Positions 1 through 32,000 of a stretch of 32,000 nt of DNA are shown one piece after another. Every line of letters begins with the position of its first letter. Within the stretch, counting starts at the first letter, position 1. A program made the translations under genes and the position numbers. This DNA comes from Opitutia bacterium KCR 482. Its GTDB lineage: Bacteria; Verrucomicrobiota; Verrucomicrobiia; Opitutales; Intestinicryptomonadaceae. The notes beneath the pieces are model-generated. The model did not search any database, had not been told where the DNA came from, and saw only the letters and a program-made list of their open reading frames with translations. Location: positions 1,770,001-1,802,000 of the forward strand of contig CP149973.1 in the NCBI GenBank assembly GCA_029269845.2, given 5' to 3'.

Positions 1-89
1 TTTTCAAGCTCTTTGAGGCTGTATATATAACCCTTTGCGCCGCCTTCTTCCGACGCAAACTTTTTCAGTGTATTGAGCGGATTTTTCAT
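1..89 (-). CDS. Hypothetical protein, N-terminal fragment (gene runs off the left edge)
   Basis: ATG at 89-87 (minus strand) is preceded by a GAGGA-like RBS, 14 nt downstream of the stop of the previous minus-strand gene. It reads MKNPLNTLKKFASEEGGAKGYIYSLKELE... and stays open to the window edge. Too short to assign a family. Confidence 0.35.
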   Translation of the reverse strand, partial: MKNPLNTLKKFASEEGGAKGYIYSLKELE

Positions 90-102
90 GTATAAAATTC
101 CT

Positions 103-1416
103 CTAATCTTCGTTTTTTTCGGCGTCCTCAATCTCGACCGTGCATTCCCCGACGAGCTTGTCTTCGACGGTGTCGATTCTGATACGCATGCGCTGTTCCT
201 TCAAGTAGAGACGTTCGCCTTTTTCGGGGAATCTGCCAAGCAAAAAAGTAATCAAACCGCCGAAAGTGGAGACTTCGTCGGTATCGAAATCTACGTCGAG
301 AAAGTCCTCCACGCTTCTGAGTGTGGCGCGTCCGCGCACGAGGTATTTTTTGCGTCCGAGGGCCTTGATGTCGCTTGTGCGCGAGCGGTCGAACTCGTCG
401 CGGATTTTCCCGACAAGCTCTCCGAGCGCGGCGTCGAGCGTAAGCACCCCGATGACCCCGCCGAATTCGTCCTCCACCAGAGCCATGTGCAGCCTGTATT
501 TCAGAAGCTTTGCGAGCGCGCTTTCGAGCTTGTCGTTCTCCCTCACGCGGAACGTCTCGCGGCGGATTTTCATGAAGTCTATCGCGTCGGGGTTCGCCAC
601 GCCGCCGTTTATGAAAATGTCCTTGATGTGGACAATCCCGAAGCAGTTGTCGAGGTCGTCCTTGCAGAGCGGGTAGCGCGTGTGGTTCGACTCCGTCGCC
701 CGCGCGACGTTTTCGGCGTTCGAGCATTCGGTGTCGAGGTACACAACCTGGCTTCGCGGCAGCATTACGTCGCTTGCGTCAAGCTCCTGCAATTTGAAGG
801 CGTTTTTTACGATTTTCCCCGTGTAGGGCGTGATTGCCTCCGCGTCGTTTTCTTCGGCGCGGAGCATCATTTCAACGTCGATGTAGTCGAAGCCGACTTC
901 GAGGTCTTTGAGCTTTTTCGGCAGGAGTCTTGCCCCCAGTCGTCTCGACAGGAATTCGAAAGGCAGAAAAACCGCGAACGCAGCGTACATTGCGCCCCCG
1001 AGTTTCGCCATCGTCTTTTCGGGGAAGTTGCGCCCCAGCCGCATTGCGGGAATGTCGAACACCGCGTACTGCACGAACAGCACCGCCAACGCAGCCGCCA
1101 CCGCGATTGCCGCGCCCGAAAACGTGGAGGGGCGAGCTCCGCAGACAAGCTCGTCCATTCCGTCCGCCGCGAAGTACGCCATGACCGTGCCCACAGCGAA
1201 CAGAAACCTGCGGCCGAGCGAGACGACCGACGCCGTCTTTTCGGAGTTCAGCACGCAGTACTTCGCCGCGCCCGAAAGCTTGGGCTTTTCGGGCTTGTTG
1301 AGGTTCGCGAATTTGTACGCCGCCACCGCAACCGACGCCGCCGCGAGGCACGAGCCCGCCGCCGTCGCCGCCAGCGCAAGCGACGCGCACAACGCTATCT
1401 GCCAGACGGGCGACAT
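103..1416 (-). CDS. Hemolysin-family / CorC-HlyC transporter-associated membrane protein (DUF21 + CBS pair + CorC_HlyC domain)
   Basis: 437-aa ORF. The hydrophobic N-terminal third resembles DUF21. It is followed by a CBS-pair-like region (DVMLPRSQVVYLD..., RYPLC..., GIVHIKDI...LVEDEFGGVIGVLTLDA) and a C-terminal CorC_HlyC-like domain (TFGGLITFLLGRFPEKGE). The start lies 1 nt after the hisC stop. Confidence 0.85.
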   Translation of the reverse strand: MSPVWQIALCASLALAATAAGSCLAAASVAVAAYKFANLNKPEKPKLSGAAKYCVLNSEKTASVVSLGRRFLFAVGTVMAYFAADGMDELVCGARPSTFSGAAIAVAAALAVLFVQYAVFDIPAMRLGRNFPEKTMAKLGGAMYAAFAVFLPFEFLSRRLGARLLPKKLKDLEVGFDYIDVEMMLRAEENDAEAITPYTGKIVKNAFKLQELDASDVMLPRSQVVYLDTECSNAENVARATESNHTRYPLCKDDLDNCFGIVHIKDIFINGGVANPDAIDFMKIRRETFRVRENDKLESALAKLLKYRLHMALVEDEFGGVIGVLTLDAALGELVGKIRDEFDRSRTSDIKALGRKKYLVRGRATLRSVEDFLDVDFDTDEVSTFGGLITFLLGRFPEKGERLYLKEQRMRIRIDTVEDKLVGECTVEIEDAEKNED

Positions 1417-1417
1417 T

Positions 1418-2509
1418 CTATTTTGCGAATTTCGAAAGTTCGTCTATGCAGCGCTCGTTCTGTTCGGGCTTGCCGATTGTGATTCGCAGCCATTCGGGCA
1501 GTCCGTAGCCGACGTTCGGGCGCACGATTACCCCGCGCTTTTGCATCTGCACAAACACGTCGGGCGCGTTTTCCACTTTTACCATTACGAAATTCGCGCC
1601 GTCCGAATAGTATTCGAAGCCTAGCCTTTCGAAAGCCTCCACAAACTGCTTTCTGCCCGCGTTGTTCACGCGCCTGCTTTCCTCCACAAATTCGGTGTCG
1701 TCGAGAGCCGCCAGCGCGCCTACCTGCGCAAGGCTGTTTACGTTGAAGGGCTCGCGCACTCTGTTGATGTAGCCCGCAAGCTCTTCCGACGAGTACGAGT
1801 AGCCTATTCTAAGCCCCGCCAAGCCGTAGATTTTCGAGAACGTGCGCAGGCAGATTACATTGCGGCCCTCCGCGATGAGCGGGCGCAAGTCAACCTGTTC
1901 GTCCTGATATTCCGTGTAGGCTTCGTCGTAGCAGAACACGACGTGTTCGGGGAGAGAGCGCACAAAGTTTTCCACTTCCGACTGCTTCACGACGCAGCCC
2001 GTGGGGTTGTTGGGGTTTGTCATGAAAACGATTTTCGTTTTGTCGCTCACGGCGTCGCGCAGGGCGTCGAGGTCGTATTTTAGGTTGGGCATGGGCACGG
2101 CGACGCATTTGCCGCCCATGAAAATGGTCGCCAGTTTGTAGACGATGAACGACTGCGCGCCGAAGACGGTTTCGTCGCCCCTGTCCACAAAGCACTGCGC
2201 TATGAATTCGAGAAGCTCGTTCGAGCCGTTTCCGAAAGCGAACTGCGAGGGTTGCAAGCCCCACTTTTTTGCGAGTTTCTGGCGCAGCTCGTAGCAGCCG
2301 CCGTCGGGGTAGTAGTTGAGCGTTTCGAGGTGCTTTGATACCGCCGCGACCGCCTTGGGCGACGGGCCGAGGGGGTTTTCGTTGGACGCCATTTTCAAAA
2401 TTCCGTCGGGGTCAAGCCCGAACTCCCGCGCGACGTATTCGATTGGTTTTCCCGTTTCGTAAACGGGCAGGTTTTTGATTTGCGATTTTACCGTATTTTC
2501 AAGCTTCAT
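1418..2509 (-). CDS. hisC: Histidinol-phosphate aminotransferase
   Basis: 363 aa with typical HisC N-terminus and motifs (LPVYETGKP, KMASNENPLGPSP, YPDGGCYELR, NGSNELL, NPNNPTG, RTFSKIYGLAGLRIGY). Confidence 0.9.
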   Translation of the reverse strand: MKLENTVKSQIKNLPVYETGKPIEYVAREFGLDPDGILKMASNENPLGPSPKAVAAVSKHLETLNYYPDGGCYELRQKLAKKWGLQPSQFAFGNGSNELLEFIAQCFVDRGDETVFGAQSFIVYKLATIFMGGKCVAVPMPNLKYDLDALRDAVSDKTKIVFMTNPNNPTGCVVKQSEVENFVRSLPEHVVFCYDEAYTEYQDEQVDLRPLIAEGRNVICLRTFSKIYGLAGLRIGYSYSSEELAGYINRVREPFNVNSLAQVGALAALDDTEFVEESRRVNNAGRKQFVEAFERLGFEYYSDGANFVMVKVENAPDVFVQMQKRGVIVRPNVGYGLPEWLRITIGKPEQNERCIDELSKFAK

Positions 2510-2757
2510 GATAACTCTATAAATAATCTCCTTTAACTATGTATATAGCCACGGCTTTTGCAAGGCAGATATTGCGCTATTTTCACCGCGGCGGCGTTTC
2601 GGGCGCGTCCGCGCCTTCCGCAAAAAACGCGTTCGGCGCAATTCAAACGGAGGCGAATCGGCTCAAAATATGGCGAATTTACCCGAAATACGGCTCACGG
2701 TGAGCCGAAAAGCCTCAAAAAACTTGACATTTTGAGCTGAAAACCGATTTTTAGTGT

Positions 2758-3792
2758 ATGTCGATTTTAGATGAAATCTTAGGGTTTCTCCACTACAATC
2801 CCGATTCTACAAGGTCGGAGATAGCGGAAAACCTCGCAAACCCGCCGAGTCCTTCGAGCATGAAGCGTCTTTTGTCGGACGCCGTAGAAAACGGCATGAT
2901 TGCTATTGACGGGCGCGGGCGGGCGTCGCGCTATAGCATAACGCCGAAAGCCCACCTGTTGCGCACCTACGACGTAGACGAGTATTTCAAAAAGGAAATC
3001 GACGAGCGCACGGTTCAGACGTCGTTCAACTTCGATTTGCTCGAAAACCTTTTGCCCAAAGTGGAGCTTTTCAGCGGCGACGAAATGCGCCGTCTCGACG
3101 CCCTGCAACGGAAGTTCACGGAGAACATTTCGAAAATTTCGGCGGACTCCTACAACGCGGAAATGGAGCGGCTCGGCATAGATTTGAGCTGGAAGTCGTC
3201 TCAAATAGAGGGCAACACGTATTCGCTTTTGGAGACCGAGCGGCTTTTGCGCGAGCGCAAGCAGGCGGACGGGAAAAGCCGCGAAGAGGCTATCATGCTT
3301 TTAAACCACAAAGAGGCGCTGCGCTTTCTTCTCGAAAATCCCGACTATTTGCAGTCGCTTTCCGTAAGCCGAATCGAAGACGTGCACAGCATTCTTGTGC
3401 GCGACTTGAACGTAGAGCGCAATATCCGCAGGAGCAGGGTGGGAATCACCGGCACGAATTACAGACCGCTCGACAACGACTTCCAGATAAGGAAGGCGAT
3501 GGAGCTTGCGTGCAATCTGATAAACGGGCGCAAAAACGTTTTCGAAAGGTCGATGTTGTCGGTTTTGCTGCTGTCGTATATCCAGCCGTTTGCGGACGGC
3601 AACAAGCGCACTTCGCGGATTGTGGGCAACGCTGTTTTGATTGCCGAAAAATGCTGTCCGCTGTCGTTTAGAAGCGTCGATTCGCTCAAATACAAGGAGG
3701 CGGTTCTGGTGTTCTATGAGCAAAACAACATAAGCGCGTTCAAAAAAATATTCATCGACCAGTACGATTTTGCCGTGAACACTTATTTTTGA
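2758..3792 (+). CDS. Fic-family protein: N-terminal winged-helix-like region, internal inhibitory motif, and a non-canonical active-site motif (Gln in place of the catalytic His)
   Basis: 344 aa. The Fic core is IQPFADGNKRTSR at aa 275-287, compared with the consensus HxFx(D/E)GN(G/K)RxxR. The [ST]xxxE[GN] inhibitory motif is SSQIEG at aa 147-152. GC is visibly lower than in the neighbouring genes. Confidence 0.85.
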   Translation: MSILDEILGFLHYNPDSTRSEIAENLANPPSPSSMKRLLSDAVENGMIAIDGRGRASRYSITPKAHLLRTYDVDEYFKKEIDERTVQTSFNFDLLENLLPKVELFSGDEMRRLDALQRKFTENISKISADSYNAEMERLGIDLSWKSSQIEGNTYSLLETERLLRERKQADGKSREEAIMLLNHKEALRFLLENPDYLQSLSVSRIEDVHSILVRDLNVERNIRRSRVGITGTNYRPLDNDFQIRKAMELACNLINGRKNVFERSMLSVLLLSYIQPFADGNKRTSRIVGNAVLIAEKCCPLSFRSVDSLKYKEAVLVFYEQNNISAFKKIFIDQYDFAVNTYF

Positions 3793-3880
3793 GTTCCCCC
3801 CGATTTTTCAGCAAAGGCAAAATATGTTTGCGTGTCGGGGTTTGCGTGCCAAACTGTACTCAACTAACAAAGGTTTTTTT

Positions 3881-4810
3881 ATGCTGATTTTCTGTACGGG
3901 CGCGACTGGGCTTGTCGGCTACAATTTCATAAAGGCGGCGTCGGAGGCGGGGCACCGCGTCGTTGCGGTTTCGCATTCGCACGGGCTTCCGCAGTTCAAG
4001 GGGGTCGAACAAATGAAAATCGACCTCGCCGACACCGCGGCTGTTCAACGCGCGGTTCTCGACGCGTTCCCCGAAATGGTCGTAAACTGCGCGGCGATTT
4101 CAAGCCCCGCAGACGTGGACGCAAAGCCCGAACTCGCCGAGAAAATGAACACGGTGCTCCCCGAAACTTTGGCGATCCTCGCCAAGCACGTCAACGCGCG
4201 CCTGATTCACATTTCGACCGACATGGTTTTCGACGGCTCGTGCCCGCCCTACAAAAATACCGACGTTCCCATGCCAGCAACCCTCTACGGCACAACGAAG
4301 CTCATGGCGGAAAAGCGGGTTCTGAAAATCTGCGCGCCGTCGAGCGTCGTGTTGCGCCTAAGCCACGTCAGCGGAAACAGCCTCACTACAAAACGCTCGC
4401 TGCACGAAAAGCTTTTGCGCTCTTGGGCGGCGGGAAAGCCCGTATCGGCGCGGACGGACGAAATCAAGTGCCCGCTTTCCGCGTCGAGGCTCGCCGACCT
4501 GCTTTGCGAGCTTTGCGAACGCCCGAACGTCAGCGGCATTTACCACTACGCGGGGCTTGAACCCGTCAGCCGCTACGACATGGCCGCGCGCATCGCAAAG
4601 CACTTCGGGCTTGACCCGCAAAAATACGTCGTGCCGACAACGGGCGACAGGCGCGTAGATTTGACCATGGACATGTCGTGCCTTGCCGCCCGCGTGAAAA
4701 CGCGCTCGTGCATGTTCGACGAACTTTTCGACGAAATGCGCGTGCCCGCCGACGTCGAAGACTGGCTCAAAGCCGAGGGAAAGCTGCCCGTCAAACGCTT
4801 CAAACTGTGA
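3881..4810 (+). CDS. NAD(P)-dependent SDR, RmlD-like (dTDP-4-dehydrorhamnose reductase family)
   Basis: The start is set at the internal ATG that gives MLIFCTGATGLVGYNF (a GxxGxxG Rossmann motif). It has a YGTTK (YxxxK) catalytic motif and RmlD-like length (309 aa). The upstream part of ORF 3824.. looks like non-coding leader. Confidence 0.75.
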   Translation: MLIFCTGATGLVGYNFIKAASEAGHRVVAVSHSHGLPQFKGVEQMKIDLADTAAVQRAVLDAFPEMVVNCAAISSPADVDAKPELAEKMNTVLPETLAILAKHVNARLIHISTDMVFDGSCPPYKNTDVPMPATLYGTTKLMAEKRVLKICAPSSVVLRLSHVSGNSLTTKRSLHEKLLRSWAAGKPVSARTDEIKCPLSASRLADLLCELCERPNVSGIYHYAGLEPVSRYDMAARIAKHFGLDPQKYVVPTTGDRRVDLTMDMSCLAARVKTRSCMFDELFDEMRVPADVEDWLKAEGKLPVKRFKL

Positions 4811-5835
4811 TGGCGCGTGATTCGAAAACGTCGGCGTTGTCGGGGCTTTTTGCGGCTTTCGCGCTTCTTGCGTTCTCCGCGTGTTTTGCGCGGGCGGAGG
4901 TGTCGGCGCAAAACCTTTCGGGCGCGGCTTTGAAGCCGCTTGCGGAGTCTTTCCGCGCGGGGCTTGCAAAGTGCGGCGCAAAGTCGGGCGCGGTTTGCGC
5001 GGCGGCTCGCGGGCGGATAATTTTCGGCGCGGATTTTTCGGAGGGAAGCGGGCGCGTCTACCCGCTCGGAAACACGTCCCAGCCTCTGCTTTCGCTTATG
5101 CTGGCGGCGATGGAATCCGACGGAGAATTGGCGGCGGACTGGCGCGTCGCGCGGCACTGCTCGTATTTCAAGCCCGCCGACAGCCCCGCGACTTTCGACG
5201 ACCTTCTCTCCATGCGGGCGGGCTTCGAGCCTTACGCCGATTCGCTCGTTCCGCCCGACGCCGACGCGTTCGAATTTTTCGGAATCGCAGCCCAGTTGCC
5301 CCGCGCCGCAAACGGTTTCTTCGCGAGGTCGCGAGCAAGCGCGGCTTTGGCGGGCTACGCAATGGCGTATGTTTCCGACAAGAAATCGCGCAATCTGAAA
5401 AAGGCGTTCGCCGCGTGCGCAAAAAAATACCTCTTCGAGCCGCTTGAATTTTCGTCGCCGCGCTTCGCGTCTTTCGACAAGCCCGACTTCCCCGCGACCG
5501 CGTTCGCGCTGACCGTTCCCGACTGCGCAAAATGGCTCGAATGCGAAACCGCCGACAGCCCGAAAATCGCGACCCGCGCCGCGCTGGACTCTCGCCGCAA
5601 CCCTCGCGATTCCGACTGCAAATTCGGCGGCGGCTGGACTTCCTCGACCGAATGCGGCGTCTCGTTCCGCGTGTCGGCGGACTACTTCGAGGGCTGCGCG
5701 AACGTCGTTGCGGTGTTCCCCGCCGAGCGCGTCGCGGTGGCGTTTTTCGCCGCCTCGCGCGACGCAAAGGGCGCGGCGAAACTCTGCGCCGACTCGCTTT
5801 CGCAATTCGTAAAAATTCTTTCAAACGCACAATGA
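4810..5835 (+). CDS. Exported hypothetical protein, possibly a degenerate beta-lactamase/serine-hydrolase fold
   Basis: The ATG overlaps the upstream stop (TGATG). A signal peptide is present (MARDSKTSALSGLFAAFALLAFSACFARA). The layout around GNTSQPLLSLMLAAMESDGEL...FDDLLSMRAG resembles class-C-like serine hydrolases, but SQPL sits where SxxK is expected. The family call is weak. Confidence 0.55.
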   Translation: MARDSKTSALSGLFAAFALLAFSACFARAEVSAQNLSGAALKPLAESFRAGLAKCGAKSGAVCAAARGRIIFGADFSEGSGRVYPLGNTSQPLLSLMLAAMESDGELAADWRVARHCSYFKPADSPATFDDLLSMRAGFEPYADSLVPPDADAFEFFGIAAQLPRAANGFFARSRASAALAGYAMAYVSDKKSRNLKKAFAACAKKYLFEPLEFSSPRFASFDKPDFPATAFALTVPDCAKWLECETADSPKIATRAALDSRRNPRDSDCKFGGGWTSSTECGVSFRVSADYFEGCANVVAVFPAERVAVAFFAASRDAKGAAKLCADSLSQFVKILSNAQ

Positions 5836-6809
5836 AAACCGACTTTTTTAAATCAGTTCTGCTCTTCGTTTCCGCCGCTTTCGCGCTTCCGGCGTTCGGC
5901 TCTTTGAAATTCGCGTTCGTTGCTCCCGACGCCCTCACGCCGCAAAATGCCGCCGTCTTCAACGGCATGCGCGACGCGTTTGCGGAGCTTCAATCGCGCT
6001 ACGGAAAAACCTTCGAGGTCGAGTACATCGACGCCCGCCTCTCCGCCGAAAACCAGGCAAAACAGCTCGGCGGGGCGTATATAGGCGGCTTTGCGGGCGC
6101 GGTCGTTCTGCCCGTAGAATGCGCGAAGCCGCTTTCCGAAAAAATTTCCGCGCTGGCGGACAGGGGCTTTCCCGTAGCGCTCGTAGGCTCGGACATGCCC
6201 GAATCGAAACGCCTGTGCTTTGTAGGCGACGACCGCGACTCTTTCGGGAAAATTCTTTCCGGGCTTATCGCCGAGCTTTCGCGCGGAAAAAAATTCTCGC
6301 TTTTCTGCTATTTCAGGGGCGCGCCGTCCGCCGACATTCCGCCGACCGACACCGCCGAAATCTCCGCGCTTTTGGGCGGCGCAATGCCGCTCGACGCGTA
6401 CAAAGAGGCGGTTTCGAAATACAATCCCAAGCTTGTCTCCGCCGACTACTACTCGGTTTACGCGCGGCAAAATTCCGTGGAAATCATGCGGCGCGACGAC
6501 TACGGCGAGCTGTTTTTCAGCCCCTATTTGCTCGCCGACATGCAGCCCATTAAGCGCGATTCCGACAGGCTTTTCGCTGTTTGCGTAGGCGCGGTTCCGC
6601 AGCTTGAACGCTATCTTGCCGACTCCTCCGTCAACGCGTGCGTTTTCGGCGACTACTACGGCTGGGGCTATTTTGCGGCGCGCGCACTCGCGGAAAAGGC
6701 GGTCGGGAAAAGCAATCCCGAAAAAGAAGTGCGCTTGTTGAAGCCGCTCGTTGCGACCCCAAAAAATCTCAACTCATTCATCTCAGATTGGAAACGCTGG
6801 ATAAAGTAG
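5832..6809 (+). CDS. Exported periplasmic-binding-protein-like protein (type 1 sugar-binding/LacI-like fold)
   Basis: The ATG overlaps the upstream stop by 4 nt. A signal peptide is present (MKTDFFKSVLLFVSAAFALPAFG). The pattern FAFVAPD...NGMRDAFAEL...GAVVLPVE...ALADRGFPVALVGSDMP...CFVGDD is typical of type 1 periplasmic binding proteins. Confidence 0.6.
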   Translation: MKTDFFKSVLLFVSAAFALPAFGSLKFAFVAPDALTPQNAAVFNGMRDAFAELQSRYGKTFEVEYIDARLSAENQAKQLGGAYIGGFAGAVVLPVECAKPLSEKISALADRGFPVALVGSDMPESKRLCFVGDDRDSFGKILSGLIAELSRGKKFSLFCYFRGAPSADIPPTDTAEISALLGGAMPLDAYKEAVSKYNPKLVSADYYSVYARQNSVEIMRRDDYGELFFSPYLLADMQPIKRDSDRLFAVCVGAVPQLERYLADSSVNACVFGDYYGWGYFAARALAEKAVGKSNPEKEVRLLKPLVATPKNLNSFISDWKRWIK

Positions 6810-6818
6810 GCGCGTTAG

Positions 6819-7196
6819 ACGGCGCGTGAAAGCACTTCCCTAAGGGCGTTTCCCTGTACGCCCAGACCGCTCGCGTACGAAAGTACGCCACGCGCCCTGT
6901 GCGCACAGGAAAGCCACCCTTATGAAAGCACTTTGACGCGCCTAACAAGTGAGTGCTATCGCACGAAGATTTTTAGAGTGCGCTGGGATAAAAGCGGGGT
7001 GGGGCGGTAGGCGGAGAATTTGCGTTTGCGGATTTTCGTTTTTTTTATCCGCGCAAAGCGCGTCTATTTAATTAGTTTCTGTCTGATATTCGTCAATTTC
7101 AATTCCAGTAATTGCCAACGGCAATACGAACTAAAACAGAAAAGGCGCGGTTATAGCCGCGCCGCATAATCACAGAAAGGAGCGAAGCTCCGACGA
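6819..7196. repeat. Copy A of a conserved, hairpin-rich non-coding element of about 0.4 kb (candidate structured RNA or intergenic repeat family)
   Basis: Collinear same-strand alignment with 19605-20066. The first 77 nt differ by 2 substitutions and 1 loop indel. The last ~90 nt differ at ~10 positions. Hairpins are conserved at 6873-6888, 7028-7052, 7111-7125, 7144-7163 and 7179-7191. No ORF is shared between the copies. Confidence 0.85.
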
Positions 7197-7272
7197 GTGG
7201 CGCGGCTCGCGTCTGAAATAAGGCTTGCATAATGGAGGTGTGGTGTTAAGGTTTTGGATAAAAGTACAGTTT

Positions 7273-8157
7273 ATGAAAAAATTTGCGTATATAACGATGA
7301 TGGTAGCGTCGGCGGTGTCGGCGTTTGGTCAGGCCGATGTTGAGTCGTCTTCGGCGTCGGTTGCGTCAACGCTTGCGGGCGGCGCGTCGGCGGTTCGCGA
7401 CATTGCTCCCGAGATGTCGCTGTCGCTTTTGAGCGTGTCGGCGTCGGTTGGGTACGAATCGCAGTACATGTTCCGCGGCGAGAAGTTCGCGGGGCATTCA
7501 ATCCAGCCGAAAGTAGAGTTTGCATACCCCGTGTACGGCTTCGACATCTACGCGGGCGCGTGGGCTAACACCCCCGTTGAGGGCAACAAGGGCGGGCTTA
7601 CGGAAATCGACATTTACGGCGGCGTGAATTACTATTATAAGTCGATGCGCCTCGATGTCGGGTATATCCTCTACTACTATCCCGACTCCGACCAGACCCA
7701 TAACAAGCTTTCGCGCGACATGGAAGTTTACGTCGGCGGCGCGTTCGACACCTCCGCATACCTCGACGGAATCAACCTCAACCCCTCCGCGTACTATTTC
7801 TACAACTGGATTCTCAAACAGCAGGTTGTCGAAATCTCGCTTTCGTACAGCATTCCCGTTGGCGAGCAGCTGCTCGACGACGCGCGTTTCACGCTTCCCG
7901 TCAGCGTCTACGGCGGCTACTTGACGTCGGGCAGAAAGAACGGCGACAACGGCAGCCCCGACAGCGGCGTTTCCTATTTCTACTGGGGCGTCAGCGGCGA
8001 CATCGCTTTCGCCATTACCGACTATTGCACAATCAGCGGCGGTATCCGCTATTCGATGCGCGAGGGCGGCAACGAGGGCGACCCCGTAGACCACTACCCC
8101 TTGCAGGGCAGGGAAAACAACCTCTGGTTCGGCGGCAAAGTCGATTTCGGCTTCTAA
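7273..8157 (+). CDS. Outer-membrane beta-barrel protein, TorF / Gcw_chp (TIGR02001-like) family
   Basis: Signal peptide MKKFAYITMMVASAVSAFG/QA. The motif block SVGYESQYMFRGEKFAGHSIQP...GFDIYAGAWANTP...TEIDIYGGVNY matches my memory of the Gcw_chp family. It shows alternating beta-strand periodicity and a C-terminal aromatic residue (VDFGF). Confidence 0.65.
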   Translation: MKKFAYITMMVASAVSAFGQADVESSSASVASTLAGGASAVRDIAPEMSLSLLSVSASVGYESQYMFRGEKFAGHSIQPKVEFAYPVYGFDIYAGAWANTPVEGNKGGLTEIDIYGGVNYYYKSMRLDVGYILYYYPDSDQTHNKLSRDMEVYVGGAFDTSAYLDGINLNPSAYYFYNWILKQQVVEISLSYSIPVGEQLLDDARFTLPVSVYGGYLTSGRKNGDNGSPDSGVSYFYWGVSGDIAFAITDYCTISGGIRYSMREGGNEGDPVDHYPLQGRENNLWFGGKVDFGF

Positions 8158-8206
8158 GCCGACATTCCGCGCTTGCGGAGTCGGGTTTGCATTCTTTCAA
8201 TACACG

Positions 8207-8233
8207 GCGCGGTTTTTCGACCGCGCTTTTTTT
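8207..8233 (+). terminator. Rho-independent terminator of the TorF-like gene
   Basis: Stem GCGCGGT (8207-8213) pairs with ACCGCGC (8220-8226). Loop is TTTTCG, followed by T7 (8227-8233). Confidence 0.75.
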
Positions 8234-8277
8234 GCGTAATTTTTCCCGAATAAAAATCCCTCCACGCGCCAAATAAA

Positions 8278-8298
8278 AGCCCGCATGTTTTGCGGGCT
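8278..8298 (-). terminator. Hairpin with a minus-strand U-tract (second, tandem terminator downstream of eda)
   Basis: AGCCCGCA (8278-8285) pairs with TGCGGGCT (8291-8298). On the minus strand it is followed by TTTTATTT. Confidence 0.5.
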
Positions 8299-8340
8299 TT
8301 GACGCTATGCGCTTTGCAAAAACACTGAACGCGCGGGCGC

Positions 8341-8372
8341 AAAAAAAGGCGCGGAATTTCCGCGCCTTTTTG
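8341..8372. terminator. Bidirectional rho-independent terminator (ends eda on the minus strand)
   Basis: A7 (8341-8347), then stem GGCGCGG (8348-8354) pairing with CCGCGCC (8360-8366), then T5. It lies ~25 nt downstream of the eda stop. Confidence 0.8.
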
Positions 8373-8393
8373 TTTTTTGAAATGTCGGGGAAA

Positions 8394-9029
8394 TTAGGCG
8401 TTGAGAGCCGCCGTTGCCTCTTCCGCGTTCTTGCGGATAGCCGCCCAGTCGCGCTCGTTGATGAGCTTTGCGGGGGCAATCCACGAACCGCCGATTGCAG
8501 CCACCAGCGGCGACGAAAGGTATTCGCCCATGTTCGCAAGCTTCAAGCCGCCGAGGGGAATGAAGCTTACGCCGAGGTGCTTGTAGGGGGCAGCCATGCT
8601 TTCGAGGTGCTTCATGCCGCCTGTCGTGCCCGCGGGGAAGTACTTCATGAGCGTGCAGCCGTGTTCGAGCGACTGCTCGATTTCGCTGGGCGTCATGATT
8701 CCGGGGGCGAAGGGCAGACCCGCCTTTTGCGCGGCGTCAATCACGCGGACGTTGCAGCCGGGGCTTACGGCGAAATCCGCGCCGCGCCTCTTGGCTTCCT
8801 CCGCCTGTTCGGGCGTCAAAACCGTGCCGATGCCGAGCATGATTTTCTGCGCCTTTTCGACAATCGCCGACGCGCATTCGAACGCGTTGGGCGTGCGGAG
8901 CGTAAGCTCGATTGCCTTGATGCCGCCGTCGGCGAGGGCGTTTGCCAAATCGACGGCGTCGTTTTTGTCGTTTACGCTAAGAACCGCGACAATGCGCGCT
9001 TCCCTTACTTTTTCAGCCAAAGTTTTCAT
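8394..9029 (-). CDS. eda: KDPG / 4-hydroxy-2-oxoglutarate aldolase
   Basis: 211 aa with the typical Eda pattern: IVAVL..., GGIKAIELTLRTP, IGTVLTPEQ, FAVSPG, PGIMTPSE, MKYFPA (Schiff-base Lys context), IPLGG. Confidence 0.9.
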   Translation of the reverse strand: MKTLAEKVREARIVAVLSVNDKNDAVDLANALADGGIKAIELTLRTPNAFECASAIVEKAQKIMLGIGTVLTPEQAEEAKRRGADFAVSPGCNVRVIDAAQKAGLPFAPGIMTPSEIEQSLEHGCTLMKYFPAGTTGGMKHLESMAAPYKHLGVSFIPLGGLKLANMGEYLSSPLVAAIGGSWIAPAKLINERDWAAIRKNAEEATAALNA

Positions 9030-9243
9030 GTCGTCGAGCTTGGCGCATTCTCATTCGATTGCAAATTAAATTTTGCGCCAATTTGCGGATTCCCGCGATT
9101 TTTTTTGCCGCGCCCGATTTGCGCCGCGCAAAGGCTTGGCTTCCACACGCGGAATGCGCGGCGTCGGCGGGGCATGCGGCTGATTTTGAAAACGCGGAAT
9201 CTGCTTGCCGCACGCGCGGAGTCGGCTTCGCGGGCGCGGGCGT

Positions 9244-10111
9244 TTAGCGTTCCCCGCCGTTGCGGACGCCCGACTTGAAAGCTTCGAATTTTTGCGTGTC
9301 GAAAATAATGTCGATTGCGCCGATTTTGTCCGCGGGGAAGCCAGCCGGCGCGAGCACGTTTTCGAGGACGTATTTTTTCAGCGAAACTTCGGCGTCGATT
9401 CTCGCGCGGAGCATGTTTTGCGCGCTTTTGGAACGCTCGGCGAGGTACTGCGGGAACTCGCTTTTTTTTGTACTCGGCGATTTTCGCGTTGACGCCGTCG
9501 GAAATCGAGCTTTCGCGGACGTCGCATTTGATTTCGGAGTACTTGACGGGCGTTTCGCATTCGAGCGCGTCGAAGTAGAACGCGAAGCGCAGCATGCCGT
9601 CGTCCGACTTGCTCGTGTCGAATTTCAGCCCTCTGAACGGAATGTAGTACTGGTAGTGCGCCACCGCCTCCATTTGCAGAGAGCCCGAAAGAAATTTGAA
9701 TTTGGAGAAGTCCGCCCTGATTTTCACGCGCTCGTCGATGCCTGCCACAACGTATTTGTTTTCGGGGCTTGCGCCCAGAAATTCGGTCTCGTAGCTTACG
9801 GTTGCCTTCGGGGCGGCGGCGAGCGATTTTTGTATAGACTGCGCGGCGTCCGACAACGCGCTTTTTGCCGCATTGTAGGCGTCGTCCGCCGTTTGGTTCA
9901 GGGCGGAGCAGCCGCGGAAAACGAGCGCGGAGGCAACGAACGCCGCGACGAACGTAAAGCAGAGCACGGCGCACGAAATTTTGCGCCTTAAATTGAGCTT
10001 TTTATTTTTGCGCCTGCGGGGCGCAGCGGGAGAGTCTGGCAAGTCCGCGCCCGACGTTTCGCGGCTTTCCGAAACGCCTGCGTTTTTCGGGCTTGCGTTG
10101 TCCGTCTCCAT
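9244..10111 (-). pseudogene. Membrane-anchored hypothetical protein (possibly DUF4230-like), frameshifted at an A8 homopolymer
   Basis: The N-terminal 217 aa look genuine: a TM helix (ISCAVLCFTFVAAFVASALVF) followed by a mixed-composition domain. After ...AKIAEYKKK the frame becomes Arg-rich junk. The +1 frame continues with EFPQYLAERSKSAQNMLRARIDAEVSLKKYVLENVLAPAGFPADKIGAIDIIFDTQKFEAFKSGVRNGGER and stops at 9246-9244. Removing one A from the A8 run (T8 at 9462-9469 on the plus strand) restores a 288-aa ORF. Confidence 0.65.
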
Positions 10112-10123
10112 TTTTTCGGCGGC

Positions 10124-10783
10124 TTATCGAAGCGCGGCGTTTGCCGCGGCGATTAGAGCCGCGCCGTTTTTGAAAAATTCCGTTCCCGCAACGACCGTGT
10201 CGCAGCCGCGTTTCACGCATTCGCCGACGTTTTCGGCGGTGATTCCGCCGTCGATTTCAATGCGGTACGAGAGTTTCAGCTCGTCGCGCAGAGCCGCAAG
10301 GCGCGAGATTTTGTCGAGCGCGACGGGGTTGAACTTTTGCCCGCCGAAGCCTGGCTGCACGCTCATCACAAGCACCATGTCAACGCGCGGCAGGTAGGGG
10401 ATTGCCTCCCCGATTTCGGTTTTCGGGTTTATGACGACGCCGAGCTTTTTGCCCGCCGTGTGGATATTGTCGAGCGTCGCCGCAACGGGGTAGTCAGGCT
10501 CGACGTGGATTGTAATCATGTCCGCGCCCGCTTCGGCGAACGCGTCGATGTACAGGTGCGGGTTGTCGAGCATGAGATGGACGTCGTAGAACATTTCGGG
10601 GCGGCGTTTTTTTAGCGCCTTCACGACCCCTGGTCCGAACGAAAGGTTCGGCACAAAGTGTCCGTCCATCACGTCGACGTGAACCCATTTCAGACCCGCC
10701 GCCGCTATTTTTTCGACCGATTCGCCGAGCGCGGCGTGGTCGCCGCCGAGAATCGACGGGGCTATTTCGAGAGAGTTTACCAT
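10124..10783 (-). CDS. rpe: Ribulose-phosphate 3-epimerase
   Basis: 219 aa starting at the internal ATG (MVNSLEIAPSILGGD). Motifs HVDVMDGHFVPN, HLM, MSVQPGFGGQKF and IEIDGG are present. The upstream part of ORF 10124..11386 is Arg-rich junk that overlaps the next gene. Confidence 0.92.
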   Translation of the reverse strand: MVNSLEIAPSILGGDHAALGESVEKIAAAGLKWVHVDVMDGHFVPNLSFGPGVVKALKKRRPEMFYDVHLMLDNPHLYIDAFAEAGADMITIHVEPDYPVAATLDNIHTAGKKLGVVINPKTEIGEAIPYLPRVDMVLVMSVQPGFGGQKFNPVALDKISRLAALRDELKLSYRIEIDGGITAENVGECVKRGCDTVVAGTEFFKNGAALIAAANAALR

Positions 10784-11292
10784 ATTCCTATAACAGCGTC
10801 CTTGATTTTTCCGCCAAGTTCGCGCATGAGCACGGGCATGTTCTGGTATTCCGCGCCCAGCGTGCCGTTGGCGGCTTCGGGGTAAATCATCGCGCGCGCG
10901 CGCACTTTCCTGTTTTTGAAAACGACGTCGCCGTTGGAGCGCACGAGCGTGCATTCGGCGACAGCCTCCATTGCGTAGGACGCCGCGAGCGCGGTATCGT
11001 CTTCGCGCGTGGCGACCGGCTTGCGCTCGTATGATACGATTGTCGTGGAGAGCGTCGCCTGCGCGTCGCCCGCGAGCGCGGTTTTGAGGTTTGGCGTGCG
11101 GTTTATCGCGTTCGAAATTTCGTTTGTGAGCAGGTTCGACGCCTGCGCCGCATAGGAGTCGTTCCTGACGGGCTTGACGTAGACCGACTTGAACGGAAGC
11201 TCCGTGGGAGTCCCCGCAAGCCTGTAATTTGCGCAGCCAGCCGCGAAAAGCGCGAGCGCGGAAAGCGTGAGGAGTGTGGCGAGTTTTTTCAT
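10777..11292 (-). CDS. Lipoprotein, LptE-like (LPS-assembly lipoprotein)
   Basis: 171 aa. Lipobox LFAAGC is followed by ANYRLAG (compare CGFHLRG in LptE). The size and the position next to a BamD-like gene fit. The family call is from memory and moderate. Confidence 0.55.
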   Translation of the reverse strand: MKKLATLLTLSALALFAAGCANYRLAGTPTELPFKSVYVKPVRNDSYAAQASNLLTNEISNAINRTPNLKTALAGDAQATLSTTIVSYERKPVATREDDTALAASYAMEAVAECTLVRSNGDVVFKNRKVRARAMIYPEAANGTLGAEYQNMPVLMRELGGKIKDAVIGIW

Positions 11293-11294
11293 GT

Positions 11295-12569
11295 CTATTC
11301 CGCTTTTTCGATTTCGTCGGAGGTCCACTGGCGGAAGCCGTCTTCGAAGAGGAAGTCGTCGAGCGGTTCGCCGAAAATCGGGGCAAGCCCCTCGTAGGTT
11401 TTTGTCTTTCCGTCGGCGTCGGTCTCCTGATAGACCGCCGCTCCGGGGGTTGCGAGGAAGTCTTCGACCGACATCGTTTCGAACTGTTCGTTGTCGAGTT
11501 TCGCGATTTGCGTTTCGTCGTCGAACTGGTCGATAGTGGGCTTTTCGTACCTGCCCCAGAACCAGTCGTAGGGGGTCATCGGCGCGAGAATGCCGTCCTT
11601 GATTTTTTTCAGCTGCGCGCGCGCCTCCTCCGCGGCGGGGCTGTCGGGCGCAAGGGTGATTGTCTCGTTGTAGAAAATCGACGCCGCGACGTGGTTGTTG
11701 CGGTAGTAGTAGTAGAAATCGCCCATGACGAGGCGGCTGCGGGCGTAGGTGTCGCGCATTTTGTCGAGCCCCTCTTCGGCTTTCGAGACGCCCGCCTCTT
11801 TGGGGAAGAGAATGAGGTAGTCCTGATAAAAGCTGATTGCATTCTTTGTGGGCGACTGGTCGTATTCGGGGCCCGCCACCATGCCGCGGTAGACTTTCGC
11901 CATCTGCATGTAGGCGTCGGGCGCGAACATGCTTTGCGGGTAGTTGTTGATGAGCCTGTCGAGCGCGTCGAATGCGACTTCGGGGGTGTCCTCCTGCTCG
12001 GCGATGAGGGATATGTTCATCAGGGAAATCGGGGCGTAGTCGCTGTAAGGGGCGTTTTTGACGACGCCCTCGTAGATTTTGATTGCGTCGTTGTAGTTTG
12101 TGAACCACGGAAACCAGCCCCAGAGATAGGGGGTTGCGCCGCTTTGGATAATCGAGGCTACGTTGTATTCCTCGCCGATGATTCTGTTGAATTTGGGGTA
12201 GTCGGGATAGCGTTTCACGACTTCCTGCAAAGATTCGAACGCGTCCATGAACTGCCCGCGCTTTGTGTAGACGAGCGACATTTGGTAGTACGCTTCGGGC
12301 GCGAAAATGGAGTCGGGATACTGCGTGATGATTGTTTTGTAGTAGGAGAGGGCGACCCTGTTTTCGCCGTCCTCCTGCGCCCGCTTGCCCTCGTTCATGG
12401 CTTGGAGCGCGTTCGAGACCGTTTTCGCCTCGCCGAGGACGTTTGCTATTACGCCGCCCTGAACCTCCCAGCCTTTTTCGGCGTTCCAGACGAGGTCGGC
12501 ATTCGCCGTCCCCGCCGCCGCAAGCGACAGCGCGACCGCCGCCGATTTGATGTATTCGCTAATTCTCAT
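11295..12569 (-). CDS. TPR-repeat outer-membrane assembly factor-like protein (BamD/YfiO-like), exported
   Basis: The signal peptide begins at the second ATG (MRISEYIKSAAVALSLAAAGTANA). An alternative start is 12590. Repeated YPDS/YPDY...APEAYY TPR-like units resemble BamD. At 424 aa it is longer than classical BamD, and it has no lipobox Cys. Confidence 0.55.
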   Translation of the reverse strand: MRISEYIKSAAVALSLAAAGTANADLVWNAEKGWEVQGGVIANVLGEAKTVSNALQAMNEGKRAQEDGENRVALSYYKTIITQYPDSIFAPEAYYQMSLVYTKRGQFMDAFESLQEVVKRYPDYPKFNRIIGEEYNVASIIQSGATPYLWGWFPWFTNYNDAIKIYEGVVKNAPYSDYAPISLMNISLIAEQEDTPEVAFDALDRLINNYPQSMFAPDAYMQMAKVYRGMVAGPEYDQSPTKNAISFYQDYLILFPKEAGVSKAEEGLDKMRDTYARSRLVMGDFYYYYRNNHVAASIFYNETITLAPDSPAAEEARAQLKKIKDGILAPMTPYDWFWGRYEKPTIDQFDDETQIAKLDNEQFETMSVEDFLATPGAAVYQETDADGKTKTYEGLAPIFGEPLDDFLFEDGFRQWTSDEIEKAE

Positions 12570-12629
12570 TTTGCGCCGATTCAATATCATAATTGCGAAA
12601 ATGGCAACAGAAATATCCCGCCGAAATTT

Positions 12630-13568
12630 TCACGCGCGGGGGTGGTTCAGGCGGTGTTCCTCCACGAGTTTGCGCGTGCCGAGGTGCGTGTAGATTTGCG
12701 TCGTCGAAAGGCTTGCGTGTCCGAGCATCTCCTGCAACGAGCGCAGGTCTATACCCGCGTTCACAAGGTGCGTGGCGAACGAGTGCCGCAGTTTGTGCGG
12801 CGTGATGTCCGACGGCAGCATTGTCTCGGCCAGGTATTTTTTTATCATGCGCTGGACGTAGCGCGGGTACAGCGGCTTCCCGCTTTCGAGCGTTATGGCG
12901 GGCGCGTCGCGCTCCGTCGATTTTGCGAATTCGCTCCGCCAGAGCCTCAGCACCTCGCCTGCCTTTTCGCCGAACGGGCAGAAGCGCACTTTCGAGCCTT
13001 TGCCCAGTATCCTCGCCGAGTTCGTGGAAAAATCCACGTCTCCCCATTTGAGGTTGCAGAGTTCGCTTACGCGCAGTCCCGCGCCGTAGAGCAGTTCGAG
13101 GCACAGGGCGTCGCGCACCGCCTCCTCTTTGCTCTCGCGCCCGTCGGCTTCGTCAACGCGCGGTGCGGAAAGCAATGACGGCATTGCGCTTTCCGACAAA
13201 AACACGGGCAGCCCCTTCTCCTTTTTCGGAAGCCGCACGAGCGAAAACGGGTCGGCTTCCGCGCTTTGCGAGCGTATCAAATATTTGTAGAACGAGCGTA
13301 TCGCGGAAATCCTGTTGTGGATTGTTGAGCGCGAGTACTCCATTCCGAGTTTTGCGACGTACGCGCGGGCGGTTTTTTTGTCCGCCATGCGGAAGTCTCC
13401 GCCCGCGTAGTCCGTTTCCGCAAGCCAAGAAATCCAGTCGGCGACCGCCTCGCGGTAGTTGCGGACTGTGTATTTGGAGTACCTCCGCTGGTTCGAAATC
13501 ATGAACACGAATTCGTCAAGCTCGCGCGGGGCGGCTTTTGCGGGGGCGGTTTCTCGGTTTTTCTCCAT
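12630..13568 (-). CDS. Tyrosine site-specific recombinase, XerC/XerD family
   Basis: 312 aa starting at the internal ATG, which overlaps the upstream stop (TAATG). It has an N-terminal SAM-like domain (YSKYTVRNYREAV...IRSFYKYL). The catalytic residues sit in context: LLYGAGLRVSE, HKLRHSFATHL, LGHASLSTTQIYTH. I cannot separate XerC from XerD. Confidence 0.85.
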   Translation of the reverse strand: MEKNRETAPAKAAPRELDEFVFMISNQRRYSKYTVRNYREAVADWISWLAETDYAGGDFRMADKKTARAYVAKLGMEYSRSTIHNRISAIRSFYKYLIRSQSAEADPFSLVRLPKKEKGLPVFLSESAMPSLLSAPRVDEADGRESKEEAVRDALCLELLYGAGLRVSELCNLKWGDVDFSTNSARILGKGSKVRFCPFGEKAGEVLRLWRSEFAKSTERDAPAITLESGKPLYPRYVQRMIKKYLAETMLPSDITPHKLRHSFATHLVNAGIDLRSLQEMLGHASLSTTQIYTHLGTRKLVEEHRLNHPRA

Positions 13569-14473
13569 TACATTCCGAAGAACGCGCTTGCGATATTCGC
13601 AAAGTACGAGTCCACCCAAGTTTTCAGAAACACGAAATAGAGAAGCCCGCCGCACGCAAGCCACGGGCCGAACGGAATTGCGAGCGGGTCGGCTTCCGAT
13701 CCGTCGGCGAATTTTTTGCGCGGCGCGGATTTTTTCGAAAAGACGCGCTTTGTCGCGACAATCGGAATCATCGTCAACGCCCCGATTATCGACCCTCCGA
13801 AGATTGCAAAAATTGCGCCCTGCCAGCCGCAGAATGCGCCTATGCAGCCAATCAGAATGACGTCTCCCTCGCCCATCGCCTCTTTTTTGAAAACGCACTC
13901 GCCGAGCGTCCTTACCCAGTAGAGCACGCCCGAACCGACCGCGATTCCGACCGCCGACTTTATCCCGGACGCCACGACCGACGCCGCGAAAGGCGCGTCC
14001 TCTATCAGCGTTCCGTGGATTTGCGGCATCATAAGCGACAGCGCAAAGCCCGCCGCCGTCCCGCCGATTGTCGCGAAGTCCGGCAGCATCATGTGGTCTA
14101 TGTCGACAAACGCGCAGAAAACCATAATCGCGGCAAATACCATTCCCGCGAACGCCGCGTAGGGCGTCGCCGTCGTCCACAGCGCGAGGAAGATTGCAGC
14201 CGTCAGCGTCTCGACAAACGGGTAGCGGAACGAAATCCTGCGCCCGCAGCACCGCGCCCTTCCGCGCAACAGAAACCAGCCGACAATCGGGAGGTTGTCG
14301 AACCACCTAATCGGCTTCCCGCACGCGCAGTGCGACGGCGGGCTTACTATCGATTCGCCCTTGGGGATTCTGTAAATGCACACGTTCAGAAAACTGCCGA
14401 CGCACGCGCCGAGGCAGAAAAAAAACGCGTCGAAAATTTCGGGAAACTGCGCGTTGATTTCAGCGATGTCCAT
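13568..14473 (-). CDS. A24-family prepilin (type IV leader) peptidase
   Basis: 301 aa. An N-terminal Cys-rich region is present (SFLNVCIYRIP...PPSHCACGKPIRWFDNLPIVGW). The two catalytic Asp contexts are FVDIDHMMLPD and MGEGDVILIG. It is polytopic and hydrophobic. Confidence 0.88.
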   Translation of the reverse strand: MDIAEINAQFPEIFDAFFFCLGACVGSFLNVCIYRIPKGESIVSPPSHCACGKPIRWFDNLPIVGWFLLRGRARCCGRRISFRYPFVETLTAAIFLALWTTATPYAAFAGMVFAAIMVFCAFVDIDHMMLPDFATIGGTAAGFALSLMMPQIHGTLIEDAPFAASVVASGIKSAVGIAVGSGVLYWVRTLGECVFKKEAMGEGDVILIGCIGAFCGWQGAIFAIFGGSIIGALTMIPIVATKRVFSKKSAPRKKFADGSEADPLAIPFGPWLACGGLLYFVFLKTWVDSYFANIASAFFGM

Positions 14474-15386
14474 ACAGGTTCTCCTTTATTGTTTCGAGCA
14501 TGAACGCGCCCATGAGCGGCGCGCCCGTCCAGATTGAAAGCGATTTCGCCCCCTGCCACGCGAGCATCGCAAGCCCGTTTTCGGCGGGGATTCCGTTTGC
14601 GCGCGCGGCGAGCACCGACGGCGTTTCGCCGTTGCGGCGGTAGGGCATGTCGAGGAACGCGCAGTCGGGCGGGATTTTCGAGAAGTCCACAACGGGACTG
14701 TCGTCCGCATTAAGCCCCACCGACGTCGCGTTTACGACGATTGCCCGCGGCGGAATTTTTGCCTCTATTCCCGCGAGCGACGCCGTTTTTATTTCGAAAT
14801 TTTCCATGCTTAAATCATCGGCAAATTTTTTCAGGCGTTCGGGATTTCTGTTCGCCACAAGGAGCGATTTGCAGCCCGCCGCGATTATCGCCGCCGCCGC
14901 TCCGCGAGCCGCGCCGCCCGCGCCGAGCAGCACCGCGTCGGCGTTTGCAAAGCCGCGCCCGAACGCGTGTTCGACCGCCGCCGACACGCCGAATCCGTCG
15001 GTGTTGAAGCCTTTCCAGCCGCGCGGCGTGCGCAGAAGCGTGTTGCACGCCTTGGCGTTTTCCGCGCTTGCGTCGAAGTCGTTTACGACGCGCATTGCAA
15101 TCTCTTTGTGGGGGATTGTCAGGTTGATTCCGGCAAAGTTTTTCCGCCAAAAAACGTCGAGCGTCTCGGCGAGTTTTTCAGGCTCCACTTCGAACGCGAA
15201 GTATTTTGCGCCGTCGAGCTCCGCGTTCGTTTTTGCGACTTTCGCAAGCGCGGCGTTTTGCATGAGCGGGCTTAGCGAGTGCCCTATCGGCTTGCCGAAG
15301 ACCGCAAAAAACGGCGGCTTCGAATTTTCCGAGCGTCCGGCGAACGCGCCCTCCGAGAGGTTCGAAACATGCAGAACTTCCGCCAT
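14460..15386 (-). CDS. aroE: Shikimate dehydrogenase
   Basis: 308 aa. Motifs FAVFGKPIGHSLSPLMQNAA, GINLTIPHK, NTDGFG and LGAGGAARGAA (Rossmann) are present. It overlaps the prepilin peptidase start by 14 nt. Confidence 0.88.
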   Translation of the reverse strand: MAEVLHVSNLSEGAFAGRSENSKPPFFAVFGKPIGHSLSPLMQNAALAKVAKTNAELDGAKYFAFEVEPEKLAETLDVFWRKNFAGINLTIPHKEIAMRVVNDFDASAENAKACNTLLRTPRGWKGFNTDGFGVSAAVEHAFGRGFANADAVLLGAGGAARGAAAAIIAAGCKSLLVANRNPERLKKFADDLSMENFEIKTASLAGIEAKIPPRAIVVNATSVGLNADDSPVVDFSKIPPDCAFLDMPYRRNGETPSVLAARANGIPAENGLAMLAWQGAKSLSIWTGAPLMGAFMLETIKENLYGHR

Positions 15387-15387
15387 A

Positions 15388-16098
15388 TTACAAAGAGTAG
15401 TCGCGCGCGCCGAACAGGAATGTTCCCACGCGGATTATTGTGGAGCCGCATTCCACGGCGCGTTCGAGGTCGCCGCTCATGCCCATCGAGAGTTCGGGAA
15501 GCGCCACCGAAAAGCTTTTTTCGAGCGCGTCGCGGAGGTTTCGGAGGTTTTCGAAACAGCGCGTGGCTGTGTCCAAATTGGAGTCGAGCGGTGCGATTGC
15601 CATCAGCCCCTCGACCTTTATGTTTTCGAGCGCAAGCGCGGCGTCGAGCAGCGCGGGGGCTTCCTCCGTGTCCGCGCCGAATTTTGCGGGGTCGCGCCCC
15701 GAATTTATTTGCAGGAGCACGCGCATTTTTTTGCCGAGCTTTGCGCATTCGGCGTCGATTTTTTTCAGCAGTTTTTCGGAGTCCGCGCTCTGGATTCTGT
15801 CGACGCGCCCGACGGCGTGCTTTACCTTGTTTGTTTGGAGGTGTCCGATAAGCTCCCACTCTATTTTCAGGGCGCGGCCGCGCTCCGAGTCGAACTTTTC
15901 CATGACTTCCTGAACGCGGTTTTCGCCGACCGCCCCGAACCCGTAGCGCGCCGAGTATTCTACGGCGTCCACGGGGTGCGTTTTTGTGACGGGCAGTATT
16001 TTCACGTCGGCGGGATTGCGCCCGCAGGCGGCGCACGCGTTTTCGACGCGTTCAAGAAGTCTGCGGCAGTTGCCGCAAAATTCTTCGTATGCAATCAT
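15388..16098 (-). CDS. yggS: YggS-family pyridoxal-phosphate homeostasis protein
   Basis: 236 aa. Motifs ILPVTKTHP (PLP Lys), GENRVQE, WELIGHLQTNKVK, LSMGMSGD and IRVGTFLFG are present. Confidence 0.88.
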   Translation of the reverse strand: MIAYEEFCGNCRRLLERVENACAACGRNPADVKILPVTKTHPVDAVEYSARYGFGAVGENRVQEVMEKFDSERGRALKIEWELIGHLQTNKVKHAVGRVDRIQSADSEKLLKKIDAECAKLGKKMRVLLQINSGRDPAKFGADTEEAPALLDAALALENIKVEGLMAIAPLDSNLDTATRCFENLRNLRDALEKSFSVALPELSMGMSGDLERAVECGSTIIRVGTFLFGARDYSL

Positions 16099-16102
16099 TG
16101 TA

Positions 16103-17497
16103 TTACTTGTTTTTCTTGTTGTCGATGCTTGCGGCGATTAGGCGTTTGCCGAATTTCCACAGCGAGCCGGTCGGGTTTGCCGCCTCCGTGAGAGTTTCGT
16201 CGAACGCCTTTACGAACCTGTCCACTTCCCTTTCCGTTATGATAAACGGCGGAAGCAGTTTCACGGCGTGGACTTCGTGGCTTGTAACCTGCGTTATGAT
16301 TTTGTAGTTGTCCATAAGCGACGTTACAATCATCTGCGTGAAGAGCGAATTATTCGCGGCTTTCAATGCTTTCCACGCCGCCTTTTGCAGAAGCCCTTTC
16401 GGCTCCTGAAATTCTATTGCAATCATAAGCCCCAGCCCGCGCACTTCCCTGATGTACGAGTGTTTCTCTTTGAGGGCTTCGAGCTTCTGTTTGAGCAGCG
16501 CGCCCATTTTTGCGCAGTTTTCGACCATTCCGTCCTTTTCGAGAACGTCGATTGTCGCCAAGCCCGCGACCATTGCGAGGTTGTTTCTGCCGAAAGTCGT
16601 GGAGTGTTTTACGCAGTTTTCGAGCGGCGAGAAGACGCTCTGGTGGATTTCCCTTGTGGTGATGAATGCCGCGCACGGAACGTAGCCGCCGCTGAGCGCC
16701 TTCGCCATCGTGACGATGTCGGGCTCTAGCCCCCAGTGCTGGTATGCGAACATTTTGCCCGTCCTGCCGAAGCCCGTCTGCACTTCGTCCATGATGAAGA
16801 GCGCGCCGTATTTGCGGCAGAGTTCCTGCGCCTTCGGGAAGAAGCCGTCGGGCGGAATGTCGACGCCGTGCCCGATGACGGGTTCGGAGATGAACGCGGC
16901 GACGTTGCCCTCTTTGAGTTTCGCTTCGAGGTCTGCGAGGTCGGCGAATCCGATTTTGTCGGTGTCGGGCAGGAACGGGCCGAAGCCGTCCCTGAAATGC
17001 GGCGTGTGGGTTATCGACATCGAGCCGTATGTCAGCCCGTGGTAGCAGCCGTCCATCGAAATTATGCGCGGACGTTTTGTGTGGGCGCGGGCGAATTTTA
17101 TCGCGCCTTCGTTTGCTTCGGTTCCGGAGTTGCAGAAGAAGACGGCGGAGAGTTTGTTGTTGTGCAGTTTTACGATTCTCTCCGCGAGCAGGCCGCTGAG
17201 CAACGCGCAGTCGAGCTGTACCATGTTCGACAAATCCATGTCGATTGCGTCCTTGATTGCCTTGCCGATTACGGGGTTGTTGCGCCCCATTCCGAACACG
17301 CCGTAGCCCGATATGAAGTCGAGATATTCGTTGCCGTCGGCGTCGTAGAGGTATGCGCCCTTGGCGCGTTTGTAGCACTTGTCGAACCCGATTGTTTTAA
17401 GCACGGTTGCGAGCGTTCGGTTGACGTATTTTTCGTGCAAATCGTAGTTCTGCCCGAAGCGCGAGTCTATCAATTCCTTTAAGTCGAAATCTTTCAT
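16103..17497 (-). CDS. Class-III (omega-type) PLP aminotransferase, substrate not assignable
   Basis: 464 aa. Motifs YLDFISGYGVFGMGRNNP, NSGTEANEGAIKFAR, FISEPVIGHG, IMDEVQTGFGRTG and the TMAKALSGG (PLP Lys) context are present. Confidence 0.85.
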   Translation of the reverse strand: MKDFDLKELIDSRFGQNYDLHEKYVNRTLATVLKTIGFDKCYKRAKGAYLYDADGNEYLDFISGYGVFGMGRNNPVIGKAIKDAIDMDLSNMVQLDCALLSGLLAERIVKLHNNKLSAVFFCNSGTEANEGAIKFARAHTKRPRIISMDGCYHGLTYGSMSITHTPHFRDGFGPFLPDTDKIGFADLADLEAKLKEGNVAAFISEPVIGHGVDIPPDGFFPKAQELCRKYGALFIMDEVQTGFGRTGKMFAYQHWGLEPDIVTMAKALSGGYVPCAAFITTREIHQSVFSPLENCVKHSTTFGRNNLAMVAGLATIDVLEKDGMVENCAKMGALLKQKLEALKEKHSYIREVRGLGLMIAIEFQEPKGLLQKAAWKALKAANNSLFTQMIVTSLMDNYKIITQVTSHEVHAVKLLPPFIITEREVDRFVKAFDETLTEAANPTGSLWKFGKRLIAASIDNKKNK

Positions 17498-17559
17498 TGA
17501 TAAATTTTTTTTCCGCCTTAACTTTACCCCACACTATAAATACTTCAAACATTATTTCG

Positions 17560-18399
17560 ATGGAAATTTTATCCTCATACTATGTGGTCGATTTCGACCC
17601 CTTCGCGCTCCGCTTTCCCGACGGCTGGTTTTTGGAGGGCGTAAGGTGGTACGGGCTTGCGTATCTGGCGGGCTTTGTAATCGCGCTTTGGCTGTTCAAC
17701 CTCTATTATAAAAAGGGCAAAAGCCCGCTGTCGCCCGACGACAACGCGTCCCTCATTACCTATCTGCTCTTCGGCGTGATTCTCGGCGGACGCCTCGGCT
17801 ACATGCTTTTCTACGATTTTTCGAACTTTGTGTCGAACCCGCTAATCGCGCTCCAAATCTGGAAGGGCGGAATGGCAAGCCACGGCGGATTCATCGGCGT
17901 GGTGCTTTCCATGGTATGTTTTGCGAGAACGAGGAAAGTCTCTTTCTGGAAAATCGCCGACATTGTCGCGACCGCGTGCACCCCGGGGATTTTCCTCGGC
18001 AGAATCGCAAACTTCGTCAACGGCGAGCTTTGGGGCAAGGTTTCCGACTTTCCGTGGGCGATGGTTTTCCCGCACTCCGCGCCCGCGGGCACGGCAATCG
18101 AAAACATCGCCGCCCGACACCCGTCGCAGCTCTACGAGGCGTTCGCGGAGGGGCTTTTCATCTTCCTGTTTTTGCAGTGGCGTTTCTGGCGCGGGAAAAA
18201 CCTTTCCGACGGGCGCATAGCGGGCGAATTTCTTTCTGTCTACGCCGTGGTGCGCATAATCTGCGAGGTCTTCCGCGAGCCGGACTTCGGCGTAGAGCCT
18301 ATTTTGGGGCTGAGCAGGGGCACGTTTTACTCCGCGCTGACGCTCGCGGCGGGGCTTGCCATAATTGCCTATTCCAAATTCCGCACTCCCGAAAAATAG
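17560..18399 (+). CDS. lgt: Prolipoprotein diacylglyceryl transferase
   Basis: 279 aa starting at the internal ATG (MEILSSYY...). Motifs RWYGLAYLAGF, GGRLGY, WKGGMASHGG, LGRIANFVNGELWG and HPSQLYEA are present. Confidence 0.9.
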   Translation: MEILSSYYVVDFDPFALRFPDGWFLEGVRWYGLAYLAGFVIALWLFNLYYKKGKSPLSPDDNASLITYLLFGVILGGRLGYMLFYDFSNFVSNPLIALQIWKGGMASHGGFIGVVLSMVCFARTRKVSFWKIADIVATACTPGIFLGRIANFVNGELWGKVSDFPWAMVFPHSAPAGTAIENIAARHPSQLYEAFAEGLFIFLFLQWRFWRGKNLSDGRIAGEFLSVYAVVRIICEVFREPDFGVEPILGLSRGTFYSALTLAAGLAIIAYSKFRTPEK

Positions 18400-18459
18400 C
18401 GCGTCGAGCTTTTATTGTTGCGTTCGGCGGGCGTTTTTTAACATACTTTTTTCAATTCA

Positions 18460-19605
18460 ATGGGAACGATAAACAAATACATCTTCAAACAGGTCGCGAT
18501 GGCGGCGTTGATGACCGTCGCGCTGTTTGTGTTCGTGCTCGTGCTCGGCAACGTCATAAAAGAGGTTATGGGCGAGCTCGCCGCGGGAAGGCTCAGCATT
18601 TCGTTCTTTCTGTATATCGTCGCGCTGATTATACCGGGAGTCATTCCCTACGCGCTTCCGCTCGGCATGCTCACGGGCATTCTGCTTGTGTTCGGCAGAA
18701 TGTCGGCGCAAAGCGAGGTCGTGGCGATGAAGGCGTGCGGACGCTCCATTTACAGCATGGCGGCTCCCGTGTTCTTTCTGGCGATTTGCGCGTCGCTGTT
18801 TTCGGTGGCAATCAACTTCTACTACGCGCCCGCCGCCGACTACGCCTACAAGAGCGCGCTCAAAAACCTCGTCCGCGCAAACCCGCTCCAATTTATCCAA
18901 CCAGGTTCGTTTATCCGCGACTTCCCCGGCTATGTAATCTACGCAAACTCCTCCGACGGCAACGAGCTTGTGAGCTTCCGCATTTGGGAGCTTGACAAAC
19001 GGGGCAGGGCGCAGATTTCCATACAGTCGGAGCGCGGCGCGCTTTCGTACGACGACGCCCGCGACGAAATCGTGCTGACCCTCAAAAACGGCAGCGCGGA
19101 GCGCGCGAGGTCGGGCGACCCCGAAGACCTGCGCAAGCCCCTTCCGTCGGCGCGTTTCGACGAGCTTGTAATCAAGCTTCCGCTCAACGAGATTATCGGA
19201 ACTATGGACAAGGGCAAAAAGCGGCTGAAAGTAATGACTTTCGGCGAGCTTCTCGACGCCCGCGAAACTTGGCACAGATTCCCGCCCGAACAGACCACGC
19301 CCGAACGCGCGTTCCACGACAAAATCGAGGTTCAGTTGCAGATTCAGAAAAATTTTGCGATGGCGTTTTCGATATTTTCGATGGTGGTGCTCGCCGTTCC
19401 GCTCGGAATAAAGGCAAGCAGAAGCGAGACTTTTGCGAACTTGGCGATAGCGCTGGCGTTGGCGATGAGCTACTACATGATGACGGTCGTGATTTCGTGG
19501 CTCGAAAAATACCCCGAAATGCGCCCCGACATTCTGATTTGGATACCCAATTTCATATTCCAAGCCGTAGGCACATACTTAATCTATCGGTCATCGCGCA
19601 ACTAA
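18460..19605 (+). CDS. LptF/LptG-family (YjgP/YjgQ) LPS export permease
   Basis: 381 aa. It has the typical N-terminus INKYIFKQV, three N-terminal TM helices, a central periplasmic beta-jellyroll-like region, and C-terminal TM helices. Confidence 0.85.
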   Translation: MGTINKYIFKQVAMAALMTVALFVFVLVLGNVIKEVMGELAAGRLSISFFLYIVALIIPGVIPYALPLGMLTGILLVFGRMSAQSEVVAMKACGRSIYSMAAPVFFLAICASLFSVAINFYYAPAADYAYKSALKNLVRANPLQFIQPGSFIRDFPGYVIYANSSDGNELVSFRIWELDKRGRAQISIQSERGALSYDDARDEIVLTLKNGSAERARSGDPEDLRKPLPSARFDELVIKLPLNEIIGTMDKGKKRLKVMTFGELLDARETWHRFPPEQTTPERAFHDKIEVQLQIQKNFAMAFSIFSMVVLAVPLGIKASRSETFANLAIALALAMSYYMMTVVISWLEKYPEMRPDILIWIPNFIFQAVGTYLIYRSSRN

Positions 19606-20066
19606 CGGCGCGTGAAAATACTTCCCTAAGGGCGTTTCCCTGTACGCCCAGACCGCTCGCGTACGATAAGTACGCCACGCGCACGGGGCGTGAAAGCACC
19701 GTTGATGCGGCGTTTCGCGAGTGTCTCAGACCGCTTACATACGCCAAGTATGCTGCGCGCCCTGTGCCACTCGCAAAGCCGCCGCCTGAACGGCACTTTG
19801 ACGCCCCTAAAATTACAGCGCACGGCGCGGAAGATTTTTAGAATGCGCTGGGAGAAAAGTGGAGTTATTGGGTTGGTGAGCCGACTTGTGTTTGCGGATT
19901 GCCGTTTTTTTATTTATCCGCGCGGAGCGCGTCTATTTTAATTTGTTTCTTGCAAACATTCGGCAATCCCTATCGTCAGTAATTGCCGCAGGCAATACGG
20001 ACTAATCCAGAAAAGGCGCGGTTATAGCCGCGCCGAATAATCACAGAAAGGAACGAAGTTCCGACG
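19605..20066. repeat. Copy B of the conserved non-coding element, with its 78-nt 5' module tandemly duplicated
   Basis: It aligns with 6819-7196. Module 1 is 19605-19682 and module 2 is 19683-19760 (50/78 gapless identities by hand count). Conserved hairpins lie at 19659-19675, 19738-19752, 19894-19921, 19981-19995, 20014-20033 and 20050-20062. Confidence 0.85.
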
Positions 20067-20242
20067 CCGTGCAGGCTGCAGCCTGCCTCGCGCCTTGGGG
20101 CTTGACTTTTTGGGGGGAGTGGGCAAAATGAGTTGATGTTGGAGGGCGATATACGCTTGGGGGTATTTGAGCCGATGGCGTGGTATTCTTGGGTGTATGT
20201 GGCTCTTGTTTTTCAAAAATAAAATCAAAGGAAGAGAAGAAT

Positions 20243-21613
20243 ATGGTAAATCGCAGAGGATTTATGAAATCGGCTGCCGCTGCGGGCGGATTGATGTTGT
20301 TGCCTTCGTGGAGCGCGGGCAAGCAGGTCGGTCCGAATAGCAAATTGAACATCGCGCTGGTTGGCGTGGGCGGAATCGGCGGCATGGCAATCGGGCAGTT
20401 GCTACCCTGCAAGCAGGCGAACATTGTCGCGCTTTGCGACGTAGACGACGCCCGCGCGGCGAAGAACTACAAGGCGTTTCCCGCAAGCATGCCGCGCTTC
20501 CGCGACTACCGCGTCATGCTCGACAAGATGGACAAGCAAATCGACGCCGTCGTGGTTTCCACTCCCGACCACATGCACTATCCCATCGCGGCTTGGGCGA
20601 TAGCAAAGGGCAAGCACGTCTTCTGCCAAAAGCCCCTCACGCGCACAATTTGGGAGGCGGAAGAATTGAAGCGTCTCGCGAAAGAGGCGGGCGTCATCAC
20701 GCAAATGGGCAATCAGGGGCACACCAATGAGGGCTGGCGTCTGATTAAGGAATGGTACGACGCGGGAATCCTCGGACAAATCGAGGAAATCCACATTTGG
20801 ACAAATCGCCCCGTGTGGCCGCAGGGCGACCTCAAAATGCCCGCGGGCCAGCCCGTTCCGCCTACGCTCGACTACAACCTGTGGCTCGGCGTCGCGCCCT
20901 ACCAGCCCTACAACAAGGCGTTCGTTCCGTTCAACTGGCGCGGTCTGCGCAACTACGGCACGGGAGCTGCGGGCGACATGGCGTGCCACTTCCTCGACGT
21001 TCCCTATTCGGCGTTCGACCTCGGCTTCCCGATGAGCGTCAAGGGCAACTCTACGCCTTTCAACGATTACAGCTGGCCGAGTCAGGCGTCGTCTGTTATG
21101 ACGTTCGTCAACCCGCGCGGCGTCGACAACAGAATCCGCCTGCACTGGTACGACGGCGGCAGAAAGCCGAAGGCGATTAAGCGCGTGGACAAGGCGTTCC
21201 TCGACGACCCGCGCAACAACAACGCGACATTCATCGTGGGCACAAAGGAAACCGTCTACACCAACGAATACGGCATGAATACCCGCATTTGGCCTGCGGC
21301 TCGCATGAAGGAATTGATGAAGGGCGGCAAGCTTCCGCAGAAGACCGTGCCGCGCTCCGTAGCCCCCGGCAAGCCGTTTGTTGAATGGACTCTCGCGTGC
21401 ATAGAGGGCAAACAGCCCAAGGGCAATTTCGACTACGCCGCGCCGTTCACCGAAATGGCGTTGCTGGGCATGATTGCGCTCTGCTTCCCCGACCGCGAAC
21501 TCAACTACATTCCCTCGACGATGTCGTTTGCGGGCTGCCCCGAAGCGGACAAATTCGTGCGCTCGCAGTACGAATACCGCAGCGAATTCCTGCCGTCGAA
21601 AATCATGCTGTAA
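20243..21613 (+). CDS. Gfo/Idh/MocA-family oxidoreductase with a twin-arginine (Tat) signal
   Basis: The start is at the internal ATG after a GGAAGAGAAG RBS. The Tat motif is NRRGFMKSAAAAG. The Rossmann segment is LNIALVGVGGIGG. STPDHMH and EKP-like (CQKPLT) motifs typical of the family are present. Confidence 0.88.
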   Translation: MVNRRGFMKSAAAAGGLMLLPSWSAGKQVGPNSKLNIALVGVGGIGGMAIGQLLPCKQANIVALCDVDDARAAKNYKAFPASMPRFRDYRVMLDKMDKQIDAVVVSTPDHMHYPIAAWAIAKGKHVFCQKPLTRTIWEAEELKRLAKEAGVITQMGNQGHTNEGWRLIKEWYDAGILGQIEEIHIWTNRPVWPQGDLKMPAGQPVPPTLDYNLWLGVAPYQPYNKAFVPFNWRGLRNYGTGAAGDMACHFLDVPYSAFDLGFPMSVKGNSTPFNDYSWPSQASSVMTFVNPRGVDNRIRLHWYDGGRKPKAIKRVDKAFLDDPRNNNATFIVGTKETVYTNEYGMNTRIWPAARMKELMKGGKLPQKTVPRSVAPGKPFVEWTLACIEGKQPKGNFDYAAPFTEMALLGMIALCFPDRELNYIPSTMSFAGCPEADKFVRSQYEYRSEFLPSKIML

Positions 21614-21665
21614 TCCGCAAAAAGGCGGTTGCGGAGAATGCTCCCCGACCGCCCGCGCGGCAAAC

Positions 21666-21703
21666 AAAAAAGGCTTTCGGATTTCCCCGAAAGCCTTTTT
21701 TTT
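21666..21703. terminator. Bidirectional rho-independent terminator between convergent genes
   Basis: An A-run is followed by stem AGGCTTTCGG (21671-21680) pairing with CCGAAAGCCT (21687-21696), then T8. Confidence 0.8.
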
Positions 21704-21720
21704 GCGCCTCGTTTTAAGCC

Positions 21721-22557
21721 CTATTTGAAAAGGCTTTTGAGCGTGTTTTCGACAGCCTTCGACGCGCCCTTCGCGGCTGAATTTGCGCCGTCGCCGCCAG
21801 CCTCGATGCCGCCCTTTACTGCGTCCCTAAGGAGCGCGGAAGTGCCGATGAGCGCAAGCTGTTCCACGATGTCCGTGATAAGCTCGCCCGCGGGCTCGCC
21901 GCCTTTGGAAGTGCCGATGTTTTCGAGCGCGAACGCGGGCATGCTGATTTGAAGCGCGCTGCCGTTAACCGAGCCGTCGATAACTCCCGCGCCGAAAGTC
22001 ATCTTTTTGATGATGAATTTCCACTGCGCGGCGTCGGCGTCGGCTTTCGCCGTCTGTTGCGCTTGGGCGTTTGCGTCCTTTTGGTTGGAAAGCCCGAATT
22101 TGTTTTCGAGGGCGGTTTTAATCGCCGTGATGTTCGACTGCGGCGAGGAGAGCAGGGCGGAAATTCCCTTTGCCGTCTTTACGTCGAGGTTCATGGCAAG
22201 CCCGTCGACTTTGATTTCGTCGATGACGATGAGCTTCTTCGCGAGGGCGTCGGAGAGCGTGATGTCGGCGTCGATAACCGCCTCTTTGAACGCGATTGCG
22301 TTGCACTGCTTGAAGTCGGGCGGGTTGGCGATGAAGAAGTTGTTGACCTGCACCTTTTGGTCGGAAATGCCGAGCGACACGGACGACACGCCAGCGTTGA
22401 TTCCCGTGCCCGCGGTTATTGTTTTGAGCGCGTAGTCGGCAACAAAGCCGAGCGTGAAGTAGAGCGCAATGCACAGCACCACGACCGCCAATACGAAAAT
22501 TTTTACGAGCGAAAATAGGCAACCGCCCCTTCTGTAATTATGGTTGGAAATCTTCAT
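21721..22557 (-). CDS. Membrane-anchored hypothetical protein (short AsmA/DUF748-like layout)
   Basis: 278 aa. An N-terminal TM helix (LVKIFVLAVVVLCIALYFTLGF) is followed by ...GVSSVSLGISDQKVQVNNFFIANPPDF...IVIDEIKVDGLAMNL, which is reminiscent of AsmA N-terminal repeats. The tail is Ala/Gly-rich. The family call is weak. Confidence 0.5.
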   Translation of the reverse strand: MKISNHNYRRGGCLFSLVKIFVLAVVVLCIALYFTLGFVADYALKTITAGTGINAGVSSVSLGISDQKVQVNNFFIANPPDFKQCNAIAFKEAVIDADITLSDALAKKLIVIDEIKVDGLAMNLDVKTAKGISALLSSPQSNITAIKTALENKFGLSNQKDANAQAQQTAKADADAAQWKFIIKKMTFGAGVIDGSVNGSALQISMPAFALENIGTSKGGEPAGELITDIVEQLALIGTSALLRDAVKGGIEAGGDGANSAAKGASKAVENTLKSLFK

Positions 22558-22651
22558 GGCTTCGAATATCGTAAAAAAAAATTAAAATTTGCAAGGTTTT
22601 TGAAGTAAAACTTGCAAAATCGCGCAGAGGTTGCGATTCTTGCGGGCGACT

Positions 22652-23878
22652 ATGAAAATCAAAGCATTCAAAGGGTTGAGACCCGTGAAGGACAAGGCGG
22701 CGGACATCGCAAGCCTGCCCTACGACGTGGTGAATTTCGAACAGGCAGCCGAGCAGGCCAAGGGCAAGCCGCTGAGCTTCATGAGGGTAGTGCGCTCGGA
22801 AATCGAGCTGCCCGAAGGCACCGAGCCGTACTCGCAGGCGGTCTACGACCACGCGAAGGAGAATTTCGAAAAGCTCGTCAAAAACGGACACATGGTCCGC
22901 GAGGACGCGCCGTGCATGTACCTCTACCGCCAAGTCATGGGCGGACATGCCCAGACGGGGCTTGTCGCCACGTTCAGCGCGGAAGACTACGACAACGACG
23001 TAATCAAAAAGCACGAAAAAACCCGCGAGGCAAAGGAGAACGACCGCTACATGCTCACGCGCACCCTGCGCGTAAACACGGGCCCCGTGTTCCTCACGGT
23101 AAAGGACGGAACCGAGCTTGACAAAATAGTCGAAAACAAAAAGGACTCCGACGCGCTCTTCGACTTTACCGCCGACGACGGAATCCGCCACACGGTCTGG
23201 AAGATTTCCGACCCCTCAACGCTCGAAAAAATCGTGAAGATTTTCGACGCAATTCCCTGCGCGTACGTCGCCGACGGACACCACCGCAGCGCGAGCAACG
23301 CCCGCTGCGCCCGCTTCTTCAAGGCGCAGAACCCCGGCCACACCGGCGACGAAGACTACAACTGGTTTCTGTCGGTAGTCTTCCCCGCGGGGCAGCTGAG
23401 CATTCTGCCCTACAACCGCGTCGTGCGCGACTTGGCTGGCAACACAAAAGAGCAGTTCCTCGAAAAGCTCGGTAAGGCGTGCAGGCTCGAAAAGGGCGCG
23501 GCAAAATCGCCCGACGGCTCGAAAAAGGTCTCCATGTACCTCGACGGCGAATGGTACGGCTTGACTTTCGAAAACACCGACGGTCTCGACGCGGTTTCGT
23601 CGCTCGACGTCGCGCTCTTGCAGGACAGGGTTCTCGCCCCGATTCTCGGAATCGGCGACCCCCGCACCGACGAGAGAATAGACTTTGTTGGCGGAATCAA
23701 GGGCACTGCCGAGCTTGAAAAGCTTGTAGATTCAAAGAAGTTCGCAGTCGCCTTCTCCATGTTCCCCACCACGACCGACCAGCTCATGGCGATTGCAGAC
23801 GCGGGGCAGATTATGCCCCCCAAGAGCACATGGTTCGAGCCTAAGCTCCGCTCGGGGCTGTTTGTCCACACATTCTAA
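22652..23878 (+). CDS. DUF1015-family protein
   Basis: 408 aa starting at the internal ATG. It begins MKIKAFKGLRPVKDKAADIASLPYDVV, and motifs ...YLYRQ..., IKKHEKTREAKENDR and VADGHHR match my memory of the DUF1015 family. Confidence 0.8.
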   Translation: MKIKAFKGLRPVKDKAADIASLPYDVVNFEQAAEQAKGKPLSFMRVVRSEIELPEGTEPYSQAVYDHAKENFEKLVKNGHMVREDAPCMYLYRQVMGGHAQTGLVATFSAEDYDNDVIKKHEKTREAKENDRYMLTRTLRVNTGPVFLTVKDGTELDKIVENKKDSDALFDFTADDGIRHTVWKISDPSTLEKIVKIFDAIPCAYVADGHHRSASNARCARFFKAQNPGHTGDEDYNWFLSVVFPAGQLSILPYNRVVRDLAGNTKEQFLEKLGKACRLEKGAAKSPDGSKKVSMYLDGEWYGLTFENTDGLDAVSSLDVALLQDRVLAPILGIGDPRTDERIDFVGGIKGTAELEKLVDSKKFAVAFSMFPTTTDQLMAIADAGQIMPPKSTWFEPKLRSGLFVHTF

Positions 23879-25374
23879 TGGAATACAAGCTGCGCACGCC
23901 CAAGCTTCTGCCGCTCCCCCAAAAAGCCGTTTGGGGCGGCGGATTTCTCGAATGGGAAAAGGCGGAGTTTCAAATCGACGACGCGGGGCTTCCGTGCGGC
24001 GCGTTTCTGACGCTCGAACGCGGAGACTTCGACAATCCCGAAGCGTACAGATTGCGCGTTTCGGAGGACGGAATCTCGATTGTTTCGGCGTCGGACGCCG
24101 GCGCGCGCGCGGCTTTGCAGACACTGCGGCAAATCGGAATGCAGGCGGATTCGCGCGGCTTCCGCTTCGTCGAAATGGAGGACTCCCCCGACATCGGCGC
24201 GCGCTGCTTTGTCCTCGACATTTCGCGCGGGCGCGTTCCGACGCTCGCCGACATGCGCCTTTTAGCCGACAGGCTCTCGCTTTTTAAATACAACAGGCTC
24301 GAATTGCGGCTCGGCGGGGCGTACCCGTTCGAGGGACGCGAGCGGGAATGGGCGGGGCGCGGCCTTTTTACGCCGAAGAAAATTGCGGCTCTTAAAAAAT
24401 ACTGCGCGGCTTTGGGTATTGAGCTTTCCTGCGGACTCGACGCTTCGGAATTTCAGTGCGGCTCGCGGGAGATTTCGGAAATTTCGGCAAACTTCGACTG
24501 CGCCGACTTCGACGTCGGCTCGCCCGACGACGCCTCCGAATTGTGCTCTGCGTGCGCCGAACTCGGCAAACGCCCCCTTTGCGCCGCGCCCGACGCGGGT
24601 TCGCAGGCGGATTTTTCCGCGCCCGCTGGGGCCGTGCCGATATTTTCGGCTTCGAGCGAAGGCTTCGCGGAGGCGTGCGCAAAGGCGCATTCGCAAAAAC
24701 GCGCGTTTTTCGTCTCGGCAAACGCGGGAATCGGCTTTTGGGACGACATCGGCTTCCTCCCGCGTCTCGACTCCGCGAAAGCCGAAATCGACGCGGCGTC
24801 AAACGCCGCAAAAAAATACGGCGCGGAGGGCTTTGTTCTTTGCGCAGAGCTAAGCCCCTACGCCCCGTTCGCCGCGGTCTATCCGCCGCTCGCGCGGGCG
24901 GCGGCTAAAATGTGGGGTGGTGAGTCTTCGGAGGAGGCTGAATGCGAAGCGTTGGACTCTTTCGCGTTCTACGACGCGTCGGGAGACTTCGCCCGCGCCC
25001 TGTGCGCCCTCGGCAGAATCGACGGCGACGGAATCTTGGAGTGCGCGTTTTTCGGACTCGGCGGCGACGCCGCCGCGTTCGATACCGACGACTTCGAGGG
25101 CGCGGCGGATTTCGCAATGGGCTTGGCTGCGACCTCAAAACCCGAATGCCGCGACGCCTCCATTCTTTCCGCCGAAATCGCGCTTGCGGGCGCAATGGCG
25201 CGCCGCGCCGTGGACGTTCTGCGCGGACGCGGAAAAACCGCGGAATCGGGAACCGCGTTGAAGTTTTTGGTGTCGGATTTCGAAAACATCTGGAACGCCC
25301 GCAACGAAACGGGCGGACTGTGGGAGGCGTCGGCGAAAATCCGCGCAACAGCCCCAGAAATTTTCAAGCTATGA
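23878..25374 (+). CDS. Hypothetical protein with a GH20 (beta-N-acetylhexosaminidase)-like N-terminal and TIM-barrel start; catalytic motif not recognisable
   Basis: The ATG overlaps the upstream stop (TAATG). YRLRVSEDGISIVSASDAGARAALQTLRQI and EDSPDIGARCFVLDISRGRVPTLADMRLLADRLSLFKYNRLELRL resemble the GH20b/GH20 junction (D.P.f..RG.mlD.sR...K.N..h.Hl). I cannot find an H-x-G-G-D-E motif. The C-terminal half is Ala-rich and unassignable. Confidence 0.45.
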   Translation: MEYKLRTPKLLPLPQKAVWGGGFLEWEKAEFQIDDAGLPCGAFLTLERGDFDNPEAYRLRVSEDGISIVSASDAGARAALQTLRQIGMQADSRGFRFVEMEDSPDIGARCFVLDISRGRVPTLADMRLLADRLSLFKYNRLELRLGGAYPFEGREREWAGRGLFTPKKIAALKKYCAALGIELSCGLDASEFQCGSREISEISANFDCADFDVGSPDDASELCSACAELGKRPLCAAPDAGSQADFSAPAGAVPIFSASSEGFAEACAKAHSQKRAFFVSANAGIGFWDDIGFLPRLDSAKAEIDAASNAAKKYGAEGFVLCAELSPYAPFAAVYPPLARAAAKMWGGESSEEAECEALDSFAFYDASGDFARALCALGRIDGDGILECAFFGLGGDAAAFDTDDFEGAADFAMGLAATSKPECRDASILSAEIALAGAMARRAVDVLRGRGKTAESGTALKFLVSDFENIWNARNETGGLWEASAKIRATAPEIFKL

Positions 25375-25865
25375 CGGAAATCGAATAGGCATCGAAAAGC
25401 GGCATTCCGCTTATCAGAAAACTCGCGCTCGAAGCGTTTCCCGCAACCTACGCGAAAATTCTGACTCCCGAACAAACCGAATACATGCTCGAAATGATGT
25501 ATTCGGAAAAAAGCCTCGAAAAACAGTTCGACGACGGGCACGAATTTTTTGTGGGCTACGCCGACGGCGAGCCTTTCGGCTACGTTTCGGTCAGACCCGA
25601 ATCGGAGGGCGTCTTCCACCTCGAAAAAATCTACGTATTGGAAAATTTGCACGGCAGGGGTTTCGGCAAACTGCTTTTCGAAAAGGCGAAATCCCGCGTG
25701 AAGGAGCTGCACCCCGCGCCGTGCCGCATGCTGCTCAACGTCAACCGCCACAACCGCGCCCTCGGCTTCTACAAGCACATGGGCATGTTCGAGGTCTCGC
25801 GGGGCGACTTCCCCATCGGCAACGGCTATTTCATGAACGACTGCATCATGGGGCTTGATTTATAA
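25371..25865 (+). pseudogene. GNAT-family N-acetyltransferase interrupted by an in-frame TAG at codon 6 (intact ORF only from 25485)
   Basis: The reading is MTEIE*ASKSGIPLIRKLALEAFPATYAKILTPEQTEYMLEMMYSEKSLEKQF...IYVLENLHGRGFGKLL...LNVNRHNRALGFYKHMGF. The family-typical N-terminus (M.I..A...DIP.I..LA...) continues through the TAG at 25386-25388. The ATG at 25371 overlaps the upstream stop (ATGA). Confidence 0.6.
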
Positions 25866-25992
25866 GCCCCTTTGCCGCATAAAAACTCTTTACATTTGCG
25901 CGTACGGGTTCAGTATAGGCTTTTACGGATTAATACCCGCGCGCGCTTTTGCGCGGATTTTCTCCGAAAGGATTTTTTTACAAGGAAATAAA

Positions 25993-27819
25993 ATGAACGA
26001 AGAACTTCTGAAAATCAGACACAGCGCTTCACACGTTTTGGCGACGGCCGTTCTGCGCCTTTTCCCGAACGCAAAACTCGACATCGGTCCCGCGACGGAA
26101 ACGGGCTTCTACTACGATTTCGACCTCGACCACAAATTCACGGCGGAGGACCTTGCGAACATCGAAGCCGAAATGAAAAAGGTGATTGCCGAAAACCAGA
26201 AATTCGAGAAGTTCGAACTTACCCGCGACGAAGCTGCCGCAAAGATTAAGGAAATCGGACAGGAGGAATTCAAACTCGGCAGACTCGCCGACATTCCCGA
26301 CGGCGAAAAAATCACCTTCTACAAAAACGGCGAATTCTGCGACCTCTGCGCGGGCCCGCACGTTGACTATTCCAAGCGCATCAAGGCGTTCAAACTGCTC
26401 TCCGTGGCGGGCGCGTACCACCGCGGCGACGAAAACAACAAACAGTTGCAGCGCATTTACGGCACGGCTTTCGCGTCGAAAGAGGAGCTTGAAAGCTACC
26501 TCAGACAAATGGAGGAGGCAAAGCTCCGCGACCACCGCAAACTCGGCAAGGAAATGGGGCTGTTCACAATCGTGGACAGAGTGGGGCAGGGGCTTATCCT
26601 CTGGAAGCCGAAGGGCGCGATTGTCCGCCAGAGCCTGCAAAACTTCATTCTCGAACTCCTCAACGAGCAGGGCTACCAGCAGGTTTTCACGCCGCATATC
26701 GGCAAGCTCGGGCTTTTCCGCACAAGCGGACACTTCCCGTACTACAAGGACTCGCAGTTCGTGCCGATTGTCGAGCGCGAAGACCTCGAAAGAATGGCGA
26801 AGGAAAACCTCTCCGTCGCGGAATTCGAGCCGAAAATCGAATCGGGCGACGTAGAGGGCTTCCTCCTCAAACCGATGAACTGCCCGTTCCACGTCGAAAT
26901 CTACAAGAGCGACCCGCATTCGTATCGCGACCTCCCCGTGAGACTCGCCGAATTCGGCAACGTCTACCGCTGGGAACAGTCGGGAGAGCTTAACGGCATG
27001 ACCCGCGTGCGCGGCTTCACTCAGGACGACGCCCACATCTTCTGCACCCCCGACCAGCTCGACGACGAAATTCAGGGCTGTCTCGACTTGGTAAAGGAAG
27101 TGTTCGCGAAAATCGGCATGAAGGAATACCGCGTCAGAATTTCGCTCCGCGACCCCGCCAGCGACAAGTACGTCGGCGCGGAGGAAAACTGGGTAAAGAG
27201 CGAGGCGGCAATCCGCAAGGCGGCGAAAACTCTGGGCGTTCCCTACACCGAGGAAATCGGCGAGGCGGCGTTCTACGGGCCGAAAATCGACTTCGTTGTC
27301 AAGGACTGCATCGGCCGCGAATGGCAGCTCGGCACCGTTCAGGTTGACTACAACCTACCCGAACGCTTCGACCTTTCCTACATCGGTCAGGACAACAAGC
27401 CCCACCGCCCGATTATGATTCACCGCGCCCCGTTCGGCTCGCTCGAACGCTTTACGGGCGTGCTTATCGAGCACTTTGCGGGCAACTTCCCGACGTGGCT
27501 CGCGCCCGAACAGGTGCGCATAATCACGCTCAACGACGATGTCGTGCCGTTCGCCGACGAAGTCTTCAAGAAGCTCAAAAAGGCGGGAGTACGCGTGTCG
27601 ATGGACGCTTCCGCCGAAAAGCTGGGCGCGAAAATCCGCAAGGCTGAGACGGAAAAAGTTCCGCACATGTTCGTCATCGGCCGCAAGGAGGCCGAGGCGG
27701 GGCTGGTGTCTGTCCGCTCGCGAATCCGCAAGGCGTTCGAGGGCGTCAAGGGCGCGGACGAAGCCGTTGCGCAGATTGCCGAAGACGCAAAGGCGCGCAC
27801 GCTTCCCGACAACTTCTAA
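25993..27819 (+). CDS. thrS: Threonine--tRNA ligase (no N-terminal TGS domain)
   Basis: 608 aa starting at the internal ATG after an AGGAAA RBS. Motifs: RHSASHVLA (editing-domain His pair), GFYYDF, GAYHRGDENNKQLQRIYG, RDHRKLG, KPMNCPFH, RVRGFTQDDAHIF, FYGPKID, MIHRAPFGSLERF. An anticodon-binding domain is present. Confidence 0.93.
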   Translation: MNEELLKIRHSASHVLATAVLRLFPNAKLDIGPATETGFYYDFDLDHKFTAEDLANIEAEMKKVIAENQKFEKFELTRDEAAAKIKEIGQEEFKLGRLADIPDGEKITFYKNGEFCDLCAGPHVDYSKRIKAFKLLSVAGAYHRGDENNKQLQRIYGTAFASKEELESYLRQMEEAKLRDHRKLGKEMGLFTIVDRVGQGLILWKPKGAIVRQSLQNFILELLNEQGYQQVFTPHIGKLGLFRTSGHFPYYKDSQFVPIVEREDLERMAKENLSVAEFEPKIESGDVEGFLLKPMNCPFHVEIYKSDPHSYRDLPVRLAEFGNVYRWEQSGELNGMTRVRGFTQDDAHIFCTPDQLDDEIQGCLDLVKEVFAKIGMKEYRVRISLRDPASDKYVGAEENWVKSEAAIRKAAKTLGVPYTEEIGEAAFYGPKIDFVVKDCIGREWQLGTVQVDYNLPERFDLSYIGQDNKPHRPIMIHRAPFGSLERFTGVLIEHFAGNFPTWLAPEQVRIITLNDDVVPFADEVFKKLKKAGVRVSMDASAEKLGAKIRKAETEKVPHMFVIGRKEAEAGLVSVRSRIRKAFEGVKGADEAVAQIAEDAKARTLPDNF

Positions 27820-27837
27820 ACGCATTTCGCAAATTTC

Positions 27838-27874
27838 AAAACGCCGTAGCGGTGCTCCGCCTCGGCGTTTTTTG
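27838..27874 (+). terminator. Rho-independent terminator of thrS
   Basis: Stem ACGCCG (27841-27846) pairs with CGGCGT (27863-27868). An inner GCGG/CCGC pairing is also present. T6 follows. Confidence 0.7.
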
Positions 27875-27923
27875 TTGACTCGAATATGGGCGCAGAATAG
27901 TGGTATTGCCGATTTATATACAT

Positions 27924-30071
27924 ATGGAAAAATACTTATTCTACTGCATTGCGGCGTTCTGCGCCGCGTCTTTTGCGTGCGGCGACGTCGCATACAAATT
28001 CGGAACGGGCGCAAGAAAATGGGACTATTCGGGCAAAGGCTCGTCCGAAATGCTCGAAAACTCCATGAAGTTTTCGGCGGACTCCCCCAAGCCCTTCATG
28101 CACTCGCGCATATTCGTAAACCCCGGCGAATCCTACGAAATCTCCGCGACGGGTTCGGGCGCGTGCAACCTCGCTCTTACACCCGACAAATCTCCCGCCG
28201 ACGCCGCGCTGAAATTTGCGCCGTCGTATAGCGACATTTTCAAAAACGGCGAGTTCAAAACCGTCGTCAAAATTCCGCGCGAGTGTCCCGAACGCATACG
28301 CGTAGACCTGCACGCGGCGGACAAGTCTTTCGAAATCCGCACGTTTTCCGTGAGGCAGATTGTGCCTGCGGGCGGCTTTGTGCGCGACAGAAACAAACAG
28401 AAAGCCGAACGCCCGACTCCCGCGGTAGCCCGCGGAGTGGCGTCGATTTCCGACGTTTCGAAAGCGGCGCGGGTTCACGCAAACATTGTCGAAATTCCGT
28501 TTTCGGACGCAAAATCGGCGCATGCCGCCGCAAAAAAGGCGGGCGACGCCGCAAAATCGGGCGTCCGCGCGCTGATGTCGTACTTGCCGAAAGACGGAAA
28601 ATTCGACGCCTCCGTCTTGAAGGCGGCTCTTGCCTCAAACCCGCCCGCCTACGCGTGGTCGATTGCCGACGCCGACTTGCCGCGCGGCGACTTCGCCCGC
28701 AGTCTCGCCGAATTCCGCAAGCTAGCGCCCGACGCGTGGGTTGTGTACAAATGTTCGGCGAAGTCTCTCGGCACGCTCGAGCCGTTCGCGGAGTACCGCG
28801 TTGTCTATTCGCCGGAAATTTCGGAGGAGGCGGACATCGAGCGCGCGCGCATTTTCAAAAATGCAGTGCCCGCGCCCATGCTCGCCCGCGCGGGAACGGA
28901 GCTCGTCCGCGCCGTCGAAAACCTCAACGTGTCGTGGCTTGCGGACTCTCTCCCGACGGGGAAGTCGGGCGACTTCACCCGCAGGCTGCTTGTCAAAAAC
29001 GCGTCGAAAGCCGCGCAGCTTGAAAATCTGAAAAAGGCGTATCTCGCCTCTCCGCACGACGGCTGCCTGAACTTCGCGTTTGCGTCCGACACGCACTTCC
29101 TTTCCAACAAAAACAACCCCCGCGCGGCGGGCGCGACGGGCGCGGAGCACATGCGCGATATGGCGCAGATCGCAAAGGAGCTTAAACTCGACTTCGTCTG
29201 CAACGGCGGCGACCTCGTTCAGGGCATAAAGCCGAAAGAACGCAGCATTGCCGACATGCGCGAAATCGTCGCGGCAATGGAGACGTCGGGGCTGCCCGTG
29301 GTTGTTTCAATCGGCAACCACGACGACGGCGTGTTCTACTTCCTCCGCACGAAAACCCCCGACGACTCGCAAATCGTAACCGGCGCGGAATGGCACGACG
29401 CGTGCGTTGCCACAGCCCTCAAAAGCGGCGCGGTCGGCGACGAAAATTTCCCCCAGGCAAACTATTTCTACATCGACTTTCCGAAGTCGAAAATCCGCCT
29501 GATAAACATCGCCGTGAGCGAAAACCCCATGGAGGTAGGCGCGGACGGAAAAATAAAAATAGACTCGTGCGGGCTTTACGACATCACCCAGCGGCAGCTC
29601 GACTGGCTTGCCCGCAAGGCTCTCGACTTCTCCGCAAAGGCGGACGCTCCCGAATGGGGCGTGGTGTTTGTAATGCACACGCGCATTTCGTCGCCGAACA
29701 CAAAGCTTTTCGACGGCGTCGTAAAGGCGTTCCGCGAGGGCGGGAAATTCAGCGGAGAAACGCGCACAGGCAACTTTCCGTCGAAAATTTCGTGCGACTT
29801 TTCGGGGCGCGGAAAAATGGACGTGCTCGCATTCTTCGAGGGGCACGAACACGCCGACGAAATCTTGAAGTCGCCCCACAGCTGCCCGCGCGTGCGCGTT
29901 CTCAACGACAAAAACCGCCCCGAATTTCCCGATTCCCCCCCGCGCAATTTCGGCGAGGCCGACGACGCCTCGTGGTCGGTCGTGTCGGTAGACAGAAAGC
30001 GCAACGAATTCCGCGTTCTCCGCTTCGGCGCGGGTATGGACTTTTCGGGAAAACTGCTTGAAAATAAGTAG
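27924..30071 (+). CDS. Exported two-part protein: unassigned N-terminal region of ~400 aa plus a C-terminal calcineurin-like metallophosphoesterase
   Basis: The signal peptide begins at the internal ATG (MEKYLFYCIAAFCAASFACG). Metallophosphoesterase motifs appear in order: FASDTHF, NGGDLVQG, SIGNHDD, VMHTRI, EGHEHAD. Confidence 0.75.
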   Translation: MEKYLFYCIAAFCAASFACGDVAYKFGTGARKWDYSGKGSSEMLENSMKFSADSPKPFMHSRIFVNPGESYEISATGSGACNLALTPDKSPADAALKFAPSYSDIFKNGEFKTVVKIPRECPERIRVDLHAADKSFEIRTFSVRQIVPAGGFVRDRNKQKAERPTPAVARGVASISDVSKAARVHANIVEIPFSDAKSAHAAAKKAGDAAKSGVRALMSYLPKDGKFDASVLKAALASNPPAYAWSIADADLPRGDFARSLAEFRKLAPDAWVVYKCSAKSLGTLEPFAEYRVVYSPEISEEADIERARIFKNAVPAPMLARAGTELVRAVENLNVSWLADSLPTGKSGDFTRRLLVKNASKAAQLENLKKAYLASPHDGCLNFAFASDTHFLSNKNNPRAAGATGAEHMRDMAQIAKELKLDFVCNGGDLVQGIKPKERSIADMREIVAAMETSGLPVVVSIGNHDDGVFYFLRTKTPDDSQIVTGAEWHDACVATALKSGAVGDENFPQANYFYIDFPKSKIRLINIAVSENPMEVGADGKIKIDSCGLYDITQRQLDWLARKALDFSAKADAPEWGVVFVMHTRISSPNTKLFDGVVKAFREGGKFSGETRTGNFPSKISCDFSGRGKMDVLAFFEGHEHADEILKSPHSCPRVRVLNDKNRPEFPDSPPRNFGEADDASWSVVSVDRKRNEFRVLRFGAGMDFSGKLLENK

Positions 30072-30132
30072 GATTGTTTGAAAATAATTTGCGCATTTCC
30101 GCGTCCGAAAGGCGTTGCGGGAATGCGAAATC

Positions 30133-30165
30133 AAAAAAACGCGGAAGCCCGTTCGGACTTCCGCG
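30133..30165 (-). terminator. Rho-independent terminator of the antiporter gene
   Basis: Stem CGCGGAAG (30140-30147) pairs with CTTCCGCG (30158-30165). On the minus strand it is followed by T7 (A7 at 30133-30139 on the plus strand). Confidence 0.75.
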
Positions 30166-30184
30166 TCGCGTTTTCGGGAGCGCG

Positions 30185-31645
30185 TCAGAATCTCCGGACT
30201 ATTCCGAATATCGCAATCGCCACCAAAACCACGGCGAAGAACGCCTCGGTTTTAGTGAACGCCCGCGCTCCGTTTTCGCGCTTCGCCCAGATATAGAACG
30301 GTATTCCGAGCGCGAGGAATATGATGGAGTCGAGCAGGTAGTTCAGCCCCGCCGCGTAGATTAGCCACACCGCGTAGGCCGACCCCGCCGCGCCCGACAC
30401 CAGCGCGCCCGTCCTGCTTACGCGCGCGTTCGGCGGCGTGTTTTGCAGCCCGTGTCCCTTCGCCAATTTCCAGAGGTATGCCGTGCTTGCCAAATAGGGC
30501 GGCAAAACCATTACGCCCGTAATGCTGAGCATTGTGTTCCACGCGTCGTTCGAGAAGTACACAAGCAGCATCGCAAGCTGCATGAGCGCGCTTGTTATCC
30601 AAAGCGACACGCTCGGCGAGCCGTTTTTGTTCTCGTGTCCGAATATCTTCGGGAACGTGCCGTCCTTTGCGGCGGCGTAGGGCATTTCGGCGGTAATCAT
30701 CGTCCACGCCAGCCAGCTTGCGAGCACCGAGATTATAAGCCCGGCGTTCATCACCCAGCTGCCCCATTCGCCGACGATGCTTTCGAGTATTCCCGCCGTC
30801 GAGGGATTCGGCACGGCGGCGAGCTGCGCTTGGGTCATGAACCCGAACGGGAGAATCGAGAGCAGGACGAAAATCGCCAGTCCGCAGATGTAGCCCGCAA
30901 TCGTCGCCCTGCCGACGTCCTTTTGCGACTTCGCCCGACCCGACAGCACAACCGCGCCCTCGATGCCGATGAACGCCCACAATGTGACAAGCATTGTGCC
31001 CTTAATCTGCGCGCCGAGACCGCCGAGATTTTTCTCGCCGTGCGAGGTCAGGTTGCCCCAGATGTCGAAGGTGAATTTGTCCCAGTTGAAGACGAAGAAC
31101 AGCACCACGATGAACAGCGCAATCGGCAGCAGTTTGCACACCGTGGCGATTGTGTTGACCAGCGACGCCTGTTTCACGCCGGAGAGCACGACAAAATTGA
31201 AAATCCAAATCAGCAGCGAACCGCCGACTATCGACTCCCAATTATTGCCGCCTGCGAACCACCCCGGAAAAAAGTAGTTCAGCGCGTCCATTGTGATTAC
31301 TGCGTACCCGACGTTTCCGCAGACTTGGCAGAGCCAGTAGCCCCACGCTATCGTGAAGCCCGCGTATTCGCCGAAGCCGTCCTTGCCGTACATGTAGATG
31401 CCGGCGGTGAGGTCGGGGCGCGCGGAGGCGAGCGTGCGGAACGTGTTTGCGATGAAAAACATTCCGATGCCCGTGATAACCCACGCGATAGCCACCGCTC
31501 CGACGCCCGCAGTGTCGGCCATGTTTTGCGGCAGGCTGTAAATGCCGCCGCCTATCATGGAGCTTACGACAATCGCCGCAAGTCCCGCCATTCCGAGCCT
31601 TTTGGCGGTGTCCTGTCCCGCCGCGCCGTTGTTGGTGTCGGACAT
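30185..31645 (-). CDS. APA-family basic amino acid/polyamine antiporter (ArcD / AaxC-like arginine exchanger)
   Basis: 486 aa, polytopic. N-terminal motifs LAAIVVSSMIGGGIYSLPQNMA, IAWVITGIGM and GIYMYGKDGFGEYAGF...AWGYWL are typical of ArcD-type antiporters. Confidence 0.85.
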   Translation of the reverse strand: MSDTNNGAAGQDTAKRLGMAGLAAIVVSSMIGGGIYSLPQNMADTAGVGAVAIAWVITGIGMFFIANTFRTLASARPDLTAGIYMYGKDGFGEYAGFTIAWGYWLCQVCGNVGYAVITMDALNYFFPGWFAGGNNWESIVGGSLLIWIFNFVVLSGVKQASLVNTIATVCKLLPIALFIVVLFFVFNWDKFTFDIWGNLTSHGEKNLGGLGAQIKGTMLVTLWAFIGIEGAVVLSGRAKSQKDVGRATIAGYICGLAIFVLLSILPFGFMTQAQLAAVPNPSTAGILESIVGEWGSWVMNAGLIISVLASWLAWTMITAEMPYAAAKDGTFPKIFGHENKNGSPSVSLWITSALMQLAMLLVYFSNDAWNTMLSITGVMVLPPYLASTAYLWKLAKGHGLQNTPPNARVSRTGALVSGAAGSAYAVWLIYAAGLNYLLDSIIFLALGIPFYIWAKRENGARAFTKTEAFFAVVLVAIAIFGIVRRF

Positions 31646-31654
31646 TTTAGAGCC

Positions 31655-32000
31655 TTATTTTACCGAAACGGGGTCGGCGAATTCGAAGTTCAGGAATCCG
31701 AGCGCGGTCAGGCAGTAGCCGAATGCCTGCTCGATATTTAGGTAGTTGTGGAAAAACTGGAAGTCGCTGTGCTTTTCGACCCCGCGGATTTCCAGCTCGT
31801 GTCTGAGAGATTTGTTGAGCCACATTTCGCAGTGCGATTTCGCGATGTCGTCGTCAATCCAAGTGTCGAAATACTCGACGTATTCCGCCGCCCAGCCTCC
31901 GATAAGCTCGCCCTTTGCGTCTTTGCCCCAGCAGATGCCGACGCCCGTGGCAATCGCGCGGTGCTCCGAGCTTCTCGCCCCGTTTGCCGCCATGATTACC
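31655..32000 (-). CDS. Pyruvoyl-dependent arginine decarboxylase-like protein, C-terminal part (gene continues beyond the right edge)
   Basis: The frame stays open upstream of the listed Met (..[27 protein letters not shown]...GGWAAEY...LTALGFLNF). It resembles the alpha-chain region of pyruvoyl decarboxylases as I remember them. It lies 9 nt upstream of an ArcD-type antiporter on the same strand. Confidence 0.55.

Follow-up and report, generated by a model that had tools for sequence, protein, structure and literature searches.

Two related copies between unrelated genes

What kind of sequence can recur, without coding for a protein, in two spacers between unrelated genes of a single 32,000-nt stretch of DNA (the window)? 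A sequence-only reading of the window had described copy A (6819–7196) and copy B (19605–20066) as collinear, non-coding and located on the same strand, and blastn bears this out (E=5e-64). Searched against the window, copy A matches 19683–20066 with 75.7% identity over 395 columns (E=5e-64) and 19605–19690 with 93% identity over 86 nt (E=2e-31), a likeness far above chance. As had been noted, the starts of the two copies are near-identical (97%, 6819–6880 vs. 19605–19666) and their ends similar (90%, 7106–7195 vs. 19977–20066), and the conserved middle blocks named in the earlier reading are found in both. Neither blastn nor covariance-model (CM) searches found a third copy within the window.

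The neighboring genes are indeed unrelated: Pfam assigns them to Peripla_BP_4 and Gcw_chp for copy A, and to LptF_LptG and a Tat-type GFO_IDH_MocA protein for copy B. Since the spacer alone is common to both loci and the flanking genes are not, segmental duplication is ruled out. A coding role can likewise be dismissed, as the frames are broken by indels; the sole ORF over copy B (19269–19841) is a chance ORF overlapping LptF/G. The earlier statement that no known RNA family is involved agrees with a check against Rfam 15, which gave no match at the gathering threshold in the whole window. In E-value searches of both copies against Rfam the best match was an implausible one, MIR949 (25.7 bits vs. 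a threshold of 100 bits), and a tRNA/tmRNA scan found none. Analysis of the gene borders reveals that copy A starts 10 nt past the TAG stop codon at 6807–6809 and copy B directly at the TAA at 19603–19605, whereas the copies end 77 nt (A) and 177 nt (B) ahead of the next plus-strand ATG. Both genes downstream lie on the plus strand and encode exported proteins, as had been proposed.

Module organization of the two copies

Comparison of the two copies with each other and with further members of the family described below shows that each is built from modules that follow one another in a fixed, collinear order in every copy: a long hairpin (LH), modules M2, M3, M4 and M5, a core of three small hairpins (H1, H2 and H3), and a tail of tagged, GC-rich hairpins. 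The element recognized earlier is real, and its limits were too narrow on both sides. On the left, copy A reaches back to a GTAGG tag (6806–6810) that includes the stop codon of the upstream gene; on the right, a tagged GC hairpin has to be added to both copies (7192–7213 in A, 20063–20086 in B).

In copy A, the left junction (6806–6819) consists of the GTAGG tag, in which the TAG terminates the Peripla_BP_4 gene (5532–6809), followed by a 10-nt remnant of an LH left end, GCGCGTTAGA. The complete LH (6820–6945) is recognizable from its fold as an imperfect palindrome of about 125 nt (CM R2, 138.5 bits) that matches its own reverse complement at 72.6%. Its internal loops GTGAAAGCAC, GCGTTTC, CAGACCGC, GAAAGCC and GCACTTTGAC are conserved, and its stem segments are variable and covary. 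Module M2 (6946–7000) is a hairpin with the conserved loop GAAGATTTTTAGA at 6965–6977, followed by GTGCGCTGGGATAAAAG. M3 (7001–7049) comprises a variable spacer and a hairpin with a T-rich loop (GCGGAT at 7028–7033 pairing with ATCCGC at 7047–7052), which is homologous to the terminator hairpin of a subfamily that we call LH2. M4 (7050–7082), picked up by the terminator scan, is formed by the GC hairpin CGCGC-AAA-GCGCG (7050–7062) with a T-rich tail resembling an intrinsic terminator, and marks the 5' boundary of the short forms of the family. M5 (7083–7106) is a variable linker of about 25 nt with a semi-conserved motif of the CCAAYGCC type directly before H1. The core (7107–7196; CM R1, 108.5 bits) contains H1 (AGTAATTGCC-AAC-GGCAATACG, 7107–7128), H2 (GGCGCGGTTATAGCCGCGCC, 7144–7163, terminator-like on the minus strand) and H3 (GGAGC-GAA-GCTCC, 7179–7191), connected by the conserved linkers ACGRACTAA and CATAAYCAC. 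The 3' tail (7192–7213) carries a GACG tag (7192–7195) and a single REP-like GC hairpin, GGCGCGGCTCGCGTC (7199–7213).

Copy B follows the same plan with a more complex 5' part. At its left junction (19603–19683) the TAA stop codon of LptF/G runs directly into ACGGCGCGTG and then into half an LH, made of a left arm of the A type and the apical hairpin. The 5' match of copy B to copy A, previously read as part of one continuous pairing, corresponds to this 78-nt half LH (19606–19683): collinearity holds, and the difference between the copies is not a simple insertion. The true counterpart of the LH of copy A (6820–6945) is a complete LH of a different allele, the B type, at 19684–19810 (CM R2, 140.7 bits), with 72.6% identity and compensatory changes in the stems. 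It is followed by M2 and M3 (19811–19918; loop GAAGATTTTTAGA at 19830–19842, GCGGAT at 19894–19899 and ATCCGC at 19916–19921), by M4 and M5 (19919–19977; the terminator-like CGCGC-GGA-GCGCG at 19919–19931 with its T-rich tail), by the core (19978–20067; CM R1, 109.1 bits; H1 19978–19999, H2 20015–20034, H3 20050–20062), and by a tail (20063–20086) with a GACG tag and the REP-like hairpin GCAGGCTGCAGCCTGC (20071–20086). A sigma-70-like promoter of the Gfo gene (20102–20129, TTGACT-16-CAAAAT), conserved in all strains, lies outside the repeat and sets the right limit of the repeat region.

A mosaic family restricted to one gut species and a relative

The family comprises at least 20 loci, all of them in one gut species, Opitutia bacterium UBA4654, with a diverged version in one related species (GCA_965346655.1). 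Exact matches to H1 number 16 among 185,579 species genomes; all fall in one metagenome-assembled genome (MAG) of Opitutia bacterium UBA4654, many at contig ends. Human-gut metagenomes contributed 12 further loci, and CM searches of 308 kb of collected sequence gave 37 matches to the core and 22 to the full LH. Matches of a regular expression for LH that had looked like solo copies (L015 at 7649, L018 at 4796, the window at 4692) are chance matches inside coding sequence. No match to the family was obtained in two pattern scans of viral contigs or in blastn searches of phage and plasmid collections, and a phage or plasmid origin is rejected on these grounds.

Whereas the order of the modules is invariant, their number differs between loci and between strains: modules are duplicated, halved or absent, so that some copies carry additional units of 157 nt, a halved LH or cores in tandem and others are short forms, and the tail is a variable string of GC-rich REP-like hairpins, each preceded by GTAGG or GACG. 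These tail hairpins, found almost exclusively downstream of H1, include sequences recurring across many loci (GGCGCGGCTCGCGCC, GCAGGCTGCAGCCTGC, GGCGCACCTTGCGCC and GGGGGCnnnGCCCCC), and the stem segments come in discrete allelic forms, which different copies combine differently. At the locus of copy B, the genes flanking the LptFG–Gfo spacer are 98.6–99.6% identical among 12 strains, whereas the spacer itself is a mosaic of 557–864 nt, with 71–93% identity and 100–233 gap columns in all strains except L008, whose spacer is of equal length with 4 gap columns. Strain differences at the same locus concern whole modules between flanks that are about 99% identical, and synteny breaks after LptF/G, where the elements sit. 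For the locus of copy A, look-ups of the exact PBP-like and porin proteins returned no strain variants on record, probably because start-codon calls differ.

As to the core, strain L033 lacks it at a locus where L020 has it, and elsewhere (L025, L002) an insertion sequence (IS) or recombination has broken it up; the loop of H2 contains the end of an IS3-like element. We infer that the repeat is mobile. No whole unit with a target duplication was seen to be cleanly present in some strains and absent from others, the strains differing by module swaps, and no transposase was found adjoining any copy in the part of the genome seen. In L017/L040 a gene lies between M4 and a short form; considered as the internal gene of an autonomous element, it proved to encode an ordinary DUF1080-like lipoprotein. 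GC skew along the orientation of the element is positive in 13 of 17 loci, a count confounded by gene orientation and duplicate loci and therefore set aside as evidence of a replication-strand bias. Among the roles suggested earlier, that of an intergenic repeat or non-autonomous mobile element fits best with a sequence that is multicopy, confined to one species and one relative, modular, and mosaic between strains.

Conservation of structure in the core and the long hairpin

An alignment of 21 distinct LH copies contains 43 base pairs, 21 of which show compensatory double changes, and the hairpin is conserved along its whole length, from base to tip. In 29 distinct core copies the stems of H1, H2 and H3 all show compensatory changes and the linkers are nearly invariant. 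The stems are thus kept by compensatory change, and structure is selected. In the related species, where LptF/G is 83% identical, H1–H3 are conserved including the unpaired linkers, its two core copies keeping the stems by means of different base pairs; a hairpin with a T-run is also kept at the position of M4, with a different sequence. Such conservation across species could reflect a sequence-specific function beyond selfish spread.

These observations speak for regarding the conserved core (M4/M5 and H1–H3, about 90–150 nt) as a multicopy functional RNA, either a trans-acting sRNA or a processed RNA derived from 3' UTRs, whose linkers ACGRACUAA, CAUAAYCAC and GAAAGG would bind targets or a protein, with LH and the REP tail in an accessory role. 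Short forms reduced to the core occur in any orientation relative to their neighbors, as an independent gene might, and a run of seven or eight T residues past the last tail hairpin in several loci is a candidate terminator. On the other hand, the promoter scan of the copies found no promoter-like site on either strand of the conserved part, a search by hand of M4/M5 and of the M2 minus strand for the pattern TTGnnn-N17-TAnnnT gave none conserved between the copies, and the sequences upstream of the short forms are unrelated. The fold energy of the core shows no strand preference (-29.3 vs. -28.6 kcal/mol), and the loss and the breaks of the core described above, the lack of an Rfam match and the unusual figure of at least 20 near-identical sRNA genes per genome also speak against this reading, which we consider unlikely. 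The family is probably not a new RNA gene.

LH pairs better when read antisense to the upstream gene: the column pairs that are neutral on one strand only number 14 for the minus strand vs. 3 for the plus strand, and the minus-strand fold is the more stable one in all 21 copies. Its two ends are alike, with 5'-[G/T]TAGG-SGCGT on either strand; the termini are ACGGSGCGTG ... ACGCSCCTAA, and the ends read TTAGGSGCGT on both strands. C-GNA-G triloops (e.g. GCGAAGC) are found in H1, H3 and M4, and triloops of the GCGAAGC type are very stable in single-stranded DNA. Together with the location of this imperfect palindrome directly after ORFs and with the synteny break after LptF/G, the strand preference and the triloops would fit if LH were a bottom-strand, single-strand DNA substrate of recombination or transposition, comparable to attC or to an IS200/IS605 end, that a dedicated recombinase sets beside stop codons. 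The ends of LH, however, lack the R''/R' core sites (RYYYAAC ... GTTRRRY), the genes that precede it have housekeeping functions instead of forming an array of promoterless cassettes, and the sole nearby tyrosine recombinase is XerC/D-like. A tblastn search with E. coli RayT, a single distant query run against a small part of the genome, found no HUH or RAYT gene (no match better than E=3). As LH is moreover conserved throughout and not at its base alone, we regard a recombinase substrate of this type as very unlikely.

Association with gene ends

What the repeat is constantly found next to is the end of the upstream gene. Of 12 independent loci that begin with LH, 11 have the stop codon between -17 and +10 nt from the LH start (offsets counted from the C of ACGG), so that the hairpin touches or overlaps with its left end the stop of a gene on the same strand; the upstream genes are real, unrelated to each other and of the housekeeping type. 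Often the stop codon comes from a tag (GTAGG, TGACGG or TAACGG) or from within the hairpin, and one and the same gene carries different tags or stops in different strains, as in the CitMHS and L025/L036 genes, where the differing stops are supplied by the element. GTAGG precedes hairpins of the GGCGCACC type as well as LH in copy A, L018, L032 and L035, the last three sharing with copy A the junction of GTAGG with CGCGTG, and in other hairpins and LH copies GACG(G), TAACGG or NACGG stands in place of GTAG. The flanking TA, TAA or YTAR is part of the palindrome and indistinguishable from a target-site duplication.

The distance to the upstream stop codon is fixed and that to the downstream gene is variable, a contrast that speaks against the earlier suggestion that the element serves as cis-regulatory leader or promoter region of a downstream gene for an exported protein. 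Such genes follow both copies in the window, and those downstream in L014, L023/L039 and L031 also encode proteins with signal peptides. Elsewhere, however, the downstream gene is rpmH or tRNA-synthetase-like, in four loci (L013, L019, L026 and L016_6089) it is convergent, and some short forms lie antisense between two genes. Besides the negative promoter scan of the conserved part, the promoters of the downstream genes themselves are located 3' of the repeat and are common to strains in which the repeat varies. The leader reading thus did not hold up and is extremely improbable.

Terminator-like signals, in turn, are more frequent than expected (4 vs. 1.1 expected, and 6 vs. 1.5 expected). 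The scan placed them at 7050–7062(+) and 7163–7144(-) in copy A and at 19919–19931(+) and 20034–20015(-) in copy B; judged from these sites, M4, and H2 on the minus strand, look like intrinsic terminators. Units of the LH2 subfamily end in canonical terminators.

Comparison with known intergenic repeats

REPs carry a tag, lie less than 20 bp from the ends of upstream ORFs, often donate a TAG stop and are abundant in Opitutus terrae, a member of the same class (PMC3733652). The present family resembles them in its distance of less than 20 nt from where the upstream ORF ends and in frequently supplying the TAG stop. In E. coli, REPs less than 16 nt from a stop codon stall ribosomes (PMC12306157), and similar effects on mRNA 3' ends and translation termination would be expected here. 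As in REPs and BIMEs, GC-rich extragenic hairpins, some of them with a GTAG-type tag, form mosaic clusters with other conserved motifs between both co-directional and convergent genes, the tail hairpins being short GC-rich extragenic palindromes in many copies (the REP criterion is 20–40 bp). IS1397 inserts in BIMEs in a hairpin loop, as does an IS in a hairpin loop of our family. On the other hand, the sequences share no similarity, our unit measures about 400–860 nt and is strictly ordered, and its first module is a 125-nt hairpin instead of one of 20–40 bp. Many of the tags are GACGG or NACGG, which differ from the published CGTC orientation, the tail hairpins are direct and not inverted, and no RAYT was found for the family in the above tblastn search, a weak single-query test. 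In genomes with classic REPs, as in E. coli and other Proteobacteria, a cognate RAYT gene for a Y1/HUH transposase usually has REPs on its flanks.

REPINs, known from Pseudomonas and others, are doublets of REPs that form hairpins. LH is reminiscent of them (PMC8049555) in being a hairpin of about 125 nt whose ends are alike and which, in many copies, evolves as a population within one genome. It differs in that its arms are not each a small palindrome and that other modules invariably follow it in a single orientation; unlike for REPINs, we know of no RAYT for LH.

Neisseria intergenic mosaic elements (NIMEs, made of dRS3/RS repeats) and Correia regions are hot spots of recombination and strain variation. 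In Neisseria, small repeats with tags alternate with members of other repeat families in mosaic, lineage-restricted regions (PMC3733652), an arrangement shared by our family. The sequences are different, NIMEs are tied to phage integration sites and to pilin and opa loci, and Correia elements have defined terminal inverted repeats (TIRs) and a TA duplication, whereas no target duplication is definable here. BOX elements of S. pneumoniae are modular (boxA, a variable number of boxB, boxC) with stable RNA structures, and ERIC (IRU) of enterobacteria is an imperfect palindrome of about 127 nt that lies in intergenic DNA that is transcribed, in many cases immediately behind a stop codon. The variable module number recalls the former and the size of LH the latter, whereas sequences and host phylum are unrelated and our family has at least eight ordered modules, among them hairpins on both strands that resemble terminators. 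The attC sites of integrons, such as the Vibrio cholerae repeats (VCRs), are imperfect palindromes of about 60–140 nt that follow ORFs and fold on the bottom strand. LH is similar in size, position and bottom-strand preference and differs by conservation of the whole hairpin and by its housekeeping neighbors, with neither R/L boxes nor a cassette array or IntI. Finally, the arms of LH are inverted repeats, as in MITEs, whereas the composite as a whole has no TIRs, and neither an autonomous IS with the same ends nor clean empty sites were found in the part of the genome covered.

Proposed explanation and significance

The family is a new one of a known kind, that of REP/BIME-like mosaic repeats. 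In our view, copies A and B are probably members of an intergenic repeat of the REP/REPIN/BIME type that is modular, multicopy and restricted to one lineage, and that is transcribed as a 3' UTR and terminator region. The repeat would spread and be homogenized at the DNA level by recombination or gene conversion between copies, possibly helped by a single-strand transposase of the HUH/RAYT type that recognizes tag and hairpin, and would persist because insertions are tolerated at the 3' ends of genes. Co-transcribed with the upstream gene, it would form a long structured 3' UTR in which LH and M2 may act as exonuclease-resistant hairpins and M4, which in the LH2 subfamily is a canonical terminator, may end the sense transcript, while H2 and H3 on the opposite strand may stop incoming antisense transcription. 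Because LH starts 0–15 nt from the stop codon, it may be expected to hinder terminating ribosomes, as do E. coli REPs less than 16 nt away.

The minus-strand preference of LH is left unexplained by a role as 3' UTR. This strand asymmetry and the conservation of H1–H3 across species are the two features that might conceal novelty, and we see a small chance that either of them takes the family beyond selfish DNA of the REP type. LH, folding antisense to the gene and targeted to stop codons for which its own tag gives TAG, TGA or TAA, could be a stop-codon-seeking single-strand mobile element; or H1–H3 could be a new structured RNA of gut Opitutia, with at least 20 genes per genome and a sequence-specific partner.

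The family accounts for assembly breaks at certain intergenic regions of a common, uncultured lineage of human-gut Verrucomicrobia, as well as for spacer differences between otherwise near-identical strains. With it, the range of REP/BIME-type mosaics widens to gut Opitutia, where their form is unusually large and the order strict. The loci also include a dozen or so naturally occurring examples of a highly stable hairpin that begins at or inside a stop codon, and these may be used for the study of translation termination, mRNA 3' ends and the evolution of gene ends.

The two copies and their modules

Alignment with MAFFT and blastn confirms that copy A (6819-7196) pairs on the same strand with copy B (19605-20066), as the sequence-only reading had claimed; the observation is real and not a chance match. 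One blastn match covers 395 columns at 75.7% (E=5e-64), and another joins the first 86 nt at 93% identity (E=2e-31). The near-identical start and the similar end that had been described were recovered with 97% identity over the first 62 nt and 90% over the last 90 nt, and the short conserved middle blocks are present in both copies. The flanks are indeed unrelated, being Peripla_BP_4 and Gcw_chp porin genes for copy A, LptF_LptG and Tat-type GFO_IDH_MocA oxidoreductase genes for copy B. The collinear pairing needs amendment: the copies align, but copy B opens at 19606-19683 with half of an A-type hairpin (78 nt), and the real counterpart of the hairpin at 6820-6945 is a complete one of another allele at 19684-19810. 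Neither blastn nor two covariance models found a third copy in the window, and the Rfam search that the same reading had recommended gave no match to either copy. A Fic/DOC-family gene (2758-3792; Pfam E=1e-10) lies 3 kb upstream of copy A, with no visible link to the repeat.

Every copy is a string of hairpin modules. The long hairpin (LH; 6820-6945 in copy A), an imperfect palindrome of about 125 nt, is followed by M2, a hairpin with loop GAAGATTTTTAGA, by the variable hairpin M3, by M4 (CGCGC-NNN-GCGCG, then a T-rich tail), scored as terminator-like on the plus strand, and by M5, a variable linker of about 25 nt. Then come the core hairpins H1 (AGTAATTGSC-NNN-GSCAATACG), H2 (GGCGCGGTTATAGCCGCGCC or GCGGCAAGTATACTTGCCGC) and H3 (GGARC-GAA-GYTCC), joined by nearly invariant linkers, and a tail of one to about eight small GC-rich hairpins. 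The terminator scan also marks H2 plus H3 on the minus strand, and terminator-like sites are enriched in copy A (4 vs 1.1 expected) and in copy B (6 vs 1.5). No promoter-like site was found by the promoter scan in the conserved part of either copy, its sole match being the downstream Gfo promoter (20102-20129). Canonical terminators of the same organism at 8204-8232, 8343-8378 and 21656-21711 have stems closely resembling H2 (GGCGCGG-loop-CCGCGCC plus T-run; AAAAAAGGCTTTCGG ... CCGAAAGCCTTTTTTTT), and because of this similarity H2 may be derived from a terminator stem or function as one.

Triloops of the C-GNA-G type close H3 (7181-7189), M4 (7052-7060) and, in many other copies, H1; in the window the H1 triloop region (7115-7121) reads CCAACGG / CCGCAGG instead. 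Copy A has the exact heptamer GCGAAGC, a single-stranded DNA mini-hairpin of exceptional stability, in its H3, and many copies have it in H1. The triloops may hint at a single-strand DNA stage.

Copy number, structural conservation and related species

Proteins of the window were found on many human-gut metagenome contigs. A scan of one genome each of 185,579 species for the exact H1 motif yielded 16 matches, all in one MAG, Opitutia bacterium UBA4654 (Verrucomicrobiota), many at contig ends, and a looser pattern recovered 12 further loci of the same species from metagenomes. Within the 308 kb of sequence searched, the covariance models gave 37 matches for the core (R1) and 22 full matches for LH (R2); the family occupies at least 20 distinct genomic loci. 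Viral contigs, phages and plasmids contained no match.

Among 21 distinct copies of LH, compensatory double changes affect 21 of the 43 predicted pairs, and a few discrete alleles, variously combined, account for the variable stem segments. All three core stems covary as well. The structure of the repeat is under selection.

In a related species whose LptF/G is 83% identical (GCA_965346655.1, locus L028), a diverged composite directly follows the LptF/G stop codon, with an LH-like hairpin, an M4-like hairpin of different sequence and then a T-run; the base pairs of its H1, H2 and H3 differ and the linkers are the same. The same species has another, shorter copy at a distance of 7 kb. Linkers so strongly conserved across species might have a sequence-specific RNA or protein-binding role; we regard a functional RNA role for the core as improbable. 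No copy follows LptF/G in relatives at 89%, 80% and 72% identity, and each of the five sampled lineages differs in what lies 3' of LptF/G (Gfo, DUF2157, GH97, a long AT-rich spacer, an EF-hand protein). Thus, the family is older than the species and patchy, and lies at a synteny break. Among L027, L028, L029 and L030 (around 11146-11200), gene order upstream of LptF/G is kept in the closer relatives L027 and L028, and the repeat at 19605 falls exactly on the downstream break.

A diverged LH subfamily, LH2, was found on L033 (1621-1810, within region 1620-2100) and L015 (5727-5930). Here the long hairpin is followed by an M2-like hairpin and then a canonical bidirectional terminator, and the H1-H3 core is absent. 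LH2 shares with LH the internal motifs GCGTTTC ... CAAAGCC, the apical GTAC-loop-GTAC and the P1 stem, and has a terminal TAA in the L033 copy only. It starts 20-45 nt past the stop codon rather than abutting it.

Module turnover between strains

The order of modules is constant and their content variable across loci, with half LHs, up to three consecutive LHs, tandem cores, extra 157-nt units (right half of LH, M2 and M3) and short forms beginning at M4. At the LptFG-Gfo locus, the site of copy B, the flanking genes of 12 strains are 98.6-99.6% identical to the window at the DNA level, and the spacers (557-864 nt) are 71-93% identical in aligned columns, with 100-233 gap columns in every strain except L008, whose spacer equals that of the window in length and has 4. 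Whole modules are swapped or duplicated among these strains. At the CitMHS locus one strain carries the full composite and another has lost the core. Such turnover fits a repeat population exchanging sequence between copies and is a misfit for a locus-specific regulator.

An insertion-sequence end (TGATGTGTGCCC...) breaks the H2 loop in contig L025 and M3 in L013; its sequence TGATGTGTGCCCGAAAAATAG... lies at 76-96 (minus strand) and 3527-3547, respectively, both at contig ends, and about 45 nt further an ATG ORF begins with MQNRKAKQMGK. This end, presumably of the IS3 family, apparently targets these repeats, as IS1397 targets E. coli BIMEs.

Neighbouring genes

In 11 of 12 independent loci beginning with LH, a long same-strand ORF ends -17 to +10 nt from the LH start (offsets counted from the C of ACGG). 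These upstream genes are real and unrelated (AdoHcyase, PLP decarboxylase, CitMHS transporter, flavin reductase, AP_endonuc_2 protein, LysM/TPR protein, Asd, LptF/G and the PBP-like gene). In many cases a short tag before the hairpin contains the stop: GTAGG supplies TAG in copy A (6806-6810) and at L018, L032 and L035, TGACGG supplies TGA and TAACGG supplies TAA. At other loci it lies inside LH (GCGTGA, GCGTCATAG). One gene carries different tags by strain (TGACGG in L021 vs GTAGG in L035), and in L036 the stop of L025 has been lost, so that the frame runs on for 4 codons inside LH.

Downstream genes are co-directional at some loci and convergent at others, include rpmH and a tRNA-synthetase-like gene, and short forms may sit antisense between two genes. 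The proposal that the element is a leader of genes for exported proteins does not survive this mixture of orientations and types, and a leader function for the downstream gene is hardly credible. At many loci with a co-directional downstream gene (L014, L015, L023, L037 and L039), a T7-8 run comes after the last tail hairpin and leads directly into the next gene's -35 box (TTGACA or TTGTCA). Terminator and promoter are thus tightly joined, and a G-rich spacer (ggggtgg) precedes the TAnnnT-type -10. When read in the direction of the element, GC skew over the surrounding 7-32 kb is positive at 13 of 17 loci, which suggests that the plus strand tends to be leading-strand sequence, a count confounded by gene orientation and including duplicate loci.

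Relation to known repeats and proposed mechanism

The small GC hairpins lie almost exclusively within 600 nt downstream of H1. Each has GACG-N3-4 or GTAGG-N2 in front of it, and the 3' half of H3 often comes before that. According to Di Nocera et al. (PMC3733652), REPs form tagged superfamilies (GTAG, CGTC), lie less than 20 bp from upstream ORF ends, often supply the TAG stop and build mosaic regions in Neisseria; GTAG REPs are strongly enriched in Opitutus terrae, a member of the class to which this organism belongs. These properties are seen in this family, the GTAG tag in some of the copies. Given these shared properties, the closest known kinds are REP/REPIN elements and their mosaic regions (BIME, NIME). 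Further analogues are the modular BOX elements and the ERIC palindromes of about 127 nt.

The element is a repeat built of hairpin modules and present in many copies at the 3' ends of genes; compensatory change keeps its shape, and it is reshuffled between copies and strains. It would spread and be homogenised at the DNA level via recombination or gene conversion, possibly by an HUH/RAYT-type enzyme acting on tag and hairpin; no transposase for it was found in the small part of the genome searched. The repeat would be co-transcribed with the upstream gene and form a structured 3' UTR, M4 ending the sense transcript, and H2 and H3 may stop antisense transcription. LH2, in which LH and an M2-like hairpin precede a terminator without the core, supports LH-M2-terminator as a transcribed unit. 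With its start only 0-15 nt from the stop, LH would be expected to impede terminating ribosomes; E. coli REPs less than 16 nt from a stop codon do so, according to the summary of Liang et al. (2015) in PMC12306157.

Pairing within LH is better on the strand antisense to the upstream gene, where every one of the 21 copies is more stable (mean -82.1 vs -65.8 kcal/mol). Among column pairs reading G.U on the minus strand, 12 alternate between C.A or A.C and Watson-Crick pairs and 2 are A.C throughout; on the plus strand, G.T swaps occur in only 3. LH2 and the L028 hairpin lean to the same strand. Transcription of LH solely together with the upstream gene would not account for this bias, which could point to a single-strand DNA step on the bottom strand, as for attC sites; the features that define attC are absent, though, and an attC-like site is very unlikely. 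The element is probably a new family, unusually large and ordered, of REP/BIME-like mosaic intergenic repeats. The family would matter more only if its stop-codon targeting, strand bias or H1-H3 core reflected a new mechanism.

Follow-up and report, generated by a model that had tools for sequence, protein, structure and literature searches.

If the letters of an intergenic segment can be folded into helices, is the pairing real, on which strand is it maintained, and to which of the flanking genes does it belong? These questions arise for positions 6821-6942 of the window (the whole 32,000-nucleotide stretch that was analysed), where an initial annotation had proposed base-paired structure on the strength of three compensatory double substitutions between two copies of an element, one of the helices having two competing partners. 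The motifs on which that proposal was built are all present in the sequence at the coordinates listed below. The segment in question turns out to be a single unit of an intergenic repeat, a 122-nt hairpin (module H), that exists in many copies within a restricted clade. The window contains two copies, A and B, of an intergenic element of ~400-450 nt, with the following parts:

6810-7270: copy A, between a periplasmic-binding-protein gene (end 6809) and a Gcw_chp outer-membrane-type gene (start 7273)
6821-6942, minus strand: long hairpin module H of copy A, a 122-nt imperfect hairpin of ~45 pairs with conserved internal loops (folding, covariance model, covariation)
6873-6888, no strand assigned: apical hairpin of H in copy A, GCGTAC-GAAA-GTACGC (covariation)
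6890-6896, no strand assigned: internal ACGCGCC of copy A, the proposed competing partner, inside the invariant inner motif GCGCCCTG
6943-6999, plus strand: linker of copy A, with a small hairpin GTGC-TATC-GCAC (6953-6964), GAAGATTTTTAGA, an enclosing helix AGTGC/GCGCT, and GGGATAAAAG
7011-7046, plus strand: intrinsic terminator of copy A, stem 7014-7037 and then a T-run (terminator scan)
7047-7195, no strand assigned: P-module of copy A, a separate repeat module (repeat and alignment results)
7050-7062: P-module hairpin CGCGC-AAA-GCGCG
7112-7124: P-module hairpin TTGCC-AAC-GGCAA
7144-7163: P-module hairpin GGCGCGG-TTATAG-CCGCGCC, terminator-like on the minus strand
7179-7191: P-module hairpin GGAGC-GAA-GCTCC, the third of the proposed helices
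19606-20240: copy B, between an LptF/G permease gene (end 19605) and a TAT-signal Gfo/Idh/MocA oxidoreductase gene (start 20243)
19607-19682, minus strand: half-module of copy B, joined to the module that follows and made up of the 5' arm, the apex and 7 nt from the 3' arm
19685-19807, minus strand: long hairpin module H of copy B, a divergent allele with ~65% identity to copy A and the same fold
19808-19910, plus strand: linker and terminator-like T-run of copy B, aligning with the family linker and terminator
19916-20066, no strand assigned: P-module of copy B, including GGCGCGGTTATAGCCGCGCC (20015-20034) and GGAAC-GAA-GTTCC (20050-20062)

A hairpin maintained by compensatory changes

Upon folding, 6821-6942 and 19685-19807 each yield one continuous imperfect hairpin, of which two of the three proposed helices turn out to be parts. 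The pairing of GGCGCGT (6821-6827) with ACGCGCC (6936-6942), represented in copy B by GGGGCGT (19685-19691) with ACGCCCC (19801-19807), is the base of this hairpin, and GCGTAC-GAAA-GTACGC (6873-6888), the counterpart of which is CATAC-GCCAA-GTATG at 19738-19752, is its apex. Both helices covary in a larger alignment, which comprises 29 of the ~36 distinct full hairpins and was used in the plus orientation (A2) and as the reverse complement (A3). Specifically, the basal pair is CG in 20 copies and GC in 6, with an AU/UA double change at neighboring pairs, and the apical pair, columns 62/74 of A2, is GC in 18 copies and AU in 10. Double compensatory changes are found at 18-19 of the 45 pairs of H among the 29 distinct full copies; the covariation score and the percentage paired were matched by none of 500 column shuffles, and sliding the partner by 1-3 columns brings the pairing down to 26-58%. 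Independent variation of the paired positions, which had been named at the outset as fatal to the proposal, is not what the 29-copy alignment shows. That compensatory double substitutions reflect base-paired structure holds over ~36 distinct copies, far beyond chance: the base-pairing of H is genuine and under selection.

The helical segments of H exist as many alleles, the two arms of which always match; each of CCCTGTACGCC, CACAAACGCCC, GCGCACGTCC, GCGAGTGTCT, CCCCGCATGCG and GCGAATGGTA, for example, is accompanied by its own complement. What stays invariant are three internal-loop motifs and two feet, the helical segments being free to change if both arms change together. In plus-strand letters, the feet read ACGG..GCGTGAAAG and CACTTTGACGC..CCTAA, and the invariant pairs are GGCGTTTC/AAAGCC and CAGACCGC (6864-6871)/GCGCCCTG. 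The apical loops are 4-5 nt long and mostly of the G...A form on the plus strand (GAAA, GGAA, GATAA, GCCAA). No T-run follows H on either strand, the adjoining sequence being TAAAA on the plus strand and, on the minus strand, GTCT with the flank behind it. The identification of H itself as an intrinsic terminator, a GC-rich hairpin with a U-tract directly behind it, was rejected; the definition does apply to the separate terminator at 7014-7046.

A pattern derived from three module copies detected 13 loci in three uncultured Opitutales/Verrucomicrobiota assemblies (UMGS1069, UBA4654, SI.O52), and a second pattern detected 20 gut-metagenome loci (13 contigs from one metagenome assembly, OGFM01); these loci yield the ~36 distinct full hairpins. 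By the strict pattern, there are 4-5 loci per genome. A covariance model built from A3 recovers further, more diverged copies in the same loci, with at least three arrays in 7 kb of one of them (L008). Each genome has a modest number of copies, on the order of tens of loci. In the window, the model finds only the two full copies, with minus-strand scores of 147.5 bits for copy A and 142.7 bits for copy B. A search of the whole window against Rfam gave 0 matches at the gathering threshold and chance-level matches only at E up to 10, e.g. MIR949 with 25.7 bits versus a gathering score of 100. No match to the element was found in plasmid and phage collections; in viral contigs, 12 matches to a 16-base pattern were dismissed as chance, none of them forming the hairpin. 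Two 2026 preprints on the mining of non-coding elements with genome language models mention neither Opitutales nor the element.

Among LptF/G homologues, the one with 83% amino-acid identity is followed by a diverged, decayed copy, and those with 80%, 72% or 67% identity by none, the sites being too diverged for insertion boundaries to be drawn; therefore, the family is confined to a narrow clade. The retention of the element after LptF/G in relatives with flanks that are 81-99% nucleotide-identical, and in the one more distant case (83% amino acid), suggests either a host-level function or long persistence. At a distant LptF/G homologue (L048), the downstream region contains, at ~3975-4065, what looks like a minus-strand tRNA gene, flanked by a ~240-nt repeat that is duplicated at 4100-4330 and 4350-4580.

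The proposed switch and the neighboring genes

The 5' strand of the basal helix, GGCGCGT, had been credited with a second perfect partner, ACGCGCC at 6890-6896, and hence with a switch-like choice between two helices. The second partner does exist in copy A, and 94.6% of the cells of the alignment could pair with the internal site. However, the alternative helix (columns 5-11/80-86 of A2) shows 0 compensatory changes and is no different from 500 shuffles; the internal ACGCGCC belongs to the invariant motif GCGCCCTG, which has CAGACCGC as its partner and does not covary with the 5' strand. All seven C-to-G variants of the 5' strand are mismatched to the internal site, the distal partner compensating in six of the seven. 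Because the internal site is shuffle-like and is broken by all seven variants, the two-state switch is unsupported. An RNA leader in which GGCGCGT alternates between the two ACGCGCC partners and regulates the downstream gene would, moreover, have to act across the intrinsic terminator that stands between H and that gene, on downstream genes that differ in identity and orientation, and there is no Rfam match for it; it appears scarcely credible. A riboswitch or another cis-regulatory 5' leader was likewise rejected, given that H abuts the upstream stop codon and is followed by a terminator, that the neighboring genes are unrelated, and that the mutually exclusive helices lack covariation support. 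As the discovery of a regulatory RNA, be it a switch or a riboswitch, the proposal fails.

The leader role that had been implied for the downstream gene is contradicted by the position of H, which tracks the upstream stop codon, a canonical intrinsic terminator separating it from the downstream gene. In 17 of 19 distinct gene contexts, the first paired base of H is found -12 to +15 nt away from the stop codon of a co-oriented gene, or 47 nt away in a single case, and at three loci an ORF ends inside the hairpin; the exceptions are L001 and L011, where the end of the hairpin faces the start of a divergent gene. The upstream genes, among which are those for LptF/G, periplasmic binding protein, Na+/H+ exchanger, AraC regulator, DHODH, FabH, Asd, SAH hydrolase, GlgC, GpsA and H+-PPase, have no functional theme in common. 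Among the 151 ORFs within 4 kb of the copies, there is no recurrent protein family, the recurring neighbor proteins being only orthologues and spurious ORFs within the repeats. H belongs with the upstream gene, not with the downstream gene.

Several details of these contexts were noted along the way. Where the upstream ORF stops inside the hairpin, it does so at the TGA of GCGTGAAAG or at the TAG of TTATAG (L009 2941-2949, L023 2972-2980, L015 13106-13117). At L011, there is no co-oriented gene before the array, which faces the start of a divergent polysaccharide deacetylase gene, and a strong plus-strand terminator, GACCGCAGGTTAGCTTGCGGTC followed by T9, lies directly upstream of the array (~476-520 in element orientation). 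In the window, the longest ORF of the periplasmic-binding-protein gene starts at 5532, but ~100 implausible, arginine-rich residues (5532-5831) come first; a start near 5832 agrees with the Pfam domain and with a signal-peptide-like beginning.

On its 3' side, the H hairpin or hairpins are followed by a fixed order of parts, namely, a small hairpin of the form GYGC...GCRC, the arms of which covary, GAAGATTTTTAG, an enclosing helix with G.U pairs on the plus strand, and the canonical terminator, GCGGAGATTCC...GGGATTTCCGC followed by a T-run. The terminator is kept in 14 loci, with G.U on the plus strand at several pairs and almost no A.C. The P-module lies beyond the terminator and contains the third proposed helix. 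That this helix covaries was borne out in a 15-locus alignment (GGAAC/GTTCC in 7, GGAGC/GCTCC in 4, each intermediate in 1, diverged in 1). Its assignment to the same element as the other two was not, because the P-module is also found without H, in L027 (around 2008) and L031 (around 9496); therefore, this helix is outside the H element.

The P-module itself, which is repeated at many loci, comprises CGCGC-AAA-GCGCG with TCTATTTTAATT, TTGSC-NNN-GSCAA and GGARC-GAA-GYTCC, as well as a GC-rich palindrome that is preceded by an A-run and resembles a terminator when read on the minus strand. The module may serve as a promoter/leader or as a bidirectional terminator cassette. A search for sigma-70, sigma-54 and Bacteroidetes-type promoters on both strands of the linker and the P-module turned up no convincing, correctly spaced candidate. 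Between the P-module and the downstream gene, small GC-rich hairpins, GGCGCGGCTCGCGCC and GCAGGCTGCAGCCTGC, recur in varied order (window 7200-7214 and 20072-20087; L003, L017, L023-L025, L032), so that short repeats make up a mosaic throughout the intergenic region. In genomes of the UMGS1069 and SI.O52 types, the arrays end with yet another conserved module, GTAGCCGAGCTTACAAAGCATTGTGCGATTGGGAGGGGATTGCCGACCTTTGCTTGTCAAAGGTGGCAA (L004, L009, L030), a hairpin with a G.U pair on the plus strand. Elsewhere in the window, a 25-nt inverted repeat with A-run and T-run flanks, located after the Gfo/Idh/MocA gene (21656-21711), looks like an ordinary bidirectional terminator.

The strand on which the hairpin folds

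The initial annotation had implied a plus-strand RNA; the pairing pattern fits the minus strand. In the same register, standard pairs make up 98.9% of the cells on the minus strand versus 86.0% on the plus strand. The consensus folding energy is -78.3 versus -53.4, and the mean minimum free energy is -81.0 versus -64.5 kcal/mol, the minus strand being the more stable one in all 29 copies, by 9-25 kcal/mol each. For H of copy A, the minimum free energy is -86.4 kcal/mol on the minus strand (z -8.6) versus -65.9 on the plus strand, and, with DNA parameters, the minus strand again exceeds the plus strand (-45.8 versus -31.8). Since counts of cells overstate independence, positions were counted as well: A.C on the plus strand, that is, G.U on the minus strand, occurs in at least six sequences at 9 pair positions, whereas G.U on the plus strand is that frequent at none. 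Singleton departures are balanced, 6 versus 4, plus one G.U position seen three times, and are likely to be recent mutations. On the minus strand, G.U accounts for 13% of the cells and includes a conserved 5'-UG/3'-GU tandem.

Could such an asymmetry result from a mutation bias of the region? The linker and the terminator 3' of H provide an internal control: over 14 loci, they contain 62 G.U versus 2 A.C cells on the plus strand, and their mean minimum free energy is -38.3 on the plus strand versus -27.5 on the minus strand. As this bias is opposite to that of H, a regional mutation bias cannot explain the reversed pattern of H; the G.U bias also implies that the plus strand is transcribed and terminated there. 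The pairing of H is selected on the minus strand, which is complementary to the upstream mRNA; a weak point is that the apical loops, being mostly G...A, are GNRA-like on the plus strand.

Turnover, relatives and possible function of the repeat

The arrays mix full units with 5'-truncated, 3'-truncated and tightly abutted ones. In copy B, the half-module (19607-19682) that lies ahead of the full hairpin is 97% identical to copy A, and the same array of half-module and hairpin, with the same junction, is found after LptF/G in the window and after GpsA in L033. After the periplasmic-binding-protein gene, three strains (the window, L031 and L003) have three different hairpin alleles within flanks that are 95-99% identical: the window and L031 share 96% identity along a stretch taking in the hairpin, their upstream genes being essentially identical, and the figure for L003 is 95%. 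The last residues of the periplasmic binding protein vary between these strains, WKRWIK* versus WKRWLR* (window 6795-6820 versus L031 and L003), because of rearrangement at the left edge of the element. In L016, L025b and L027a, the copies are chimeric, with mismatched basal stems from two alleles. Copies exchange sequence among themselves; several contigs end within the repeats, so that some of the arrangements could be assembly artefacts. There are neither target-site duplications nor sharply defined ends, the left flank being NNA|CGG with variable NN and the right flank always TAA. Where units are partial, their junctions differ from case to case and suggest illegitimate recombination instead of precise transposition.

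Comparison with known systems places the element as a previously undescribed family of structured, mosaic, multi-copy intergenic repeats, the nearest relatives in kind being REPINs and BIME-type mosaics. REP/REPIN systems have a cognate gene for RAYT, a Y1 HUH transposase, that belongs to the same genome and as a rule has repeats on both sides; at the loci of the element, no RAYT was found. The element shares with them the many extragenic copies per genome and the hairpin with compensating arms: REPINs are ~100-nt hairpins with common compensatory changes in the arms, predicted folding as ssDNA or mRNA, and oriented tandem arrays, and both are extragenic hairpins of ~100-120 nt with many copies per genome (PMC3116915). 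However, REPs are defined as short palindromes with a conserved GTAG (or CGTC) tag (PMC3733652), and the element has neither a GTAG tag nor a tagged short REP. CGTC can be read on the minus strand in two places, the 5' arm and the sequence immediately 3' of the hairpin, and is not a short-REP tag in either; a palindrome within the arm (GGGCG..CGCCC) is seen in some alleles only. Furthermore, a REPIN consists of two short REP palindromes with invariant 16-mers at the ends and a variable spacer, whereas the invariant blocks of the element are internal loops along one hairpin, the arms of which lack consistent palindromes of their own; the copy number is lower, and the orientation is fixed to the upstream stop codon. 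BIMEs consist of REPs and extra-REP motifs, and they and pneumococcal BOX elements, like the element described here, are mosaics of a few module types in variable number, with partial units, that lie between genes and often 3' of them. Unlike these, the element has a 122-nt hairpin instead of a 35-nt REP as its module, its arrays contain a canonical terminator of their own, and its hairpin and linker/terminator modules carry opposite strand signatures.

ERIC/IRU and Correia-type elements are likewise imperfect palindromes of ~100-150 bp that form long RNA hairpins in transcribed intergenic regions. These resemble the element in size, in hairpin length and in location, but their terminal inverted repeats are kept in sequence and they are bordered by TA target duplications; in the element, the arms covary and no target duplication is seen. 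For the same reason, i.e. no consistent target-site duplication and covarying arms in place of conserved terminal inverted repeats, identification as a MITE was rejected. A CRISPR-like array, a retron and a bridge or guide RNA scaffold were rejected as well: no reverse transcriptase, Cas protein or transposase is associated with the element, and its variable parts are the paired helices, the loops being conserved.

The functional form of H has to be sought among several alternatives. We tentatively favor a REPIN/BIME-like mosaic repeat that would function as the single-stranded hairpin of the minus strand, most likely as ssDNA with a trans-acting protein. Such a hairpin could be read by an unlinked, putative transposase or recombinase that would act in trans and copy or recombine the units; the alternative form of the same strand would be an antisense RNA. 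The plus-strand transcript would contain a deliberately weaker, A.C-punctuated hairpin before the element's own terminator and would serve only as a generic 3' end structure. We favor ssDNA because it fits a mosaic repeat that forms arrays with half-units, has invariant internal loops and lacks a minus-strand promoter. Against it count the 13% of G.U with its UG/GU tandem, which is more RNA-like than DNA-like, the modest copy number, the lack of target-site duplications and of sharp ends, the heterogeneous junctions, the retention after LptF/G in relatives, the GNRA-like loops on the plus strand, and the finding of no transposase or recombinase at the element loci. In addition, replication that runs in the same direction as the neighboring genes would expose the plus strand, and not the minus strand, as lagging-strand template; GC skew over 32 kb was uninformative as to the direction of replication. 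The frequent G.U and the tandem, both typical of RNA, make antisense RNA a serious rival: a structured minus-strand RNA, antisense to the upstream gene, would start from a putative promoter within the linker or P-module and would either function as a stable RNA, antisense or 3'-overlapping, or be the target of an RNA-binding protein. With nearly all cells in standard pairs on that strand, with G.U exchanging with A.U and G.C as in RNA helices, and with the minus strand of the hairpin being sense to the adjacent gene at L001 and L011, this is possible, if on the unlikely side; for the minus linker contains no sigma-70-like promoter with correct spacing (TTATCCC-N8-9-CTAAAAA only), in that direction the array is preceded by a minus-oriented terminator-like hairpin of the P-module, the long hairpin has no U-tract behind it on the minus strand, and arrays of half-units would be odd for an RNA gene.

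It is rather unlikely that H acts on the plus strand, as a 3' UTR element of the upstream mRNA that would stabilize the 3' end or serve as a roadblock for the terminating ribosome, in the way described for the REP sequences near stop codons in E. coli. The fixed orientation next to stop codons, the clear plus-strand RNA structures of the linker and the terminator after H, the GNRA-like apical loops and the folding of the plus strand, still at about -64 kcal/mol, all fit this possibility, and the A.C positions could then be intended helix-weakening mismatches or protonated A+.C wobbles. Yet it leaves unexplained why A.C is used at nearly all of the retained non-Watson-Crick positions in preference to G.U or other mismatches (9 versus 0) and why, in a related array type of other genomes, arrays run past the first terminator; the array at L011, for its part, lies directly downstream of another plus-strand terminator. 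Very improbable is the view that H is a passive DNA palindrome, in which a DNA-level process such as intra-strand template switching or cruciform repair preserves the symmetry and no single-stranded function is under selection. The mosaic alleles and frequent rearrangements do testify to active recombination among copies, but such processes erase mismatches, whereas here bulges, a G.G/C.C mismatch and ~9 wobble positions are all kept throughout the alleles, with an asymmetry between the strands.

By analogy with the bottom strand of integron attC sites, H could also be a strand-specific folded ssDNA recombination site, which we consider improbable. The attC sites have a conserved structure with variable sequence, are 57-141 nt long and lie at, or overlap, the stop codon of a co-oriented ORF, all as in the element. 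The functional folded strand of attC is the one complementary to the mRNA, which is the same in the element. Under this analogy, an unlinked recombinase or HUH enzyme would read the conserved internal loops and would move or exchange cassettes of hairpin, linker and terminator between the 3' ends of housekeeping genes. The identification as attC proper, judged by a 5' R'' (RYYYAAC), a 3' R' (GTTRRRY), cassette ORFs and an IntI integrase, was rejected: the R''/R' core order is absent, GTTAG...CTAAC being found only in copy A and in reverse order, the neighbors are housekeeping genes and not cassettes, and no integrase was found among the neighboring ORFs at the element loci. If the attC-like reading were true, the repeat would constitute a system whose cassettes are 3' UTRs and terminators in place of genes.

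Under the favored reading of H as a REPIN/BIME-like mosaic repeat, the repeats would be a source of assembly breaks in these genomes and would make the C-termini of proteins vary. Should the strand signature hold, selection acts on different strands in neighboring modules of a single repeat, favoring the mRNA strand for the linker and terminator and its complement for the hairpin. Such a pattern, if true, points to a life as ssDNA or as antisense RNA for a hairpin that is located a few bases from stop codons, and makes the family a tractable model for the persistence and recombination of REPIN-like repeats in an uncultured lineage of gut Verrucomicrobiota.

Follow-up and report, generated by a model that had tools for sequence, protein, structure and literature searches.

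A tandem repeat at the end of an LptF/LptG-family gene in an Opitutales bacterium: a half-unit beside a complete 129-nt palindromic element

The window analysed here is a stretch of 32,000 nt from Opitutia bacterium KCR 482 (assembly GCA_029269845.2, contig CP149973.1, positions 1,770,001 to 1,802,000). It contains two copies, A and B, of a repeated intergenic region, situated 12.8 kb apart, and the genes flanking them encode LptG, Lgt, a binding protein, a porin and a dehydrogenase. The features of the two copies are as follows.

6807-6809, plus strand: TAG stop codon that ends the periplasmic-binding-protein gene; core A lies 9 nt downstream
6818-6945, minus strand: full core A, an imperfect palindrome of 128 nt whose apical loop is of the GAAA type
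6946-7049, plus strand: copy A tail, with a covarying small hairpin, H1 (6953-6964), the box GAAGATTTTTAG..GGGATAAAAG and a terminator, T1 (approximately 7009-7049, hairpin and T-run)
7046-7215, no strand assigned: element 2 of copy A, a second separable repeat, formed by a string of covarying hairpins
19603-19605, plus strand: TAA stop codon of the LptF/LptG-family gene (18460-19605), the last A of which is the first conserved base of the repeat
19605-19682, minus strand: M1, an orphan half-unit covering core columns 2-79 (nhmmer profile positions 2-79), i.e. the F-sense 5′ arm and apical P4; subfamily CTTCCCTAAGGG/CCTGTAC, with no matching 3′ arm downstream
19683-19760: M2, the second module of the tandem pair
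19682-19810, minus strand: full core B, a 129-nt imperfect palindrome composed of M2 and its partner arm (19761-19810); subfamily CCGTTGATGCGG/GCGAGTG
19811-19915, plus strand: copy B tail, with H1 (19818-19828), the same conserved box (19830-19865) and a degenerate T1 ending in a T-run (approximately 19905-19911)
19915-20090, no strand assigned: element 2 of copy B, approximately 90% identical to that of copy A across the 90-nt D2 stretch

The short sequence GGCGCGTTAG, between the TAG stop codon and core A, resembles a short fragment of the repeat. The hairpins of element 2 include CGCGC-AAA-GCGCG, TTGCC/GGCAA, GGCGCGG/CCGCGCC and GGAGC/GCTCC, and two of them resemble minus-strand terminators. 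Element 2 also occurs without any core, near position 9445 of locus L031.

An earlier note on this sequence had described M1 and M2 as a 78-nt module duplicated back to back, with its boxes in the same order and spacing, and copy A as a single unit. That description was borne out. A gapless comparison of M1 with M2 gave 50/78 identities, a value never reached in 20,000 shuffles of M2 (maximum 36). The box pattern GCGTGAAA-N13-GGCGTTTC-N10-CAGACCGCT is matched without mismatch at exactly three places in the window (0.00 expected), and a repeat search returned the corresponding copies at 6819-6880, 19605-19666 (97% identical to copy A across 62 nt) and 19683-19744 (65%). Of 10 independent assemblies that encode an identical LptG protein, all from the same species, 8 have the arrangement of a half-unit followed by a full unit, and it also occurs at another locus, in L033; it is therefore not an assembly artefact.

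The two modules differ in what follows them. M2 runs on for a further 50 nt (19761-19810), which supply the other arm of a long hairpin, and no such continuation follows M1. It is apparent that the actual unit is an imperfect palindrome of 127-129 nt, folding as one hairpin, with the ends GGCGCGT/ACGCGCC and an architecture of three helices (P1-P3), which have conserved internal loops, and an apical helix, P4. In 25 distinct cores read on the minus strand, 98.9% of cells are paired, with 16 compensatory pairs (132 such cells), and the consensus energy is -81 kcal/mol. An alignment of 13 cores with 49 hand-drawn pairs contained 20 pairs that change on both sides, a number reached by 0/500 shuffles. 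P1, P2 and P3 all covary. Some members carry an optional expansion domain of approximately 92 nt, inserted at a fixed site while P1 stays closed.

These results bear directly on the reading in the earlier note, in which the 78-nt piece would stand alone as an RNA domain or a protein-binding unit, present once or twice. The piece can indeed close on itself via GCGCGTG/CACGCGC, and its boxes keep their order and spacing in both modules. This closing stem, however, has no compensatory changes and pairs almost equally well when slid by two columns (90% versus 93%), and the register within the GC repeat is ambiguous. Where column 6 is G, it is the long-range partner, column 124, that covaries, and not the local one. 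M2 alone folds no better than its shuffles (z +0.78), all complete members of the family have the 3′ arm, and P1-P3 need it: the 78 nt are the 5′ arm and apical hairpin of the longer unit. Fragments of many other lengths occur, and the same-species strain L041 has just one full unit at this site. The reading is largely refuted, and we give it very little credence; a recurrent junction, described below, is also in its favour.

M2 is thus the 5′ part of a complete unit, and M1 is the first 78 nt (arm and tip) of a resident unit of another subfamily. The P2 and P3 arms of M1 (CTTCCCTAAGGG, CCTGTAC) mismatch the only downstream 3′ arm (CCGCCTGAACGG, CACTCGC), which fits M2. M1 folds only locally, and the local hairpin in its arm is subfamily-specific. 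A complete version of the M1-type unit is found at the same site in L041, and cores identical to core B are found in L029 and L033.

The strand on which the hairpin folds was also determined. Core A scored 141.7 bits on the minus strand and 56.5 bits on the plus strand with cmsearch, and core B 137.5 and 62.2 bits. The corresponding minimum free energies were -84.8 (z -10.3) and -62.5 kcal/mol for core A and -78.7 and -70.1 kcal/mol for core B; the plus-strand folds of the two window cores are thus weaker by 9-22 kcal/mol. In the family alignment the minus strand has 52 G.U pairs, where the plus strand has 52 A.C mismatches and 1 G.U pair. As G.U pairs are almost confined to the minus strand, it is this strand that folds; the hairpin is thus optimised in antisense to the upstream gene, the one whose stop codon it touches. 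This is one of the points on which the reading in the earlier note was not supported. At many positions G.U alternates freely with Watson-Crick pairs, a behaviour more typical of RNA than of a DNA hairpin recognised by protein, and some G.U pairs are invariant. The tails show the opposite polarity. In the 75-nt windows 3′ of the GGGATAAAAG box, which include any T1 hairpin, the plus strand has the stronger predicted folds and most of the G.U pairs (115 versus 37 on the minus strand), and a terminator scan identified 7014-7037 on the plus strand in the copy A tail.

The minus-strand GC skew was negative in 24 of 29 loci, a figure confounded by the co-oriented flanking gene and by redundancy among the loci. 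An assignment of the replication strand from this skew was dropped on the same grounds.

Searches beyond the window located the element at 33 loci (13 in genomes, 20 in metagenomes) of gut Opitutales MAGs and metagenomes; the part of the earlier note's reading that holds is that the sequence is a repeated structured element, its boxes conserved at fixed spacing, and its helices show strong covariation. Each MAG has 4-5 loci matching the strict pattern, and the window and loci together (272 kb) contain approximately 47 minus-strand cores, up to four of them in one 7-kb locus (L008). The window copies accordingly belong to a lineage-restricted family of intergenic palindromic repeats, with several copies per genome in a few gut Opitutales, and with subfamilies and fragments. 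In approximately 24 of 32 loci the core start falls between -15 and +12 nt relative to a co-oriented gene's stop codon, and these genes are unrelated housekeeping genes. The core usually continues 3′ into a conserved tail of approximately 60 nt, followed by a sense-strand intrinsic terminator.

Database comparisons returned little. Rfam gave 0 matches at the gathering threshold over the whole window and, at E values up to 10, only chance-level matches in 19500-20300 (E 0.14-7), none of them on the core. A scan of viral contigs and a plasmid blastn search had no match, and exact-protein lookups for the genes around copy A returned no record. The core boxes did not occur together in the first 200 of the 408 supplementary files of a gut-microbiome structured-RNA catalogue (PMC8040213). 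The family appears to be undescribed. In human-gut Verrucomicrobiota, it is a strongly covarying 129-nt hairpin repeat that is anchored at stop codons, folds in antisense to the preceding gene and varies greatly between strains.

Two functional readings were considered. In the first, the element would be a sense-strand 3′-UTR module, a hairpin after the stop codon that stabilises the mRNA or stalls ribosomes and is followed by its own terminator. In approximately 75% of loci the core is in contact with, or overlaps, the stop codon of a co-oriented upstream gene, and an intrinsic terminator on the sense strand comes next; a sense RNA is thus almost certainly made, and it still folds (-62 to -70 kcal/mol). 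The selection on pairing, however, is on the other strand, as are the stronger folds, and some copies lie upstream of, or diverge from, the neighbouring genes (L001, L002, L006, L007, L011). We regard this reading as very unlikely.

In the second, the core would be a structured minus-strand RNA antisense to the upstream gene, acting either as an antisense RNA to the 3′ end of the gene or as an insulator or processing site (e.g. an RNase III substrate) that keeps antisense transcripts out of the ORF; its variable helices would define the subfamilies and its conserved internal loops would bind a protein. The near-exclusive placement of G.U pairs on this strand favours such an RNA, as does the fixed-site expansion that leaves P1 closed, a feature of many structured RNAs. 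The element is, moreover, conserved at the LptG stop codon in three species: in two species other than that of the window (protein 90% identical) the orthologous locus has a full core, the 5′ half of which matches M1 at 64-65/78 positions. Several observations weigh against it. On the minus strand, a consensus scan found no sigma-70-like promoter within 400-600 nt of either window copy, and visual inspection of the conserved tail box revealed none. Terminator-like minus-strand hairpins lie between the downstream gene and the core (7191-7179 and 7163-7144 at copy A, 20062-20050 and 20034-20015 at copy B), and an upstream gene in the same sense, from which read-through could come, is present in only about half of the loci. 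No U-tract or other conserved 3′ terminus marks the core on the minus strand. A single conserved RNA function is also a poor fit to the half-units, swapped subfamilies and arrays. We consider this reading unlikely. The persistence of the element at the LptG stop codon in three species, together with its precise abutment of stop codons, could nevertheless reflect a host function instead of a selfish element, a point against the interpretation favoured below.

The organisation of the units provides further evidence. They occur singly or in head-to-tail arrays, and L006, L016 and L027 each contain a tandem array of three full cores. Partial units anchored at the 5′ end are 15 and 34 nt long, and those anchored at the 3′ end start at columns 23-28, 38, 44, 51, 66 and 90. 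The earlier note had held that arbitrary truncation in other copies would speak against a modular reading. Truncations of many lengths were found, as this list indicates, but a column-78/79 junction, CCACGC[G/A]C|ACGGGGCG, recurs in the window, L033, L028, L011 and L024, so the breakpoints are not fully arbitrary. This is the junction that can be cited for a discrete 78-nt module.

Strains with an identical LptG protein show at least four arrangements at the LptG locus, with intergenic lengths from 541 to 956 nt: a single full unit, half and full, half and two full, and full and partial. L029 represents a fifth structural allele. The copy B locus is therefore structurally polymorphic within the species. 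The old in-situ duplication with retention of both units that the earlier note proposed does not agree with this picture, in which M2 is of a different subfamily, found at other loci, and sister strains carry a single full M1-type unit (L041), half and full, or half and two full units. In strains of the L034 type, a unit of the second subfamily is flanked by two direct copies of M1 (positions 1-78). At sites orthologous to that of copy A, three different subfamilies are found among genomes with flanks that are 93-96% identical. Repeats can give rise to chimeric metagenome contigs, so that some of the arrangements, namely those in L029 and L033, might be assembly products. One end of contig L029 lies within the repeat and the other approximately 10 nt upstream of the porin ORF of the copy A locus, indicating that the repeat breaks metagenome assemblies. 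Such variation is a possible strain-typing marker, as with ERIC and REP.

It was of interest to consider which process moves the units. One proposal is that the core is a folded single-strand site for recombination or copying, similar to attC or to the 3′ end of a reverse-transcribed RNA, at which whole units are exchanged or added at gene ends. Like an integron attC site, it folds on the strand antisense to the ORF and lies against, or overlaps, the stop codon; entire cores have been exchanged at constant positions between nearly identical flanks; the L034-type unit lies between two direct 78-nt copies; and several partial copies retain the minus-strand end CCGT and have lost the other. In many other partial copies, however, it is the opposite end that is missing. 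Boxes of the form RYYYAAC...GTTRRRY in attC order are absent, as are an integron integrase and a cassette array, and a reverse transcriptase was not seen. The window copies, which are widely separated, are flanked by core housekeeping genes, and the junctions have a simpler explanation in homologous or microhomology recombination. There is, in our view, only a slim chance that this proposal is correct. A more speculative version, also improbable though somewhat less so, is that the hairpin is the recognition structure of an undescribed copying or recombination system specific for single strands (acting on antisense-strand ssDNA, attC- or HUH-like, or on reverse-transcribed antisense RNA) that adds, swaps and deletes whole units at the stop codons of housekeeping genes; the 78/79 junction would then arise from an internal mimic (ACGCGC) of the terminal site. 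A retron msd, an integron attC, an SRP- or 6S-like RNA and tandem riboswitch aptamers were each considered as candidates and ruled out by gene context and box order.

Evidence for a dedicated mobility system was sought in the same 272 kb of window and loci. No transposase, RAYT-type HUH enzyme or recombinase was found beside the copies, and a six-frame scan for MP[ND]HxH gave one unconvincing match, with no such domain in the window genes. The only tyrosine recombinase in the window is of the XerC/XerD type (287/250 bits; 120 bits for integron integrase, cut-off 265). Neither target-site duplications nor terminal inverted repeats were detected: the invariant A-CGG may be preceded by G, T, C or A, and this base is not repeated after CCTAA. 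An empty site was also sought, as a guide to the ends of the element and to any target duplication, and the comparison of L002 with window 21614-21720 is not syntenic on both sides.

The interpretation that we favour, with a probability of roughly 60%, is that copy B is a REPIN- or ERIC-like palindromic repeat array rearranged by recombination, with M1 an orphan half. The repeated functional domain of the earlier note would then be replaced, as the best reading, by a half-unit left over from recombination between two family members. The half-unit may have originated in an unequal or illegitimate recombination event between members of the family that attached a unit of the second subfamily at column 78/79. 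Such joining was probably aided by short shared strings: ACGGCGCG, which occurs both where the core starts and in H1 of the tail, and ACGCGC (columns 74-79 and 120-125). The window-type arrangement could be derived from an L034-type state by a further deletion, with loss of the downstream full unit. More generally, the family would resemble REPIN, ERIC or other MITE-type selfish or structural repeats, tolerated at gene ends and homogenised and swapped between loci by recombination. The hairpin may be kept because a single-stranded form, either minus-strand ssDNA or antisense RNA, serves persistence or propagation. If the favoured interpretation is true, the tandem pair is a recombination scar with no function of its own, and the family offers a test case for distinguishing selection on ssDNA hairpins from selection on RNA hairpins.

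Comparison with known systems places the family among several, with none of which it agrees in full. A rho-independent terminator fits the T1 hairpin and T-run of the tail, on the sense strand, but not the core, which, at 129 nt, is far longer than a terminator stem and on neither strand combines a GC-rich hairpin with a U-run. Integron attC sites, e.g. the 123-126-nt Vibrio VCRs, are likewise long imperfect palindromes directly after or overlapping an ORF stop codon, with an antisense fold and with structure conserved more than sequence. At copy A, however, the order of the boxes as judged by eye (GTTAGAC...GCCTAAC) is the reverse, the outer GTTAG is not conserved in other copies, and the window copies have no integrase, cassette array or promoterless cassettes. 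A generic MITE would have terminal inverted repeats and a target-site duplication, which do not occur here.

ERIC (IRU) elements are almost the same size, at 127 bp, and are imperfect palindromes of transcribed intergenic regions near gene ends. They also have longer variants, formed by insertion at a fixed internal site, and shorter truncated ones, features shared with the window family. They differ in belonging to a different phylum and in having no sequence similarity to it: the ERIC2 consensus has 0 matches in the window at up to 3 mismatches. The present family, moreover, shows no evident TA target duplication or terminal inverted repeat and has a strong orientation bias relative to the upstream gene. 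Correia/NEMIS elements are MITE-like palindromes of a similar kind, as are RU elements (RU-1 to RU-3; PMC2759123).

REPINs and the related REP and BIME sequences, mobilised by RAYTs, differ in several respects. Their GTAG/CGTC tag is unpaired in REPs; here the CGTC in GGCGCGTC is paired in P1 on the minus strand, the other arm having CGTG, and GTAG is not conserved at either end of the core. A REPIN consists of two inverted REP stem-loops of 20-40 nt that pair with each other; the arms here do not appear to be such stem-loops, since none is conserved within them and the unit is one long imperfect palindrome. Its arrays are head-to-tail, each unit with a terminator tail, rather than inverted dimers of REPs. 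No RAYT gene, which in REP systems is single-copy and flanked by the repeats, was recognised in the window or loci. The likenesses are nevertheless extensive. REPINs, too, are hairpin-forming extragenic repeats of approximately 100-130 nt with several to many copies per genome, their hairpins kept by compensatory change (PMC3116915, PMC3337134, PMC3733652), and the two families are alike in lying between genes near stop codons, in being inherited mostly vertically at orthologous sites, and in consisting of subfamilies with singleton or half remnants.

Two related intergenic stretches, each of approximately 400–480 nt, are present in the window.

Repeat copies and their parts in the window
6810-7220: copy A, intergenic, behind a periplasmic-binding-protein gene
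6818-6945: full core of copy A
19605-20100: copy B, intergenic, behind the LptG gene
19605-19682: 78-nt module M1 of copy B
19683-19760: 78-nt module M2 of copy B
19682-19810: full core of copy B

M1 and M2 adjoin, and their gapless identity of 50/78 was reached by none of 20 000 shuffles (maximum, 36). Three conserved boxes at fixed spacing were found exactly three times in the window, compared with 0.00 expected. Copy A consists of one unit, 97 % identical to M1 over 62 nt. The tandem 78-nt pair with fixed box spacing in copy B and the single unit in copy A were thus correctly described in the earlier note.

A scan with the box pattern, using one genome per species, identified 13 loci, all of them in three uncultured gut Opitutales/Verrucomicrobiota MAGs (four to five loci each), and a scan of metagenomes yielded 20 more. 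No Rfam, viral or plasmid matches were obtained for the family. Complete copies all extend approximately 50 nt beyond the 78 nt, and this extension pairs with the 78-nt part. The first half of the unit reads ACGG-P1(GGCGCGT)-GAAAGCAC-P2-CGTTTC-P3-CCCAGACCGC-P4 hairpin, and the second half GCGCCCTG-P3'-AAAGCC-P2'-CACTTTG-P1'(ACGCGCC)-TAA.

Covariation of the helices between subfamilies
P1: GGCGCGT/ACGCGCC versus GGGGCGT/ACGCCCC
P2: CTTCC/GAAAG, CCAGT/ACTGG, CCGTT/AACGG
P3: CCTGT/ACAGG, GCGAGTG/CACTCGC, CAAACG/CGTTTG, GCGCACG/CGTGCGC

Among 13 cores, both sides were changed in 20 of 49 pairs, which was equalled by 0 of 500 shuffles, and pairing dropped to 28–49 % in slid registers. For 25 distinct cores, 98.9 % of the cells were paired, with 16 compensatory pairs (in 132 cells) and a consensus energy of −81 kcal/mol (RNAalifold). 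M2 pairs with 19761-19810, while M1, whose arms belong to a subfamily other than that of M2, has no partner arm; the predicted fold of 19600-19815 is therefore one long hairpin plus a local M1 fold. The sole helix available for self-closure of the 78-nt piece (columns 4–11 with 73–80 of the core alignment) showed no covariation, and its pairing was nearly equal after a 2-column slide. The unit is accordingly one of 129 nt, and not the 78-nt piece originally proposed.

An identical LptG protein is found in ten independent assemblies, which therefore represent the same species. The spacer downstream of LptG ranges from 541 to 956 nt in these assemblies and shows at least four arrangements.

Arrangements downstream of LptG (numbers in parentheses are core columns)
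L041: one complete M1-type core
L042: M1-type core, partial unit (25-129)
Five assemblies and the window: M1 (1-78), full M2
Three assemblies: M1 (1-78), full M2, 22-nt spacer, full M1-type core
L029, a fifth arrangement: H1 remnant, M2, spacer, M1-type core; flanks 99.3 % identical to the window

In those three assemblies, the M2 unit is flanked by two direct, ~96 % identical copies of M1 (1-78). In two further species, whose LptG is 90 % identical, the LptG stop codon likewise has a full core, with a 5' half matching M1 at 64–65 of 78 positions, and the copy A site is occupied by cores of three different subfamilies in genomes whose flanks are 96 % and 93 % identical. Elsewhere, arrays of three full cores were observed (L006, L016 and L027), together with 5'-anchored fragments of 15, 34 and 78 nt and 3'-anchored fragments beginning at columns 23–28, 38, 44, 51, 66 and 90. 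Some cores are preceded by ACGGCGCGAG pieces (9–10 nt) that correspond to the 3' half of H1 (GCGCACGGCGCG), a small hairpin in the conserved tail that follows the core, and this half mimics the core start. The column-78/79 junction recurs with varied partners (the window, L033, L028, L011 and L024), chimerism at repeats being possible in metagenome contigs, and coincides with an internal ACGCGC copy of the terminal P1' sequence.

These rearrangement data decide what the copy B duplication is. M1 is a half-unit orphaned from a resident copy, M2 is complete and belongs to another subfamily, and the arrangement is so recent that the species is polymorphic for it; the earlier idea of an old duplication with both units kept is thereby set aside. 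Recombination between family members, unequal or mediated by microhomology, may have produced the M1/M2 junction; alternatively, a segment excised from an array may have been integrated. In the window type, the distal full unit would subsequently have been deleted between tail repeats. Because the family is lineage-restricted, multi-copy and located at gene ends, with subfamilies, remnants and a longer variant, it probably (at roughly 0.6) behaves as palindromic repeats of the REPIN, ERIC or MITE type, the half-unit deriving from recombination.

The longer variant, observed in seven cores, contains the same ~92-nt insertion at one fixed site.

Insertion-bearing cores
L001: 1790-2010
L002: 4824-5044
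L004: ~3900
L008: ~7012
L009: ~3260
L030: 222-243 and 494-515

The site lies between P2' and P1'; P1 stays closed, and two or three hairpins are added. As candidate readings, the insertion would be either an expansion domain that units can carry or lack, or an element nested within them.

At ~24 of 32 loci, the distance between a co-oriented gene's stop codon and the start of the first core is −15 to +12 nt, ORFs having been called by a crude longest-ORF heuristic. The element's first A often completes the stop codon (TA|A, TG|A) or is directly preceded by it (TAG|A), and at some loci the ORF enters the element by 12 nt, ending at the TGA of GCGTGAAA. Where the upstream ORF reads 12–15 nt into the repeat to this TGA (L009 2938-2949, L013 185-196, L015, L023 and L008 3843), the repeat therefore encodes its last 3–4 codons; one example, conserved in two MAGs, is an apparent AraC-type regulator, judged by eye from its C-terminal sequence. 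The genes preceding cores are unrelated housekeeping genes, among them those for LptG, a binding protein, AdoHcy hydrolase, an Na/H exchanger, FabH, Rho, PyrD, GpsA and H+-PPase.

Copy A is followed by a TorF/Gcw_chp-type putative porin gene (7273-8157), and copy B by a gene resembling that for a TAT-exported glycoside 3-dehydrogenase. Three sizeable ORFs near the repeats, 8307-9278 (+), 9026-10111 (−) and 21721-22557 (−), had no Pfam match, and the first two, which were also scanned against NCBIfam, had none there. A XerC/XerD-type tyrosine recombinase gene (12630-13541, −) lies between the two copies; its score of 287 bits for XerC falls short of the equivalog cut-off (335), and the product is apparently the ordinary chromosome-dimer resolvase.

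On the plus strand, the core helices contain 1 G.U and 52 A.C pairs, versus 52 G.U and 1 A.C on the minus strand, whose fold is better by 9–22 kcal/mol. The covariance model, searched against the retrieved loci, gave ~140 bits on the minus strand versus ~60 on the plus strand, as expected by construction from a minus-strand alignment. Strand-biased mutation would need a more than 50-fold asymmetry to explain the G.U/A.C split; selection for pairing therefore acts on the minus strand. This G.U pattern resembles that of RNA. Regular antisense transcription is argued against by three observations: no sigma-70-like minus-strand promoter was found at either window copy; the interval separating the core from the downstream gene, upstream of the core on that strand, holds two minus-strand terminator-like hairpins at these copies; and the orientation of neighbouring genes is mixed. 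The antisense-strand hairpin may act as ssDNA or as RNA. In the tail, a plus-strand T-run comes after the hairpin T1, and 75-nt windows spanning this region are predicted to fold more strongly on that strand (G.U, 115 on plus versus 37), a strand preference that, in these predictions, is opposite to that of the core. The unit thus combines an antisense-optimized hairpin with a sense-strand terminator.

Behind core and tail comes element 2, a second repeat that is separable from them (window 7046-7215 and 19915-20090) and also occurs without any core (L031 ~9400-9640). Five small hairpins in a row make it up, and their stems show evident compensatory substitutions (TTGCC/GGCAA versus TTGGC/GCCAA, GGAGC/GCTCC versus GGAAC/GTTCC, GGCGCGG/CCGCGCC versus GCGGCAAG/CTTGCCGC); two have T-runs behind them on the minus strand, and the element ends just before the downstream gene's predicted promoter. 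Same-species strains (L034-L043, ~4090-4450; window 20066-20180) vary in further inserted hairpin modules, such as GGGTGGAGAATTTCGCAACGCGAAATCCACCC, between element 2 and the dehydrogenase gene promoter, the whole spacer being a mosaic of several repeat types. Just behind the repeat array of L013 (590-840), a different inverted pair (GAGAGTCGCCGAACGAC...), in which GTACTTGGATAC/GTACTTGAGTAC hairpins flank a terminator-like stem, scores weakly against the core model and is possibly a distant relative.

The repeat breaks short-read assemblies: L029 (OGFM01001716.1), a 12.7-kb metagenome contig corresponding to window 7214-19615 at 99.3 % identity, ends inside the copy B array and at window 7214, past the last copy A hairpin and ~10 nt upstream of the porin ORF. 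In L033 (~4690-4720, minus-strand reading), a copy-B-like composite stops abruptly inside an element 2 hairpin and runs straight into a startless ORF that by eye resembles one for an outer-membrane efflux (TolC-type) protein; either a deletion or chimerism in the assembly may account for this junction.

With integron attC sites the family has two features in common, the stop-codon position and antisense-strand folding, but it lacks the attC boxes, an integrase and a cassette array. REPIN/REP and ERIC elements are alike in working, but their defining features are missing: the GTAG or CGTC tag and REP sub-hairpins are absent, no RAYT was found in the window and retrieved loci, and no similarity to ERIC was observed; nor does the family have a terminal inverted repeat with target-site duplication.
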